64,000 nucleotides of DNA from Gammaproteobacteria bacterium (lineage in GTDB: Bacteria > Pseudomonadota > Gammaproteobacteria > G965277405): assembly GCA_965277405.1 (NCBI GenBank), contig OZ255726.1, positions 1,152,001 to 1,216,000 of the forward strand. Direction: 5' to 3'. Below, one piece after another: positions 1-64,000 of the stretch. The notes beneath the pieces are model-generated. The model saw nothing but the letters and a program-made list of their open reading frames with translations. It had not been told where the DNA came from and ran no database searches. The stretch's first letter is position 1, and every line of letters begins with the position of its first letter. The translations under genes and the position numbers were made by a program.

Positions 1-32
1 TATTTTCTATTGTAGTAATTGGTTGCTATGTA

Positions 33-905
33 TTGTATAAATACCGAAAAACCATCCGCGTTACTAGCATCTGGTATCCATTTGTAATAGATGAGGCAAC
101 TAAAAAATCTCACTATCGTTCGTCCTTTTTATTTGCAGTGTGCTCTATATTGCTGATTGGCGGAGGTATGCGCCTGCAAAAAATAGATGAAACTGTTAGT
201 ATTAAGCAGAATTATAGGGACTTAATACTAGCAATAGACGCATCAGATAGCATGCGAGTACGCGATATGGAAATAAATAATCAGCTTTTTAGCAGATACG
301 ACGCTGTAAAATATTATATGGATAAGTTTATCGATAAACGTCAAGGTGATCGATTAGGGTTTGTGATATTCGGATCAAAGGCATATATTCAAGCACCATT
401 AACAGCCGATTTATCGGTGATAAAAACATACCTAGAAGAGTCATATATAGGCATTGCTGGGCCAAAGACGGCAATTGGTGATGCACTTGCCTTAGCAGTC
501 AAACAAAAAGACAAAGATGACACGAATCAAGCAATTATTTTAATAACAGACGGCTCAAATACATCAGGAACAATTGATCCATATCAAGCCGTAGCAATTG
601 CAAAAAAAAAGAAGATTAAAATATATACCATAGCTATTGGCAATAGACGATTTTCACGAGACATAGATTTTAGGTTTCTGCAAACCGCTGCAGCATCAAC
701 CAACGGCAAGCATTTCTATGCCAGTAACGCAAATGAATTGGCATCTATTTATGCGCAACTAGATCGACTAGAACAAAATATCGAACAGTCTTCAACGTTT
801 AGCAAGTATTTTGAGTTGTACTATTGGTTTGTATTAGCCTTCATTATTGTGTTTATAGTGGGTTATATGTTTACTCCGTCAAGGCGTGTCAGGAAACATA
901 TATAA
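33..905 (+). CDS. von Willebrand factor A domain protein (BatA-like); the true start may lie upstream of the window
   Basis: MIDAS motif LAIDASDSM, DRLGFVIFG, TAIGDAL, ILITDG; C-terminal TM helix. Confidence 0.85.
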   Translation: MYKYRKTIRVTSIWYPFVIDEATKKSHYRSSFLFAVCSILLIGGGMRLQKIDETVSIKQNYRDLILAIDASDSMRVRDMEINNQLFSRYDAVKYYMDKFIDKRQGDRLGFVIFGSKAYIQAPLTADLSVIKTYLEESYIGIAGPKTAIGDALALAVKQKDKDDTNQAIILITDGSNTSGTIDPYQAVAIAKKKKIKIYTIAIGNRRFSRDIDFRFLQTAAASTNGKHFYASNANELASIYAQLDRLEQNIEQSSTFSKYFELYYWFVLAFIIVFIVGYMFTPSRRVRKHI

Positions 906-924
906 AACAACTTTAGGCAATTTA

Positions 925-1371
925 ATGCGAATCATAATGGATAATAATCAATTAAAAATTGCTGGATTTAGTTTGATTGAATTGCTGATTGTAATGGTGA
1001 TTGTTGCTGTACTCAGTGTTGTCGCCTTGCCAGTATACCAAACGTATGTAGGGCGAGCAAAGTTTACAGAGGTTATTCAAGCTACCGCACCATATAAAAT
1101 TGCCGCAGAAATTGCATGGCAAAATACTGCAACGAGTCTAACTGATCTTGATGCTGGATCCCATGGAATTCCAGATGCAACAGGAAGTAATGACCGCGAA
1201 ATAAAATCTATCACTATGGTCGCTGGAGTTATTACCGCAACAGCAAATACTGTCGTAGATGAAAACAACGCAGGAGTAACTTACGTACTTCAGGCCCACG
1301 ATTTTTCAGGTGGAATCATATGGAAGGTTGATGCTGCCAACAGTAGCTGTAAAAATCTTGGCTATTGTTGA
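925..1371 (+). CDS. Type IV pilin (PilA-like)
   Basis: Prepilin cleavage/methylation motif AG|FSLIELLIV, then ALPVYQTYVGRAKFTEV, C-terminal Cys pair; start at ATG 925 or 937. Confidence 0.88.
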   Translation: MRIIMDNNQLKIAGFSLIELLIVMVIVAVLSVVALPVYQTYVGRAKFTEVIQATAPYKIAAEIAWQNTATSLTDLDAGSHGIPDATGSNDREIKSITMVAGVITATANTVVDENNAGVTYVLQAHDFSGGIIWKVDAANSSCKNLGYC

Positions 1372-1530
1372 AAATGATGTTGTAAAGTTTTGTGTTTATA
1401 GCTGAAGAAGGCGTAGACTAATAAAACTATTGCAAAAACAGCTTCCTATCTCGACAGCTTGTAGTTAGCTCCTTGAAATTTATGTAATAGCATAAACATA
1501 CAAAACACTTCTATTTACAAAATCAAAGAA

Positions 1531-3468
1531 ATGGCAAAAAATGTACTGATATGGATCGGGATTGTTCTTGGACTTGTATTTATATTAAGTCAAGAGATGA
1601 GCTTTGAGCCGGAACAAGAAAATATTTCATATTCAGATTTCCTCACAAGTGTGCGCAATGGAAAATTATCTCAAGTCACCATAGATGGCTATACTATCTC
1701 AGGGCAATATCAAAATGGACAGGGCTTTGAAACAGTTCGACCAGCTGCGCAAGACCCTAAACTAATTGATGATTTGTACAATAATAAAGTTGAAATCGTA
1801 GGTAAGTTACCTGAGCAACCGTCGTTATGGCGACAATTGCTGGTCGCAAGTTTCCCAATAATATTGATGGTAACAATATTTATGTTAGTAATGCGCCAAA
1901 TGCAAGGAGGCATGGGCGGGGGGCGATCTGGTGGACCAATGTCGTTTGGGCGCAGTAAAGCGAAATTACTCAGGTCCGATGAAGTCAAAGTAACATTTGC
2001 AGATGTTGCAGGAGTCGATGAGGCAAAAGAAGAAGTCAGTGAATTGGTTGAGTTTCTAAAAGAACCTGCAAAATTTAAAAATTTAGGTGGCAAAATACCG
2101 AAAGGGGTGTTGATGTCTGGTTTACCAGGAACAGGTAAAACCTTATTAGCGAAAGCCATCGCTGGAGAGGCAGATGTGCCATTCTTTAGCATCTCTGGAT
2201 CGGATTTCGTAGAAATGTTTGTAGGTGTTGGCGCCTCAAGGGTGCGCGACATGTTTACCCAAGCTCGAAAACAATCACCATGCATTATTTTTATTGATGA
2301 GATTGATGCAGTCGGTCGTCATCGAGGTGCAGGTATGGGCGGTGGTCACGATGAACGTGAGCAAACATTGAATCAATTGCTTGTAGAAATGGACGGCTTT
2401 GATGGACACGAAGGCGTGATTGTCATTGCCGCCACAAATAGGCCTGATGTACTTGACCCAGCACTTCTTCGACCAGGTAGATTCGACAGGCAGGTCGTAG
2501 TTGGGTTGCCAGACATCCGTGGGAGAACAGAAATTCTGCAGGTTCATACACGTAAAGTACCGATAGATAAAAATGTTAATGTTGAAGTAATCGCGCGTGC
2601 AACACCTGGTTTTTCTGGCGCTGATTTAGCAAATCTCGTGAATGAAGCTGCATTATTTTCTGCGAAAAAAGGTAGGAGAAAAGTCAGCATGGCTGAGTTT
2701 GAACAAGCTAAAGATAAAATTTTAATGGGTGCCGAACGCCGCTCGATGGTGATGAGTGACGAAGAAAAACGCAATACTGCATACCATGAGTCAGGTCATG
2801 CAATCGTTGGGAGACTGGTTCCAGAACATGATCCTGTGTATAAAGTGACTATTATTCCACGTGGTAGGGCACTTGGGGTAACAATGTTCTTGCCAGAAAA
2901 AGATAAATACAGCCATAGTAAACGTGCAATTGAGAGTCAGATTGCTAGCTTATTTGGTGGGCGAGTAGCGGAAGAATTGACGTTAGGAAGTGATGGTATA
3001 ACTACAGGTGCATCGAACGATATTGAACGCGCCACCAGTCTGGCAAGGAATATGGTTACAAAATGGGGGTTATCTGAGGCAATTGGACCGTTACATTTTG
3101 GTGAAGAGAATGAAAATCCATTTTTGGGCTATTCAGCAGCAAAACAACAAAGCCCAATTGCTAGTGATACAGCAAATAAAATTGATGCCGAAGTAAAGCG
3201 CATCATTCAACAATCACACGTTCGGGCTAAAAAAATTCTGGTTGACAATCGTGATATTTTAGAACTTATGTCGGATGCGCTGATGGAGTATGAAACGCTT
3301 GAGTCGAAGCAGATTGACGATATTATGAAGAGGATTAAACCCAAGCCCATAGATGAATATAAAGATGATGATAGCGGTAGCGCATCTTCAACAGTTAATA
3401 AGCAGAAAAAACCTAAAGCAATGAAAACTGATGACTATAAAGGCACAGGGGACCCATCAGTTGCTTAG
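1531..3468 (+). CDS. ftsH: ATP-dependent zinc metalloprotease FtsH
   Basis: Two N-terminal TMs, Walker A GLPGTGKT, Walker [21 protein letters not shown], zinc motif HESGH. Confidence 0.98.
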
Positions 3469-3692
3469 TATAAAATCAGTTGATTATTTTTGATTATATT
3501 TATCAAAGGTTCCTTCATAGTTGAAAATTACAGTAAAAAGCCACAGATATTTTGAAAATTAGCAATTTTTATTTAGATTTATATGTAAAATTCATCCTTT
3601 TTAAACCTATTATTCAGTAACAACTATGATATACACCAATTATGGTGCATACAGAGATAACTGGGTTACATGGTTTTTGTGTCTTACAATAT

Positions 3693-3769
3693 AGGCGCGT
3701 AGCTCAGTTGGTTAGAGCACTACCTTGACATGGTAGGGGTCGTTGGTTCGATTCCAATCGCGCCTACCA
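3693..3769 (+). tRNA. tRNA-Val (GAC)
   Basis: AGGCGCG/CGCGCCT acceptor stem, D-arm AGCTCAGTTGGTTAGAGC, anticodon arm CTACC-TTGACAT-GGTAG, GGTTCGATTCC T-arm, encoded CCA. Confidence 0.96.
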
Positions 3770-3817
3770 TTGTATAAAAAAATTATAAGCAATTAGTGAC
3801 GTTCAACTCTGCGGTAT

Positions 3818-5710
3818 ATGCCAAAAATTACACTTCCTGATAATACAGTTCTTGATTATCCACACCCGGTTACATTAGGTGAAGTGGCAATTAAAATAGG
3901 AGCAGGCTTGGCAAAGGCTGCAGTAGCTGGCAGCGTCAATGGTAAGCAGCAAGACTTGGATGATGTCATCACACAAGATAGTTCGGTGCTACTGTATACT
4001 GCCAAGAACCCAGAAGGAGTTGCAGTAATTAGACACTCTTGCGCACATTTATTTGGTCACGCAATTAAACAGCTGTTCCCCAATGTACAAATGGCAATTG
4101 GCCCCGTAATTGAAAATGGTTTTTACTACGATATTAAGTATGAGCGGAGCATTACTTTAGCTGAAATGGCAGAAGTTGAGCAACGCATGATGGTACTTGC
4201 GAAACAAGCATATGTTGTCAACAAAGTTATGACCAAGCGCTGCGAAGCTATTGAAATATTCACAACACGGCATGAACCCTATAAGCTTGAATTAATCAGA
4301 GACCTCCCCAATGTTACAGAATTTGGCTTATATCACCATCAAGAATACATCGACATGTGTATTGGCCCACATGTTCCGCATATGGGGCATATTAAGGCAT
4401 TTAAACTGACAAGTATTGCTGGAGCATATTGGCGCGGTGATGCCAACAATACGGCAATGCAACGCTTTTATGGCACATGTTGGCCCGATACCAAGCAGCT
4501 ACGCCAATACTTATTTCAACTAGAACAAGCGCAGCTGCGCGATCACCGTAAACTGGGCAAACATCTTGGTTTATTTCACCAACAAGAAGAAGCACCAGGC
4601 ATGGTGTTTTGGCATGCAAAAGGTCAGCTATTATTTTGTTTAATAGAGCAGTATTTGCGGAAAAAATTTAATGATACTGGCTATCAGGAAATCAAAACAC
4701 CGTTATTGATTGATAAATCGTTGTGGGAAAAATCTGGGCATTGGGAGAAGTTTCGTGACGACATGTTTGTTACTGATTCTGAAAAAAGAACATTTTGTGT
4801 AAAACCAATGAATTGTCCAGGTCATATTCAAATCTTTAATCAAGGATTAAAAAGCTATAAAGAGCTGCCAATACGCTTTGCGGAATTTGGTGTTGTCCAC
4901 AGAAACGAAGCCAGCGGGACATTACACGGACTGATGCGGTTACGTAGTTTTACCCAAGATGATTCACACGTGTTTTGCAAGGAAGAGCAGCTGCTTGATG
5001 AAGTAGGGCAGATGATTGATATAATACTCAACGTCTATCAAGACTTCGGTTTTGATGAAGTTGAACTGAAACTATCAACCAGGCCAGCGCAACGTGTTGG
5101 CGCTGATGAAATTTGGGATAAAGCAGAACACGCACTCGCAGCTGCGCTTAATAGCAAAAATCTCACATGGCAAGAGTTGCCAGGAGAAGGCGCATTTTAT
5201 GGTCCAAAGATTGAGTTTTCATTACGAGATTGCTTACATCGAGTATGGCAATGTGGCACAATTCAAGTAGACTTTTCTATGCCAGCAAGACTTGGAGCTG
5301 TATACATTGATAGCGATAATAGCAAGCGCGTACCAGTTATGATTCACCGAGCAGTGCTTGGTTCAATTGAACGTTTTATAGGAATTTTGATTGAGCACTA
5401 TGCAGGCAAGCTGCCAGTTTGGTTGGCACCGGTACAATGTGTTATTTTACCAATTTCCGAACATCAACATCAGTATGCCGAATCAGTACAAACGCAATTG
5501 CGAGTATTAGGCGTGCGTAGCGAGACCGATATGCGCGCTGAGAAAATAAATTATAAAATTCGTAACCACAGTATGAACAAAACGCCATATTTATTTATTG
5601 TTGGTGACGCAGAGCAGCAAAAAAACAGCGTGCGAGTCCGCGAGCAAAATGGCACAGACTTGGGTGAATTGTCACTTGAGTCCGCACAAAAACTATTTCT
5701 TGCAAAATGA
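3818..5710 (+). CDS. thrS: Threonine--tRNA ligase
   Basis: TGS N-terminus, RHSCAH editing motif, KPMNCPGH, GAFYGPKIE, MIHRA. Confidence 0.98.
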   Translation: MPKITLPDNTVLDYPHPVTLGEVAIKIGAGLAKAAVAGSVNGKQQDLDDVITQDSSVLLYTAKNPEGVAVIRHSCAHLFGHAIKQLFPNVQMAIGPVIENGFYYDIKYERSITLAEMAEVEQRMMVLAKQAYVVNKVMTKRCEAIEIFTTRHEPYKLELIRDLPNVTEFGLYHHQEYIDMCIGPHVPHMGHIKAFKLTSIAGAYWRGDANNTAMQRFYGTCWPDTKQLRQYLFQLEQAQLRDHRKLGKHLGLFHQQEEAPGMVFWHAKGQLLFCLIEQYLRKKFNDTGYQEIKTPLLIDKSLWEKSGHWEKFRDDMFVTDSEKRTFCVKPMNCPGHIQIFNQGLKSYKELPIRFAEFGVVHRNEASGTLHGLMRLRSFTQDDSHVFCKEEQLLDEVGQMIDIILNVYQDFGFDEVELKLSTRPAQRVGADEIWDKAEHALAAALNSKNLTWQELPGEGAFYGPKIEFSLRDCLHRVWQCGTIQVDFSMPARLGAVYIDSDNSKRVPVMIHRAVLGSIERFIGILIEHYAGKLPVWLAPVQCVILPISEHQHQYAESVQTQLRVLGVRSETDMRAEKINYKIRNHSMNKTPYLFIVGDAEQQKNSVRVREQNGTDLGELSLESAQKLFLAK

Positions 5711-5817
5711 CTACTGCGCGAAGTTGCGTATTTCGTGTAATATTATTCAGATACATTCGTCCACAACTACAAACCATGCGATGATTATTATATTGCTTTT
5801 AAAAAAGGAGTAGCACC

Positions 5818-6339
5818 ATAGCCAAACAAAAAAAAAGATTAGTTAACGAAGACATTGAAGCTGTAACCTTACGCGTAATCGATGAGGTTGGTAAACAAGT
5901 AGGTGTTATGGACAGAGAGCAGGCATTGCAGCTTGCTAAAAGTAAATCACTGGACTTGCTGCTGATTGCAGACATGGGGGAACCGCCAGTCGCCAAGATT
6001 ATTGATTACGGCAAATATCTTTTCGACGCAAAAAAGAAAAAAAGCGCTTCACAGAAAAAGCAACATCAGACACAATTGAAAGAAATAAAAATCCGCCCAG
6101 GCACCGAAGAAAGTGACTATCAGGTAAAAATTCGCAACCTGACTCGTTTCCTTAATGATGGTGATAAGACAAAAGTAACATTACGTTTTCGTGGTCGAGA
6201 GATGGCGCATACGGAATTAGGCAGAAAAATGCTCGAACGCATTAAGCTTGATCTCGATGAACATGGAGACGTTGAACAGATGCCTGAGCTTGAAGGAAGA
6301 CAAATGATTATGATTTTGTCGCCAAAACGTAAAAACTAA
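5818..6339 (+). CDS. infC: Translation initiation factor IF-3, non-canonical ATA start
   Basis: PPVAKIIDYGKY and KVTLRFRGRE motifs; the frame is open upstream of ATG 5908 to an ATA at 5818 preceded by AGGAG; the extension encodes the conserved VNEDI...LRVIDE..KQVG segment. Confidence 0.93.
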   Translation: MAKQKKRLVNEDIEAVTLRVIDEVGKQVGVMDREQALQLAKSKSLDLLLIADMGEPPVAKIIDYGKYLFDAKKKKSASQKKQHQTQLKEIKIRPGTEESDYQVKIRNLTRFLNDGDKTKVTLRFRGREMAHTELGRKMLERIKLDLDEHGDVEQMPELEGRQMIMILSPKRKN

Positions 6340-6362
6340 AATTAACTTAATGCGAGCATTAT

Positions 6363-6557
6363 ATGTCAAAAATTAAATCAAATCGTGGGGCTGCCAAGCG
6401 TTTTAAGGCGCGGGCAAACTACATCAAACGTAAACAGTCGTTCCTACGGCACATTCTTACTAAAAAGTCCACAAAACGTAAACGGGCACTACGACCTAAA
6501 CTAGCTGTGCATAAATCTGATGTGGCATCGATCAAACGAATGCTTCCAAATCTATAA
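6363..6557 (+). CDS. rpmI: 50S ribosomal protein L35
   Basis: [13 protein letters not shown]...[12 protein letters not shown]; position between infC and rplT. Confidence 0.96.
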
Positions 6558-6569
6558 TTAGGAACTGAC

Positions 6570-6932
6570 ATGCCAAGAGTAACAAGATCTGTTGTCGCCC
6601 GCGCTAAACATAAAAAAATTTTAAAACAGGCTAAAGGATATTATGGGGCGAGGAGCAGAGTATTTCGCGTTGCCAAACAAGCCGTTATTAAAGCCAAACA
6701 ATATGCATACCGAGATCGGCGCAATAAAAAAAGAGACTTTCGTAGACTGTGGATTGTGCGTATTAACGCAGCAGCGCGTATGTATGATATGACCTATAGC
6801 CAATTTATTCATGGTCTTCATACAGCAGAAATAGCGATCGATCGCAAGATTCTTGCAGATATTGCGGTACACGACCTTGCGGCATTTGCAGAATTGATTG
6901 CAAAAATCAAGCAAGCTGCACCTAATAAGTAA
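6570..6932 (+). CDS. rplT: 50S ribosomal protein L20
   Basis: [10 protein letters not shown]...[25 protein letters not shown]. Confidence 0.98.
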
Positions 6933-6958
6933 CGTTTATCAAGTAGAGATAGCAACGC

Positions 6959-7981
6959 ATGGAGCAAATCCAGGCTATACAACAGCATGCGCAAACATTA
7001 ATTGAAGCAGTAGCTTCTTTGCAGGATGTAGAGCGTGTCCGCACCAAGGTGACTGGTAAGCAGAGCCAACTTACACAGGCATTTAGAGCGCTGAAATCGC
7101 TACCGCCAGCAGAAAAGACCCAAGTTGGTGCCGCCTTAAATGTTGCAAAGAATTATGTGCATGATTTGTTGAAAAACAAAGAAGCAATGCTGCAACAAGA
7201 GTATTACCAACAACAAATGAAACGTGAAGCTATTGACGTTACTTTGCCTGGAATATCCAGAAACTCAGCGGGGGTTCATCCAATCACAGCAACACGTAGA
7301 AAAGCAGAAGCGATATTTCAGTCCATGGGATGTGTGATTGAGACAGGACCAGAAATAGAAGATGAATACCATAATTTTACGGCATTAAACTTGCCTGAAT
7401 TGCACCCGTCGCGTGACTTGATGGACACATTTTATATTGCTGATGATTTAGTATTGCGTACACATACATCACCGGTGCAAGTAAGAACAATGGAGTCTCA
7501 AGCACCGCCGATACAAATGATTTGCCCAGGTCGGGTGTATCGTTGTGATTCTGATGTCACCCATACTCCAATGTTTCATCAAATAGAAGGATTGATCGTT
7601 GATCAAGGGATTGGGTTCGCCCACTTGAAAGGTTGTATGGATACATTTCTACAAGCTTTTTTTGGGTCATCGGTACGTAGCCGCTTTCGATCATCATATT
7701 TTCCATTTACCGAGCCGTCAGCAGAAGTTGATGTGAGTTGTGTGAATTGTGATGGTATAGGTTGTCGCGTTTGTGCGCATACAGGTTGGATAGAAATACT
7801 CGGTTGCGGAATGGTCAATCCAAAAGTATTGCGTATGTCTAATATAGATGCTGATAAATACACGGGTTTTGCGTTTGGAATTGGGATAGAGCGCTTAGCA
7901 ATGCTAGATTTACATGTCGCAGACATTCGTTTGTTGTATGAAAACGAGCGCACATTTTTACAACAATTCATCGCTGAGTAA
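6959..7981 (+). CDS. pheS: Phenylalanine--tRNA ligase alpha subunit
   Basis: LRTHTSPVQVR, FHQIEG, YFPFTEPS, GFAFGIGIERL. Confidence 0.98.
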   Translation: MEQIQAIQQHAQTLIEAVASLQDVERVRTKVTGKQSQLTQAFRALKSLPPAEKTQVGAALNVAKNYVHDLLKNKEAMLQQEYYQQQMKREAIDVTLPGISRNSAGVHPITATRRKAEAIFQSMGCVIETGPEIEDEYHNFTALNLPELHPSRDLMDTFYIADDLVLRTHTSPVQVRTMESQAPPIQMICPGRVYRCDSDVTHTPMFHQIEGLIVDQGIGFAHLKGCMDTFLQAFFGSSVRSRFRSSYFPFTEPSAEVDVSCVNCDGIGCRVCAHTGWIEILGCGMVNPKVLRMSNIDADKYTGFAFGIGIERLAMLDLHVADIRLLYENERTFLQQFIAE

Positions 7982-7992
7982 AGTAAAACGCA

Positions 7993-10404
7993 ATGAAGTG
8001 TTCTACCCAGTGGTTACAGGCGCATCTGCAAAGCGATGAATCAATTGAGCAAATAGCTGAAACTCTGTCGTTTGCAGGGTTAGAGGTTGATTCACTACAA
8101 GCGGTTGCTGCAAAATTTGATGATGTCGTGGTGGCAGAGATACAAGAGGTAATACAGCACCCCAACGCTGATACCCTTAAACTGTGCAAGGTATTTGATG
8201 GAATACAGCGCTATCAAATTGTTTGTGGAGCGACTAATGTTCGTGTAGGTTTGCGTACAGCCTTGGCGAAAATAGGCGCGGTTCTTCCTGGAAACCTTAT
8301 TATTAAGAAATCTCATATTCGTGGAGAAGAATCGTTGGGGATGATGTGTTCAGTCCGCGAGCTGACGCTAGGTGAAGATCATGATGGCATTGTTGAAATC
8401 GATGCAAATATAGCGCTTGGCAGCAATATATATGAGTATTTCCAACTCGATGATCAAATCATTGAAATTGGCGTAACACCAAACCGTGGCGACTGCTTAA
8501 GTGTCGCAGGCATCGCCAGAGACATTGCTGCTCAGCAGCAATGCGCGCGGATCACGCCAAAAATAACACCAGTTGTAGCTAGCACAAGCTCAGCAATAGC
8601 TGTGAATGTGCATGCAACAGCAGCATGTCCAGTATTCTGTTTACGTGTTATTGATGGTATTGACCATGATGCGCAAACACCACTTTGGATGCGTGAACGG
8701 TTGCGGCGCAGTGGGGTGCGTTTAGTAAGCCCTATAGTGGATATTACCAATTATGTTATGTTGGAAATCGGCCAACCCATGCATGCATTTGAACGTGGTG
8801 CTTTTGCTGAAACGTTGCATGTGCGCTGGGCTGGTGCGGATGAACAAGTGCAACTGCTCAATGGTAAAACAATTAAACTTAGTACAGATGAACTAGTGAT
8901 AGCCAACGATACCCAAAACGATACCCAAGCTGTGGCGCTTGCTGGTGTTATGGGCAGCTTGCAATCAGAAGTATCGAGCAAATCGACGTCAATTGTGCTT
9001 GAAGCCGCGCATTTTATTCCAAATGTGATTCGCGGGAAAAGCCGCAAATTCTCTTTAAATTCCGAAGCTTCAATGCGGTTTGAGCGTGGCGTGGATTATA
9101 CATTGCCGCAGCAGGCAATTGAGTATGCGACACAATTGCTGCTTGATATTGTCGGAGGCAACGCCGGTCCTGTAGTGGTAGCCGATACAATTGAAGAGTG
9201 TTATCCAGCACAGCATGTAACACTATATTTTGCGCATTTAGATAAAGTAACGGGAACACATATAGACCCAGCAAGAGCAATCAGCATTTTAGCATCGCTA
9301 GGCTTTGTTGCTGCAGAGCAAACAGCAGATAGTATTACGGTTATTGTGCCAACATTCCGCTTTGATATTGAGCAACAAGCCGACCTCATTGAAGAAGTAT
9401 TGCGTATTTATGGCTTTGATAATATTCCAGCGAAATTGCCTAATTTTCAGATACAGGATCGTGGTAATAAGCAAATATCACAACAAGATAGTATTACAAC
9501 GGCAATGACAGTATTAGGATATCAAGAAGCGATTACCTATAGTTTTATAGATCTCAACCAGCATCTTTGGTTTGCTGACACCAGCAACGCAGTGCCTTTA
9601 CGCAACCCAATTTCAACTAGCATGTCGCATATGCGGACAAGCTTGCTGCCAGGTTTGATTCAGACATTGCAATTCAACAGCAATCGCAAGAATGTAAACT
9701 TGCGGTTTTTTGAAATAGGCGCTGTTTTTCAGCCAATTGTGGCATTATCAGCATCACCTTCACTTGAGCAAATTGATCAATTTCAAATGGTTGGGATGGC
9801 AATGATGTGCGAAAACCTGCACGGACAAGATTGGCAATCAAATGTTGCCGCGTCATGGTATCACTTAAAAGGTGATCTTGAATCTTTAATGAAACAACAC
9901 CGAACATTTGAATATCAGGCTGCAAGTCTACCAGGATTTCACCCGACACAATGTGCTCAGATTAGCGTATCTGGCAGGCAAGCCGGTGTTATAGGCAGAC
10001 TTGACCCTATATTGCAGCAGCAGCTATTCACCCAGAATGAGTCGCCAGTTTTTCTTGCTCAATTACGCTTAGACGTATTACAAACAACGGCTATAGTAGC
10101 GCCACATGTTGTTTCAAAGTTCCCAGCGGTAAGCCGCGATCTTGCTTTGGTATTGCAGCAACAAACGACATATGCAGAAGTAGCAAACAATATTCGCAAT
10201 GTGTCGTCTCATGATTTACAGTCGCTTGAAACCTTTGATGTGTTTGTTGATGAAGATAAAATTGGTGTAGGGAGGAAGAGTATTGCAATTCGACTCACTT
10301 GGAAAAAGGCTGATGGAACATATACCGTTGAGGAGATAGATGCGAAAATTGCCAGAATTTGCAAACAGTTACAAACACAGTTAGGTATCGGACTGCGTGC
10401 ATGA
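7993..10404 (+). CDS. pheT: Phenylalanine--tRNA ligase beta subunit
   Basis: HPNADTL, TPNRGDCLS, VDITNYVMLEIGQPMHAF, RFERGVD, SKFPAVSRDLA. Confidence 0.97.
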   Translation: MKCSTQWLQAHLQSDESIEQIAETLSFAGLEVDSLQAVAAKFDDVVVAEIQEVIQHPNADTLKLCKVFDGIQRYQIVCGATNVRVGLRTALAKIGAVLPGNLIIKKSHIRGEESLGMMCSVRELTLGEDHDGIVEIDANIALGSNIYEYFQLDDQIIEIGVTPNRGDCLSVAGIARDIAAQQQCARITPKITPVVASTSSAIAVNVHATAACPVFCLRVIDGIDHDAQTPLWMRERLRRSGVRLVSPIVDITNYVMLEIGQPMHAFERGAFAETLHVRWAGADEQVQLLNGKTIKLSTDELVIANDTQNDTQAVALAGVMGSLQSEVSSKSTSIVLEAAHFIPNVIRGKSRKFSLNSEASMRFERGVDYTLPQQAIEYATQLLLDIVGGNAGPVVVADTIEECYPAQHVTLYFAHLDKVTGTHIDPARAISILASLGFVAAEQTADSITVIVPTFRFDIEQQADLIEEVLRIYGFDNIPAKLPNFQIQDRGNKQISQQDSITTAMTVLGYQEAITYSFIDLNQHLWFADTSNAVPLRNPISTSMSHMRTSLLPGLIQTLQFNSNRKNVNLRFFEIGAVFQPIVALSASPSLEQIDQFQMVGMAMMCENLHGQDWQSNVAASWYHLKGDLESLMKQHRTFEYQAASLPGFHPTQCAQISVSGRQAGVIGRLDPILQQQLFTQNESPVFLAQLRLDVLQTTAIVAPHVVSKFPAVSRDLALVLQQQTTYAEVANNIRNVSSHDLQSLETFDVFVDEDKIGVGRKSIAIRLTWKKADGTYTVEEIDAKIARICKQLQTQLGIGLRA

Positions 10405-10721
10405 GTACAATAACAAAAGCAGATATTCGATATCAACTCGAGCGCTCTGGCAAGTTTGATTTTCTCGAGGCAAACCAAGTTGTTGATTTGTTTTTTCAAA
10501 TTCAAGCAGATACTTTAGCAAACCATAACAAGGTAAAGTTGCCAAGTATTGGCACCTTTTCAATTGTGGAAAAAAAAGCACGTTTGGGTAGAAACCCGAA
10601 AACAGGAGAAGATGCAGCAATACCTAAACACTTTACAATTATTTTTCGCAGTGGACCAAAACTGCGGAAGAAACTTATAGAGAAGTCAGCATATATTATT
10701 GAAAAAATTACAGATGGGTAA
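10401..10721 (+). CDS. ihfA: Integration host factor alpha subunit (divergent)
   Basis: GRNPKTGE arm motif, MSTITKADI N-terminus, ATGA overlap with the pheT stop, canonical position. Confidence 0.85.
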   Translation: MSTITKADIRYQLERSGKFDFLEANQVVDLFFQIQADTLANHNKVKLPSIGTFSIVEKKARLGRNPKTGEDAAIPKHFTIIFRSGPKLRKKLIEKSAYIIEKITDG

Positions 10722-10745
10722 TACCAGTGGCTATTATGACGTTAT

Positions 10746-10819
10746 CGGGGCGTAGCGCAGTTTGGTAGCGCACCACGCTGGGGGTGTGGGGGTCGTAGGT
10801 TCAAATCCTGCCGTCCCGA
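10746..10819 (+). tRNA. tRNA-Pro (GGG); CCA not encoded
   Basis: CGGGGCG/CGTCCCG acceptor stem, D-arm GCGCAGTTTGGTAGCGC, anticodon loop CTGGGGG, GGTTCAAATCC; usual position after ihfA. Confidence 0.93.
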
Positions 10820-11127
10820 TCAATCAGCAACAGTCAAACTATGTTATAAACAATATTCAATAACAATAAAGTAAATGTTTATTAACTCCATGATAGAGCA
10901 ATCTACGGCTCTACAGATGGGGCACCTATTTATTACTAACAGGAAGGATACAGGTTATTACTGATGGGAAAGGTACAGGCACTGCTTGTTACAATCCATA
11001 ATCATAATGGAATAATGCTGCCAGCAAGCTGTTGTTACAACGTTATACGCGCTTATATGGCTATGAGCGCCAAATACTTCACTTTCTCCTCCTGTGCCGT
11101 ATACGTGTCGTTTATCAGCAGAAAATT

Positions 11128-11703
11128 TTGAGTAACTCAGCTGAACTCACTGCATTGGCAAAACGCGCGCAAACAGGTGACAAAGCTGCATATAAGGAGT
11201 TTCTGGTACAAATAAACACGCATATTAAGAAAATCGTGTATTTTAGATGGTGGGGAGATTATCAATACAGAGAAGATATTGCGCAAAATATCTTATTAGC
11301 GCTGCATACCAGCTTTCATACATATGATGCAGAACGCCCTATTCTTCCTTGGGTGAATACCATCGCCATATACCGCATAGCATATTTTTCACGCAAGCAT
11401 GCTAAAATACGGCAAGAAAACTTATACAGTTTTTTAGAAGAAGAAGAATCAAGCGAAAACTATGTGCCCGTAGACCCGATTGATGAGTATCAGCAACAAG
11501 AAATGCAGGACTTGGTTGAAAAGGCTTTACAAATGCTACCAAGCAAACAAGCAGATATTGTGCGTAAACTAAAAATTGAAGAAATGAGTTTACAGCAAAT
11601 ATCTGATGAAACAGGGATGTCTGTCGGTTCTATTAAGATTACGGCACACCGAGCGTATAAGAAACTTAGCGATTTTTTTAATAAACAAGAAAAAAACATG
11701 TAA
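11128..11703 (+). CDS. ECF-type RNA polymerase sigma factor (SigF-like); start uncertain (frame open from 11032)
   Basis: AQTGDKAAY, EDIAQ..LLALH...HTYD..RP..PW region 2, LPSKQ...SVGSIKITAHRAYKKL region 4. Confidence 0.88.
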   Translation: MSNSAELTALAKRAQTGDKAAYKEFLVQINTHIKKIVYFRWWGDYQYREDIAQNILLALHTSFHTYDAERPILPWVNTIAIYRIAYFSRKHAKIRQENLYSFLEEEESSENYVPVDPIDEYQQQEMQDLVEKALQMLPSKQADIVRKLKIEEMSLQQISDETGMSVGSIKITAHRAYKKLSDFFNKQEKNM

Positions 11704-11758
11704 CTTATCAGGATTATTGCATGAACGTAACTTTATAACGTATAGTAAACGAAGAAAA

Positions 11759-12502
11759 ATGAAAGAATCAAGATTGCAGAATCACAAGATTGCGACAACA
11801 ACGTTGATTGATACACTTGTTGCAGATTTACAGCCAGTACAACCATTTCAAGTAAGTAAACACGTTAAACACTGGCTATTAGGGACATTTATCTTCTTGA
11901 TTGCGTATGTGTTTGTGGTAAAAGGCATCCGTGACGACTTGGTATTGCAGCTATTGCAACCAACTTTCTGGCTGACAATGTTCATTGCAGGGTGCACAGT
12001 GATCACGGCAGTATTGCACACGATGATGATTGCAATCCCAGGCTATATTAGCAAAGTGCGATATACGGCTCCAATTTTTCTGTCTGTGTTGATTGCGGTG
12101 TTAGGCCATGGTTTACTTGTTAATTTTATTGAATACCCGCAAGGCTTTTTATTCTTCTACAACGACTGGTCGATTGCGATTGAAACGCTAGTGCTTGGAA
12201 CGGTGCCATTTTTATTGTTACGCTATTATGTTGTTTCACTTTTGCCTACACAGCCAGTTGTAACAACATTTTGGTGTGCTGTTGCAAGCTATACCGCGGC
12301 AGCAACAATGATGCGCTTTCATTACGACAGAATGTGGGGACCAATAGACGATTATTGTTCCATAGTTGTATGGGTATATCTGCCTGTTATATTTGCATGC
12401 CTTTGTATAACCGCTGTGGCCGCTATTGTTCCTAAAATATTTAGCGCAAGACTATGCGTTCAGATATTTAGTAGTTCTTATAACAAGCAGCATATTCAAT
12501 AA
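11759..12502 (+). CDS. Membrane anti-sigma factor, NrsF/DUF1109-like
   Basis: LIDTLVADLQPV N-terminal motif, ~6 TM segments, directly after the ECF sigma. Confidence 0.72.
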   Translation: MKESRLQNHKIATTTLIDTLVADLQPVQPFQVSKHVKHWLLGTFIFLIAYVFVVKGIRDDLVLQLLQPTFWLTMFIAGCTVITAVLHTMMIAIPGYISKVRYTAPIFLSVLIAVLGHGLLVNFIEYPQGFLFFYNDWSIAIETLVLGTVPFLLLRYYVVSLLPTQPVVTTFWCAVASYTAAATMMRFHYDRMWGPIDDYCSIVVWVYLPVIFACLCITAVAAIVPKIFSARLCVQIFSSSYNKQHIQ

Positions 12503-12632
12503 TCAGCGCTTCCCTATCAGCGCTTCCCTAAATGTAAATGCTACGGCATGCACTCAGCGGTTTGCGCCTTGCAATCATCAGCAATTGCAGGCAAACTCGC
12601 TCCATCAGCGAGTTAAGCAGAGGTTCACCTAA
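12500..12632. mobile_element. Partial MITE copy (right part) preceded by two short TIR-like scars
   Basis: 12538-12628 matches the right half of the repeat at 35142/40093/43412; TCAGCGCTTCCCTA occurs twice at 12503-12530. Confidence 0.8.
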
Positions 12633-12978
12633 CAGCCGCATTGAATCGACTTGGTACAATATATCCTCCATAGCGAAATCGCTGAGGTTAGCACCACTTG
12701 CATGACATGTACGCTCAGCAGCATTTGCAGTGGATATTGTGGTCGACCGCCTGTTTTGCGCAGGTTTGGTGTAGTGTTGGCAACAACATTGTCTAACATG
12801 CTGCCATGGAATAACCGCTGCTAATTTCTCAAGGAATATTTCTCTACAAATTTTGCGTTGCTTATCTGCGTATTTGGACTTTTGCAAATGTCATTTGCTT
12901 CATATCATATCATATCTACAAACAATAGGCTGAACATTATGGCAGATTAGTAGTTGTTTGGTGATTTTCAGAGATGCC
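12633..12978 (-). pseudogene. IS5-family transposase N-terminal remnant with left end
   Basis: YADKQRKICREIFLEKLAAVIPW and LSDFAMEDILYQVDSMRL resemble the IS5 Tnp N-terminus; candidate IR GGCATCTCTGAAAATC ends at 12978. Confidence 0.75.
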
Positions 12979-13135
12979 TTCAGCTTCTCAAGAAATATTT
13001 CTTTGTGGGTTTTCTGCTTCTTTATTGAATACTATCAAGCTACGAAAACTGATTTTTGCGATCTTAAAATTACCACGAATATATTTTCTCATAGTGAGAA
13101 CTATGTGTTGAAATCATTTGGTTTTTCACAGATTC

Positions 13136-13948
13136 CTATAGTTCTGCTCCCAGCCGAAACGACATCTTCCTGGCTATCTCCTGCACGCTGCGCACAATCA
13201 GATCCTCGCCATTTTTATCTACAGATTGCTGCGACAAGCTAACCGCAACTCCTGCAATTGGGCGGTTTTCGGAATTCAGTACGGACGCGCCGAAGCAAAT
13301 CATTCCATCTTTGACTTGCTGGTTGTCGATCGAATAGCCGCGTCCACGGATTTGTTTCAATTCACGCATAAGTTGTGAAAAATCCTGCACACTATGGTCA
13401 GTCAGCGGTTCAGGAAAACTGTTACCGATTAGTTTTCTGACCTCGGTGTCGCTCATGTAACTTAACAACGATTTTCCAGTTGCCGTGAACGCGGCAGGAA
13501 GGAGCATTCCGCTGTGAAAATCGAAGCCCACTGGCAATTTTGAGTTGCGGACAGCGAGATAGACCACCTCTGACCCTTCTAGAACCGAAAGCGTGATAGT
13601 GGCACCAGGTAGTTGGCTGCTTTCATCCAAGATCCTTACAAACTCAATTGCCAAATCAGATTCTTGGACGAACCGATTCGCCCAGCGCATGACATGTGGT
13701 CCCAAAAAATAGGTTTGACCCGTCCTGCAAACCAGTAAATTTAGCTCAATCAGTGTCTTGCATAGTCCATGAACGCTGCTTTTTGCTAAGCCAACCCTAG
13801 CAGCAATCTCAGTGATGGTCAGGTTTTGTTTTGACGTAGCAACAACGTCGAGAATACTCACCCCACGCGCTAGTGCCGGGACCAGTTTATGACTGCCCTC
13901 AAGTTTATTGAAAGTCGTTTGTGTTTTTTTAGTGCTTTTTATGTCCAA
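13136..13948 (-). CDS. IclR-family repressor, BlcR/AttJ-like
   Basis: VPALARGVSILD, LAKSSVHGL HTH, GPHVMRWANRF, TITLSVLEGSEVVY..RNS, LPAAFTATGK, RGYSID; recalled similarity to Agrobacterium BlcR. Confidence 0.88.
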   Translation of the reverse strand: MDIKSTKKTQTTFNKLEGSHKLVPALARGVSILDVVATSKQNLTITEIAARVGLAKSSVHGLCKTLIELNLLVCRTGQTYFLGPHVMRWANRFVQESDLAIEFVRILDESSQLPGATITLSVLEGSEVVYLAVRNSKLPVGFDFHSGMLLPAAFTATGKSLLSYMSDTEVRKLIGNSFPEPLTDHSVQDFSQLMRELKQIRGRGYSIDNQQVKDGMICFGASVLNSENRPIAGVAVSLSQQSVDKNGEDLIVRSVQEIARKMSFRLGAEL

Positions 13949-14013
13949 AGCCCATTCCTATTTGCGCGTTTGATAAAACTTGCTGAACTGTATCAGTAGA
14001 GTGGCAGCAGTCC

Positions 14014-14045
14014 TTGCAATAGAGAATTTGTTTCAGTATACTGAA
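14014..14045 (+). promoter_or_regulatory. Sigma70-like promoter overlapped by a 14 bp palindromic candidate IclR operator
   Basis: TTGCAA(14014)-17 nt-TATACT(14037); perfect palindrome TTCAGTATACTGAA at 14032-14045. Confidence 0.7.
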
Positions 14046-14176
14046 TTGCGTTCAAAGGAGAAAGAAGTTGCAAATCTTACCAGTATTTAACAGTCCTAGC
14101 GTAGTTTACCACTGCTACATAGAATTTGACACATCCGCAATTGTAACCGAAAAAACCAATATGGAAAGAGCGGCTG

Positions 14177-14566
14177 ATGGTAGATGAAGCGCGGGATTGG
14201 GTGATTAAGTTCAGTGAGGCATCCGACAATAATGCTACGATCGGTGCGATGTCGCGTTATTTCACCTGCACTTACATGTTAGACATGGAATATCGCCGCA
14301 TGATTGTTGAGATGATTGACGGCAAAGTATACCGTATCAATATTAACCCTAGCGGGATGGACGCCTATGATTTTGCGTTGAGAGCCAGTGCGGCGACATG
14401 GCGAGAATTTGCCCGCCCCATTCCGAAACCGATGTTCCATGGCATATGGTCAGCTAGCTTTCGTAAAGATTTAAAAATCGAAGGCAACACTTTGGTGCTG
14501 ATGCAAAATTTGCGCAATTTCACGATTCAGTTCGAATTGCTGCGCGTGGTTGGCGTGCCTGTATGA
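14177..14566 (+). CDS. Small hypothetical protein, possibly SCP2/sterol-carrier-like fold
   Basis: 129 aa ORF with DFALRASAATW...LKIEGN pattern reminiscent of SCP2-like domains; first gene of the operon. Confidence 0.55.
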   Translation: MVDEARDWVIKFSEASDNNATIGAMSRYFTCTYMLDMEYRRMIVEMIDGKVYRININPSGMDAYDFALRASAATWREFARPIPKPMFHGIWSASFRKDLKIEGNTLVLMQNLRNFTIQFELLRVVGVPV

Positions 14567-14608
14567 GCATCAATATATTGCAAAAATCCCAGATCACAAC
14601 GGGCTGAA

Positions 14609-15463
14609 ATGGTAACTCATTCTCCCGTAACAGGACGATTTGTGACAATTGACGTCGATGGCTGTGAATACAAGGTGTTCTACTTACAAAACGGCAGTGG
14701 AGTGCCGTTGCTATGCCAGCATACGGCTGGCTGTCACAACCTCCAGTGGCGCGACCTGTTGGAAGACCATGAGATTACGTCCAGATATAACGTAATCGCA
14801 TACGACCTGCCACGCCACGGCAAATCTGATCCTCCTCACAACAAGGAATGGTGGAAGGAAGAGTACTTGCTGACAGCCGACCACTTTGTCAACTTCATCA
14901 TTAAACTATGCGACGCTCTGGAGCTTGATAATCCGATTTTTATGGGTTCATCGTTTGGAGGTAACGTTGCGTTGCAACTGGCGCTGCGCCATCCTGATCG
15001 TTTTCGCGCTGTCATTCCAGTTGAATCAGCCGAACATGCGCCAGGTTTCTACCTTGATCTGTGGCGTCATCCCCATGCAAATGCGGCACAGGTTTGTGCC
15101 AGTGGTGTTTGGGATCTTATGGCACCACAAAGCCCTGACTTGGATCGCTGGTTGACTTGGCATTATTATACTCAAGGCTCAGAAGCATTCAAAGGCGATC
15201 TGTATTTCTATTCGGTTGAACATGATTTGCGCGACAAGCTTGGACAAATAGACACCAGGCGCTGTCCCGTCATCATGATGACAGGAACCTATGACTATCT
15301 AACACCGCCCGAGGTCACCGAGGAGACAGCACGGAAAATTGCTGGCGGAATTTATATTGAGATGGAAGACATTGGGCATTTTCCTATGAGCGAGAATTAT
15401 CCTCTGTTCCGAGAATACCTGCGCGAGGCGCTGCGAATCATTGAGGATCGAACTGATGGATGA
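14609..15463 (+). CDS. Alpha/beta-fold hydrolase
   Basis: HTAG oxyanion loop, YDLPRHGKS, nucleophile elbow GSSFGG, catalytic GHFPM. Confidence 0.9.
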   Translation: MVTHSPVTGRFVTIDVDGCEYKVFYLQNGSGVPLLCQHTAGCHNLQWRDLLEDHEITSRYNVIAYDLPRHGKSDPPHNKEWWKEEYLLTADHFVNFIIKLCDALELDNPIFMGSSFGGNVALQLALRHPDRFRAVIPVESAEHAPGFYLDLWRHPHANAAQVCASGVWDLMAPQSPDLDRWLTWHYYTQGSEAFKGDLYFYSVEHDLRDKLGQIDTRRCPVIMMTGTYDYLTPPEVTEETARKIAGGIYIEMEDIGHFPMSENYPLFREYLREALRIIEDRTDG

Positions 15464-15499
15464 CGGGCTTGCTAACACTGTGAACAAGAATGTTGACCG

Positions 15500-16426
15500 A
15501 TGAAGATTCTTGAATTTAACGAGCGTGGGCTGCAGGTCGAGCGGGATTCGAAATTGGTTCGTCAAATGGATTCGCTCAGCCATCTGGCGGTGCCACCAAA
15601 TCTGACACGGGCAGATCACGAACGACCTCACGTACAGTCAGACATGCAACTTTACATGTTCCAGACTGGCATCCTACGCACCAAAACTAAGTATATCAAG
15701 TTGAACCAAGGCGAGGAAAATTTCGAAATCCCAGTGCCGTGGTTCCTGATCAAGCATCGCAAGGGTATTGTGGTCATTGATGGTGGCAACGCCATTGAAG
15801 TTGCCATCGACAAGCGTGCGCATTGGGGGGCTGTTTGTGATACCTATGACCCAATTATGAACGTCGACGAAACCTGTGTCGAGCAATGTCGCTTGGTGGG
15901 GGTTGAGCCAGCAGATGTTCGTTTTGTAGTGCAGTCACATCTGCATCTAGACCATTCTGGTGCCGTGGGCCGGTTCCCCAACGCCCAGCATATCGTGCAG
16001 CGATTAGAGTATGATTATGCCTTCAACCCAGACTGGTTTTCCGCGGGAGCTTATATTCGAGCCGATTTTGACCGCCCAGGGTTAGATTGGAAATTTCTGG
16101 GAGGGGTGTACACAGATAATTTCGATCTGTTTGGTGATGGCACAATCCGCATGATCTTCACGCCAGGTCATTCGCCTGGGCATCAATCATTCTTGATTAC
16201 CCTACCGAACACCGGAGCTGTACTACTGACAATTGATGCAGCTTATACGCTGGATCATTGGCACGACAAGGCATTACCTGGGCTGAACTGCTCGGCTGTA
16301 GATACTGCCCACTCAGTCGCCAAGCTTCACAAAATTGCAAAAGACACCGGCGCAATCGTAGTCACTGGGCATGACCCGGATAACTGGGAGACGTTTCGAA
16401 AAGCCCCACGAGGTTTTTATGATTGA
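15500..16426 (+). CDS. attM: AttM/BlcC-type N-acyl-homoserine lactone / gamma-butyrolactone lactonase (metallo-beta-lactamase fold) with a ~45 aa N-terminal extension
   Basis: HLHLDH, TPGHSPGHQS, TIDAAYT, TGHD metal motifs; EIPVP.FLI.H, IDGGNAIEVA, GRFPNA.HIVQR match recalled Agrobacterium AttM throughout. Confidence 0.9.
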   Translation: MKILEFNERGLQVERDSKLVRQMDSLSHLAVPPNLTRADHERPHVQSDMQLYMFQTGILRTKTKYIKLNQGEENFEIPVPWFLIKHRKGIVVIDGGNAIEVAIDKRAHWGAVCDTYDPIMNVDETCVEQCRLVGVEPADVRFVVQSHLHLDHSGAVGRFPNAQHIVQRLEYDYAFNPDWFSAGAYIRADFDRPGLDWKFLGGVYTDNFDLFGDGTIRMIFTPGHSPGHQSFLITLPNTGAVLLTIDAAYTLDHWHDKALPGLNCSAVDTAHSVAKLHKIAKDTGAIVVTGHDPDNWETFRKAPRGFYD

Positions 16427-16531
16427 ATGAACCATGGGTGCATGGAGGCACTCGTTTCACAGCTCCGAGCCGAACACGGTATAGGAGTAATAAAGGCCAA
16501 GCTATTTTGGTCGTAACCAACGGAGGTAAAA

Positions 16532-17713
16532 ATGAATATGCTTAAAATAAATCAACTTAAATCTATTGCCATGGCAATAGTGGGGCTGGCAATCAGTGCT
16601 GTCGCTACTGCAGGAGGGCTTGACGACATCGATCAGGAAGTGCGTGCGCGCTTGTATGACCCAGAAATGACTGACCCATCCCAACCAGTCGAGGCTAGCA
16701 TCTATGCTGACTTCGTGGCTAAAAACCCACCGCCTTGGACCATCGGCTACGCCAGTTCCTATGCTGGCAACACTTGGCGTGCTGGTGTCATGGCACAGTT
16801 GCAGAACGAAATCATTCCGCGCTGGCAAGAGCTTGGATTGATTAAAGAGGTTATTATCACGCAATCTAACCTCAAGGATGCTACCCAGATCCAACAGATG
16901 CGCCAACTGGTTGACCGGGGTGTCGATGCGATCATTGTGTGCTGTTCAAACCCAACCGCGCTGAATCAAACGGCAAAATATGCCTATGACCAGGGAGTGC
17001 CGACCTTCTCGCTGACGGGATATCTGACATCACCATACGCGGTAAATTCGTCGGTGAACTACCAGAAGGCTGGATTTGAAATTGGCAAATTGATGGCCGA
17101 ACAACTGAATGGTTCGGGCAACGTTCTTGTGGTTGAGGGTATCCCTGGCACATCTGGTTCTGACAGCCAAGATCGAGGTGTAAAGGCTGGCCTTGCCACG
17201 GCCGAAGGAGTTAAAGTTGTGGGATCTATTGCTGGAATGTGGACCGACCAGGTGGCCCAAGGTGAATTGCAGAAGTGGCTGGCAACACACCCAGGTAAAC
17301 TGGATGGCATCGTTGTCCAGTCTGCGGCTGAAATGGGCGTTTTGCGTGCACTAGCGCAATCTGGGCGCGACAACATCCCTGTTTCCATCGGTGGCGAACT
17401 GGGAGCGCTTTGCTACTGGCGCAACAACCCAGACTATATTTCAGCTGCAATCCAGACCTGGCCTCCGCAGGATGAGATAGAGCTTATCTGGGACATCATG
17501 ATGCGCACCCTCCAGGGACAAGGACCAAAGATACAATCTATCATGGTCGAGCCGGTGACTATTTCCTTTGACGAACTCAAAGGGGTCATGGGCAAGGATT
17601 GCAGCCAGAATACTGCCGACTGGCTACCCGTTGGCAAGGACAGATGGGGCGGGCAAGCCTATCTGGATGGGTTCTTCCTGCGCCCTGCCGATCCTACGGT
17701 TTACAAGCCTTAA
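16532..17713 (+). CDS. Sugar-type (RbsB-like) ABC transporter substrate-binding protein
   Basis: GGAGG SD, signal peptide, PWTIGYASSYAGNTWR, GVDAIIV, VEGIPG. Confidence 0.88.
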   Translation: MNMLKINQLKSIAMAIVGLAISAVATAGGLDDIDQEVRARLYDPEMTDPSQPVEASIYADFVAKNPPPWTIGYASSYAGNTWRAGVMAQLQNEIIPRWQELGLIKEVIITQSNLKDATQIQQMRQLVDRGVDAIIVCCSNPTALNQTAKYAYDQGVPTFSLTGYLTSPYAVNSSVNYQKAGFEIGKLMAEQLNGSGNVLVVEGIPGTSGSDSQDRGVKAGLATAEGVKVVGSIAGMWTDQVAQGELQKWLATHPGKLDGIVVQSAAEMGVLRALAQSGRDNIPVSIGGELGALCYWRNNPDYISAAIQTWPPQDEIELIWDIMMRTLQGQGPKIQSIMVEPVTISFDELKGVMGKDCSQNTADWLPVGKDRWGGQAYLDGFFLRPADPTVYKP

Positions 17714-17725
17714 CACAATGAAACT

Positions 17726-17756
17726 TCGGACCGACCTTATAGATAGGGCGGTCCGA
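17726..17756 (+). terminator. Intergenic stem-loop after the SBP gene (partial terminator or mRNA stabiliser)
   Basis: TCGGACCG...CGGTCCGA inverted repeat followed by TTATTT. Confidence 0.55.
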
Positions 17757-17774
17757 TTATTTAGGTAAAATGCT

Positions 17775-19511
17775 ATGGCATTAGATCAAGCCAATTTAAT
17801 ACAAACGCCCGCCGCCCAAGTCACGATATCGGTTGTCAATGTCTCCAAGTTTTTTGGACCGACTCGTGCACTAGAAGGCTGCAGCTTTTCTGCGCGCGCC
17901 GGTGAAATTCACGCCATCGTGGGCGGTAACGGCAGCGGTAAAAGCACATTGGCAAAAATTGTTTCTGGTATATTGCCGATTGACCGTGGACAGGTCTCAA
18001 TTCTTGGAGAAACTCCGTCAACGCCAGCTGAAAGCCGCGCCATTGGGATTTCTACCGTCTATCAGGAAGTGCTAGTTGCTGACGAAAGCACGGTCGCCGA
18101 TAATTTGTTCATGGGCACAGACGCGCTTTTTTCTGCAAGCGTCTCTACACGCGACAAGGTTGATCGTGCCGCCACTCTTATGCACGAACTTGCTGGTGAA
18201 AAAGTTGACCCGTATGCATTGGTCGGTACTTTACCATTGGGAATCAAACAGTGGATCACCATCGGGCGCGGGTTGCTGCAAACACCACGTATTCTGATAC
18301 TGGACGAATCCTCGGCTGCCCTTGATTTTGACGGCACTGAACGGCTGTTCGCCAAGATACGAGAATCGCGCGATAATGGCACGACGGTCCTAATAGTGAC
18401 GCACCGCATTGCCGAATTGATCCGTATTTCTGACCGCGCTACGGTTTTGCGCGATGGTCGCGATGTCGGCGTACTTAAAAAAGCCGATATTACTGAAAAA
18501 AACCTGCTTGCCCTGATGACTGGTGAAGATCAAAGTGAAGCGCACCGCCATGTGACTGCCCCGCAACCGCTTGACCCGACACCGGTGATGCAGGTGCATG
18601 CATTGAAAGTTTGGAGCGATGCAGAAACTATGGATTTTGAGCTGTTGCAAGGAGAGATTGTTGGCATCGCTGGTCTTGACGGACACGGGCAGGACGAATT
18701 TGTGCGAATTTTGGCAGGGGTGATGCCTGCGGCAATAGGGAAGCCCATGGTTGCGGACCGCACAGGAATCTTGCAGCCGATTCAAACGCTAAGAGACGCG
18801 GTTAACGCTAAAATTGCCTACGTTTCAGGTGATCGTAAGCGCGAAGGAATCTTTGACTCCCTCAGCATTTTTGAAAATATGCTGATGCCACTTTACCGCG
18901 AGAAACGACGCGCGGGCAAATTAGGCATCATTGACTGGACAGCGCTGCGTGCAATTTTCAACCGCGAGGTTGAAACCCTGATGATCAAATTCGACTTAGA
19001 GAGCGACAAAATCACCTCACTATCTGGCGGCAATCAGCAAAAATTATTAATCGGTCGTGGCTTTGCCATGCGCCCGAATATTATCGTGCTGAATGATCCA
19101 GCTCGGGGCATTGATGTCGGGGCTAAATCAGAGCTTTACCAACATCTTCTGGGCTTTGCGCAAAGCGGTAAGTCGGTTATTTACATGTCGAGCGAATTGG
19201 AGGAGTTTATAGGCTTTGCCACGCGTGTTATCGTTTTTCGCAACGGCAGTCAGTTTGACGCTTTTGCAGGTGAATCTGTTGACGGCAAGAGCATTTTGGC
19301 AGCAATGTTCGGTCAGACCAATCGTTCTGGATTGAAAACCAGGAATGGTACTCCCGATAATTCGCCAAAAGCAACGCGCGCAACTAAGGACAAGCTAACT
19401 GTTGCCAGCGTGAGTCCGCAACTGGGAAATCCTCAAGTTGCGTCAAGACCAAGTATAAAAATTCTTGAATTCGGTCAGGCCGGAGAAAAACGCCAGATGT
19501 ATACAAAATGA
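17775..19511 (+). CDS. Sugar-type (RbsA-like) double-domain ABC ATPase with a ~65 aa C-terminal tail
   Basis: Walker A GGNGSGKST, ILDE, VTHR, second domain LSGGNQQK, GIDVGAK. Confidence 0.92.
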   Translation: MALDQANLIQTPAAQVTISVVNVSKFFGPTRALEGCSFSARAGEIHAIVGGNGSGKSTLAKIVSGILPIDRGQVSILGETPSTPAESRAIGISTVYQEVLVADESTVADNLFMGTDALFSASVSTRDKVDRAATLMHELAGEKVDPYALVGTLPLGIKQWITIGRGLLQTPRILILDESSAALDFDGTERLFAKIRESRDNGTTVLIVTHRIAELIRISDRATVLRDGRDVGVLKKADITEKNLLALMTGEDQSEAHRHVTAPQPLDPTPVMQVHALKVWSDAETMDFELLQGEIVGIAGLDGHGQDEFVRILAGVMPAAIGKPMVADRTGILQPIQTLRDAVNAKIAYVSGDRKREGIFDSLSIFENMLMPLYREKRRAGKLGIIDWTALRAIFNREVETLMIKFDLESDKITSLSGGNQQKLLIGRGFAMRPNIIVLNDPARGIDVGAKSELYQHLLGFAQSGKSVIYMSSELEEFIGFATRVIVFRNGSQFDAFAGESVDGKSILAAMFGQTNRSGLKTRNGTPDNSPKATRATKDKLTVASVSPQLGNPQVASRPSIKILEFGQAGEKRQMYTK

Positions 19512-19524
19512 GCTAAACATCCAT

Positions 19525-20922
19525 ATGACTCAGTATCACGAAGACTACAAACGACAAGACGGAGGTGTTTCAAGCTCCTACCTGCTGGTGCCTATATCTG
19601 TGTTGTTCATCCTGCTAATTGCCGCTGTGATCAGGTCGCCATCATTGATTTCCAGTTCCGGCATCGGGGCGGCAATTATTGTGTCGGCGCCGCTTATTCT
19701 GGCGACCTATGCGCTGATGGTAAATGCCACCTCTGGGCGTGGCACAATTGATCTATCGGTCGGCCCGCTAATTGGTTTTATTAATGTAACCATCATCCAG
19801 TTGACGGCATCTGGGATTATCGGATCACCGATTTCAATATTCCTGTTCGCCTTGATGGTTGGTATTGCTTATCAACTAGTGATGGGGCTGATCATCATCT
19901 TTGTGCGGGTGCAGCCTATAATCGTGTCGCTAAGCGGGTTTCTGGCGCTTGCTGGCATCAATCTAGTTATCCTGCCCCGTCCTGGCGGGCTAGCACCACA
20001 GTGGATGCTGTCTTGGGGTGCTGGCACAACAATATTGTCGCCAGTTCTGTGGATTTTGGTTGTGGCGACACTAGGGTGGTTGCTCTTCACCAGAACCGCA
20101 TTTTACACCCATCTGCGGTTGATGGGGTCTGACGAACGCGCGGCCTATACCAGTGGTGTTCCCATCACCATTGTCCGCCTTGGAGCGCATGTAATTGCAG
20201 GAATATTCAGTGGGTTGGCGGCAATCACCTTTACCTCGCTCATTAGTTCTGGGGATCCAAGCCAAGGCACGACCTATACCCTTATTGCGGTGACAGCACT
20301 GGTTCTGGGTGGCACCTCACTAGCTGGAGGTCGGGGCACGGTCATAGGGTCGTTGTGCGGGGCGGTGAACCTGTATCTGATTACATATGTTTTAGCAACC
20401 TTCAACTTTGGCGCGGTACAAAGTTTTGTGACGGATCTGGCCTATGGCTTGATACTGGTTGCGTCGCTGTTGCTCACACTAGCCCTGCCGTTCATCCAAC
20501 GCCATATTCGTAATTTCTCTCCGTTACTCTACTTTGTGGTTCTTGCGGTTGTGGCGTTTGGAGTCATTCTGCATGCCACCTTCGACTACGATGCGTTGCG
20601 TCTAGCAGTGTCGGCACAGGAGGGATCAGGCGCCATTGTGGCCGCGTCGTTCGAACCTGCGAATTTTGCAGGTCCATTCGAAACCGCGCTGCTGAGCAAC
20701 AGTGACACCAAGCTGCGTAGCTATGCCAGACCAATGATCCTAGCTGGATTGCTGCTTATTCTGATTCCAGTTTTGTTGCGCGTCTTAGTTTCGCAATCCA
20801 ATCGCCGTGATATCGGGCCGCTGGTCGCTCTTGTCATCGCCGCGCTGGTTCTGCTGAGCGGCTATTTCCTCAGCCGCAGTCCAGAACTGCCATTGCTAAC
20901 TAAAACGCAGGTTTCACAATGA
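19525..20922 (+). CDS. ABC transporter permease (RbsC-like) with C-terminal extension
   Basis: IDLSVG, G.DERAAYTSGV EAA-like loop, LVLGGTSLAGGRGT; extra TMs at the C-terminus; start uncertain. Confidence 0.87.
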   Translation: MTQYHEDYKRQDGGVSSSYLLVPISVLFILLIAAVIRSPSLISSSGIGAAIIVSAPLILATYALMVNATSGRGTIDLSVGPLIGFINVTIIQLTASGIIGSPISIFLFALMVGIAYQLVMGLIIIFVRVQPIIVSLSGFLALAGINLVILPRPGGLAPQWMLSWGAGTTILSPVLWILVVATLGWLLFTRTAFYTHLRLMGSDERAAYTSGVPITIVRLGAHVIAGIFSGLAAITFTSLISSGDPSQGTTYTLIAVTALVLGGTSLAGGRGTVIGSLCGAVNLYLITYVLATFNFGAVQSFVTDLAYGLILVASLLLTLALPFIQRHIRNFSPLLYFVVLAVVAFGVILHATFDYDALRLAVSAQEGSGAIVAASFEPANFAGPFETALLSNSDTKLRSYARPMILAGLLLILIPVLLRVLVSQSNRRDIGPLVALVIAALVLLSGYFLSRSPELPLLTKTQVSQ

Positions 20923-22301
20923 CGAATTCTATGGCGCGTACCAGAGAAAACGGCACCTTGCTGGCGAGACTAATCGGTCTTGTTCTAGCGATTTCCTTGG
21001 CTGGGACTGGCGTGATTATCGGCTTTGTGCAGGACCAACCAGCGCAACAGGTCATCCTGTATGCCGTGGCAACATTGGCCCTGTCTGCATGGGCGTGGCG
21101 GTATTTTCTATTGCAGTTCCACAGTTTAGAACACAATGGTGGTTCGGTTGACGAACTAGGAGCGCTGCGCCTGACATGGAAAAAATACCGCTATGGTGCG
21201 CTCGGGGTTACGATTCTGTTGCTGAGCTTTATTACTCTGTCGCTGACAATCAACGGGTTCTTCAGTCTCTGGAGCGTCCTCTCTGCGCTGATTCTGCTGG
21301 TTATTCTGTTGGTGACACTAACCGTCGGGAAATTCGTTTCAGAAAACAAAAGTGCGTTTATTGGGCTTATGGTTCTGGTCGGGATGTTTTCAATAGGCTC
21401 TATGAATATCGAAGGGTTTTCTGCTGCGAACAACATCAAGTCGATGCTGTTGTTCGCGGCCTTCCTTGGGCTGGCCAGTGTCGGGCAAACACTCGTCGCT
21501 CTGCTAGGCGGGCTTGATTTGTCGATTCCGTTTGTGATCGGCTCGGCCAATGTTGGGCTGCTGTACATGATCAGCATCGGTGTTCCACCGTGGCTGGCAA
21601 CAATCCTAACGTTACTACTGGGGGCGATTGTTGGGGCGATCAACGGAATCATGAGCTTTCGCCTCCAGGGACAGGCGCTGATTTTGACACTTGGTATGGG
21701 GTTTGCGATTTCGGGAGGTACTCAGATACTGACATCAATCGGGACGGCATACAGCGGCAATGTGTTTGCAACTGTGCCAGGATGGCTTAGCAACCTGTCC
21801 GCCATGAATGGGAACACCTTTGGAATGTCATTCCCGCCAGTCATCGCCATATGGGTTTTGGTGGCGATAGTCCTAATAGTGGGCATGCGGCATACGGTTG
21901 CCGGTCGTTATTTGTATGCGCTGGGGGTCAACCGTGTTTCGGCAAGCCGCGTTTCGATATCAGAGCGGGTTTACTGGGTCGTGATGTATACCCTCAGCGG
22001 GTTCTTTTCAGCGATGACTGGTGCCTTGTTGCTGGGCTGGAGCGGCGGCGGATTTATCGGTGTCGGTGACAATTACCTGTTTATGACGCTAGCAGCAGTG
22101 GTTGTCGGGGGTACTTCGTTGCTGGGGGGGATAGGCGGCTATGGATTCACGGTGATTGGGGTGCTCGTACTACAGGTTCTAACGTCATTCCTTGTTGGTA
22201 TCGGGCTGAATTTTGAATGGCAGCAATTCATCTTTGGTCTGCTCATTCTACCGATGGTGGCGCTGTATGCGCGCTCACCTCACATACGCACACAGATTTA
22301 G
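20919..22301 (+). CDS. ABC transporter permease (RbsC-like) with N-terminal extension
   Basis: GQTLVALLGGLDLS, GRYLYALGVN, AAVVVGGTSLLGG; ATGA overlap with the previous gene. Confidence 0.87.
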   Translation: MTNSMARTRENGTLLARLIGLVLAISLAGTGVIIGFVQDQPAQQVILYAVATLALSAWAWRYFLLQFHSLEHNGGSVDELGALRLTWKKYRYGALGVTILLLSFITLSLTINGFFSLWSVLSALILLVILLVTLTVGKFVSENKSAFIGLMVLVGMFSIGSMNIEGFSAANNIKSMLLFAAFLGLASVGQTLVALLGGLDLSIPFVIGSANVGLLYMISIGVPPWLATILTLLLGAIVGAINGIMSFRLQGQALILTLGMGFAISGGTQILTSIGTAYSGNVFATVPGWLSNLSAMNGNTFGMSFPPVIAIWVLVAIVLIVGMRHTVAGRYLYALGVNRVSASRVSISERVYWVVMYTLSGFFSAMTGALLLGWSGGGFIGVGDNYLFMTLAAVVVGGTSLLGGIGGYGFTVIGVLVLQVLTSFLVGIGLNFEWQQFIFGLLILPMVALYARSPHIRTQI

Positions 22302-22350
22302 AAAAAACGCTTATGAAACATAGATATACTAGCAATATTGGGAGGACACT

Positions 22351-23109
22351 GTGAACCCTCCGATCCTTGCAACCATTGATCTAACTGGCGCCAGTTATTC
22401 TGCGACTCTTTTGGGCTTGATCGCCACAACAGTATTGCTGCTGATGGGAACTGGCTGGGTCGCACGGGGCTGGAAATTGCCAGTAACGCTGTGTGCCGTG
22501 GCAGCTCTTGTCGGGGCGCTGGCATTGTTTGAAGCCCGTCATGTATGGCTAATCACAGCCGAAGTGCCAATAGTTTATCACTATGTTGGCTGGTTTATTT
22601 CAATGCCGCTGCAAGTGATGGCCTTGTATTTTCTGGCGCGCCAAGTTGTGGCGTTATCGGTTGCGCTGTTTTGGCGTTTAATCGTTACTTCGATGCTGAT
22701 GATCCTAGTGCGATATCTAGGTGAGGCAGGTTTCATGCATGCAACGCTGGCATTTTTGATTGGTATTGTTTTCTGGCTGTATATTTTGGGCGAGCTTTTC
22801 TTCGGGCGGGCGAACGAAGCTATTTTTAAAAGCTCGAACCCCTGTATTCAGCGTGGATATTTCTGGTTACGGCTGATCGTGACCGTTGGCTGGGCGGTAT
22901 ACCCGCTTGGCAATTTCATCACTAGTTTCGGTGGCTATGTCGATCATGGCGGGTTGAGCGTTACCTATAATATTGCTGACTTCCTGAATCGGATGGCATT
23001 TGGGCTGGCTGTATTGGCAACCGCAATCTTTGCCGCCGCGGAGGATGTGGCATGCCTGGTGCCAAGTGCGGGTAACAAGAAAACTACACAACTGGAGAGA
23101 CGGCAATGA
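22351..23109 (+). CDS. Proteorhodopsin-like 7TM opsin lacking the retinal-binding lysine (flotillin-associated rhodopsin type)
   Basis: GGAGG SD plus GTG start; collinear with proteorhodopsin: PIVYHYVGWFISMPLQ (PTVFRYIDWLLTVPLL), YLGEAG, WLYILGEL, GWAVYPLG, YNIADFLNRMAFGL (YNLADFVNKILFGL). Confidence 0.88.
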   Translation: MNPPILATIDLTGASYSATLLGLIATTVLLLMGTGWVARGWKLPVTLCAVAALVGALALFEARHVWLITAEVPIVYHYVGWFISMPLQVMALYFLARQVVALSVALFWRLIVTSMLMILVRYLGEAGFMHATLAFLIGIVFWLYILGELFFGRANEAIFKSSNPCIQRGYFWLRLIVTVGWAVYPLGNFITSFGGYVDHGGLSVTYNIADFLNRMAFGLAVLATAIFAAAEDVACLVPSAGNKKTTQLERRQ

Positions 23110-24809
23110 ACGGAGCAGACATCATCGCAATCATTATTCTGGCGGCAATAGTTATTGCCGTACTCGCCTATCTTCTTCACTGGCTTTACCGCCATTCCAG
23201 CAAGGACATCTCTTTTGTGCGAACTGGATTTCGTGGTGAAAAAATCATCATGGGTGGTGGAGCATTGGTGCTGCCAATCGTACATGACCTGACTGAAGTC
23301 AACATGAACACGCTGCGTCTGGAAGTGCTCCGGGCGCGTGAGAAATCATTGATCACCAAGGATCGGATGCGGATTGAGCTGGAAGTCGAGTTTTACGTAC
23401 GTGTCATCCCGACTAAAGACGCAGTAGCAACTGCAGCTCGCACATTGGGCAAGCGCACGATGAACCCAGAAAGCCTGCGTGATCTCATTCAAGGACGCTT
23501 TGTCGATGCAATGGGAGCGGTTGCTGCATCCATGGCAATGGAAGAAATTCACGAAAACCGATCGACATTCATCAAGGCAATTCGAACCGAGGTTGCCGAC
23601 AGTCTGAGCATGAACGGACTGGAGCTAGAAACAGTTTCGCTAACTTCGCTTGAGCAAACCGATATCAAGCTATTTAACCCATCAAATGCTTTCGACGCAG
23701 AGGGTCTGACCCGCCTGACCGAGGAAATCGAAAAGCGCAAGAAAAAACGTAATGACATCGAGCAGGACACCATGATCGCGATTCGCGAGAAAAATTTGGA
23801 GGCGGAAAAACTCACTTTGAATATCCAGCGCGACAGCGAATACGCCCGCCTTGCCGAAGACAGCGAAGTAGCGATGCGCCGGGCTGAGCAAAAGACTAAA
23901 GTCGAACAAATGAACGCCGCTAAAGAGCGTGAGATTGAGATAGCAAGACTTATCGAGCGTGAAGAAGTCGAGTGTCGCCGTATCCAGATGGAACAAAAAC
24001 TTGAGGCCATGGAAATCAAACGTCAGGAGGCCCGCGAACTTGATGAGCAACAACGCGAGATCGCAGTATCTATTAAATCCAAGGAACGCTCTGAGGCGCA
24101 GGTGCAAGCGGAAACTACCCGTGCAACAATGATGGAAGCACGGGAAAAAACCCACACTGTGCGTGACATGGAAATAGCAAACCGACTCAAAATGGTAGAG
24201 TTGGTTGCTGCCGAGAAGGAGGCCGAGCGTCAGGCAATCGGTGTCAAAACGCAGGCTGAAGCGGAAAAGTCAGCCGCATTAGATCGAGCGGAGGCAGACC
24301 GGATTGCGGTTGCGGCATTGCAACAACGGCTTGCCGTTGAGGCCGAAGGCAAGCGCGCGCTTAATGTGGCAGAAAACCTACGTTCGGATGCCAGCCGTAA
24401 AAGCGCGCTGCACCAGCGTCTGGTGGAAAATCTGCCCGATATAATCCGCGAAAGCGTCAAGCCGATGGAAAAAATCAACGAAATCAAGATTGTCCATGTC
24501 GAAGGACTGCCTGGTCTATCCCGCGGCGGTAGCAACGATGGCTCAAGCAACGCAGATGGTAGTGCCCCACGCGACGGCAATCTTGCCGATCAGGTGGTGA
24601 ATTCGGCCTTGCGATATCGTGCGCAGGCGCCGTTTGTCGACACGCTGCTAGGAGATATCGGCATGTCTGGTGAAAACATCCACCGGATGGAAGGTCTACA
24701 GGACTTATCCAAGATTATCTATACCGAACCCAGCGGAGCAAAACCTGCTGAACCTGCGCAGCCTAAAGTAAAAAAAACAAATAATCTTGCAAATAATCTT
24801 GCAGAATAG
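23106..24809 (+). CDS. Flotillin/SPFH (band 7) family protein
   Basis: N-terminal TM, FVRTGFRGEK...GGALVLP, LITKDRMR..VEFYVRV, LELETVSLT, FNPSNAFDAEGL, Ala/Glu coiled coil, LPDIIRESVKPMEKI. Confidence 0.93.
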   Translation: MNGADIIAIIILAAIVIAVLAYLLHWLYRHSSKDISFVRTGFRGEKIIMGGGALVLPIVHDLTEVNMNTLRLEVLRAREKSLITKDRMRIELEVEFYVRVIPTKDAVATAARTLGKRTMNPESLRDLIQGRFVDAMGAVAASMAMEEIHENRSTFIKAIRTEVADSLSMNGLELETVSLTSLEQTDIKLFNPSNAFDAEGLTRLTEEIEKRKKKRNDIEQDTMIAIREKNLEAEKLTLNIQRDSEYARLAEDSEVAMRRAEQKTKVEQMNAAKEREIEIARLIEREEVECRRIQMEQKLEAMEIKRQEARELDEQQREIAVSIKSKERSEAQVQAETTRATMMEAREKTHTVRDMEIANRLKMVELVAAEKEAERQAIGVKTQAEAEKSAALDRAEADRIAVAALQQRLAVEAEGKRALNVAENLRSDASRKSALHQRLVENLPDIIRESVKPMEKINEIKIVHVEGLPGLSRGGSNDGSSNADGSAPRDGNLADQVVNSALRYRAQAPFVDTLLGDIGMSGENIHRMEGLQDLSKIIYTEPSGAKPAEPAQPKVKKTNNLANNLAE

Positions 24810-24853
24810 GCTGGCTCTGCCTGTTCTGAAAGACTGACAAGGAGGCAATCAAG

Positions 24854-25279
24854 TTGGAAACATCACAAAAAATTGAACGTGGTATCATTGTATTCTGTAA
24901 CTGGACGGTGTTCGGACTGGTCGGGCTCGGTTTGCTGATGGAAGGCGGTGCGCGCGACAGTTTTTTGCTTGGATCGGTCGGGGTCGGCAGCATCATCGTC
25001 GGATTTTCTGGTCATATCTTAGTTAATTCAATTTTCCAACAATCCTTTACCTTGGGTGAGACGGTGCTAGGGCTGGGATTGTTCGCAATATTTGTACTGA
25101 CATTTATTGCATTATGGATTGGTGGAGGGTTATCGAGGGTAGATTTTAATATAGGGCTGAGTCTGTTGGCAGTCCTTGTGGCCGAGTTCTTGGTGTATGT
25201 GATCAGCCGCTATGGCTTGCGCGGCGCGTTCAAGCGCTTTGACGTTATCCCGACAACTGGGTTAGGAAACGGGAAATGA
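24854..25279 (+). CDS. Small 4-TM membrane protein of unknown function
   Basis: AGGAGG SD plus TTG start; four hydrophobic segments; ATGA overlap with the next gene. Confidence 0.75.
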   Translation: METSQKIERGIIVFCNWTVFGLVGLGLLMEGGARDSFLLGSVGVGSIIVGFSGHILVNSIFQQSFTLGETVLGLGLFAIFVLTFIALWIGGGLSRVDFNIGLSLLAVLVAEFLVYVISRYGLRGAFKRFDVIPTTGLGNGK

Positions 25280-27231
25280 GCCAGTCTGACCCTAAGGTAT
25301 GGTTGGCGCTGTATTTTCTGGTCTACTGCGCCTTGTCCCTATTTTGGGCACGCCGGTCTGCTTTACTCAATGATGGTCCTGCGGGATTCTTTGTGGCGAA
25401 TAATGCTCTGCCAGTCTGGGTCGTGGCATTGGTCATGACAGGGGCCAGTCTGTCGGGCTGGGTAGTGCTAGGTTTTCCAGAAATAATTGCAACGCAAGGA
25501 TTTGGTTTTGCCATGCTTGGGTTGGCAGGAATTATCTTGCCGCTTGCTGGGGTGTTGTTTTTCAAACGTCAGTGGCTGCTGGGGCGGCATTTTAGCATAT
25601 CCAGTCAGGGCGTCCTGTTTACTCGGCATTTCGGTGGCTGGGGTCTTTCGGTGATTTCAGCGGGTATTGCCGTAGTGTTTGCCATAGGGTTCAGCGGCAT
25701 GCAGCTGCGAGCATTAGGGGGTATTCTGGCGCAGGCTTCTGGGGACATGTTAAATGCTGCGACCATCATCTGGGCCATTTCATTATTGCTATTCTCCTAT
25801 GTGGTGATCGGTGGAATGCGCGCAATTGGCTATCTTGGTGCCATGCAAACGGTTTTAATTGGGCTGTTTATAGTCGGGCTAACTGTTTTGCTGCTGGTAA
25901 CCTCGGATGGTTTTTCTGCTTTGAACCAGCATCTTGCGGCAATATCGCAGTCTGGCAAGGCGCAGCAAACCAATCTATTTCAGGTAGCAGGCGTCATTCA
26001 GTTTACCGCTGGTATTGGCCTTGAAAACCCAGTGGGTGGCCAATGGAGCGCGGTGATGATTTTGAGCACTGCAATGACGCTGATGGGGTTTCAGGCCAGT
26101 CCAATGGCCACCCAGTTAATTTTGAGCGCGCGCGGTGCGAACGGGCTTGCGGCCGGACAGACATGGGTGATGGCAGCTGTTTTTGGTGGATTTGTAGTCT
26201 TTGGAGTTATTCTAATCGGTGCACAAGGTCTGGTTGCAGGTGACAGCACCGTGTTGGGGAGCATGCTGGCGCAGTTGGGGTTTGATTCTCCTTGGTTTAT
26301 GGCCTCACTATCATTAGGGGCCGTTGCGGCGGTACAAATTGTAGCGGGTCTCAGCCTGTTGAGTGCAGCCACGGCATTGGTATGCGACATCTACATTCCT
26401 TTTTTTCATAAAGGACTGGGAGCGACCCGCGCAGTTTTGCTGGCCCGCATTCTTGTTGGGTTATTACTGTTGACTTCGATTCTTCTTGCCTTGTTGGACC
26501 CGGTCAGTCTCTCGTCTATCGGCGCGATTGCCTTGCCGATCGCATTTCAACTCTGGCCTGCCTTGCTTGGTCTGTGCTGGTTGCGCTGGATCAGCCGTCA
26601 AGCTGCCACGGCAGGAGTCGTAATCGGAATTTTAGCGGTGTTGGTGACAGATAAGCTGGGTGGTGATGTGCTTGGTTTTCTTGGACTTAATCTGCCATGG
26701 GGACGATGGCCTTGGACGATTCACTCGGCTGCGTGGGGGATGTTTTTCAATCTTCTGGCTGTTGTCACGATTTCGGCAATCACCTTGGGACGTGGACATT
26801 CTGCAACTGCGCCGCAAATGTGGGACTTTCTACGCCAACACGCTCCAGTTAGTGTTGAAGCCCGCGCGCTGAAAGCTGTGGGCTGGTCGGTAATTCTGGC
26901 ATGGTTTTTTCTGGCACTTGGTCCTGGTATAGTGCTGGCAAATCAGGCGTTTGGTACGGCTGGCGCAGGAATTGCAGGCTGGCGTGTCACAATGCCGTCG
27001 CTTTGGGCGTGGTCCCTTGTGTTCTGGGTGCTGGGCGTGTTGCTGATCTGGTTTCTGTCTTATCGACTGGAATTGGCGACTGCCCCCACCAAGGACATTC
27101 CACTGGCGGTAGATCAGCCCCGCCTACCAGCTACCAACACTCGTATGCAGGAGGGCGAGCTGGTTCGCCTCGTTCGCACTGTTGCAATCATTGCCAGTGG
27201 CATTGCACTCGTCGTCTGGATTTTCGGCTGA
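25276..27231 (+). CDS. Sodium:solute symporter family protein
   Basis: >12 TMs, FFVANNALP.W, SLSGW...G.P, YVVIGGMRA, DIYIP. Confidence 0.85.
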   Translation: MSQSDPKVWLALYFLVYCALSLFWARRSALLNDGPAGFFVANNALPVWVVALVMTGASLSGWVVLGFPEIIATQGFGFAMLGLAGIILPLAGVLFFKRQWLLGRHFSISSQGVLFTRHFGGWGLSVISAGIAVVFAIGFSGMQLRALGGILAQASGDMLNAATIIWAISLLLFSYVVIGGMRAIGYLGAMQTVLIGLFIVGLTVLLLVTSDGFSALNQHLAAISQSGKAQQTNLFQVAGVIQFTAGIGLENPVGGQWSAVMILSTAMTLMGFQASPMATQLILSARGANGLAAGQTWVMAAVFGGFVVFGVILIGAQGLVAGDSTVLGSMLAQLGFDSPWFMASLSLGAVAAVQIVAGLSLLSAATALVCDIYIPFFHKGLGATRAVLLARILVGLLLLTSILLALLDPVSLSSIGAIALPIAFQLWPALLGLCWLRWISRQAATAGVVIGILAVLVTDKLGGDVLGFLGLNLPWGRWPWTIHSAAWGMFFNLLAVVTISAITLGRGHSATAPQMWDFLRQHAPVSVEARALKAVGWSVILAWFFLALGPGIVLANQAFGTAGAGIAGWRVTMPSLWAWSLVFWVLGVLLIWFLSYRLELATAPTKDIPLAVDQPRLPATNTRMQEGELVRLVRTVAIIASGIALVVWIFG

Positions 27232-27252
27232 TTGTAAAATGAGAGAAACCAT

Positions 27253-28410
27253 ATGAATCCTTTTGTCTTCAACACATCACCCAGCATCCGCTTTGGTGCT
27301 GGTCAGCTGTCGCAGCTTGGTGAAATCGTCAAAGCCGAGATCGGCGATCACATTCTGTTAGTGACGGATCATGGAATAATCGCGACTGGCATCGTAGATC
27401 GTGCCCTCGCAGCATTGAATTCTGCTGGCATTGAAGTCACGGTGTTCAGCGATGTGCAGGCCGACCCGCCTGAAACAATTGTATTGCAGGCAACCCAGGC
27501 TGCAATCAACTCTGAGGTCCAAGGCATTGTCGGCCTTGGCGGGGGTTCTTCCCTTGATGTTGCCAAGTTGGCTGCCCTGCTCGCACTGGGTCGGGAGGAG
27601 TTGAAGGATGCCTATGGCATTGGCAACGCTATTGGACCGCGCCTGCCACTAATCCTTGTTCCAACCACCGCCGGTACTGGGTCCGAAGTGACGCCTATCT
27701 CTATTGTAACTACAGGTGCTTGCGAAAAGATGGGGGTGGTTTCACCCGTGATACTGCCTGATATCGCGCTGCTAGACCCAGACCTGACGCTGGGTTTGCC
27801 TGCGCATATTACTGCGGCCACCGGCATTGATGCCATGGTGCATGCGATCGAGTCCTATGCCTCGGCCAGTTCAAATAACAACCCTATATCCCGCAATCTA
27901 GCGACACAAGCATTACGCCTGATGGGGGGAGCACTCGAGACTACCGTACATAACGGTAGTAATGTCGAGGCCCGCGCCAATATGCTGCTAGGTTCGATGC
28001 TAGCGGGTCAAGCATTTGCCAATTCGCCTGTTGCCGCGGTTCACGCGCTTGCATATCCTATCGGCGGGTATTTTCATGTTCCGCATGGTTTATCCAATGC
28101 GCTGGTACTGCCTCATGTGCTGCGCTTCAACACTAAAGTCGCGCCACAGCCTTACGCTGAAATGGCACCTTATGCCTTTCCTGATCTGGCACGACTGCAA
28201 GGACAAGAACTCGCCGAAGCATTCTGCGATGCTATGGAGGATCTTTCAAAACGCTGCGGATTGCAACAAACACTTCGCGAAATGGATATACCTCGTGATT
28301 TCCTGCCAAAACTGGCCAGTGCCGCAATGAACCAGACCAGATTGCTGGTCAATAACCCACGGAAAGTCCACGAGGTTGATGCGCTCTCAATTTATGAAGC
28401 CGCCTGGTAA
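27253..28410 (+). CDS. Iron-containing alcohol dehydrogenase, BlcB/AttL-like (4-hydroxybutyrate dehydrogenase-like)
   Basis: GLGGGSSLD, PTTAGTGSEVT, GIDAMVHAIE, HALAY, HVPHGLSN. Confidence 0.9.
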   Translation: MNPFVFNTSPSIRFGAGQLSQLGEIVKAEIGDHILLVTDHGIIATGIVDRALAALNSAGIEVTVFSDVQADPPETIVLQATQAAINSEVQGIVGLGGGSSLDVAKLAALLALGREELKDAYGIGNAIGPRLPLILVPTTAGTGSEVTPISIVTTGACEKMGVVSPVILPDIALLDPDLTLGLPAHITAATGIDAMVHAIESYASASSNNNPISRNLATQALRLMGGALETTVHNGSNVEARANMLLGSMLAGQAFANSPVAAVHALAYPIGGYFHVPHGLSNALVLPHVLRFNTKVAPQPYAEMAPYAFPDLARLQGQELAEAFCDAMEDLSKRCGLQQTLREMDIPRDFLPKLASAAMNQTRLLVNNPRKVHEVDALSIYEAAW

Positions 28411-28769
28411 CGCCGTATTGAAAGGGTCTGTGGGCGCAGCTCACTCGCCATAAACTGATGTGAGATCACTATGTCAACAATATATACCAAACTGACCGCT
28501 GGCAACAATACCAGTATTTAGTCTCAGCAAAAAAAACCCTATTTTCGAGAAATTCTATCTTTGAGTCCAGTTAAATTAGGGCTAGCATTTCCTGTTTTTG
28601 TCGTAAACTCGTACTTTTTTTATAGATATTGACTCAAAAAGCGTGAATTTGTGCTCTGAAATGTCCGCTAGAAGCACGTTCCCCTTTTTTAGTTTGCTAA
28701 AATTTAGGCTACTATTCTGAGCTTCCTCTTTTCAATTTTTCTTTTTCTTGGTTTAATATTTCCCTGCTA

Positions 28770-29740
28770 TGCGCTTAACAGGTCGTTCGTTGATCTATTG
28801 ATGAACTTCGTTTTGCTGTGTTTTGCGCAACGTGGGGCGTTGCGCTCAATTCACGGCATTGCTTGGCATTGCTTGACAAGGCCTTTGGTGTCGTATTTCT
28901 TGTCCGCTGCCAATGTCACTTGGCGATTTCCTGGAATATTGGCTAGCATTTCTATCGCAGCATCGGTTGCAGCGGTGCCGCTGAACTGTTTGCTATGTGC
29001 GTCTACCACCAAACCATTGCGGTCCTCAATCATAATATTGCCCACGTAACACGGTATTGCCGCTTGGCCTTGGCTTTTCTTGCCAAAGCGCGCTTCTGGA
29101 TCTGTGGTAGATTGGTGGGTAGCGCGGTGGCGTTTCTTGCCTTTAACATCAATCCGTTTGTTGCTGCTGCCATAATTGTGGTCATCGTCGTCTTTCATGT
29201 GGAAGCTTTTCACTGATGCCAGCGCGTATAGTAATGTTCCATCCACACTGAAATGTTCGTCTGCAAGAAGACCTGCTGTTTCAGCCTGTTGTTTGATGCG
29301 AATGAAAAACTTAACAGCAGTATTTCCCGCAAGAAGACGATCGCGGTTTTTGGTGACGGTTGAGTGATTCCAAATACCATCATCCATACAAAAACCGACA
29401 AACCAACGGAACATCAGGTTATAGCCAATTTGCTCCATCAACGCACGTTCGCTGCGGATCGTGAAAAGCGCCATCAACAACTGGGCACGCAATAATTTCT
29501 CTGGTGGTATACCTGCTCGTCAGCTTGGGGCATACAAAGTATTGAAGTGGCCGTTCATCTCCTACAACGCCACATCGACCATTTTCTTGATATGGAGAAT
29601 TGGGTGATTTTGGGGTACTGCGCTTGCAGCGATAGGGTGCTGAACATTCTAGCTTGGGTGAAATCAGTTCCTCGTATCGAATTATCTCAGGAAAATAAAC
29701 ATTATACCTTATTAAGGAAGGGGTGTGTTTTTCAACAGCC
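28770..29740 (-). pseudogene. IS5-family transposase pseudogene with left IR
   Basis: IRSERALMEQIGYNLMFRWFVG, KNRDRLL, HFSVDGTL, HQSTTDPEAR, ADKKYD; frameshifted 5' part, truncated 3' part; IR GGCTGTTGAAAAA ends at 29740 next to TTAG. Confidence 0.85.
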
Positions 29741-29846
29741 TTAGCAAAGCATTTGAACGTTGACTACTAGAATAATATTTCTTAGCATAAACTTCTTGTG
29801 TATCAAGGAATAACCCCCAATAATATAGGAACTTCTGATTAAGACC

Positions 29847-30431
29847 ATGATTACGATTACTGACGCAGCGCAAACATATTTGCAGCAATTACTCGATAAA
29901 CAAGATGTCCAAGACATTGCCGTGCGTTTATTCGTGCATAATCCAGGCACATTTACCGCAGAAACATGTTTGGCATATTGTAAGCCTGGTGAGGAGCAAG
30001 CAACAGATACTCGCATCGATGACTTGATGTTTACGGTCTACCTCGATGCGCCGAGTCTACCATATCTAAAAGATACAGCTGTTGACTTTGATAGCGACCA
30101 AATGGGTGGACAGTTGACCATCAAAGCACCAAATGCCAAACTTCCTCAAGTCGATGAGAACAGCGCAGTTGCCGATCAAGTCCGCTATGTATTATTCAAC
30201 GACATCAATCCAGGTCTAGCCGCACACGGAGGAATGGTGCAGTTAATTGAAATGAAAGAAAACGATACTATTGCTGTACTCCAATTTGGTGGTGGCTGCC
30301 AAGGCTGCGGGATGATCGACACAACACTGCAACATGGAGTTGAAACGATGATTAAAGAAAAAGTTCCGCAAATTGTTGCCATTCAAGACATTACTGACCA
30401 CAGTCAAGCAGACAATGCCTATTTTTCATAA
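29847..30431 (+). CDS. nfuA: Fe/S biogenesis protein NfuA
   Basis: MITITDAAQ, PGT..AETCLAYC, GGQLTIKAPNAK, INPGLAAHGG, FGGGCQGC. Confidence 0.96.
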   Translation: MITITDAAQTYLQQLLDKQDVQDIAVRLFVHNPGTFTAETCLAYCKPGEEQATDTRIDDLMFTVYLDAPSLPYLKDTAVDFDSDQMGGQLTIKAPNAKLPQVDENSAVADQVRYVLFNDINPGLAAHGGMVQLIEMKENDTIAVLQFGGGCQGCGMIDTTLQHGVETMIKEKVPQIVAIQDITDHSQADNAYFS

Positions 30432-30943
30432 TGCGCATCATGCGGCTGATTTGGTTACCACTGAGTATTATCGTATTGGTATTCGTGATTACTATTACGG
30501 TGCGTGTCGTAGAAAAACCAAAGCCAATTGCCTTACCTGCGGGTAAGCAAGTTTCATTTGTCCTAACCGATACCAGCCAATCACTCACCCAACTTGATTT
30601 TCAATCAGTATCTGCAATCACTTGGTTTGATGCATCATGTCTACCGAGTTGTACAACTATTACCCAAGTTGCAGCCCTCAAAATCCGCTACCCGCAACTC
30701 AAGGTTGTTTTGGTTGCACTTAGTCCAGTATCACAACAACAATATCTTGATTTTACTGTTATCAAACCACAGCGCAGACAAATTGAGCACCTAGCACGCC
30801 AACTGGGTAGCTGGGTGGAATTTATGCCAAAATTATTGTATAGCAAAAAGATTTTTATATTTTCTCAACAGCGGTTGCAATTAGTAGTAGATGCTCAACT
30901 TGACCCTAATCAAGTTAATCTTTCTCAGTATCGCACGCTGTAA
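30431..30943 (+). CDS. Divergent SCO/SenC-like membrane-anchored thioredoxin-fold protein
   Basis: N-terminal TM, FVLTD, CxxxC (SCLPSC), IEHLARQLG. Confidence 0.5.
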   Translation: MRIMRLIWLPLSIIVLVFVITITVRVVEKPKPIALPAGKQVSFVLTDTSQSLTQLDFQSVSAITWFDASCLPSCTTITQVAALKIRYPQLKVVLVALSPVSQQQYLDFTVIKPQRRQIEHLARQLGSWVEFMPKLLYSKKIFIFSQQRLQLVVDAQLDPNQVNLSQYRTL

Positions 30944-31964
30944 CAGCGTCAAATACGGCTGCAGCTACGGTTGCTGTGGCGATTGACTGCATACAATTGT
31001 GGTGTTGCAATGGGCAGCTGCGTTGGAAACAAGGAGAACACGGTTGCGGCTGATGGATAATCCGTGCCTGTGCATGCAATGGTGGCGTATGGGTTGGGTC
31101 AGTTGATCCAAACAATGCTACCACCTTAGCCCCAATCGCACAGGCCACATGCATCAGCCCTGAGTCATGACATACGAGCACTTCAACTGCGCTGATGACA
31201 TCGATTACTTCATCTAAGCTTGTTATGCCACACAGCGACACAACGTTGTCGTTCGTAAGCAATTGCTCCGCCAACGGTTGATCAGCATCACTGCCAACAA
31301 CAACAACGACATATACTGGAGCGAGCAGCGCAACCAATTGCTTATATTTCTCAATCGGCCATTGCTTGCTAGGTCCAAATGCTGCACCTGGAGCTATCGC
31401 AATACATTTAGCGGCTGCGTTTACACCATGTTGCTGGAGTAGCCGAATGCCTTTGTTCGGTACTGCGAACAATTTTGGTAGGGTGTCATTATCAACGTCT
31501 CCTGCAATACAACTAAGCAATTGGGTATACCGATGCACCATTTTTTTGATGCGCTTGGCTTTGCCTATTGGCCTGTTGTTTATTAACCCATACCGTGACT
31601 CTCCTAGCCAACCAATACGCCGCGGTATTTTTGCGAACCATGGAATGAGTGCGTGTTTCCAAGCATTTGGCAGTACAAAAGCATATTGATAGTTTCTACA
31701 AGTCAATCCGTCTGCTAGTGCAATTCGTTGCAAAAGTGCAAACGACTTACGTTGAATGGAATTGCGAATTACTTGATCGACTTCTGGCATACGCTGCACT
31801 ACAGCTGCAAGCTCGCGGTTGACAAAAACATCGATACGAACTTTTGGAAATGCCGTGGCAAACCCACGCAGCAGCGCATGTGCCATCACCAAGTCCCCCA
31901 GCCATTGCGGCGCAATAAAAAGCGCACGTTTTGGCGGTGTTACCAGTGAGTTATTTTGAAGCAA
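30915..31964 (-). CDS. waaF: Lipopolysaccharide heptosyltransferase II; start uncertain
   Basis: APQWLGDLVM, RMPEVD, LPNAWK.AL, GESRYGL, PGAAFGPSKQWP, DSGLMHVA, CSPC..R.CP..HH.CM. Confidence 0.93.
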   Translation of the reverse strand: MLQNNSLVTPPKRALFIAPQWLGDLVMAHALLRGFATAFPKVRIDVFVNRELAAVVQRMPEVDQVIRNSIQRKSFALLQRIALADGLTCRNYQYAFVLPNAWKHALIPWFAKIPRRIGWLGESRYGLINNRPIGKAKRIKKMVHRYTQLLSCIAGDVDNDTLPKLFAVPNKGIRLLQQHGVNAAAKCIAIAPGAAFGPSKQWPIEKYKQLVALLAPVYVVVVVGSDADQPLAEQLLTNDNVVSLCGITSLDEVIDVISAVEVLVCHDSGLMHVACAIGAKVVALFGSTDPTHTPPLHAQARIIHQPQPCSPCFQRSCPLQHHNCMQSIATATVAAAVFDAVTACDTEKD

Positions 31965-32535
31965 TGCGATATAACACCGTGGCACCGCGCCAACGCGGTA
32001 GCAACTTTATCGGCTGGTTGTTAGAATTCAGCACCATGGTATCTTTAATGACAATACCTAATGTTTCGTAGAGCTCATGAATATCGCGTAACGTACTATG
32101 GTGGAAGTTTGGCGTGTCATACCAGGCATATGGAATATTCTTGGCGACTGGCATTCTGGAGCGAAATGTTAAATAATACCGATTATACCAATGGCTGAAA
32201 TTGTGTACCGTGATGATTCCCTCTTTGCCAACACGGAGTATTTCTTGCAACACTGTATCTGGGCGATATAGCGCCTGGAGAGTGTGTTTAAGAATCACCA
32301 TGTCATAGCTGGCATCAGCGAAGTTATGAATACCTTGGTTTAAGTCCTGGTGAATGACATTCAGTCCCTTTTTTAAGCATTGGTTAATTTGCTCAACATC
32401 GTTATCCAGCCCATAGCCGTGTACTTGTTTGTTGGTCACCAGTCGCTGCAACAATGCGCCATCACCACAACCAAGGTCGAGCACGCGAGAGTGTTGGTTC
32501 ACCCACTTTTCAATAATTGCAAGTTCAGTATTCAC
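31951..32535 (-). CDS. metW: Methionine biosynthesis protein MetW
   Basis: RVLDLGCGDG, TLQA, RMPV..IPYAWYDTPN; adjacent to metX. Confidence 0.93.
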   Translation of the reverse strand: MNTELAIIEKWVNQHSRVLDLGCGDGALLQRLVTNKQVHGYGLDNDVEQINQCLKKGLNVIHQDLNQGIHNFADASYDMVILKHTLQALYRPDTVLQEILRVGKEGIITVHNFSHWYNRYYLTFRSRMPVAKNIPYAWYDTPNFHHSTLRDIHELYETLGIVIKDTMVLNSNNQPIKLLPRWRGATVLYRIASK

Positions 32536-33665
32536 GTTGATGCCCGAAGAAAGTATGAAACTGCTTGATGATATTGCGGAACATTCATCAAAAATGAGTC
32601 GTGACCATGCTCAGATTGGATACACAAATAACTGACATCTTTTTGCGCATGCAGCAATGCATCAACCATAATTTGTGACTGTTTGGGCGAGAACCGCCAA
32701 TCACTGGAAAACGCAATAATCAAATATTTACAGTGCACCCGTTGCATTGCAGCAACCAAGTCTGCTGCGTACGCTTGACTTGGGTCAAAATAATCAAGCG
32801 CACGCGTCATCAACAAATATGTATTTGCATCAAATTTCTCTGAAAACCGTTCGCCTTGATACTTTAAATAACTTTCAACTTCGAAGTCGATGGTGTTGTT
32901 GCCAATCTGGATCGGCAGGTCAAGGCTACGACGACTGCGCCCAAATTTTGCACGCAGACTGCTGTCAGAAACATAGGTGATATGCCCCAACATTCTGGCT
33001 AATGTCAATCCTTGTTTTGGGTATGTGCCATGTTCGATATACCTGCCATCGAAAAAATTAGGGTCACGTTGGATATTTTGCCGAGCGACTTCGTTAAACG
33101 CAATATTTTGCGTCGTCAAGTTTGCAGCTGCGGCAATGACCACAACTTTGGTGATGTCGTTAGGATAATCAATACTCCATTGCATCGCTTGCATGCCACC
33201 TAGGCTGCCACCAACAATTGCGGCCCATTTTTGAATGTGTAAATGTTCCATTAATAATTTTTGGCTACGCACCCAATCTGGGACTGTGACAATTGGGAAA
33301 TCTGCTCCGTACGCTCGACCAGATTGTGGGTCAATACTCGTTGGTCCTGTGCTGCCATGGCAGCCACCAAGATTATTTGAACTAACAACAAACATGGTTG
33401 TTGTATCAATCGGTTGGTGCGGGCCTATCATATTGTCCCACCAGCCCACTTTGTCGCCATCAATAGCATCAATCCCAGCAGCGTGATGGTGTCCTGACAA
33501 GGCATGACAAATTAATACTGCGTTATCACCAGTTGCGTTTAGCGTTCCATATGTCTCATAGACAAGCTCAAAACTTGGCAGCAAGCCACCTTGTTCCAAG
33601 TTGAAAGACTGATTATGCGCGAATCGTTGCGGTTGAACGACGCCTACTGATGCTGCTGCATTCAT
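32532..33665 (-). CDS. metX: Homoserine O-acyltransferase (MetX family)
   Basis: YETYG.LN, CHALSGHHH, GGSLGGMQ, FDANTY, SDWRF, HGHDSFL. Confidence 0.95.
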   Translation of the reverse strand: MNAAASVGVVQPQRFAHNQSFNLEQGGLLPSFELVYETYGTLNATGDNAVLICHALSGHHHAAGIDAIDGDKVGWWDNMIGPHQPIDTTTMFVVSSNNLGGCHGSTGPTSIDPQSGRAYGADFPIVTVPDWVRSQKLLMEHLHIQKWAAIVGGSLGGMQAMQWSIDYPNDITKVVVIAAAANLTTQNIAFNEVARQNIQRDPNFFDGRYIEHGTYPKQGLTLARMLGHITYVSDSSLRAKFGRSRRSLDLPIQIGNNTIDFEVESYLKYQGERFSEKFDANTYLLMTRALDYFDPSQAYAADLVAAMQRVHCKYLIIAFSSDWRFSPKQSQIMVDALLHAQKDVSYLCIQSEHGHDSFLMNVPQYHQAVSYFLRAST

Positions 33666-33808
33666 TGAATTTATATGGTTTTCGCTGAAAATTATTCAGT
33701 TGCTAGTGTATAGAATATCAGTTGTTTTGTGCATACCATCAGCTCAATCAGCTACGCAATTGTGGTAAGATTATTGATTATAAAACCTAATACCCACCAA
33801 AATCATCA

Positions 33809-33839
33809 GGACACTCTGATTAAGCCCATGATGGACGAG
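33809..33839 (+). repeat. Isolated degenerate left end of the MITE
   Basis: GGACACTCTGATTAAGCCCATGATGGACGAG vs GGAAGCTCTGATTAAGTCTATGATGGGCGAG. Confidence 0.65.
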
Positions 33840-33845
33840 GGGATT

Positions 33846-34406
33846 TCAATGGGAGACACCATCCTTGCGGATGACTTTGATAATCGTTAAGGCGATAATT
33901 TTAATATCAAACCAAAACGACTGGCGCTGCAGATACGCTTCGTCAAACATAACTTTGTGCTGGTCAGTAATATCTCTCCCATTAATTTGCGCCCAACCAG
34001 TCAAACCAGGTAATAAGCAATCAATCCCTAAGCGCTGGCGCGCAGCAATCAAATAGGTCTGTGATGGTAGCCCTGGTCTGGGGCCAACAAAGCTCATGTC
34101 TCCAATAAAAATACTCCAGAGTTGTGGTATTTCATCCAAGCTCGTGTTGCGCAGTAGTCTACCAATTTTGGTAAAATACACCTGCGGATCAGCAAAATCA
34201 TGTGTCGCGATATTTGGAGTATCAACAGCCATTGAGCGAAACTTCGCCATTCGAAAAATTTTGCTATCCTTGCCGACTCGCTTACTCCAAAATAATATTG
34301 GACCTGACGATGTTGCTTTAATACTCACGGCAATACAAATACTCAGTGGCAATGAAACGCATAGCCCGATAGCGGCTAATGTCCGGTCAAAAAAATATTT
34401 TGCCAT
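33846..34406 (-). CDS. Bacterial sugar transferase (small phosphoglycosyl transferase)
   Basis: KFRSM, GRLLRNTSLDEIPQL, GDMSFVGPRP, PGLTGWAQINGR. Confidence 0.93.
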   Translation of the reverse strand: MAKYFFDRTLAAIGLCVSLPLSICIAVSIKATSSGPILFWSKRVGKDSKIFRMAKFRSMAVDTPNIATHDFADPQVYFTKIGRLLRNTSLDEIPQLWSIFIGDMSFVGPRPGLPSQTYLIAARQRLGIDCLLPGLTGWAQINGRDITDQHKVMFDEAYLQRQSFWFDIKIIALTIIKVIRKDGVSH

Positions 34407-34442
34407 CAGTCCAGTTGCAACAGATATAACGAAGTTAATGTG

Positions 34443-34958
34443 TTATTGCAGGGATGACTGAATAGCTGCAATTGCTTGTTGCCTATCACCCCATTCGTCA
34501 ATTTTAACCCACTTTCCTATTTCTAAATCCTTATAGTTTTCAAAGAAATGCTGAATTTGCTGGCGCAATAATGCTGGCACATCCGTAATATTTTTAATAT
34601 TTGCATACATCGTTGTTAACGAATCATGTGGTACGCATATTAACTTCGCATCATTACCTCCTTCATCCGACATTTGCAACACACCAACAGGTCTGCTGCG
34701 AATCACACACCCTGGCAATAGCGGATACGGGGTGATAACCAAGGCATCGAGTGGGTCGCCATCATCTGCAAGTGTATGTGGAATATACCCATAATTCGCT
34801 GGATAGAACATTGGGGTTGCCATAAATCTATCCACTACAATAACATCTGCATCTTTGTCGACCTCATATTTAATTGGGTCATGACTTGCGGGTATTTCGA
34901 TGATTACATTAATATCTTCTGGCAAGTTCTCTCCAGTTTTAATTTGCGCATAGCCCAT
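34443..34958 (-). CDS. ppa: Inorganic pyrophosphatase
   Basis: [36 protein letters not shown]. Confidence 0.97.
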
Positions 34959-35141
34959 GTTTTTTTCCTTAATAAATAAAAAATTTAGCAACTAGTTGCC
35001 TGAGACATTTGTGTTTTTAAAACCACTATATATAGAACTTAAAAAATATAGAACATAAATTACAATTTGAATTACTAACACACATATCAATTCATCACCT
35101 TTTCAGTTACATTGGAGGCTATTTATCCAGCATATCACTAA

Positions 35142-35414
35142 GGAAGCTCTGATTAAGTCTATGATGGGCGAGACGGAGAAAAAACGCTGATGATAACTAG
35201 ACGCAGCACTTGATAATACTGGTGGTATTATCAAGTGCTGCAACGACGTTAGCGCAGCGTTTTTTCCCGTCCTTCTGTTGAATATACTTTGGGTTTGCGG
35301 CAATTGCTGTGCTTGCTGTGTTGCATACCTTGGCGTATATGCTACGGCATGCGCCTTGCAATCATCAGCAATTACCATCAAACTCGCTCCATCAGCGACT
35401 TAATCAGAGGTTCC
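35142..35414. mobile_element. Non-autonomous IS5-type MITE, copy with CTAA TSD
   Basis: TIRs GGAAGCTCTGATTAA / TTAATCAGAGGTTCC; CTAA on both sides. Confidence 0.9.
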
Positions 35415-35422
35415 CTAACAGC

Positions 35423-36079
35423 ATGGACAAATTTACTGTACATTCAGGAGTTATCGCGCCAATTGACAAAAGAAATATCGACACCGATCAGATTATTCCA
35501 AAACAGTTTCTGAAATCTATTAAACGCACGGGCTTTGGAGATTTTTTGTTTGATAATTGGCGGTTTACGGATGAAGGGAATTTGCACCTGCGACCAGAGC
35601 AGCGCCATAAAAACCCTGAATTTATCCTCAACAATCCTGCATATAGCAATGCAACTATATTGCTTGCAAAGGAAAATTTTGGCTGCGGCTCCAGCCGAGA
35701 ACACGCATTATGGGCGCTGGTTGACTATGGTTTTCGTGTTGTATTAGCGCCATCGTTTGCTGATATTTTTTATTCAAACAGCTTTAAAAATGGGCTGTTG
35801 CCAATTGTTATTTCTAACAAGATATGCGATCAACTCATGGACAGTAGTAGGCGCTGTGCGCAACATACGCTCTACGTTGACCTCCCCGAGCAAACATGTA
35901 TGTTTGAACAAAGCACCATTCAACAGCAACTTAAGTTTTCTTTCTCAATAGATCCTGCGCTCAAATATCGGCTGATACACGGTCTTGATGATATTGATGC
36001 TACGCTTGAACACAGCGCCAAAATACATGCGTATGAAGATCAACGACGTACGGTAACACCTTGGCTTTTTATTGAATAA
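35423..36079 (+). CDS. leuD: 3-isopropylmalate dehydratase small subunit
   Basis: [41 protein letters not shown]; the ORF extension to 35309 is MITE sequence. Confidence 0.96.
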
Positions 36080-36084
36080 ATATC

Positions 36085-37161
36085 ATGGCACAACATACTA
36101 TCCTCTTACTGCCAGGCGATGGAATCGGTCCAGAAATTATTGCCCAGTCAAAACGAGTATTAGCGCATATTGCAACACAGTTTGCGCTTGATCTGCAAAT
36201 CAGCCAAGGGCTGATTGGCGGCTGCAGCATTGATATCCATGGGACGCCGCTTACAGACGCAACAGTGGCTGCTGCTCGCGCTGCAGATGCGGTATTGCTT
36301 GGCGCAGTAGGCGGTCCAAAATGGGATAATTTACCGATGAGCGCCAGGGCAGAAGCAGGATTGCTGAAAATTCGCAAAGAACTCGATTTATTTACCAATT
36401 TGCGCCCTGCTGTTGTTTTTTCTGCATTACTCGATGCATCAACACTCAAAGCAGATATTATTGAAGGCCTAGACATTATGATCGTGCGTGAATTGACGTC
36501 TGGTATTTATTTTGGTGAGCCAAAAGGAATATCAACGACGTCAGGTGAACGGTTTGCCTTTAATACAATGCGCTATAGCGAGAGCGAAATTGCTCGTGTT
36601 GTGCGAGTTGCCTGTAAGATTGCACAACAACGCCAATCGCGTCTCTGCTCTGTTGATAAAGCCAACGTCCTAGATGTGTCGCAACTCTGGCGCGAAGTTA
36701 CAAACGATATTGTCGCCAGTGAATTTCCTGATATTAAGCTATCACACATGTACGTGGATAACGCGGCGATGCAGCTAGTACGCGACCCAAAACAATTTGA
36801 CGTAATTGTCACCGGTAATCTTTTTGGTGATATTTTATCCGATTGTGCCGCAATGCTGACAGGTTCTATTGGCATGTTACCGTCCGCATCCATCAGTTGT
36901 GATACTGCGGCTGTATACGAGCCAGTCCATGGTAGTGCTCCTGATCTTGCGGGTAAAAATATTGCAAATCCGTGTGCAACATTCTTATCGATTGCAATGA
37001 TGATGCAATATAGTTTGGCTCGACCAGACATTGCTTTGGCAATCACCCAAGCCATTGCAACAACACTCAATCAAGGTTACCGCACCCGTGATTTGCATAG
37101 CGACGGAATTACAACTAAGGCAATGACCGATTATGTGCTAATGAATCTTACTTCACCATAA
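36085..37161 (+). CDS. leuB: 3-isopropylmalate dehydrogenase
   Basis: [42 protein letters not shown]. Confidence 0.97.
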
Positions 37162-37176
37162 ACTTTCGAATTTAGC

Positions 37177-38220
37177 ATGAGTAAAAATCAAAAGCGTTTT
37201 CCTGTTGCAATTGTCGGCGCTACTGGCGCAGTTGGTAAGGCATTACTCGACGTGATTGCTGAGCTCCGCTTTCCATATAGTGACTTATATTTATTGGCAA
37301 GTGCAAGATCCGCGGGTAAGACCATCGTGTATGCTGGAACAACGTACACGATACAAGACGTCGAACAATTTAACTTTTCTCAATGTGCTATTGCTTTTTT
37401 TTCTGCAGGTGCGGCTGTTTCTGCTGTACACGCGCCGCGTGCCGCGCAAGCAGGGTGTATTGTTGTTGACAACACTTCACACTTTCGCCGTGATGATGAC
37501 ATTCCTCTCATTGTTCCAGAGGTAAATATTCATATGCTTGATCAGGTTCTTAATTACAATATTATTGCCAATCCTAACTGCTCAACTATTCAAATGGTTA
37601 CAGCACTCAAGCCCATCCATGATGTTGCAACACTTAAGAGAATCAATGTTGCCACGTATCAGGCCGTGTCTGGCTCAGGCTATCAAGCTATTGATGAATT
37701 AAATGCTCAATTACATAAATACAGCGCAGGAGGAAAACTCGGGCTAGATGATGCCAAAGTGTATCCGCAACCAATTGCACTCAACGCAATACCACATATT
37801 GATGTGTTTCTAGAGAATGGTTATACCAAAGAAGAAATGAAAATGGTCTGGGAAACCCAGAAAATTTTTGACTCAACTGATATTAAAGTTAACCCGACCT
37901 GCGTGCGCATTCCTGTTGTGTATGGCCATAGCGAGGCTATACATATTGAAACAGTAAATCATGTTTCAGTTACGCAAGTGCGCGACTTACTGAGCAATGC
38001 TCCTGGAGTTAAAGTTGTCGATGACCCTGCAAATAACCAATATCCGACAGCGCTGATACACAGTGCAGGGAATAATGACGTGTGGATTGGTCGAATCCGT
38101 GAGGATATTAGTTGCCAAAATGGACTTTGCTTATGGGTGGTTTCTGATAACATCCGCAAAGGGGCAGCGGCAAACAGTGTTCAAATAGGACAAGCGCTAA
38201 ACGCAGCAGGTTTCATTTAG
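37177..38220 (+). CDS. asd: Aspartate-semialdehyde dehydrogenase
   Basis: GATGAVG, IIANPNCST, TYQAVSG, CVRIPV..GH, DNIRKGAA. Confidence 0.96.
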   Translation: MSKNQKRFPVAIVGATGAVGKALLDVIAELRFPYSDLYLLASARSAGKTIVYAGTTYTIQDVEQFNFSQCAIAFFSAGAAVSAVHAPRAAQAGCIVVDNTSHFRRDDDIPLIVPEVNIHMLDQVLNYNIIANPNCSTIQMVTALKPIHDVATLKRINVATYQAVSGSGYQAIDELNAQLHKYSAGGKLGLDDAKVYPQPIALNAIPHIDVFLENGYTKEEMKMVWETQKIFDSTDIKVNPTCVRIPVVYGHSEAIHIETVNHVSVTQVRDLLSNAPGVKVVDDPANNQYPTALIHSAGNNDVWIGRIREDISCQNGLCLWVVSDNIRKGAAANSVQIGQALNAAGFI

Positions 38221-38262
38221 TTCACCTAGAGTAAACTGGTTATTGAACAGTAAAATATAATT

Positions 38263-39606
38263 ATGCGTAAACATTACCTCAAGCTATTCATTGCAGCGTT
38301 TGCGCTCGTTTCATTCAGTGCTCAAGCAAAAAATGATTTAGGAGGGATTTATCTTGTTGCAACCGACCCGTTTTTTGCTGAAATTCCAGTTTGTAACATT
38401 GACAGCGCTATTACTGACTTTCAAGCAAAAATATCTGAAAGAGAATCTTCGGCACCGAATGAATTTATTGAGGCAACGGATGTAATTTTTGAATCGTTTG
38501 TCCCTGGTGAAGGATTGATAACAATCTCATCATCTGCAGCACTGCCCAAAGGAGCGTCACTGGCAATATCGCTCGAAGCAGCAAACACTTCTCCAATTAC
38601 TCACATTTATTCAGATTATTCCAAGCAAGCCCCACAATCATATTCTTGTGCAAAATTGCTACCAACTGCTGCAGATACTATCCCTGTACTCGCTAAAACT
38701 CGCAAAGTACTTCCTACCGCATTAAACCCGACCCCAACCAAAGCAACACCGCAATTTATTGATGTAGTACGTGGGGATTCATGGAGAAACCTTGCAGAAA
38801 TGATCAATATTGCATTTTATGATGGTCGGTTTTCTGATGAGCAAGTAATGGTCGCCCTCAGAAAAAAAATCTACGAAAACAACCCTACAAGCGCAGGATT
38901 TTTACAAAACAAAGATTTTATACCACTGCGCGTCCCAGTTCCATCTATAGATGAAATAGCTGCAATTAGTAGTTTTGAAGCAATCAGCTATGCACAATTA
39001 TTAGATTCAAAACCATACGTCAACAGCCACGATCGAGAAAATCTACAATCTTCTTTTCTATTGCCAACAGCTGAAAGTGGCGTATTACTGTATCGTGATG
39101 ATAAAGGAAACTTATTCCGGCAGCAAATGCCGAATCAAAAACCACAATCTTTCACAATTGTGAAAAACACCAAAAAAGCCAAATCCAGAACTGAATTAAA
39201 GACAGTTAAGAAAAAACTTGGCGCTGCGAATAAAACTATCACTTCGCTGCGGAGTAGAATAAATTTGCTTGATAAAAAAATAATCGTGCTCAATCAGCAA
39301 GCGGAAGAAAACATTGTTAAAATCACCAAGCTACAAGAGATATTGCAAATTTCTCGCGCCGACCTAAGCAAGGTCCAGGCAAAAGTGGATGAGCTAGAAG
39401 CTACAAATGATGAATTATTAAATCGTGGATTGTTTGACTATATTGTTAAAGAAGCAGCTGATGCGGGTTTTTTCGTGTTGTTTATTATAGTAATTCTGTT
39501 AGCAACATTGCTGTATTTAAGATCTCTTTCTAATAAAATAATTGGAAGACTTCCAGAAAGAATTATTGGTTCTTATTATAATAACGTTTCCAAAAAAAAA
39601 AAATAA
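38263..39606 (+). CDS. FimV/HubP-like protein, N-terminal part (signal peptide, LysM-like region, coiled coil, TM)
   Basis: Follows asd; VVRGDSW..LA...EQVMVAL...NP LysM-like region, coiled coil, TM; ends at an A12 run. Confidence 0.65.
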   Translation: MRKHYLKLFIAAFALVSFSAQAKNDLGGIYLVATDPFFAEIPVCNIDSAITDFQAKISERESSAPNEFIEATDVIFESFVPGEGLITISSSAALPKGASLAISLEAANTSPITHIYSDYSKQAPQSYSCAKLLPTAADTIPVLAKTRKVLPTALNPTPTKATPQFIDVVRGDSWRNLAEMINIAFYDGRFSDEQVMVALRKKIYENNPTSAGFLQNKDFIPLRVPVPSIDEIAAISSFEAISYAQLLDSKPYVNSHDRENLQSSFLLPTAESGVLLYRDDKGNLFRQQMPNQKPQSFTIVKNTKKAKSRTELKTVKKKLGAANKTITSLRSRINLLDKKIIVLNQQAEENIVKITKLQEILQISRADLSKVQAKVDELEATNDELLNRGLFDYIVKEAADAGFFVLFIIVILLATLLYLRSLSNKIIGRLPERIIGSYYNNVSKKKK

Positions 39607-39611
39607 AACCT

Positions 39612-40070
39612 ATGGTGCGTAGGCAAAATGCTGCGCCCACTATAAATCCTCAAGCAAAGCAATCCTCTCCAGTTGTTGCCGCCACACCACCACCTGTGAT
39701 ATTACCAGAAAATCCAACCATCAGTGTGCGGTCGCCACGACCAATCCCAACAGTTCAAAATCAACAACCTGCAGCAAAAAGACCGCAATTACCAATTGTC
39801 GCTCCTGCTGAAACAACGCATCCTCTAGACTCAGACACCAACGCAGCAGCGTATGGGGACAAAACTGATGAAATCCCGAGTACGGATACAGATATGGAGT
39901 ATTTTGACAATGACCAGATAGAATCAGATTTAGACGTTGCCCGCGCCTATATAAGCATGGGCGATATTACTGAAGCTCGAGAAATACTTGATGATATAAT
40001 TAACAGCGCCAACAATAAACAGCATAAAAAAACAGCGCAAGAATTGCTCAACCAAATACAAGGCAAGTAA
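39612..40070 (+). CDS. FimV C-terminal part (separate frame)
   Basis: DLDVARAYISMGDITEAREILDDII...AQELL is the FimV C-terminal domain. Confidence 0.8.
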   Translation: MVRRQNAAPTINPQAKQSSPVVAATPPPVILPENPTISVRSPRPIPTVQNQQPAAKRPQLPIVAPAETTHPLDSDTNAAAYGDKTDEIPSTDTDMEYFDNDQIESDLDVARAYISMGDITEAREILDDIINSANNKQHKKTAQELLNQIQGK

Positions 40071-40092
40071 ATTACTATCAGAGGTTCCCTAT

Positions 40093-40371
40093 GGAAGCTC
40101 TGATTTATTCCATGATAGGCGAGACGGAGAAAAAACGCTGATGATAACTAGACGAAGTGCGCAGATAATACTGGTGGTATTATCAAGTGCTGCAACGACG
40201 TTAGCGCAGCGTTTTTTCCCGTCTTTCTGTTGAATATATGATGGTTTGCCTACAAGCGGTACTTGCTGTGTTGCATCCCTTGGCGTATATGCTACGGCAT
40301 ACGCTTAGCGCCTTGCAATCATCAGCAATTGCAGGCAAACTCGCTCCATCAGCGAGTTAATCAGAGCTTCC
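40093..40371. mobile_element. MITE copy with CTAT TSD, preceded by an orphan right-TIR scar (40077-40088)
   Basis: GGAAGCTCTGATTTA ... TTAATCAGAGCTTCC; CTAT on both sides. Confidence 0.9.
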
Positions 40372-40712
40372 CTATGGAATGTAGTTATTCGCCCGCTGCA
40401 TAAACATAGCTTATGTCTACCAATGCAGACATGAGCTGCGGGCTAGCTTATTTTGTCAGTTTAGATTAGGGCCGCATTCTGTTCTATCTAAATCGTTTTA
40501 TCCTGATGTTTTCGTCAATATTGTAATCGACTCTCGATTTGTCTAGCTCATGTTGTGGATTCGACACATTGTCTTACAGCTGCTGTGCTTAACTGCAGTT
40601 AATACTACTCACTTAAACTGTTGTATGAAGCCGTTTACAAATGCTATTGCGCTGTGGTGATTATATAACTTGATTTATCCATGTATCATATTGTATCGAG
40701 AAATATCTCTAT

Positions 40713-42617
40713 TCAACGCGGTATTGGTAACGCTCTAATCAGTATTTTTGTTTGTTGTAATCGTGTCCAAATTGCTTTGAGTTTATCGCGTTGTCGCACT
40801 GTATCTGTTGTAGTAAGCGCATGCTGATACACTCTTTTTGCCGCTTTATGTCTATCTAAACTCCACAATACTTCAATAAAATGTCCTGCGACCTCTGGGT
40901 CTGACTCCATTTGGTATGCCAGCTGAATAAACACTACCGCTTCATCAAAATTGCGTCGATGAAAACGCTCCCAACCGATCGAGTCTATCACCGATGGGCT
41001 ATTTGGTCGTAATTGGTATGCGCGTTCAATATACTCCACTGCTTCGCTTTGGCGGTCTGGGGCATTTATAAGCAATGTGTAACCATACGCATTTAATGTC
41101 ATGGAATGCTCTGGTTGAAACTCCAACATTTTTTTGAAATCATTTTCCATTGCTGCAACGTTGTTATCCATCGCATGCATCAAGCCGCGGTAATACACCA
41201 GCTCTTGATTAAATGGTTTATTCAGCACGAAGTCATCAAGAAAACTAGCCGCGATAGCATATGATAAGTTTTTAGCCAGCAGGTTAGCTTCCATAATAAC
41301 CAAATCATTAAACTCAGAAATATGTTCACTGCGTTGCTGCAAAAGATATTTACGCGCCGCAGCAAGACCATCAATGCGCGCTGTAGCATCTGCAATTACA
41401 TGTATCGCATGCACACGATATTGTGTGTTTTGCACAATCCGCGCTGCTAGGAGCTTTGCCGTTTTCAGATTATCATTGCTGAGAGTTTGGGTAATTAAAT
41501 GCGTGGTAATCAGTTCAAAATCTTTGCGGCTGATGGCATCACTAGTGTACAGTTCTTGCTGCATATTCAATAAATAATTTTTTGTCTCTGGAGCAAGGTG
41601 TATTTTAGTATTGGTAATCATTTGAAAGAGCGCTATTGGTGAGGAACCGCTATATTCAATATATTTGCGAACTGATGCATCTGTGCTGTTATCCTCGTTG
41701 CTCAACAGCGTTGTCTGTAATTTATATAACAACGCAAATTGTGGAAATTCCTGAATAGCCTGATCAAGTTGTAACTGCGCTTTGGCATATTCCTTGGCAC
41801 GCAGTGCGATCTCAATTTCTATGGCAATAATTCTCGGCAGTTCATCTGACTTGTTGGCTCGATACAGGCGTTTGAGCTTTTGCATTGGTGCAGTAGTTGC
41901 TGGAAAATCTAACACTGCGATATTTTGGTCAAGCTGTTGATGCAACAACATTATCAAGGCGAACATCAATGCGGAGTCTTGCATTTTTTGTTCGTATAGC
42001 TGATACGCATTTATTAACAGCAGTAAGTTTCGCCCATGCAAAAATGTAGCTCCACGTGCAGGGAGCAATGCATTCACTGGCACATCTGCCTTTACTGCGT
42101 CTACAAGCACATCGAGTGCTGCGACGTGTTGTAGTTGCTTGATCAATACCAACGCTAAACTATGATGTGATTGTGGATTGTCGTAATCGTATTTAATCCA
42201 CAAGCGTGCTGCTTTGTTGGCATAGTCAAGCTCATTGCGTTTAATCGCAAACTGGAATACTCGCTGAGCAGCAGCAGCACTTTGTGCATTACGAACCCTG
42301 CGTAGCATTGCTGCAAAATCCACACCATCAACATCACGACTTATAGCCAATTCATCGACAAGCAACTCATAAATGTTATTAGAGCTACTTGTGTTTATCT
42401 CACCGCTGGTGATTATTTTCTCTTGCGTTACTGTTTGCACCTCAGTTGCTGATGTTGGTTCAGTCTGTGATATTTCCGCGTCTGCACTTTGCTGCGGAGT
42501 AGCAGTATTAGCACAGCTTATTGAGATGATTACTACAAACAGCAACACAGCAACCAATACATGCGAACGAGAAAATAAATGCATAATTATCACGAGGTTA
42601 GTAGAAAACGAATACAT
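40713..42617 (-). CDS. TPR-repeat (lipo)protein; start may be 42584
   Basis: Lipobox-like SISC, YELLVDELA, LNAYGYTL, IERAYQLRP.SP.VIDSIGW, DPEVAGH.IEVLW; family usually encoded upstream of lolB. Confidence 0.82.
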   Translation of the reverse strand: MYSFSTNLVIIMHLFSRSHVLVAVLLFVVIISISCANTATPQQSADAEISQTEPTSATEVQTVTQEKIITSGEINTSSSNNIYELLVDELAISRDVDGVDFAAMLRRVRNAQSAAAAQRVFQFAIKRNELDYANKAARLWIKYDYDNPQSHHSLALVLIKQLQHVAALDVLVDAVKADVPVNALLPARGATFLHGRNLLLLINAYQLYEQKMQDSALMFALIMLLHQQLDQNIAVLDFPATTAPMQKLKRLYRANKSDELPRIIAIEIEIALRAKEYAKAQLQLDQAIQEFPQFALLYKLQTTLLSNEDNSTDASVRKYIEYSGSSPIALFQMITNTKIHLAPETKNYLLNMQQELYTSDAISRKDFELITTHLITQTLSNDNLKTAKLLAARIVQNTQYRVHAIHVIADATARIDGLAAARKYLLQQRSEHISEFNDLVIMEANLLAKNLSYAIAASFLDDFVLNKPFNQELVYYRGLMHAMDNNVAAMENDFKKMLEFQPEHSMTLNAYGYTLLINAPDRQSEAVEYIERAYQLRPNSPSVIDSIGWERFHRRNFDEAVVFIQLAYQMESDPEVAGHFIEVLWSLDRHKAAKRVYQHALTTTDTVRQRDKLKAIWTRLQQTKILIRALPIPR

Positions 42618-42679
42618 ATGATATGTTGTGTCGTATATTTATGTTGCAATGCGCGGCAATTTACATGTTTTGATATTGT

Positions 42680-43411
42680 ATGCTAACAACCAACCAAACC
42701 ACAGCACATTTGATTTTTAATGATCTCAAAAATCCAGCAATAATAAAGTATTGGCTGTATTCCCTCGTGCTTTCGGTGATCTGCGTTATTATTGTAGCAG
42801 TTACCTTTAGCTATTCAATTTTCGAAGCGTTGGCCACATTGCACGATATGCTTGGGACATTTAGTTTTATATGGCCAATGCTTGGTTATATTGGCATCGC
42901 TTTTTCAATTGTTTTTGGCGGCTTGATTTGGTCTCTCTTGCACTTGCTTGTTTTGAGCTTTTTTACACCAGCAATTATTCGCCAACTTGCGGTAGGTACG
43001 TTGGTTACGCTCCATGACCCTGGTTTTTTATTCATTATTGCGCCACTGTTACGCACCATCTTCATGCACCTGCTAATCTTACCGTTTGTCCTATTATTCT
43101 CGATTATTCCAGTCATAGGCTTATTCATGATGCCAATATGGGGCTGGTCAATATACCGCGCGTTATTAGTGATTGATTGTGCGTCAGTGATTATGGATAA
43201 CAAAGACTTTTTTGTGTCGACGCGCACATGGGCGTATGGTATTCCTGCATTGGTAGGTTGGACGTTGGCATTCATCCCTATCGCAAATTTATTTGCCCCA
43301 ATGGTTGCAATTATTATGTGCGCGCGTGTGATGCTTTTAGAATATAGCAATTCAACAATATTATTTGATATGGATAACGCCACGGGTAAAAATTATGATG
43401 AGTCTGTTTAG
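42680..43411 (+). CDS. EI24/CysZ-like membrane protein
   Basis: Multiple TMs, SFFTPAII, IPVIG, FIPIANLFAP. Confidence 0.65.
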   Translation: MLTTNQTTAHLIFNDLKNPAIIKYWLYSLVLSVICVIIVAVTFSYSIFEALATLHDMLGTFSFIWPMLGYIGIAFSIVFGGLIWSLLHLLVLSFFTPAIIRQLAVGTLVTLHDPGFLFIIAPLLRTIFMHLLILPFVLLFSIIPVIGLFMMPIWGWSIYRALLVIDCASVIMDNKDFFVSTRTWAYGIPALVGWTLAFIPIANLFAPMVAIIMCARVMLLEYSNSTILFDMDNATGKNYDESV

Positions 43412-43697
43412 GGAAGCTCTGATTAAGTCTATGATGGGCGAGACAGAGAAAAAACGCTGATGAAACTTAAGCGTAGTGCGCAGATAATACTGGTGGTATT
43501 ATCAAGTGCTGCAACGACGTTAGCGCAGCGTTTTTTCCCGTCCTTCTATTGAATATATGATGGTTTGCCTACAAGCGGTACTTGCTGTGTTGCATCCCTT
43601 GGCGTATATGCTACGGCATGCGCTCCGCGGTTTGCGCCTTGCAATCATCAGTAATTGCAGGCAAACTCGCTCCATCAGCGACTTAATCAGAGCTTCC
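43412..43697. mobile_element. MITE copy with TTAG TSD, inserted at the stop codon of the upstream gene
   Basis: Perfect 15 bp TIRs GGAAGCTCTGATTAA / TTAATCAGAGCTTCC; TTAG on both sides. Confidence 0.92.
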
Positions 43698-43750
43698 TTA
43701 GAGAGGATAGCTGCAGCCAACATGCGCAGTTGCTACAAAGCGGTAATATA

Positions 43751-44263
43751 TCAATGATTCAGTTTTTTTAGTATCACATAACACGCACCAGTGCCGCCGT
43801 GCTGTGGCTCTGCACTCATTGCCGCAAGTACCAATTGTGATTGACGCAGCCAATGCGCTACATGCGCTTTAATGATTGAACCGTTTGCGCCGTTCTTTCC
43901 GTGTACGATTAACAGCCGTCGTATGCTGCGCGCATAGCAATCATCAATTGAATGAGCCAAATACGTGCCAGCTGCTGCGATAGTGTTATTGTGTAAATCA
44001 ATTTTTTCAACATGTAGACCTTGGCGAAATGGCTGAAAGTTTTTATAACTCACCCCGCTTGCTAAAATGGATATTTTTTCTTCACCAGCCATTGCTGCTA
44101 GATATTCACAGGCTACAAAGTTACTGATTTGCTGCATGGCAACCGTTGCTACTTGTGAGCATTGCAACGGCGCTGTGATGTTATTCACGGCATCACGAAA
44201 CTGCTGTGTTTCATCAGCAGTTGCTATGTGCTTGTTGGGATACTTTGGGATACTATTACCCAT
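43751..44263 (-). CDS. Smr/MutS2 C-terminal domain protein
   Basis: IDLH, LIVHGK, IKAHVAHWL, A...HGGTGA.YV. Confidence 0.85.
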   Translation of the reverse strand: MGNSIPKYPNKHIATADETQQFRDAVNNITAPLQCSQVATVAMQQISNFVACEYLAAMAGEEKISILASGVSYKNFQPFRQGLHVEKIDLHNNTIAAAGTYLAHSIDDCYARSIRRLLIVHGKNGANGSIIKAHVAHWLRQSQLVLAAMSAEPQHGGTGACYVILKKLNH

Positions 44264-46827
44264 TATTGTTGCATAAACTCAACGCCAGATTCTGAAGACC
44301 GCCCTTGTATGATTCCAGCATGAATACTGCCATCAAGTATCCGCTGCGCTAGCGGGTTTTCTATCCATTGTTTTAAGGTGCGTTGCAATGGACGAGCGCC
44401 AAAGTCGTGGCTATAGCCAATGTTGCTCAGCCGCTCTAAGGTACTGTCATCAAGTTGCAACTCCATGTTTTGTTCTGCCAGCCTTGCGTTAATTCGCAAC
44501 ATTTGAATGTCAATAATCTGGCGAATTGCGGCTTGATCTAGAGAATCAAATAACACTATTTCATCAATTCTGTTGATAAATTCAGGGCGGAATTGCCGAT
44601 GCAGCATTTCCATTACTTGCTGCTTACATGCAGCGGAATTTCCTTGCTGTAAAATAACATCTGAACCTAAATTAGAAGTGAGCACAATGATGGTGTTATT
44701 AAAATTCACCGTGCGCCCTTGTCCATCTGTCAACCTACCGTCGTCAAGCAACTGTAATAAAATATGGAATACATCTGGATGCGCTTTTTCCACTTCATCG
44801 AGCAAAATAACGCTATATGGTCTGCGCCGTACTGCCTCAGTCAAGCTACCCCCTTGCTCATAGCCTATATAGCCTGGTGGAGCACCTATCAGTCGCGAGA
44901 CCGAATGTTTTTCTAAATATTCTGACATATCGATGCGAATCATTGCGTCTTCACTATCAAAGAGAAAACACGCGAGCGCTTTACATAATTCGGTTTTACC
45001 AACACCAGTTGGACCAAGAAATAAAAAAGACCCACTTGGTTTACGCGGGTCACTCAGCCCTGCTCGTGAGCGCCGTACGGTATTTGCGACTGCTGCGACC
45101 GCTGTGTTTTGACCTATCACCCGTTCGTGGAGCACCTGCTCAAGCTGGAGTAGTTTGCGTTTTTCGCTTTCCAACATCCGCGTAACAGGAATACCTGTCC
45201 ACCGCGATACAATTTCTGCAATTTCTTCTTCATCAACACGCGTTGGTAGCAATGTGTTGTTGTTGCTATTCTCTGTCGCTGCTTCAAGTTGCTTTGCTAG
45301 TTTCGGAATATCGCTGTATAGTAACTGGGCAAGTACGTCTAAATTGCCTGCGCGCCGTGCCGTTTCACTTTCAAGCTTTGCTTTGTCAATACTGGCCTTT
45401 ATTGTTTGCATATGCAGCAAATTTGCTTTTTCAGCATTCAGCCGTTGCTCCATATCGGCCATTTCCTTTGTTAAACTGCCAATTTCTGCAGCAAGCTGAT
45501 TGCGCTGTTGCGTTGAGGTTGCGTCAATATCTTCTTTAATCGCTTCCATTTCAATTTTGCGTTGAATTAATAGGCGCTCACACTTGTCTACGCTCTCTGG
45601 CTTAGAATCCATAGCAATGCGAATCCGGCTCGCAGCTTCATCAATCAAATCAATGGCTTTGTCTGGCAGCATCCGCGCGGTAATATAGCGTTTTGATAAT
45701 TTTACTGCGGCAATAATCGCCGAGTCTGTAATGTCAACGCCATGGTGTAATTCATATTTCTCCTTAATTCCGCGTAAAATTGCTATTGCATCACTTTCAC
45801 TTGGCTCTTTCACTAATACTTGCTGAAACCGCCGCTCCAGCGCTGCGTCTTTTTCGATGTACTGACGGTATTCATCTAAGGTTGTCGCGCCCACACAATG
45901 GAGTTCACCACGCGCTAATGCTGGTTTTAACAAATTGCTGGCGTCCATCGCTCCGTCGCTTTTTCCTGCACCAACTAGCATGTGCAACTCATCAATAAAC
46001 AGGATCACTTGACCTGCAAGCGCTTGTAATTCTTTTAATACTGCTTTTAAACGTTCTTCGAACTCACCGCGAAACTTTGCACCTGCCACCAACGCTCCCA
46101 AATCCAGGGAAAGTACTTTTTTGTTTTGTAAGCCTGAAGGTACTTGGCGGTTAATGATGCGCAGCGCCAGACCTTCTACCAATGCAGTCTTGCCGACACC
46201 AGGCTCGCCAATCAGCACAGGATTATTTTTGCGCCTGCGTTGCAAGACTTGTATGGTGCGACGAATTTCATCGTCGCGACCGATCACAGGGTCAAGCTCA
46301 CCTTGTTGTGCCCGCTGTGTTACGTCAATGCAATATTTTTGTAGCGCCTTGCGAGAGTCCTCTGCTCCGGCTGTATCAACAGTCGTGTTATTGCGCACAG
46401 TATTGATGGCAACTTGCAGCAGCGATTTAGCGACGCCATGATTTTTAAGAATCTTCCCTGTAGCGCCTTTATCATCACAGGCTGCAAGCAAAAACAATTC
46501 ACTGGCAATAAATTGATCGCCGCGCTCATGCGCGTGTTTTTTTGCAATGGCTAAAACATGTAATAGTTGCTGGGAAGTACGAACTTCGTTGCCTTGTCCG
46601 CCAGCCATTTTGGGCCCATCCGCACAAACTTTGGCAATGTTTTCTTGGATAGCCGCAGCATTACCACCTGACTGAATAAGCAGTGGCGTCATTGCGGCAT
46701 CTGGATTTTGCAGTAATTCCTTAAGTACATGATTGGTATCAATCTGAACATCGTTGTTTACCAGCGCATTTGTTTGCGCTGCATCCAGAGCATTTTGCAT
46801 TATTGTGGTAAATTCTTCAATCCTCAT
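44263..46827 (-). CDS. clpB: Chaperone ClpB
   Basis: [22 protein letters not shown]-domain, [35 protein letters not shown]. Confidence 0.98.
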
Positions 46828-46997
46828 ACAGCGTCCAATTGTGCGTTATTAGCAGATAGATATTCAGGGGTTTCATAGAAATATAGGTAACCTCAGTGTA
46901 TTCAAGCACGAATGGATATAGAAATTTGTTTTAGTGGAGATAGCAGTTGTAGCCCATTGCTGATATATTGAGTATTTTGGATGGCATAACTGCAATT

Positions 46998-47876
46998 ATG
47001 AAAGAATTCACAGGAAGCATGGTCGCGCTCATTACCCCCATGCATGCGAACGGTGACGTGGCATACGACGCACTCGCCGAACTGATAGAATGGCATATTA
47101 GCGCTGGAACAAGTGTTATTATTGCTGTTGGCACCACTGGTGAATCAGCAACACTCACGCCAAAGGAACATATTGATGTCATTGAATTTACTTGTAAACA
47201 GGTTCGCGGGCGCATTCCTGTTATCGCTGGCACAGGTTCAAATGCCACGGCTGAAGCAATCGACTTTACCGCTGCAGCCAAAGACAAACAAGCAGATGCG
47301 TGTTTGCTCGTTGTGCCGTATTATAATAAGCCAACCCAACAAGGATTATTAGCCCATTTCAAAGCAGTCGCTGATGCCGTTGCGATTCCTCAATTGATCT
47401 ATAACGTCCCATCGCGCACTATTATAGACATCTTGCCTGAAACAGTAGCTGACCTTTCATACCATCCAAATATTGTTGGCATCAAAGAGGCGAGTGGCGA
47501 CAATACCCGCGTACAAAAACTAAAAGACCTAACTAGAGACTTCATCCTATTAAGTGGCGAAGACCCAACAATTGATGGCTTTATGAATGCAGGCGGTGAT
47601 GGCATTATTTCAGTCACTGCCAATGTAATTCCAGATAAAATGGCAAAGTTAATTGAGCACGGTTTGCGCGGTAGAACGGATGCCTGTGTGCGGGCGCAAG
47701 ATGAACTGCGGACCTTGCATAGCATGATGTTTATTGAGCCAAGTCCAACAGCTGTCAAATATGCACTGTGGCGCATGGGTAAATGCGATCGTGGCATTCG
47801 CTTGCCGTTATTATGGCTTAGCGAACAGCATCGTGCGCAGGTCGATCAAACTCTTGCAGACTTACAGCTGCTATAA
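46998..47876 (+). CDS. dapA: 4-hydroxy-tetrahydrodipicolinate synthase
   Basis: GSMVALITP, GTTGES, PYYNKP, YNVPSRT, GIKEASG. Confidence 0.97.
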   Translation: MKEFTGSMVALITPMHANGDVAYDALAELIEWHISAGTSVIIAVGTTGESATLTPKEHIDVIEFTCKQVRGRIPVIAGTGSNATAEAIDFTAAAKDKQADACLLVVPYYNKPTQQGLLAHFKAVADAVAIPQLIYNVPSRTIIDILPETVADLSYHPNIVGIKEASGDNTRVQKLKDLTRDFILLSGEDPTIDGFMNAGGDGIISVTANVIPDKMAKLIEHGLRGRTDACVRAQDELRTLHSMMFIEPSPTAVKYALWRMGKCDRGIRLPLLWLSEQHRAQVDQTLADLQLL

Positions 47877-47888
47877 ACCCATTTATTC

Positions 47889-48461
47889 ATGATTAAATAT
47901 TATTCTATTTTTGTTATCGCATTGTTTATACACAGTTGCAGCACTGGTGCATTACGCTACCAAACCGCACAGCAAACAAAAAAATACGCGCCGCCGCCGC
48001 CAACAAAACCACTCGAAGATACAATGCTGGTTCCCCAGTCGGCAATGGCTGGGGAATTGTTGCAAACTGAATCAGCTGGATATCCGTTTCCTATTGCAGG
48101 ATTTATTCAAGACGTACAGAGTGAAAATGTTTCTATGCAATCAGTACTGCAAAAAAAAATCGTTATTGCAGAAGTTGGTATCAATAGCCGCAATCAACCC
48201 AGTTTGCGTACTGAGCTACCACCAAATTCTGTATTGAAAAAATATGCAGCTTTTACTCAAGCACCAGCAATAGCCGATGCAACTAATTCGTCCGTTGCCC
48301 TGCTTATCGACAATCAACCATATCAATTGGCATGGTCACAAACACTTGAGAATGTCTATATTGTGATTAAATCAGCCGATGGCACCGAATACGCAGACGC
48401 TATAGTCAGTAAGAATTGGCTTACTGAATTTGCACAATTCCTGCAAGAAAATCCATTATAA
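47889..48461 (+). CDS. Putative lipoprotein, possibly a divergent short BamC/NlpB
   Basis: Lipobox IHSC; position directly after dapA. Confidence 0.5.
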   Translation: MIKYYSIFVIALFIHSCSTGALRYQTAQQTKKYAPPPPTKPLEDTMLVPQSAMAGELLQTESAGYPFPIAGFIQDVQSENVSMQSVLQKKIVIAEVGINSRNQPSLRTELPPNSVLKKYAAFTQAPAIADATNSSVALLIDNQPYQLAWSQTLENVYIVIKSADGTEYADAIVSKNWLTEFAQFLQENPL

Positions 48462-48469
48462 AGAAATAA

Positions 48470-48922
48470 GTAATCTTTGATTAAGTCCATGATGGGTGAG
48501 ACAGGTAAACGATGCGCTGGCGGTGTTGCATTCCTTGCGAACCTCTGATTAATTCCATGATGGGCGAGACGGAGAAAAAACGCTGATGATAACTAGACGC
48601 AGTGCACAGATAATACTGGTGGTATTATCAAGTGCTGCAACGACGTTAGCGCAGCGTTTTTTCCCGTCCTTCTGTTGAATATACTTTGGGTTTGCTGCAA
48701 TTGCTGCGCTTGCTGTGTTGCATCCCTTGGCGTATATGCTACGGCATGCGCCTGCGGAATGCGCCTTGCAATCATCAGCAATTGCAGGCAAACTCGCTCC
48801 ATCAGCGAGTTAATCAGAGGTTCCCTTGGCGTATAAGCTACGGCATGCACCGTCTGCATGCGCCACGCTTCATCTGCAATTGCAGGCAACCCTGCTTCAT
48901 GCGCGACTTAATCAGAGGTTTC
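48470..48922. mobile_element. Older, shorter MITE variant (ATAA TSD) interrupted by a nested copy
   Basis: Degenerate TIRs GTAATCTTTGATTAA / TTAATCAGAGGTTTC; ATAA on both sides. Confidence 0.75.
48538..48824. mobile_element. Nested MITE copy with CTTG TSD
   Basis: CGAACCTCTGATTAA ... TTAATCAGAGGTTCC; CTTG on both sides. Confidence 0.85.
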
Positions 48923-48944
48923 ATAACTATATTGAGATTGACGT

Positions 48945-49967
48945 TTGTTTTCTAGTTATCATTACGCCCCACAATGGTTGCCGCATGAACGCAATTGGCT
49001 GATGTTGCCAAGCCTGCAATCTTCATGGGATCGCGATTTTATCCATGTACAAAAGTCTATTATTGAGCTAGCGAACATTATCGTGCAGTTCGAACCCGTG
49101 GCTGTGCTCCATGATTATACTGATACCCGCCATCTAATAGCCAACCTTGATAGCCGGGTTGAATTACTGCCGTGGTCTGAGCCTGAATGGTGGATAAACG
49201 ATAATGCACCAATGGTGTTACTCAAAAAGAATATGCTTACAGCAAAAATAGCGGCAATATTTTGGGGCGAGCGTAATACAACGAGTATTCAGAGCAACTG
49301 TTGTTATTCATTAGTAAAAAAACTCTATATTCCGATAAAAACTCAGCCATTATTGCTGAACTCCAATATGTACACAGCAGATGGCGCTGGAACAATTGTA
49401 TTGGATAAAAATGCTGTATTCAACAACACCAAAAATGCGGCACTCCCCGTCAAAACCATCAATAGCGCACTTGAGCGCTTTGGTCGACACCACAATGTGG
49501 TATGGCTTGACTACAAGCCGTTGGTTAATTCACACAATCATCTTGCTGATATCATGATTTTCATTGCTGAAGGGAAAGTCCTATTAGCAACATCAGCCTA
49601 TACAAGCGATGTTAACGCATCAGTGTATGCTTCAGTCTTAATACAGATAAAAAATATCATTGATGGCTTTGGCCAGTATTTGTCTGTTTACACAGTGGGC
49701 AATCCGCTACCAACGAGGTATCAAAATAGAAAAGTCACAATATCATATGCCAATCTATTACTTGTACATAAGGCGGTGGTTATGCCCAAATTCGGGCATC
49801 AGATATTAGATGCAAAGGCGCTAAGCACTGTCAAAGGGGTTTTTCCAGGCCGTGATGTAATACAATTTAATGCATTACCGTTAGCACGTGCTGGTGGCGG
49901 GTTACGCGCAGTAGTTTGGCAGCAGCCAAATACGTCAGTACTGCGTTGGCGCATGACGAATAGATAG
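48945..49967 (+). CDS. Agmatine/peptidylarginine deiminase family homolog lacking the catalytic Cys
   Basis: [49 protein letters not shown]. Confidence 0.75.
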
Positions 49968-49998
49968 TAAATTCATCACGTTATTTATTAGGATTTTT

Positions 49999-51669
49999 AT
50001 GCCGACTGATATCGATATTGCCCGCCAAGCAACGCCCCTGCATATTCACGAAATCGGTGAAAAAATACATATAGATAAGGATGACTTGCTCACATATGGA
50101 TACGATAAAGCCAAGATTTCTGCTCGTTTTATCCAGCAAATTTCTAATAATCCACACGGCAAACTGATACTTGTAACCGCCATCAATCCTACTCCCGCAG
50201 GAGAGGGAAAAACCACTACTACCGTTGGTCTTGGTGATGCATTAAACCGTATTCACAAGCAAACAATCATCTGCCTGCGTGAACCTTCGCTGGGACCATG
50301 TTTTGGTGTTAAAGGTGGTGCTGCTGGGGGTGGATATTCGCAAGTCATCCCTATGGAAGATATTAACCTGCACTTTACAGGTGATTTTCATGCTATTAGC
50401 AGTGCGCATAATTTGTTAGCAGCAATGATTGACAACCATATTCATTGGGGAAATGAGCTAGGTATTGATGCTCGCCGCATATCATGGCGGCGTGTTGTCG
50501 ATATGAATGACCGCGCGTTACGCAATATAACAAGCGGACTTGGTGGTCCAGGCAATGGTTTTCCCCGGCAAGATGGCTTTGACATTACCGTGGCATCTGA
50601 AGTGATGGCAATTTTGTGTTTGTCGGAAAACCTGCATGAGTTGGAGCAACGGCTTGAAAAAATTGTCATTGGCTATCGCCGCGACATGTCTCCTATAACC
50701 GCAAAAGATATTAAGGCATCAGGCGCTATGGCAGTGCTACTCAAACAGGCAATGCAACCGAATGTTGTACAAACTTTAGAAAACAACCCTGCCTTTGTTC
50801 ATGGTGGACCCTTTGCAAATATTGCTCACGGTTGTAATACGTTAATTGCTACTAAAACTGCGCTTAAACTGGCAGAGTATGTGGTTACAGAAGCAGGATT
50901 TGGCGCAGACCTTGGAGCTGAAAAATTTCTCAATATTAAATGTCGTAAATCTGGGTTAGCACCAAGCGCAGTTGTGATCGTGGCGACAATTAGAGCGTTA
51001 AAAATGAATGGCGGCATCACCAAAGACAACCTTGGTGAGGAAAACGTGGCCGCAGTTATGACAGGGTGTAACAACCTTGACCGTCATATTGAAAATATGC
51101 AGAAGTTTGGGTTGCGCAGCGTGGTAGCAATCAATCATTTTCACAATGATACTCAAGCTGAGATTGAGGCCGTCCAGAGACATTGTGCTAAAAACAATGT
51201 TGTGGCGATTGTTTGCAAGCACTGGGAACAAGGCAGTGCGGGAGCGGAAGAACTTGCTCGCGCAGTGGTGGCGATGACGGAGCAAAACACCAGTGTGCTG
51301 CAGCTGTTGTATGATGATGACCAATCACTTTTTAGCAAGATAGAGACCGTGGCGAAACAACTCTACCGCGCAGATGAAGTGCTTGCCGACAGCAAAATTC
51401 GTAACCAACTGCATATTTGGGAAAACGCAGGCTATGGCACATTACCGATTTGCATAGCCAAGACCCAATATTCTTTTACCACTGACCCGAATAAACGAGG
51501 AGCACCAACCCACCATTCAGTGCCAATACGCGAAGTGCGACTTGCAGCTGGTGCTGGGTTTATCGTGGTAATCTGTGGCGAAATTATGACCATGCCTGGT
51601 CTGCCAAAACAACCAGCTGCAGAACAGATTTGCTTGAATACTGATGGCTTAACCGTAGGGCTGTTCTAG
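49999..51669 (+). CDS. fhs: Formate--tetrahydrofolate ligase
   Basis: [57 protein letters not shown]. Confidence 0.98.
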
Positions 51670-52766
51670 AGCATTAAATTATTGTTGGGTTTTACAAATA
51701 TTTGAGCTTGCTGGCGTAAACTCAAATCACACAACACCAAGGCCAGCATTGCCTCGACGATTGGCACAGCACGAATACCAACACATGGGTCGTGCCGCCC
51801 TTTGGTGGTAACGGCAACAGCATCGCCTACCGTGTTTATTGAGTGCAGTGGTTGTGCAATACTTGGTGTTGGTTTAAACGCAATTTCGGCATAAATATCT
51901 TGTCCGGTAGAAATACCGCCAAGCGTGCCGCCATTAGTATTGCTGGTGAAGCCAGTAGGTGACATTTGATCGTGATACGTACTTCCTTGTGCTGCAACGC
52001 AGGCAAATCCTGCGCCAATCCCAACACCTTTTGCTGCATTTATACTCATCATCGCTTGGGCGATTAATGCGTCCAGCTTGTCAAAAACTGGCTCTCCCCA
52101 ACCAGCTGGAGTGCCAGTTGCCACCACACATACTTTTGCCCCAACTGAATTGCGGTCTGCGCGTGCCGCTGTTACTACACCTTGCATAGTTTGCGCAATG
52201 GCAGTATTTGGACAAAACATGGTATTGTGCTCAATACACGATGTGTCAAAATCAGCACTGCCAAATGTGGGTGCGCAGATATTACCAACTTGCCCAACCC
52301 ACGCTTGAATAGCAACACCATACATGCTCTGCAGTATTTGCCGAGCAACGCTGCCTGCGACCACGCGGCTTGCGGTCTCGCGTGCTGATGATCGTCCACC
52401 GCCGCGATAATCGCGGGTTGCGTATTTTTGATCATAGGTAAAGTCTGCGTGTCCTGGACGATATGCCGTTTTAATACTTGAATAATCTTTGCTTTTTTGA
52501 TCTAGGTTATGAATGGTAAAGCCAATTGGAGCACCAGTTGTTTTTCCTTGAAAAATGCCAGATAAAATTTCTACATTGTCTGGTTCACGCCGTTGGCTTG
52601 TGAGCTGCGATTGTCCTGGTTTTCGACGATTAAGTTGGTGTTGTATCGCGTTAGTATCAATTGGAAAATTAGCAGGGCAGCCGTCAATAACGCCACCAAT
52701 AGCAACACCATGACTTTCACCAAATGTTGTTAAGCGAAATGCCGCACCAAAACTGCTCCCGGCCAT
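51666..52766 (-). CDS. aroC: Chorismate synthase
   Basis: [38 protein letters not shown]. Confidence 0.98.
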
Positions 52767-52773
52767 TGATAAC

Positions 52774-54111
52774 TTAGTTATTCAAATTTTCAGCAAGTTG
52801 ATGCGCGAGCTCCAACACCTGTGTTGCGTTCAGGCGCGGATCACAACGGGTGTGATAGCGGTCTGAAACACGTTCTTCTGGGATATTTTGCAGTCCGCCC
52901 AAACATTCGGTGACATCAGCACCAGTCATTTCTAAATGGATGCCACCTGGATATGTGCCTTCTTCACGATGGGTGTGAAAGAAATCTCGTACTTCGCCAA
53001 GTATTGCATCAAAACGGCGGGTTTTGTATCCATTTGAGAGCTTCTCAGTATTGCCATGCATTGGATCACAGCACCAAATCACGCGGCGTTGTTCACGCTC
53101 AATGGCGCGGAGTAATGTAGGTAGGTATTTTGGAATATTGCCATTACCCATACGGGTGATAAACGTCAACCGTCCTGGAACATTCTGTGGATTGAGGGTA
53201 TCACACAGCCGCAAAATATCACTCTGGGTTGTTTTTGTGCTAATTTTAACGCCGATTGGATTATGCACTCCTGATAAAAACCGTACATGCGCATGATTTG
53301 GATCACGCGTCCGCTCACCAATCCATACCATATGTGCTGAGCAGTCGTACCATTTACCTGTGAGTGAATCTTGTCGGGTCAATGCTTCTTCATAGCCTAA
53401 TAGCAGCGCTTCATGTGATGTGTACACTTCTGTTTCACGCAACTCTGGTGCAGTATGAGTAAATCCGCAGGCACTGATAAAATCTAAGGCATGCTTGATT
53501 TGTGACGAAATATCAAAAAACTCTTGCTTTTCATGTTCGGCAATGAAGTCTAGATTGAGTCGATGAATTTTATGTAAATCAGCAAACCCACCAGTTGAAA
53601 ACGCCCGCAATAAATTCATCGTCACTGCTGATTGATAGTATGCGGTCAACAATCTTTGTGGGTCAGGAATACGATCAGCGGCATTGAAGTTAATGCCATT
53701 AACATTATCACCACGGTAACTTGGTAATTTTACACCATCTTGCGTTTCAAAATTGTCTGAACGCGGCTTGGCAAATTGCCCAGCAATCCTGCCAATTTTA
53801 ACAATTGGTTTGCGGGCACCGTAGGTGAGCACCAATGCCATTTGTAGCAACACCCGTAATGTATCGCGTATAGAGTCTGCGTTAAATTCTGCAAAACATT
53901 CTGCGCAATCACCGCCTTGTAACAAAAACGCCTTGCCGAGCGCGACGTCTTTTAAGCGCTTGCGTAACCTGCGCACTTCACCTGCAAACACCAATGGCGG
54001 CAACTTTTCTAATTGTTGCAGCGCTTGATTATACGTGTCGATATCAGGATACGTTGGTTGTTGCAATATAGGTAAATTACGCCAATCAGACTTGTGCCAT
54101 TGGTTTTTCAT
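52774..54111 (-). CDS. Class II DAHP synthase
   Basis: LLQGGDCAE, GRIAGQFAKPRS, SHEALLL, WIGERTR, CDPMHGNT, CDPRLN. Confidence 0.96.
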   Translation of the reverse strand: MKNQWHKSDWRNLPILQQPTYPDIDTYNQALQQLEKLPPLVFAGEVRRLRKRLKDVALGKAFLLQGGDCAECFAEFNADSIRDTLRVLLQMALVLTYGARKPIVKIGRIAGQFAKPRSDNFETQDGVKLPSYRGDNVNGINFNAADRIPDPQRLLTAYYQSAVTMNLLRAFSTGGFADLHKIHRLNLDFIAEHEKQEFFDISSQIKHALDFISACGFTHTAPELRETEVYTSHEALLLGYEEALTRQDSLTGKWYDCSAHMVWIGERTRDPNHAHVRFLSGVHNPIGVKISTKTTQSDILRLCDTLNPQNVPGRLTFITRMGNGNIPKYLPTLLRAIEREQRRVIWCCDPMHGNTEKLSNGYKTRRFDAILGEVRDFFHTHREEGTYPGGIHLEMTGADVTECLGGLQNIPEERVSDRYHTRCDPRLNATQVLELAHQLAENLNN

Positions 54112-54128
54112 AAAATAATATATCTCAA

Positions 54129-55397
54129 TTATTGATAACGCTTGCGCCACTCAGATTCAATTACAGTTGTCCAAGAAGCGTCTGGCTCAGGCAGCACTGA
54201 CCCAAGCTGTTGTGGAGATAATGTCGCAACTCCTAATGGTAGCGCGGCAAATTGCTGCTGCTGCTGCTGGGTTAATTTATCAACATTCAAAACAGTAAAA
54301 TCTCCCCATTCAGTAGGATTTTGCTTGCGAATCTGCGCGGTTGGCGACATCAAAAAATTTGCGACCACTTGCGCAGCAGCCTTGGCTTGGGCATTCTTGG
54401 GAATAGCAACAAAATGGGTATTGCCAATAGTTCCGCCATCAAGCACAAAGGTGCGCACGGTATCTGGTAATTGTCCGCTGACAATTTTTGAACTAGCTTC
54501 CGCGGGATTAAATGCCAAAGCAAAATCTATTTCACCATCGTTTAATAGTCGCATTTGATCTTCGATATTGTTGGCAAATGTTTGTCCTTGCTGCCACGCC
54601 GCGGCATGTAGGCGATCTAAAAACTTCCACATCGGGGCAAGTATGGTATGAGTGTCTACTGTGCTTGCTGGCTGTTGCAATACCTGTGTATCAGCAATTG
54701 TTGCATATGCGATTTGTTTTAAAAAAGTTGTACCAATGAAGTCTGGCGGCTTTGGATACGTCATTCTTCCTTGATGGTGTTCAGCCCATTTGAGCATTGC
54801 ATGCAGTGTCTTTGGTGGGTTTTGTAGTGTCGCACTGTCATACATAAATACGAGTTGTGCCATCCCCCATGGAGCTTCATACCCTGCTGTTGGCACACCA
54901 AAATCAAGTGTAGTTGTCGGCTTGTTAACGGTATCTACGAAGGAAAAATTTGGCAAATCTTCTGCAAAAGGACCAAATAATAATGATCGAACTTTGAGTG
55001 TTCTGAAATTCTCACCATTTAGCCAAATCAAATCGACAGAGCCGTTATCATTGGTGCGACCCGCCGCCGATTCTCGAATTATTTTTTTTACAATCAATGC
55101 AGTGTCGCTAATTTTTACATGATTGAGGGTTACGTCAAATTGCTCTTTTACCTGAGTTGCTACCCACTTAATGTAACTATTAATCTGTTGGCTGCCTCCC
55201 CAGGCATGAAAATACAGCTGTTGTCCACGCGCCTGATCAAGCGTTACCCGCCAATCTACACTTGTTTTCTCGGTGGCATTGGCGGAAAATGTTAAACATC
55301 CAGCAACAATAAACAGTACTCGCAGCAAATTTGCGGCAAACTTTTGGCATTTACTTGTAATTCGTATATGCATTGATGTGGGTATTATTTTTTTCAT
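54129..55397 (-). CDS. ABC transporter substrate-binding protein, YnjB-like
   Basis: ARGQ..YFHAWGG, GSVDLIWLNGENF, EAPWGMAQ, YPKPPDF.G.TFLKQ, GNTHFVAIP; no cognate permease nearby. Confidence 0.88.
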   Translation of the reverse strand: MKKIIPTSMHIRITSKCQKFAANLLRVLFIVAGCLTFSANATEKTSVDWRVTLDQARGQQLYFHAWGGSQQINSYIKWVATQVKEQFDVTLNHVKISDTALIVKKIIRESAAGRTNDNGSVDLIWLNGENFRTLKVRSLLFGPFAEDLPNFSFVDTVNKPTTTLDFGVPTAGYEAPWGMAQLVFMYDSATLQNPPKTLHAMLKWAEHHQGRMTYPKPPDFIGTTFLKQIAYATIADTQVLQQPASTVDTHTILAPMWKFLDRLHAAAWQQGQTFANNIEDQMRLLNDGEIDFALAFNPAEASSKIVSGQLPDTVRTFVLDGGTIGNTHFVAIPKNAQAKAAAQVVANFLMSPTAQIRKQNPTEWGDFTVLNVDKLTQQQQQQFAALPLGVATLSPQQLGSVLPEPDASWTTVIESEWRKRYQ

Positions 55398-55427
55398 ATA
55401 TAGTAATTTCACTTTGTAAGCGAGGAG

Positions 55428-55588
55428 ATGACACGGCGCGTTGTTAAAATATTGAGTGCAATAAATGACGCTGACATCCAGCTTAAATTTTGTGTGGACA
55501 GTTAATGGAAGAACCACGTTGAAACGTGCTTGTTATTTTTAAATTACATGCTAGAAAGATATCCTAGCACGAACGTTTTGATATTACC
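55428..55588 (+). pseudogene. Degenerate duplicate of the hisB 5' end
   Basis: ATGACACGGCGCGTTGTTAAAATA...CTGACATCCAGCT..ATTTTGTGTGGA...CATGCTAGAA aligns with 55866-56026, with frameshift and stop. Confidence 0.85.
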
Positions 55589-55598
55589 ATTTTTTGCG

Positions 55599-55839
55599 GT
55601 TGCTACTCGCTAAATGTAACTATTAATCTGTGGACTGCCTGTATGCATATAAATCCAGCTCTTGTCTACGTGCTTGATTAAGCGTTACTTGGCAGTCTAC
55701 ACTGTTGTTTGCTCAGTAGCATTGGCGAAAATGTGATACACCCATCAGCAATAAACAGTAGTTGCAGTTACTATTGCGACAAACTTTTGGCATATACTAG
55801 TAATTCGTATATACACTGATGAATGTGTTATTTTTTCAT
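55599..55839 (-). pseudogene. Degenerate duplicate of the YnjB-like SBP 5' end
   Basis: AATGTAACTATTAATCTGT, AAGCGTTAC, CAAACTTTTGGCAT, TTTTTTCATATATAGTA align with 55157-55406. Confidence 0.85.
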
Positions 55840-55865
55840 ATATAGTATTTCACCGATACAGATAG

Positions 55866-56450
55866 ATGACACGACGAGTTGCTAAAATATCGCGTACAAC
55901 AAACGAGACTGACATCCAGCTAGAATTTTGTGTGGATGGTCAAGGAAAGAACCAAATCTCTACGGGCGTACCTGTATTAAATCACATGCTAGAACAATTA
56001 GCCAGACACGGTCAATTTGATATTTATATTGATTGCAAAGGCGATGTTGCAATAGATGACCATCATTCAGTTGAAGATATAGGCATAGTTATTGGTACTG
56101 CACTGGCTGAGGCATTAGGTGATAAACGTGGCATTGTGCGGTTTGCACATGCGTATGCGCCACTTGATGAGGCATTATCTCGCGTAGTGATAGACCTAAG
56201 CGGTCGACCAAGCCTCCATTATAATGTCAGCTTTACCGCAGAACGTGTCGGTCAATTTGATTTACAGCTGGCGCGTGAGTTTTTTCAAGGCTTTGTGAAC
56301 TGTGCCTCTTGCACATTACATGTGGACAATTTGACGGGTATTAATGCGCACCATCAAATTGAATCAATATTCAAAGCTTTTACACTGGCCTTACGTCAAG
56401 CTGTGGCAATTGCTGGCGCTACAATCCCATCTACTAAAGGGGTTTTGTAA
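55866..56450 (+). CDS. hisB: Imidazoleglycerol-phosphate dehydratase
   Basis: R.TNETDI, HMLEQLARHG, DDHHSVED, PLDEAL, NAHHQIE, IPSTKGVL. Confidence 0.97.
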   Translation: MTRRVAKISRTTNETDIQLEFCVDGQGKNQISTGVPVLNHMLEQLARHGQFDIYIDCKGDVAIDDHHSVEDIGIVIGTALAEALGDKRGIVRFAHAYAPLDEALSRVVIDLSGRPSLHYNVSFTAERVGQFDLQLAREFFQGFVNCASCTLHVDNLTGINAHHQIESIFKAFTLALRQAVAIAGATIPSTKGVL

Positions 56451-56464
56451 GTGATAACAATACT

Positions 56465-57253
56465 ATGATACGAGTTGAAAACTTAACGTTTTATCGTGAC
56501 GACTTGTTGATATTTGATGATATAAGTTTCGAAATTCCTGAGCATAAAGTTACGGCAATCATGGGGCCAAGTGGCACTGGTAAAACCACACTGATACACC
56601 TGATGGGTGGCAGTCTTAAACCAAATGCAGGCAGTGTTTGTATTCGTGATGCCGAAGTACATAAGCTCTCTCGGGACGCGTTGTTTGCACTGCGGAAAAA
56701 TATCGGGGTGTTATTTCAGTCTGGTGCGTTATTTACTGACATGAGCGTGTATGAAAACGTTGCGTTTCCTCTGCGCGTTCATACTAAATTGCCTGAGGAC
56801 ATGATTCGTGATCTAGTGCTACTGAAACTTGAATCCGTTGGTTTACGCGGCGTCCACTCTTTTATGCCAAGTGAGCTGAGTGGAGGTATGGCACGGCGGG
56901 TTGCATTAGCTCGTTCTATTGCGCTTGACCCTAATATTATTATGTATGATGAACCGTTTGCTGGACAAGATCCGATTTCTATGGGCGTGTTGCTATCATT
57001 AGTGCGTAAACTCAATGATAACCTGGGGATGACTAGTATCGTCGTTTCTCACGATTTAGTCGAAACATTTTCGATCGCAGATTATGTGTTGGTCTTTGCA
57101 CAAGGTAAAATTATTGGGCAAGGCACGCCAGATGAGCTACGCAAAAGCAAGGCGCCAATGCTCAAACAATTTGTAAATGGCCTGCCTGATGGTCCTGTGC
57201 GCTTTCACCATACTGCTCCCAGTCTAAATGACGACCTATTAGGTAAATTTTAA
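56465..57253 (+). CDS. mlaF: Phospholipid ABC transporter ATPase MlaF
   Basis: [40 protein letters not shown]. Confidence 0.95.
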
Positions 57254-57254
57254 G

Positions 57255-58040
57255 ATGTGGCTCCTTGATTTCATTGCATTACTTGGGCAAAAAACACTGG
57301 GTTCAGTGCGCTCTGTCGGGCGTGCTTCAATACTATTATTTCACGCTTTATATGCTAAGCCACAACGCAACGCATTCCATTTGGTCATTAAACAAATTCA
57401 TATGATTGGAGTACTTTCAATTGTCATTATTTGTGTTTCAGGTGCGTTTATTGGCATGGTGCTGAGTATTCAAGGCTATTCATTATTAAAAAACTACGGC
57501 AGCGAGCAAATTATTGGTCAGATGATTGCTTTATCGCTTATTCGTGAACTTGGGCCAGTGGTAACTGCGTTATTGTTTGCTGGGCGTGCTGGCTCAGCAA
57601 TTACTGCTGAAATTGGCCTGATGAAAGCTACAGAGCAACTAGCATCTTTAGAAATGATGGGGGTCGATCCATTGCGCAGAATCATTGCCCCAAGATTTTA
57701 TGGTGGGATAATTGCTCTGCCACTATTAACAATATTGTTTAACTACATGGGGATCATTTTTGGTGCATTAGTATCGATTGAATGGTTGCAGGTGTTTTCC
57801 GGTTCGTTTTGGGGCAATATGCAAGCAGTAGTGTCCTTTGATGGCGATATTGTCAATAGCATCATTAAGTCGATTATTTTCGCTTTTGCCGTTATTTGGA
57901 TATCTGTATTTCATGGATACGATTGCGTTCCAACTTCTGCAGGTATTAGTAAAGCAACTACAAAAACTGTCGTATACTCATCCTTGGCAATTTTAGGTTT
58001 AGATTTTGTGTTAACGGCTTTAATGTTTGGAGACTTTTGA
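57255..58040 (+). CDS. mlaE: Phospholipid ABC transporter permease MlaE
   Basis: [33 protein letters not shown]. Confidence 0.96.
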
Positions 58041-58495
58041 TGATAAATATGCGTGTAATTGAATTAATGGTTGGCTTATTTGTGTTAGCCGCTATTGCGA
58101 GTTTAATTTACTTATCGTTAAACGTCAGTGGACTCACCCAGTCAAACGATGACACATACACATTACGCGCCTATTTTTCAAATATCAGTGGTCTGACATC
58201 TCGAGCAAAAGTTAGCGTAAGCGGTGTATCGATTGGCACAGTTGATTCAATCACCCTTGACCATGAAGAAAAAAGAGCGCTTGTATTGATGTCGATTAAT
58301 AAATCTGTTGATTATTTGCCAACTGATACAGCCGCGAGCATTTTTACTTCTGGACTACTTGGCGAAAAGTACATCGGCCTTATCTTTGGTGCCGACGAGG
58401 AATTTCTGACTGATGGTGATGTAATATACGACACCCAATCGTCAGTTGTGCTAGAGGACTTAATTGGCAGTTTTTTGTTGCGAGCAGATGAATAA
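58037..58495 (+). CDS. mlaD: MCE-domain protein MlaD
   Basis: [46 protein letters not shown]. Confidence 0.95.
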
Positions 58496-58528
58496 ACACC
58501 ACTTTAGTCCATTTTTAAGGACACAGCT

Positions 58529-59197
58529 ATGCGTATAACGGGCACAAGCATCTTGCAAGCTATTGTGCTATTACTGTGCGGTATACTTGTTACTGCCAAT
58601 GCAGCAGCTGCGCGGCAGCTGCCAAATAGCAAAGAAGTAAATGGCCGTGTGCTCCAGATTATGCAAAGCATCTTGTATGACATTCGTCATACACGCACTA
58701 TTCTTGATACTGAAAATGCAAAGGATATCTATTATGATATCCTCAACAAGAATATTGCTCCAATCATTGACTTACCGCTTATTACCAAGCGCATCATGGG
58801 TAAGTATTGGCAAGATGCGAATCAAGTACAACGAAAAAAACTTGCCGATATTTATCATAATAATATTTTGATAACATATGCTGAATATCTTGCTAAAGCA
58901 GACCCAGCAACTATTGGTAAAACTATTGAATATCGCATTGTGCGCTCACCTCAAAAATCAAATATTTTTCGCATTGCTGTTCCAGTACTCCTTAAGCTTG
59001 GTGATACTGTGTATGAAGTAATATACGCCATGTATTACAACCGTAGCAGCAACCGCTGGTTGTTAGAAAATATTCTGATTAACGACATCAACCATGGTGC
59101 ACTGTATCGAGAAAAGTTTATCACCCTGATGAAAGTTCATGAAGGAAACTATGATAGGGTGCTCAGCTACTGGGGCGGTAGGATTCACTCACAATAG
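58529..59197 (+). CDS. MlaC/Ttg2D-family periplasmic lipid-binding protein, paralog 1
   Basis: PIID...ITKRIMGKYW..A...QR, W.LENI.IN.IN....YR..F. Confidence 0.8.
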   Translation: MRITGTSILQAIVLLLCGILVTANAAAARQLPNSKEVNGRVLQIMQSILYDIRHTRTILDTENAKDIYYDILNKNIAPIIDLPLITKRIMGKYWQDANQVQRKKLADIYHNNILITYAEYLAKADPATIGKTIEYRIVRSPQKSNIFRIAVPVLLKLGDTVYEVIYAMYYNRSSNRWLLENILINDINHGALYREKFITLMKVHEGNYDRVLSYWGGRIHSQ

Positions 59198-59209
59198 GAC
59201 ATTCAGCAC

Positions 59210-59890
59210 ATGGTAATTTTTTTATTATCTTATCGCATACGCTTTCTTTCATCAATACTGATAATTTGTACTGCACTTATAGCATATACTACAAATGTGC
59301 ATGCTGCCTCAAATACTAGTGATGCGCATACATCATTACAGGCGATGATTGACAATACTTTGGAAGCCATCAACACACTGCAGCTGCCTGATGACCCAAA
59401 GGAGGCTAATATTCTCCTTGACAAAACTATTAATAAAGAACTTGAAAGCATCATCGACTTTGATTTTATAGCTCGTAGGATCATGGCCAAATACTACAAA
59501 CAAGCGACTGATGATCAAAAACGCACATTTTCTAAGGCAAATAAACAGCAGTTTATATTTATGGTCAACAACACGCTATTGAGCACAGACATAAAAAAAT
59601 TGAGCAAAGGATTACAAATTATTTTGCAGCCAACTAAAGCTAAAGAAGCAAAACGAGTCCGTATTAAAGGCAAGGTGCGTGTAAACGGGAAAATTATTTC
59701 ATTGCGGTTTGAAATGTATTTTAACAGTAAATACAAGCGTTGGCTATTATCCAATATTATTGCGGCAGATATTAATTTGGCCATTAATTTACACCAACAA
59801 TTTGCCGTATTGATGGACAAGAATAAGCAAGATATCGATGCAGTAATTGCCTCATGGTCATCTGCTAAGAAAGTCTCTACCACACCATAA
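59210..59890 (+). CDS. MlaC/Ttg2D-family periplasmic lipid-binding protein, paralog 2
   Basis: IIDFDFIARRIMAKYYKQAT..QK..F, WLLSNII..DINL.....QQF, DIDAVIASW. Confidence 0.82.
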   Translation: MVIFLLSYRIRFLSSILIICTALIAYTTNVHAASNTSDAHTSLQAMIDNTLEAINTLQLPDDPKEANILLDKTINKELESIIDFDFIARRIMAKYYKQATDDQKRTFSKANKQQFIFMVNNTLLSTDIKKLSKGLQIILQPTKAKEAKRVRIKGKVRVNGKIISLRFEMYFNSKYKRWLLSNIIAADINLAINLHQQFAVLMDKNKQDIDAVIASWSSAKKVSTTP

Positions 59891-60296
59891 CATTACAGTG
59901 AACGAACAAGCTAGCGAACAACTCAACACTTTTGACAACCTTGATGCGGTTTGGGTGAAAAAATATCGCAACAACTATCTGCGTGTTGGTGGTGTAATAA
60001 ACACAACAACGGTCATTACATTACGAGAAGAAGGCCAGGTTTGGATTAACCGCCTGAAAGCAAAGTACTCAGAAGTAGTGTTTGATATGGAGCCAACTAA
60101 ACCACAAGGTGCGGTCTGTGCTTCATTGATGCTATGTTGGCTACGCTATGCAAAAAACACTGGCATGAATATTTCATTTCAAAATATTCCACAAGATATT
60201 GAACGAATTTTGTTAATGTCTGGCGTCTACAATCTATTAAACATTAAGTCAGTAAAGAAAAAACCATTCAGACAATATGATCTTGACCATTCATAG
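59847..60296 (+). CDS. mlaB: STAS-domain protein, MlaB-like; start uncertain
   Basis: LRVGG.I..TTV, SLMLCWLRYA...I.F.NIP..I..IL..SGV; position after mlaC. Confidence 0.7.
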   Translation: MPHGHLLRKSLPHHNITVNEQASEQLNTFDNLDAVWVKKYRNNYLRVGGVINTTTVITLREEGQVWINRLKAKYSEVVFDMEPTKPQGAVCASLMLCWLRYAKNTGMNISFQNIPQDIERILLMSGVYNLLNIKSVKKKPFRQYDLDHS

Positions 60297-60504
60297 CGCT
60301 ATTCAGAAAGTATTACCGCACGCTATAATACAAGTACGTGGCTCTGAGCGTAAATATCAAATAGATGTGACGGACCATTGCTTTGTTGCCCTAAATAAAG
60401 TGCAACGAACTCAAAAAGTATACTCATGTATTAACTCTCTGATTGCCGATGGTTCCATTCATGCTGTGCAAATAAGCACTTACTTACCTAACACTGCTTC
60501 TTAA
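60277..60504 (+). CDS. BolA/IbaG family protein
   Basis: F..LNKVQRTQKVY..IN..IADGSIHAV; position before murA. Confidence 0.85.
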   Translation: MILTIHSAIQKVLPHAIIQVRGSERKYQIDVTDHCFVALNKVQRTQKVYSCINSLIADGSIHAVQISTYLPNTAS

Positions 60505-61769
60505 TGGAAAAACTCCAAATTCGCGGTGGCAATATTCTAGAAGGTGAAATAGATATTTCTGGTGCCAAGAACTCGGCGCTACCAATTTTATCGGCGGTTT
60601 TATTGACTGATCAGCAAATGTTCATCCATAACGTACCGCATTTAAAAGATGTAACAACAATGATTAGCTTATTGGCTAATCTTGGCGTGAATATTCAGCT
60701 TGAAGATGACATGTGTATTTCTGCTACCCTTGCATCCCAGTCACATTGTATTGCACCATACGACATGGTTAAAACCATGCGAGCATCTATCTTAGTATTG
60801 GGACCATTGCTCGCCCATTTTGGCGAAGCGAAAGTCGCGCTTCCTGGCGGTTGTGCAATTGGCAGCAGGCCAATAAACTTGCATATTGAAGCGCTGCGTA
60901 CGATGGGTGCTGATATTAAGATTATCGATGGCTATATCCATGCCCAATCCCAAAACAGGCTACGCGGCACTACTTTTGTGTTTGAATCAGTAACGGTTAC
61001 TGGGACAGAAAATATTGTTATGGCTGCAACATTAGCAACCGGCACGACTAGATTAGAGAATTGTGCACGAGAGCCTGAAGTGACAGATTTAGCAAATTGC
61101 TTGAATGCTATGGGTGCAAAAATTACTGGCCACGGCACCAATACTATTATCATTGAAGGCGTAAAAAAATTACACGGGGCTCGACATTATGTACTCCCAG
61201 ATAGAATTGAGACTGGAACGTATCTGGTAGCAGCAGCTGCTACTTGTGGCAATATTCGTGTTAACAATACCCAGCCAAAATTACTTGAATCCGTTAAGCA
61301 AAAATTAATTGCAGCTGGGGCTAGCGTCCACTCTGGTGATACTTGGATGGAAGTAGATAACAGAAACAAAAGACCGAAGGCTGTCAGTATTGCTACCAGT
61401 CCATATCCAGGTTTGCCTACAGATATGCAAGCGCAATTTATCGCGTTAAATACAATTGCAGAAGGCGCATGCTCTGTCACAGAAAATATTTTTGAAAATC
61501 GTTTTATGCATGCTCTGGAAATGCAACGGATGGGAGCAAATATTACCTTGCGCGGCAATACAGCAATAATTACAGGGATACCAAAGTTACAGTCTGCGCC
61601 AGTCCAAGCAACGGATCTTAGGGCGTCAGCCAGCCTGGTTATAGCGGGTATGGTTACCGAAGGTGGTATCACAGAAATTAGCCGTATTTATCATATTGAC
61701 CGTGGTTATGAAACCATCGAAGAGAAATTCTCAAAGCTTGGTGCTGACATTCATCGCCTTCCTGCGTAA
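60504..61769 (+). CDS. murA: UDP-N-acetylglucosamine 1-carboxyvinyltransferase
   Basis: SGAKNSALP, MRASILVLGP, LPGGCAIGSRP, PDRIETGT, ATDLRAS, HIDRGYE. Confidence 0.98.
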   Translation: MEKLQIRGGNILEGEIDISGAKNSALPILSAVLLTDQQMFIHNVPHLKDVTTMISLLANLGVNIQLEDDMCISATLASQSHCIAPYDMVKTMRASILVLGPLLAHFGEAKVALPGGCAIGSRPINLHIEALRTMGADIKIIDGYIHAQSQNRLRGTTFVFESVTVTGTENIVMAATLATGTTRLENCAREPEVTDLANCLNAMGAKITGHGTNTIIIEGVKKLHGARHYVLPDRIETGTYLVAAAATCGNIRVNNTQPKLLESVKQKLIAAGASVHSGDTWMEVDNRNKRPKAVSIATSPYPGLPTDMQAQFIALNTIAEGACSVTENIFENRFMHALEMQRMGANITLRGNTAIITGIPKLQSAPVQATDLRASASLVIAGMVTEGGITEISRIYHIDRGYETIEEKFSKLGADIHRLPA

Positions 61770-62386
61770 TGCTTACTGTTGCCATCGGTAAAGGAAGAAT
61801 TTGTGAGCAAGCAATTCAACAACTTGCGAGTATCAACATTGTCCCCGCTACGCCACTGACAACGCGTAAACTGTTAATTCCTACCAATAATCCCAATATA
61901 CAGCTCAGCATTTTGCGTGGTAAAGATGTGATTACTTACGTTGATCTTGGTGCCGTTGATGTTGGACTTGTTGGCAAAGACTTAATTGAAGAAAGCAGCA
62001 ATAGCAACTTGCTAGAAGTAGCAAGTATTGGTCCTATCACCTGTAAAATGGTTTGTGCTGGGCGCATGGGTAGTCATCGATATACTCAAAGCCCAAATAT
62101 TGCAACCAAGTTCACCAACATTGCCCGTCAATATTTCGGTAATAAAGGTCTTGTTGCTAACATTATTCAACTTTACGGAGGCATGGAATTGGCACCCAAT
62201 ATCGGAATTGCCGACTATATTATCGATATAGTAGAAACTGGCGCAACATTACGCGCAAATAATCTGACGGTGTTCGACACCTTATTCGAAATATCAACAC
62301 GCGTCATTGTCAACCCTGTCAGTCAAATCGTTAAATACGATTCGATTCAACCGTTGCTAGATACATTCATCAACACAGCAGCATAA
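61769..62386 (+). CDS. hisG: ATP phosphoribosyltransferase, short form
   Basis: LTVAIGKGR, DV.TYV..G..D.G.VGKD, IATKF, ELAP.IG.AD.I.DIVETG.TLRAN. Confidence 0.95.
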   Translation: MLTVAIGKGRICEQAIQQLASINIVPATPLTTRKLLIPTNNPNIQLSILRGKDVITYVDLGAVDVGLVGKDLIEESSNSNLLEVASIGPITCKMVCAGRMGSHRYTQSPNIATKFTNIARQYFGNKGLVANIIQLYGGMELAPNIGIADYIIDIVETGATLRANNLTVFDTLFEISTRVIVNPVSQIVKYDSIQPLLDTFINTAA

Positions 62387-62537
62387 GGACGCAAGATTGA
62401 GCCCACTGTGCGCAACAATTCGTGTTGCGGGACGAAAACCCGTTGCCTTGTCCGCTGCATGATCGCGACTACGTTACAACAACGGCAAAACTACGACAAA
62501 CAAGCGAATATAGCAGCTTGCGCTGCTGCACGGAGCA

Positions 62538-63719
62538 AGACCACTGCATTAACAGATGTTTTCATAGAAAATATCTGTATTCCTCATTACTCAGAAAATC
62601 AGCGTCTGCGGAGTATCAACAGGTAAAAATCTTAGTTTTAGTGATGCTTTGGGAGGAAATTTCCTGGAGTGAACTTGATTGTTTGGTAGACCTCATACAT
62701 TGCAAGATCTTCGCCAACACCTGCGTATTGTGCCTAGCGACAATATCAGTATGTTTACAACACTGTTATTACCAACAGGGTACAATTTAGCAGATGAAGC
62801 TTGAGCCATGCAGGTGCTGGCGAATTAGTTTTCTTGAAATTTTGTAATTTTACTCTTGCAGGCAGCTGATGCGGCAATGGGTGTCCGTTTGCGGAAAAAG
62901 GTCAACACATAATCTTTGCAAAGCCCTGCTTGATGGCAGCATTCCATTGAACGTCAAAGCTTAAAACTAAGCAATGGCAATGTGTATCAGCGGATTACGT
63001 TGCTACAAAATGCTCGTCGTCGACGCCAGATGCTATCGAGTACGCATTAGCAAATGGAACACATGCAACAGGAGAAGTTGAATATGCCGATAATGTTGCT
63101 GCGTCATGGATGAGCAAAGGTGATAAGTTGCTGTATGGATATAGCTCTACTGTTGTAACAGATGAACATGGTATAGCGTTATCTGTTGATACGCATGCAG
63201 CGAATACCAGCGAGATGGGCAGATTTGCAAATGATATAGCAGATGCCCCTATCAAAGCCGGACAAACGCTTCTGTATGATAAGGGTGCTGCCAGCAAAGC
63301 AAATCAAGCATTTCTACGTGATAAGCAAATTCATGATGGAATTATGCGGAAAAAGCCACACGGTAAAGCAATGCCACACTGGCAAAAGGTGCGTAATAAG
63401 TTGATATTATCAAATTTGTGGTCGAGAGAACTTTCGGCTCAATGAAAAGGGTGTATGGTCTTCACCGCGCACGATATCTTGGCATAGCCAAAGTCCATGC
63501 TGATGTTGAAGGCGATGGCGTATAACTTGAAAAGGGCTAGCAATTATAGCAACAACAGCAGAAGTATTGCGCCTAAATTTAGGAAAATAGTCCGAAAAGC
63601 CCAGATAAATAGGCATATATGCGCCATTTTCGGCAAATTTAGTGATTTTTCAGTAAAAACCCCCAACTTGCAATTTTTTACTCTGCAAAGCAAAAAGTGA
63701 TGGGGTATTGCAGTGGTCT
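62538..63719 (+). mobile_element. Decayed ~1.18 kb IS5-family element with a multiply disrupted transposase
   Basis: TIRs AGACCACTGCATTA (62538) / TATTGCAGTGGTCT (63706-63719); fragments LSFSDA, LLYGY, YDKG, VERTFGSMKR, ARYLG, AYNLKR. Confidence 0.82.
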
Positions 63720-64000
63720 TAGTATTGATACACCGTCTTTGATTTGCTCGTAACTGTAGTTTTTACCCATGCGCTTTAACTCTTCCCTGACCTTGTAAAA
63801 AGTGGTTATTAACCAGAAATTATCGGTTTTAACGCTGTCATCATTTAGGAAAAACCCATCAGCAATAGAGAGTTTATGTAGGGCATGTTCTACAAATTCA
63901 GCAATCACGGTTTTATGAAACGCTCGTTTTTGTTTTTTACCCTCATTTATCACCGTGATATTAGCTGGTGAAATATCCAGCGTGTATTCTGTTTTGTTGT
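63720..64000 (-). pseudogene. CDS entering from beyond the window and truncated by the IS; tentatively plasmid replication-initiator-like
   Basis: Frame open from the window end: YTLDISPANI...EFVEHALHKL...FYKVREELKRMGKNYSYEQIKDGVSIL, then runs into the IS TIR. Confidence 0.4.

What the first reader, a model, noticed from the sequence alone, without database searches (positions are those of the whole stretch)
22351..24809. Retinal-less proteorhodopsin paralog coupled to flotillin inside a lactone-catabolic operon
Seen: a 252 aa 7TM protein collinear with proteorhodopsin, but with the photochemistry residues replaced. Schiff-base Lys231 becomes Arg214 (codon CGG at 22990, two changes from any Lys codon, so unlikely a base-call error). 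The D97/T101/E108 motif becomes G/S/A, R94 becomes H, H75 becomes A, and D227 is kept. Its stop overlaps the flotillin ATG (ATGA). No retinal biosynthesis genes (blh, crt) occur in the window. Known: Lys-less microbial opsins and flotillin-associated rhodopsins have been described, function unresolved. Inference: here the pair sits between an ABC importer and a Na+/solute symporter in a lactonase/GHB-dehydrogenase operon, suggesting the opsin fold was repurposed as a light-independent small-molecule binder, sensor or transporter accessory (the buried Arg/His could bind a carboxylate such as a hydroxy-acid), organised in flotillin microdomains.
Basis: partly seen in the sequence, partly recalled or inferred. 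Interest (0 to 1): 0.88.

Follow-up and report, generated by a model that had tools for sequence, protein, structure and literature searches.

The report
Retinal-free opsin beside flotillin, lactone operon
This is a lysine-less member of the already described flotillin-associated rhodopsins, sitting with its flotillin inside a horizontally acquired, widely conserved lactone-breakdown and transport operon, which gives this puzzling protein family a testable job in bacteria that can be grown and mutated.

Summary
ORF 22351-23109 is a proteorhodopsin-family 7TM protein with Arg in place of the Schiff-base Lys, and its stop overlaps the start of a flotillin gene. It is not a new kind of protein. 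Its best solved relative is the flotillin-associated rhodopsin PsFAR, and Lys-less, Arg-bearing FArhodopsins were reported from freshwater metagenomes in 2023.

What the tools add:
- **Conserved unit.** FAR-flotillin lies in a 12-gene cluster plus a divergent BlcR-like IclR repressor. Each of the 12 cluster genes is found in 52 to 80 of 80 loci, mostly alphaproteobacterial, including culture-collection strains and plasmids.
- **Pathway type.** The cluster is a blc/att-type lactone to hydroxy-acid to succinate-semialdehyde pathway, with an ABC importer, a sodium-solute symporter and FAR-flotillin built in.
- **Invariant core.** In both Lys-type and Lys-less clusters the core is an ABC permease with an extra N-terminal membrane segment, then FAR, then flotillin. 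FAR-less sister clusters have normal-length permeases.
- **Sole rhodopsin.** FAR is the only rhodopsin in 6 of 6 genomes checked, and this genome has no phytoene synthase. The published "helper of proteorhodopsin" idea therefore cannot apply here.
- **Transfer.** The host is a deep-branching gammaproteobacterium that acquired the cluster horizontally.

Best reading: a retinal-free membrane accessory of the importer. That role is inferred, not shown.

The parts
13136..13948 (-). Divergent IclR-family repressor, BlcR(AttJ)-like
   Evidence: Pfam IclR_C and HTH_IclR. The best solved relative is 3mq0, 'Transcriptional repressor of the blcABC operon', at E 6.9e-55 and 189 bits; the next hit scores 82 bits. 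A homologue covering at least 60% of it is present in 62 of 80 related loci, divergent just upstream of the cluster in most.
14177..14566 (+). g01, 129-aa soluble protein of unknown family (weak SCP2 likeness)
   Evidence: No Pfam or NCBIfam hit at 0.01. SCP2 scores E 0.046, 14.5 bits, below the 21.3 cut-off. The AF2 model is poor (pLDDT 58) and Foldseek gave nothing significant. It is present in 73 of 80 loci at 62-85% identity for most, and next to g02 in Lys-type clusters.
14609..15463 (+). g02, alpha/beta-fold hydrolase (esterase/enol-lactonase-like), the most conserved gene of the cluster
   Evidence: Pfam Abhydrolase_1, 79 bits. Weak matches to the PcaD enol-lactonase model and to solved esterases. 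Identity is 79-89% in most Arg-type loci and 80-85% in Lys-type loci. Median dN/dS is 0.076.
15500..16426 (+). AttM/BlcC-family metallo-beta-lactamase-fold lactonase (true start probably internal, homology begins near residue 48)
   Evidence: NCBIfam NF045700 AttM scores 429.6 bits, above its cut-off of 390. The solved N-acylhomoserine lactonase 9kho matches at E 3.1e-109. Present in 67 of 80 loci.
16532..17713 (+). Periplasmic substrate-binding protein of a CUT2-type ABC importer
   Evidence: Pfam Peripla_BP_4, 122 bits. The nearest solved proteins are CUT2 sugar-binding proteins 4rs3 and 5hko at E 2.5e-20. Present in 72 of 80 loci.
17775..19511 (+). ABC ATPase with two nucleotide-binding domains
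   Evidence: Pfam ABC_tran, two stretches. Matches sugar-type ATPase models, all below their cut-offs. Present in 74 of 80 loci.
19465..20922 (+). ABC permease 1 with a C-terminal extension of about 150 aa (start codon uncertain)
   Evidence: The BPD_transp_2 domain covers residues 78-332 of 485. Extra hydrophobic segments lie at 351-369, 424-442 and 450-468. Median length is 472 aa in 76 loci. FAR-less relatives align only to residues 9-339 or 52-327.
20919..22301 (+). ABC permease 2 with an N-terminal extension of about 140 aa, always directly upstream of FAR
   Evidence: The BPD_transp_2 domain covers residues 173-444 of 460. Extra hydrophobic segments lie at 19-37, 93-111 and 114-132. Present in 78 of 80 loci. 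The extension is present in 8 of 8 sampled genomes where FAR is adjacent and lacking in 3 of 3 homologues without FAR. It is also present in 7 Lys-type loci.
22351..23109 (+). Lys-less (Arg214) flotillin-associated rhodopsin, FAR
   Evidence: Pfam Bac_rhodopsin, 78 bits. PsFAR 9r21 matches at E 1e-49 by sequence and with TM 0.87/0.92, rmsd 1.6 A, by fold. In the tree it falls in the Lys-less clade, sister to a Lys-type FAR representative. R121 is invariant in 79 of 79; position 214 is R in 69 and Q in 10. dN/dS is 0.23.
23106..24809 (+). Flotillin: N-terminal membrane anchor, SPFH domain, long coiled coil, Flot domain
   Evidence: Pfam Flot 112 bits and Band_7 53 bits. The FloT equivalog scores only 68 bits against a cut-off of 700. 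One hydrophobic segment at 6-24. Present in 78 of 80 loci directly after FAR. dN/dS is 0.17.
24854..25279 (+). g10, 141-aa membrane protein with four hydrophobic segments, likely small partner of the symporter
   Evidence: No family hit. Hydrophobic segments. Its stop overlaps the start of the symporter gene. Present in 73 of 80 loci.
25276..27231 (+). Divergent sodium:solute symporter family protein, 651 aa
   Evidence: Pfam SSF scores 25.7 bits, just above its cut-off of 22.8. Weak match to the VC_2705 large-subunit model. Present in 74 of 80 loci and, at 29-33% identity, in Lys-type loci.
27253..28410 (+). Iron-containing alcohol dehydrogenase, candidate BlcB/AttL-like hydroxy-acid dehydrogenase
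   Evidence: Pfam Fe-ADH and ADH_Fe_C. The best NCBIfam models, ErcA (300 bits) and 4-hydroxybutyrate DH (249 bits), are all below their cut-offs. Present in 52 of 80 loci. A Zn-ADH takes the same slot in 13.
28851..29492 (-). IS5-family transposase fragment marking the right edge of the acquired cluster
   Evidence: Pfam DUF772 and DDE_Tnp_1. NCBIfam IS5 scores 121.6 bits, below its cut-off of 140. The genome holds four further copies of the element at 93-97% identity. GC falls from about 0.52 to 0.43 at 28400.

Best explanation
The ORF is a retinal-free, light-independent flotillin-associated rhodopsin (FAR) of the Lys-less subclade. Together with its flotillin it works as a membrane accessory of the unusual ABC importer encoded directly upstream. 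All of this lies inside a blc/att-type operon that takes up a lactone or ester-type compound, or its hydroxy acid. AttM and the alpha/beta hydrolase open the compound, the ADH oxidises the product, and in many relatives an SSADH follows, leading towards succinate. A BlcR-like repressor controls the operon.

**Shown:** family membership; loss of the Schiff-base Lys; purifying selection; conservation of the whole cluster; the invariant permease-FAR-flotillin order; the extra membrane segments on the permeases only where FAR is present; absence of any other rhodopsin; horizontal acquisition.

**Inferred:** the FAR oligomer is the integral-membrane partner held by the flotillin scaffold; this pair docks on, or organises, the extended permeases and perhaps the symporter in a membrane patch; the substrate is of the gamma-butyrolactone / 4-hydroxybutyrate kind.
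For: **Family.**
- Pfam Bac_rhodopsin, 78 bits.
- Best solved relative is PsFAR: E 1e-49 by sequence and TM 0.87/0.92 by fold.
- The tree puts it in a 100/99-supported Lys-less clade. That clade is sister (97/88) to a representative whose best solved hit is PsFAR at 7.8e-95, apart from DTE-type proteorhodopsins.

**No retinal.**
- Position 214 is R in 69, Q in 10 and K in 0 of 79 sequences.
- The position of PsFAR E120, which helps block the pocket (10.1101/2025.04.29.651185, sections read), is Arg in 79 of 79.
- The genome has no SQS_PSY, with the control ringing in 8 of 14 genomes.

**Function kept.** dN/dS is 0.23.

**Operon.** Of 80 loci, the 12 genes are found in 73, 73, 67, 72, 74, 77, 78, 80, 78, 73, 74 and 52, in the same order in nearly all. 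The IclR is in 62. RefSeq's own annotation of a Hoeflea plasmid shows the same layout.

**blc-type chemistry.**
- AttM is above its NCBIfam cut-off.
- BlcR is by far the best solved relative of the regulator.
- SSADH (TIGR01780, 707 bits against a cut-off of 646) follows the ADH in 32 of 80 loci.
- The blcABC pathway and its repressor are as described in PMC5924552 (passages).

**Tie to the importer.**
- SBP-ATPase-perm1-perm2-FAR-Flot keeps its order in both Arg-type and Lys-type clusters while the other genes move.
- The perm2 N-terminal extension is present in 8 of 8 sampled genomes with adjacent FAR and in 7 Lys-type loci. It is lacking in 3 of 3 FAR-less homologues, whose clusters still hold a g02-like hydrolase and SSADH.

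**Independence from proteorhodopsin.** There is one Bac_rhodopsin match, the FAR itself, in this genome and in 5 of 5 named isolates.
Against: - No physical contact was tested, because the complex predictor was not available.
- No FAR fusions with flotillin or a permease turned up, though that search is weak. Two apparent fusions were a script artefact, and one database protein looks frame-shifted.
- The structural study of PsFAR saw 'no obvious evidence' of adaptation towards flotillin.
- The binding protein resembles sugar binders, which is not an obvious fit to butyrolactone or 4-hydroxybutyrate.
- The Fe-ADH stays below every equivalog cut-off.
- The window itself has no SSADH after the ADH, only an IS fragment.
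- An aromatic residue at the PsFAR H84 position, said to occur in all FARs, is Met here in 62 of 79. The pocket may therefore be less filled than in PsFAR.
- The co-occurrence sample for the permease extension is small: 11 genomes, which are kin and not independent.
Confidence: 0.5

Rival explanations
1. The opsin fold has become a small-molecule binder. The former retinal pocket, now net positive (R121, R214, no D97 equivalent), would hold a carboxylate or amphipathic lactone-derived ligand. FAR would then act as a membrane receptor, gate or hand-over site for the transporters.
For: Retinal-free proteoopsin holds decanoate in the retinal pocket, with the carboxylate salt-bridged to the Schiff-base Lys (PMC11322631, passages; structure 8cnk appears among the fold matches). 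R121 is invariant in 79 of 79 and lies at a pocket position. The aromatic plug of PsFAR (H84) is replaced by the more flexible Met. The operon's metabolites are small carboxylates.
Against: R214 is Q in 10 of 79 and H77 is R or Q in 14 of 79. PsFAR's pocket is collapsed into small water-filled cavities. No coordinates of my model were available to measure a cavity. The operon already has a binding protein and a BlcR-like sensor.
Confidence: 0.2
2. FAR-flotillin is a general membrane-conditioning module. It would adjust fluidity or protect the bilayer while solvent-like or amphipathic lactones are being degraded, with no specific contact to the transporters.
For: Flotillins are scaffold proteins of membrane microdomains (PMC10308929, section read). 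The pair travels with lactone-degrading enzymes in both cluster types. No fusion or contact evidence was found.
Against: This reading does not explain why the pair always sits directly after perm2, or why the permeases carry extra membrane segments only when FAR is present. It also does not explain why an opsin fold is needed.
Confidence: 0.15
3. FAR is a partner of a proton-pumping proteorhodopsin and tunes or supports it in dim light. This is the hypothesis published for marine FARs.
For: Proposed in PMC10308929 (section read) for marine genomes, which always hold a proteorhodopsin paralog.
Against: There is no second rhodopsin in this genome or in 5 of 5 named carriers. There is no Lys. No phytoene synthase was found in this genome. 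Many carriers are soil or rhizosphere isolates.
Confidence: 0.02
4. The gene is a decaying remnant that hitch-hikes in the operon.
For: It has lost the Lys and the proton-transfer residues.
Against: dN/dS is 0.23, within the range of its neighbours. The frame is intact in the 78 loci whose ORF could be called. There are 22 polar or aromatic positions conserved at 97% or more. The AF2 model is confident, with pLDDT 85.
Confidence: 0.02

Closest known systems
Flotillin-associated rhodopsins (FArhodopsins; Haro-Moreno et al. 2023, PMC10308929; PsFAR structures 9r21/9r23, Kovalev et al. 2025 preprint)
   Same: It belongs to the proteorhodopsin family and is the closest relative of PsFAR by sequence and fold. 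A flotillin gene lies directly downstream on the same strand. No retinal chromophore is expected. The cluster holds an 'inner membrane translocator', a sodium symporter, an alpha/beta hydrolase and an Fe-ADH. Lys-less members with Arg at the Schiff-base site were already reported from freshwater metagenomes.
   Different: Here the protein is the only rhodopsin of the genome, not a paralog. The hosts include cultured soil, rhizosphere and marine Alphaproteobacteria with genomes of 3.9-7.1 Mb, plus plasmids, not only uncultured streamlined plankton. The PsFAR H84 position is Met, not aromatic. The E120 position is an invariant Arg. The cluster carries a BlcR-like repressor and an AttM lactonase.
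blcABC (attKLM) operon of Agrobacterium with its repressor BlcR (AttJ)
   Same: It has a BlcR-like IclR regulator, an AttM/BlcC lactonase, an Fe-type alcohol dehydrogenase and, in 32 of 80 related loci, an SSADH. It is often plasmid-borne.
   Different: Seven or more extra genes lie between lactonase and dehydrogenase: an ABC importer, FAR, flotillin and a two-part symporter. Two more (g01, g02) lie in front. The window's copy lacks the SSADH. The substrate is not established.
Rh-noK, Lys-less xanthorhodopsin-related proteins
   Same: A microbial rhodopsin fold without the Schiff-base Lys.
   Different: That group is xanthorhodopsin-related and sits in tandem with a functional rhodopsin gene (as summarised). 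This protein is proteorhodopsin/FAR-related, has no rhodopsin neighbour, and its pocket holds an invariant Arg.
SPFH protein operons with a membrane partner (HflK/C with FtsH; flotillin with NfeD). This comparison is recalled, not from a call.
   Same: An SPFH-family scaffold gene lies next to the gene of an integral membrane protein, suggesting a scaffold and client pair.
   Different: The partner here is an opsin-fold protein. No NfeD family member was found in this genome, while the control rang in 11 of 14 genomes.

Membership tests
Microbial (type 1) rhodopsin, Pfam Bac_rhodopsin | Profile match above the curated cut-off and a seven-helix fold | tested here: met
   78 bits against a cut-off of 24.6. 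The AF2 model has pLDDT 85 and pTM 0.81. The top 50 Foldseek matches are all microbial rhodopsins.
Microbial (type 1) rhodopsin, Pfam Bac_rhodopsin | Lys in helix G that binds retinal as a Schiff base | tested here: not met
   Arg214 (CGG) is aligned to the Lys of PsFAR and of proteorhodopsins. Across 79 sequences of the subclade the position is R in 69, Q in 10 and K in 0.
FArhodopsin | Branches with known FARs, apart from proton-pumping proteorhodopsins | tested here: met
   PsFAR is the best solved hit, at 172.6 bits against 141.4 for the best proteorhodopsin. In the tree the 12-row FAR clade is supported at 97/88 and includes a representative whose best solved hit is PsFAR at 7.8e-95. The tree's bootstrap had not fully settled.
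FArhodopsin | Flotillin gene directly downstream on the same strand | tested here: met
   ATGA overlap in the window. Flotillin follows FAR in 78 of 80 related loci; the other two end at the contig edge.
FArhodopsin | Retinal pocket blocked by bulky side chains (PsFAR H84 and E120) | tested here: inconclusive
   The E120 position is Arg in 79 of 79. The H84 position is Met in 62 of 79 and never aromatic. No model coordinates were available to measure the cavity.
FArhodopsin | Second rhodopsin beside a bona fide proteorhodopsin in the same genome (stated for marine members) | tested here: not met
   One Bac_rhodopsin match only in this genome and in 5 of 5 named carriers.
FArhodopsin | FAR gene cluster with translocator, sodium symporter, hydrolase and Fe-ADH | tested here: met
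   The same ABC importer, g01, g02, symporter and, in some loci, AttM or Fe-ADH surround Lys-type FARs in metagenome loci.
blcABC/attKLM lactone operon | BlcC/AttM lactonase | tested here: met
   NF045700 scores 429.6 bits, above its cut-off of 390. 9kho matches at E 3.1e-109.
blcABC/attKLM lactone operon | BlcR/AttJ IclR-type repressor, divergently transcribed | tested here: met
   3mq0 matches at E 6.9e-55 and 189 bits, against 82 bits for the next IclR. A homologue is present in 62 of 80 loci.
blcABC/attKLM lactone operon | BlcB/AttL hydroxybutyrate dehydrogenase | tested here: inconclusive
   It is in the Fe-ADH family. The 4-hydroxybutyrate DH model scores 249 bits against a cut-off of 500, and the ErcA model 300 against 550. 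A Zn-ADH replaces it in 13 of 80 loci.
blcABC/attKLM lactone operon | BlcA/AttK succinate-semialdehyde dehydrogenase in the operon | tested here: not met
   It is absent from the window's cluster, where an IS5 fragment follows the ADH. It is present after the ADH in 32 of 80 related loci and passes TIGR01780 there. The host has aldehyde dehydrogenases elsewhere, the best at 50% identity.
Bacterial flotillin FloT | NCBIfam FloT equivalog score | tested here: not met
   68 bits against a cut-off of 700. It is a flotillin by Pfam Flot and Band_7 only.

The most novel reading that the evidence does not exclude
An opsin-fold protein has become a fixed, retinal-free subunit of a solute uptake machine. 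The FAR oligomer, caged or tethered by flotillin, would dock on the extra transmembrane segments of a special ABC importer. It would be needed for uptake of lactone-derived compounds, possibly by binding the ligand in the former retinal pocket through the invariant Arg121. That would be the first assigned, light-independent function for a rhodopsin fold in bacteria and the first defined client of a bacterial flotillin in a catabolic operon.
Probability: 0.3. Interest if true: 0.8.

Novelty: new member of a known kind. Interest (0 to 1): 0.55.

Why it matters
The function of FArhodopsins is an open question. The two papers on them work from uncultured plankton, and the 2025 preprint states that all FAR producers are uncultivated. 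This window and its relatives change what can be tested in three ways.

1. The same module sits in culture-collection strains and on plasmids of Rhizobiaceae, Roseovarius, Hoeflea and Martelella. Knock-outs and induction tests are therefore possible.
2. In these genomes it is the only rhodopsin. That removes the proteorhodopsin-helper hypothesis for this subclade.
3. The cluster is a blc-type lactone operon with a BlcR-like repressor. That names candidate inducers and substrates.

The link between FAR and the extended ABC permease gives a concrete partner to look for.

Tried and rejected
- **FAR-flotillin fusions.** My script reported two, in L054 and L069. Translation shows a stop codon between the genes, so it was a script error.
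- **Permease-FAR fusion.** P0259 carries a permease tail and a rhodopsin head, but its sequence looks frame-shifted. I rejected it.
- **Longer fused forms.** None scored E <= 1e-20 among 8000 candidates, which is weak evidence.
- **Other long representatives.** P0311, P0281, P0300, P0304 and P0271 hold only rhodopsin domains.
- **Nearest class-level kin.** The relative with a rhodopsin hit, G039 at 32% identity, has none of the cluster genes within 40 kb. It is not a FAR locus.
- **g01 as an SCP2-fold protein.** Pfam gives E 0.046, below cut-off. The AF2 model has pLDDT 58. Foldseek gave nothing at E <= 0.001, and SCP2 entries appear only at ranks 10 and 36. This stays a weak lead.
- **Promoter and terminator scan of 12400-30000.** Counts were not clearly above shuffles: 27 against 19.3 +/- 4.9, and 18 against 20.7 +/- 5.3.
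- **Expression.** No RNA holder was listed. Three DNA-type runs of one study hold the stretch. I did not lay reads.
- **tRNA-linked integration.** tRNA-Pro lies at 10745-10821, but no repeat of 12 nt or more from it occurs between 12000 and 31000.
- **Literature.** 'rhodopsin' + 'flotillin' + 'lactonase' gave 0 papers. 'bacteriorhodopsin' + 'flotillin' + 'Rhizobium' gave 1 unrelated review, seen in the listing only. 'FArhodopsin' anywhere gave 6 papers held and 4 listed.
- **Donor of the transfer.** I ran no formal rooted test. The alphaproteobacterial origin rests on identity levels and on the taxa of the carriers.

Full report
**1. What is in the sequence**

ORF 22351..23109 (+) starts with GTG six bases after GGGAGG and encodes 252 residues. 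It matches Pfam Bac_rhodopsin at 78 bits against a cut-off of 24.6.

The helix-G motif reads NIADFLNR where PsFAR has DFLNK and a proteorhodopsin has DLINK. The Arg codon is CGG at 22990.

I aligned it with 54 full-length representatives from a search of 1.84 billion cluster representatives. That search found 684 hits at E <= 0.001 and 22 at E <= 1e-30.

The stop overlaps the ATG of ORF 23106..24809. That ORF is a flotillin, with Pfam Flot at 112 bits and Band_7 at 53 bits, one N-terminal hydrophobic anchor and a long coiled coil.

**2. It belongs to a described family**

- The best solved relatives are the two entries of the flotillin-associated rhodopsin PsFAR (9r21, 9r23; E 1e-49). They are ahead of proteorhodopsins, the best being 4jq6 at 3.4e-40.
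- An AF2 model from a 21-row alignment has pLDDT 85 and pTM 0.81. It superposes best on PsFAR, with TM 0.87/0.92, rmsd 1.6 A and 36% identity.
- A maximum-likelihood tree of 49 rows splits a 12-row clade from the DTE-type proteorhodopsins with support 97/88. Inside it, a Lys-bearing representative (P0248) is sister to a 100/99-supported Lys-less clade that holds the window's protein. P0248's best solved hit is PsFAR at 7.8e-95. The bootstrap had not fully settled.
- Haro-Moreno et al. 2023 (PMC10308929; I read sections 14, 15 and 18) named this family. They reported the constant flotillin neighbour and noted that most freshwater members lack the Lys and carry Gln, Thr, Leu or Arg instead.
- Kovalev et al. 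2025 (preprint 10.1101/2025.04.29.651185; sections 3, 6 and 10) showed that PsFAR binds no retinal, because H84 and E120 fill the pocket.

The core of the finding is therefore already in print.

**3. The subclade is well kept, and Arg121 rather than Arg214 is its constant**

The word-indexed protein search gave 781 hits at E <= 1e-10 among 8000 scored. The 120 listed are 60-100% identical. Of the 122 proteins then in store, 111 carry [D/E]xxNR at the helix-G site. Those 122 include the query, its identical database copy and the flotillin.

In 79 sequences (the window plus 78 loci):

| Position | Residues |
|---|---|
| 214 | R 69, Q 10, K 0 |
| 77 | H 65, R 11, Q 3 |
| 85 (PsFAR H84) | M 62, never aromatic |
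| 121 (PsFAR E120; Gly in proteorhodopsins) | R 79 of 79 |

Median pairwise dN/dS (Nei-Gojobori, pairs with 0.1 < dS < 1.5) is 0.23 for FAR over 1768 pairs. The eleven other cluster genes range from 0.08 to 0.35. The gene is under purifying selection.

**4. The neighbourhood is one conserved unit**

A scan of species-representative genomes found 402 pattern matches. Of these, 391 encode a relative, and the best 80 loci were kept.

I ran tblastn with the window's twelve cluster proteins, requiring a hit over at least half the query at E <= 1e-10. The counts out of 80 loci:

| Gene | Loci |
|---|---|
| g01 | 73 |
| g02 alpha/beta hydrolase | 73 |
| AttM | 67 |
| binding protein | 72 |
| ATPase | 74 |
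| permease 1 | 77 |
| permease 2 | 78 |
| FAR | 80 |
| flotillin | 78 |
| 141-aa protein | 73 |
| symporter | 74 |
| Fe-ADH | 52 |

The genes are in the same order and on the same strand in nearly all loci. Several misses are loci cut by contig ends.

- A Zn-ADH takes the ADH slot in 13 loci, and an aldehyde dehydrogenase follows the ADH in 32. That enzyme passes the SSADH model TIGR01780 at 707 bits against a cut-off of 646.
- A homologue of the IclR regulator is present in 62 loci, divergent just upstream of the cluster in most. Its best solved relative is the repressor of the Agrobacterium blcABC operon (3mq0, E 6.9e-55; the next hit is 4.4e-22).
- AttM passes its NCBIfam equivalog cut-off, 429.6 against 390, and matches a solved AHL lactonase at 3.1e-109.
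- blcABC (attKLM) degrades gamma-butyrolactone via gamma-hydroxybutyrate to succinic semialdehyde and is repressed by BlcR (PMC5924552, passages).

The cluster is thus a blc-type operon with nine further genes: g01, g02, four ABC genes, FAR, flotillin and a two-part symporter. RefSeq's own annotation of a 123-kb Hoeflea plasmid lists the same layout: IclR, hypothetical, alpha/beta hydrolase, attM, ABC genes, bacteriorhodopsin, flotillin-domain protein, two hypotheticals and iron ADH. Five plasmid records hold an Arg-type FAR at 62-72% identity.

**5. Lys-type FAR clusters share the same genes**

With P0248 as query, the metagenome scan returned 16 loci, 14 of which show a readable D-x-L-N-K helix-G motif.

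Where enough flank exists, the order is: binding protein, ATPase, a 212-233-aa ORF, permease 1 (714-738 aa), permease 2, FAR, flotillin, g01, g02, symporter, a 135-158-aa ORF, then an N,N-dimethylformamidase-like protein (PF20254). After that comes AttM (70% identity; L099, L100) or, on the other strand, an Fe-ADH (40-41%; L094, L096).

FAR itself is only 36-43% identical between the two types. Over the same loci g02 is 80-85% identical, g01 62-69%, permease 2 57-60% and AttM 70%. The main text of the 2023 paper lists a translocator, a sodium symporter, hydrolases, Fe-ADH and a dimethylformamidase. It does not mention lactonase, lactamase, IclR or ABC.

**6. The tightest link is to the ABC permease**

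In both cluster types the run permease 1, permease 2, FAR, flotillin is fixed while the other genes move.

The permeases are long. The medians are 472 and 457 aa in 76 and 77 loci. Extra hydrophobic segments lie after the BPD_transp_2 core of permease 1 and before that of permease 2.

- In 151 genomes sampled from the order of the Ensifer adhaerens carrier, permease-2 homologues reaching into the N-terminal extension (query start 7-79) occur in 6 genomes. All 6 lie next to a FAR.
- Three other genomes in that sample have homologues at 59-60% identity that start at query residue 141-142. None of them has a FAR.
- Two of those FAR-less loci were fetched. They read g02-like hydrolase (40%), binding protein, ATPase, permease 1 (query 9-339 only), permease 2 (138-460 only), SSADH (61%) in one, and a similar run in the other.
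- In 201 genomes of the order of the Roseovarius carrier, 2 have the extended permease 2, and the same 2 have the adjacent FAR.
- Seven Lys-type loci also align from residue 7-35.

The sample is small and the genomes are kin. The pattern is nevertheless clean: the extension and FAR-flotillin come together.

**7. No partner rhodopsin, no retinal**

This genome is one contig of 2,174,577 bp, 98.3% complete. It has one Bac_rhodopsin match, the FAR.

- SQS_PSY: no match, with the control ringing in 8 of 14 genomes.
- BCD/blh and heliorhodopsin: no match, but those controls were silent, so these two blanks say little.

Five named isolates each have exactly one match, at the FAR locus: Ensifer adhaerens Lc04, Rhizobium aquaticum DSM 29780, Ciceribacter selenitireducens ATCC BAA-1503, Roseovarius litoreus DSM 28249 and Hoeflea alexandrii. 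They do have SQS_PSY-family genes.

The published idea that FAR assists a resident proteorhodopsin therefore cannot hold for this subclade. The statement that FAR producers are all uncultivated is outdated.

**8. Horizontal acquisition**

- The host's PheT is only 40-42% identical to its best database hits. The named ones are Gammaproteobacteria.
- All 60 'relatives' offered by the genome tool are kin at class level only, and none has the cluster.
- The cluster proteins, in contrast, are 69-85% identical to those of uncultured Hyphomicrobiales (L002, L003; the 141-aa protein and the symporter are 57-61%) and 46-89% to those of other Alphaproteobacteria.
- Cluster GC is 0.513 against 0.448 for the genome. 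It drops at 28400, where an IS5-type fragment with four more genomic copies begins.
- The SSADH that follows the ADH in the closest relatives is missing here.

I ran no rooted test of the donor.

**9. How it most likely works**

*Shown:* a retinal-incapable, selected opsin-fold protein; constant pairing with flotillin; constant position after an extended ABC permease; embedding in a BlcR-controlled lactone/hydroxy-acid operon; independence from any other rhodopsin.

*Inferred:* flotillin, a microdomain scaffold, holds the FAR oligomer (PsFAR is a pentamer, abstract seen) as its membrane partner. The pair docks on the extra helices of the permeases and supports assembly or activity of the importer, and perhaps of the symporter. 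I put this at about 0.5.

- *For it:* retinal-free proteoopsin binds decanoate with its carboxylate on the Schiff-base Lys (PMC11322631), and the FAR interior has turned net positive with an invariant Arg121.
- *Against it:* Arg214 and His77 vary, and PsFAR's pocket is collapsed.

A general membrane-conditioning role is at about 0.15. Decay, and proteorhodopsin assistance, are each contradicted.

**10. Verdict**

This is a new member of a known kind. The protein class and its flotillin link are published.

New here are:
- the blc-type identity of the cluster;
- its mobility and its presence in cultivable bacteria and on plasmids;
- the absence of a partner rhodopsin;
- the coupling to an extended ABC permease.

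These points turn the open question of FAR function into bench experiments.

Noticed in passing
window 7993-10404 and whole genome G000: The host is an isolated lineage. PheT is at most 42% identical to any other database protein, and the named hits are Gammaproteobacteria. All 60 relatives offered are kin at class level only. The genome is one contig of 2.17 Mb with GC 0.448.
   Followed up: partly
L104 (G141:C21:47000-66900) and L105 (G139:C21:1-16000): These are FAR-less sister clusters in the order of the Ensifer carrier. One reads g02-like hydrolase, binding protein, ATPase, two normal-length permeases and SSADH. They may show the state of the importer before or without FAR-flotillin.
   Followed up: partly
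L096, L098, L099, L100 (metagenome loci); L106 (G111:C1:776000-795900): Lys-type FAR clusters carry a 785-792-aa N,N-dimethylformamidase-like protein (PF20254 plus Laminin_G_3) and a 714-738-aa permease 1. L099 has an IS66 transposase at its left edge.
   Followed up: partly
window 28782-29700: The IS5-family element next to the Fe-ADH has four further copies in the genome at 93-97% identity, one of them split. The transposase ORF here matches only part of the IS5 profile.
   Followed up: partly
window 11032-12502: An ECF-type sigma factor gene is followed by an NrsF-like anti-sigma gene, between tRNA-Pro(GGG) at 10745-10821 and the cluster. Their relation to the acquired region is unknown.
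   Followed up: no
plasmid records CP070278.1 and NZ_CP066788.1: A plasmid labelled Dysgonomonadaceae bacterium zrk40 (246,192 bp) carries the same Arg-type FAR hit as the Martelella lutilitoris plasmid (246,197 bp), from the same kind of source. The organism label of one of them is probably wrong.
   Followed up: no
own genome, C1:406640-408201 and C1:1849911-1850417: There are three further SPFH (Band_7) genes besides the flotillin, two of them adjacent like hflK/hflC. No NfeD-family match was found in the genome, although the control rang in 11 of 14 genomes.
   Followed up: no
window 15500-15640 and 19465-19524: The listed ORF starts of AttM and permease 1 are probably too far upstream. 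AttM homology begins near residue 48, and the permease 1 ORF overlaps the ATPase gene by 47 nt.
   Followed up: no
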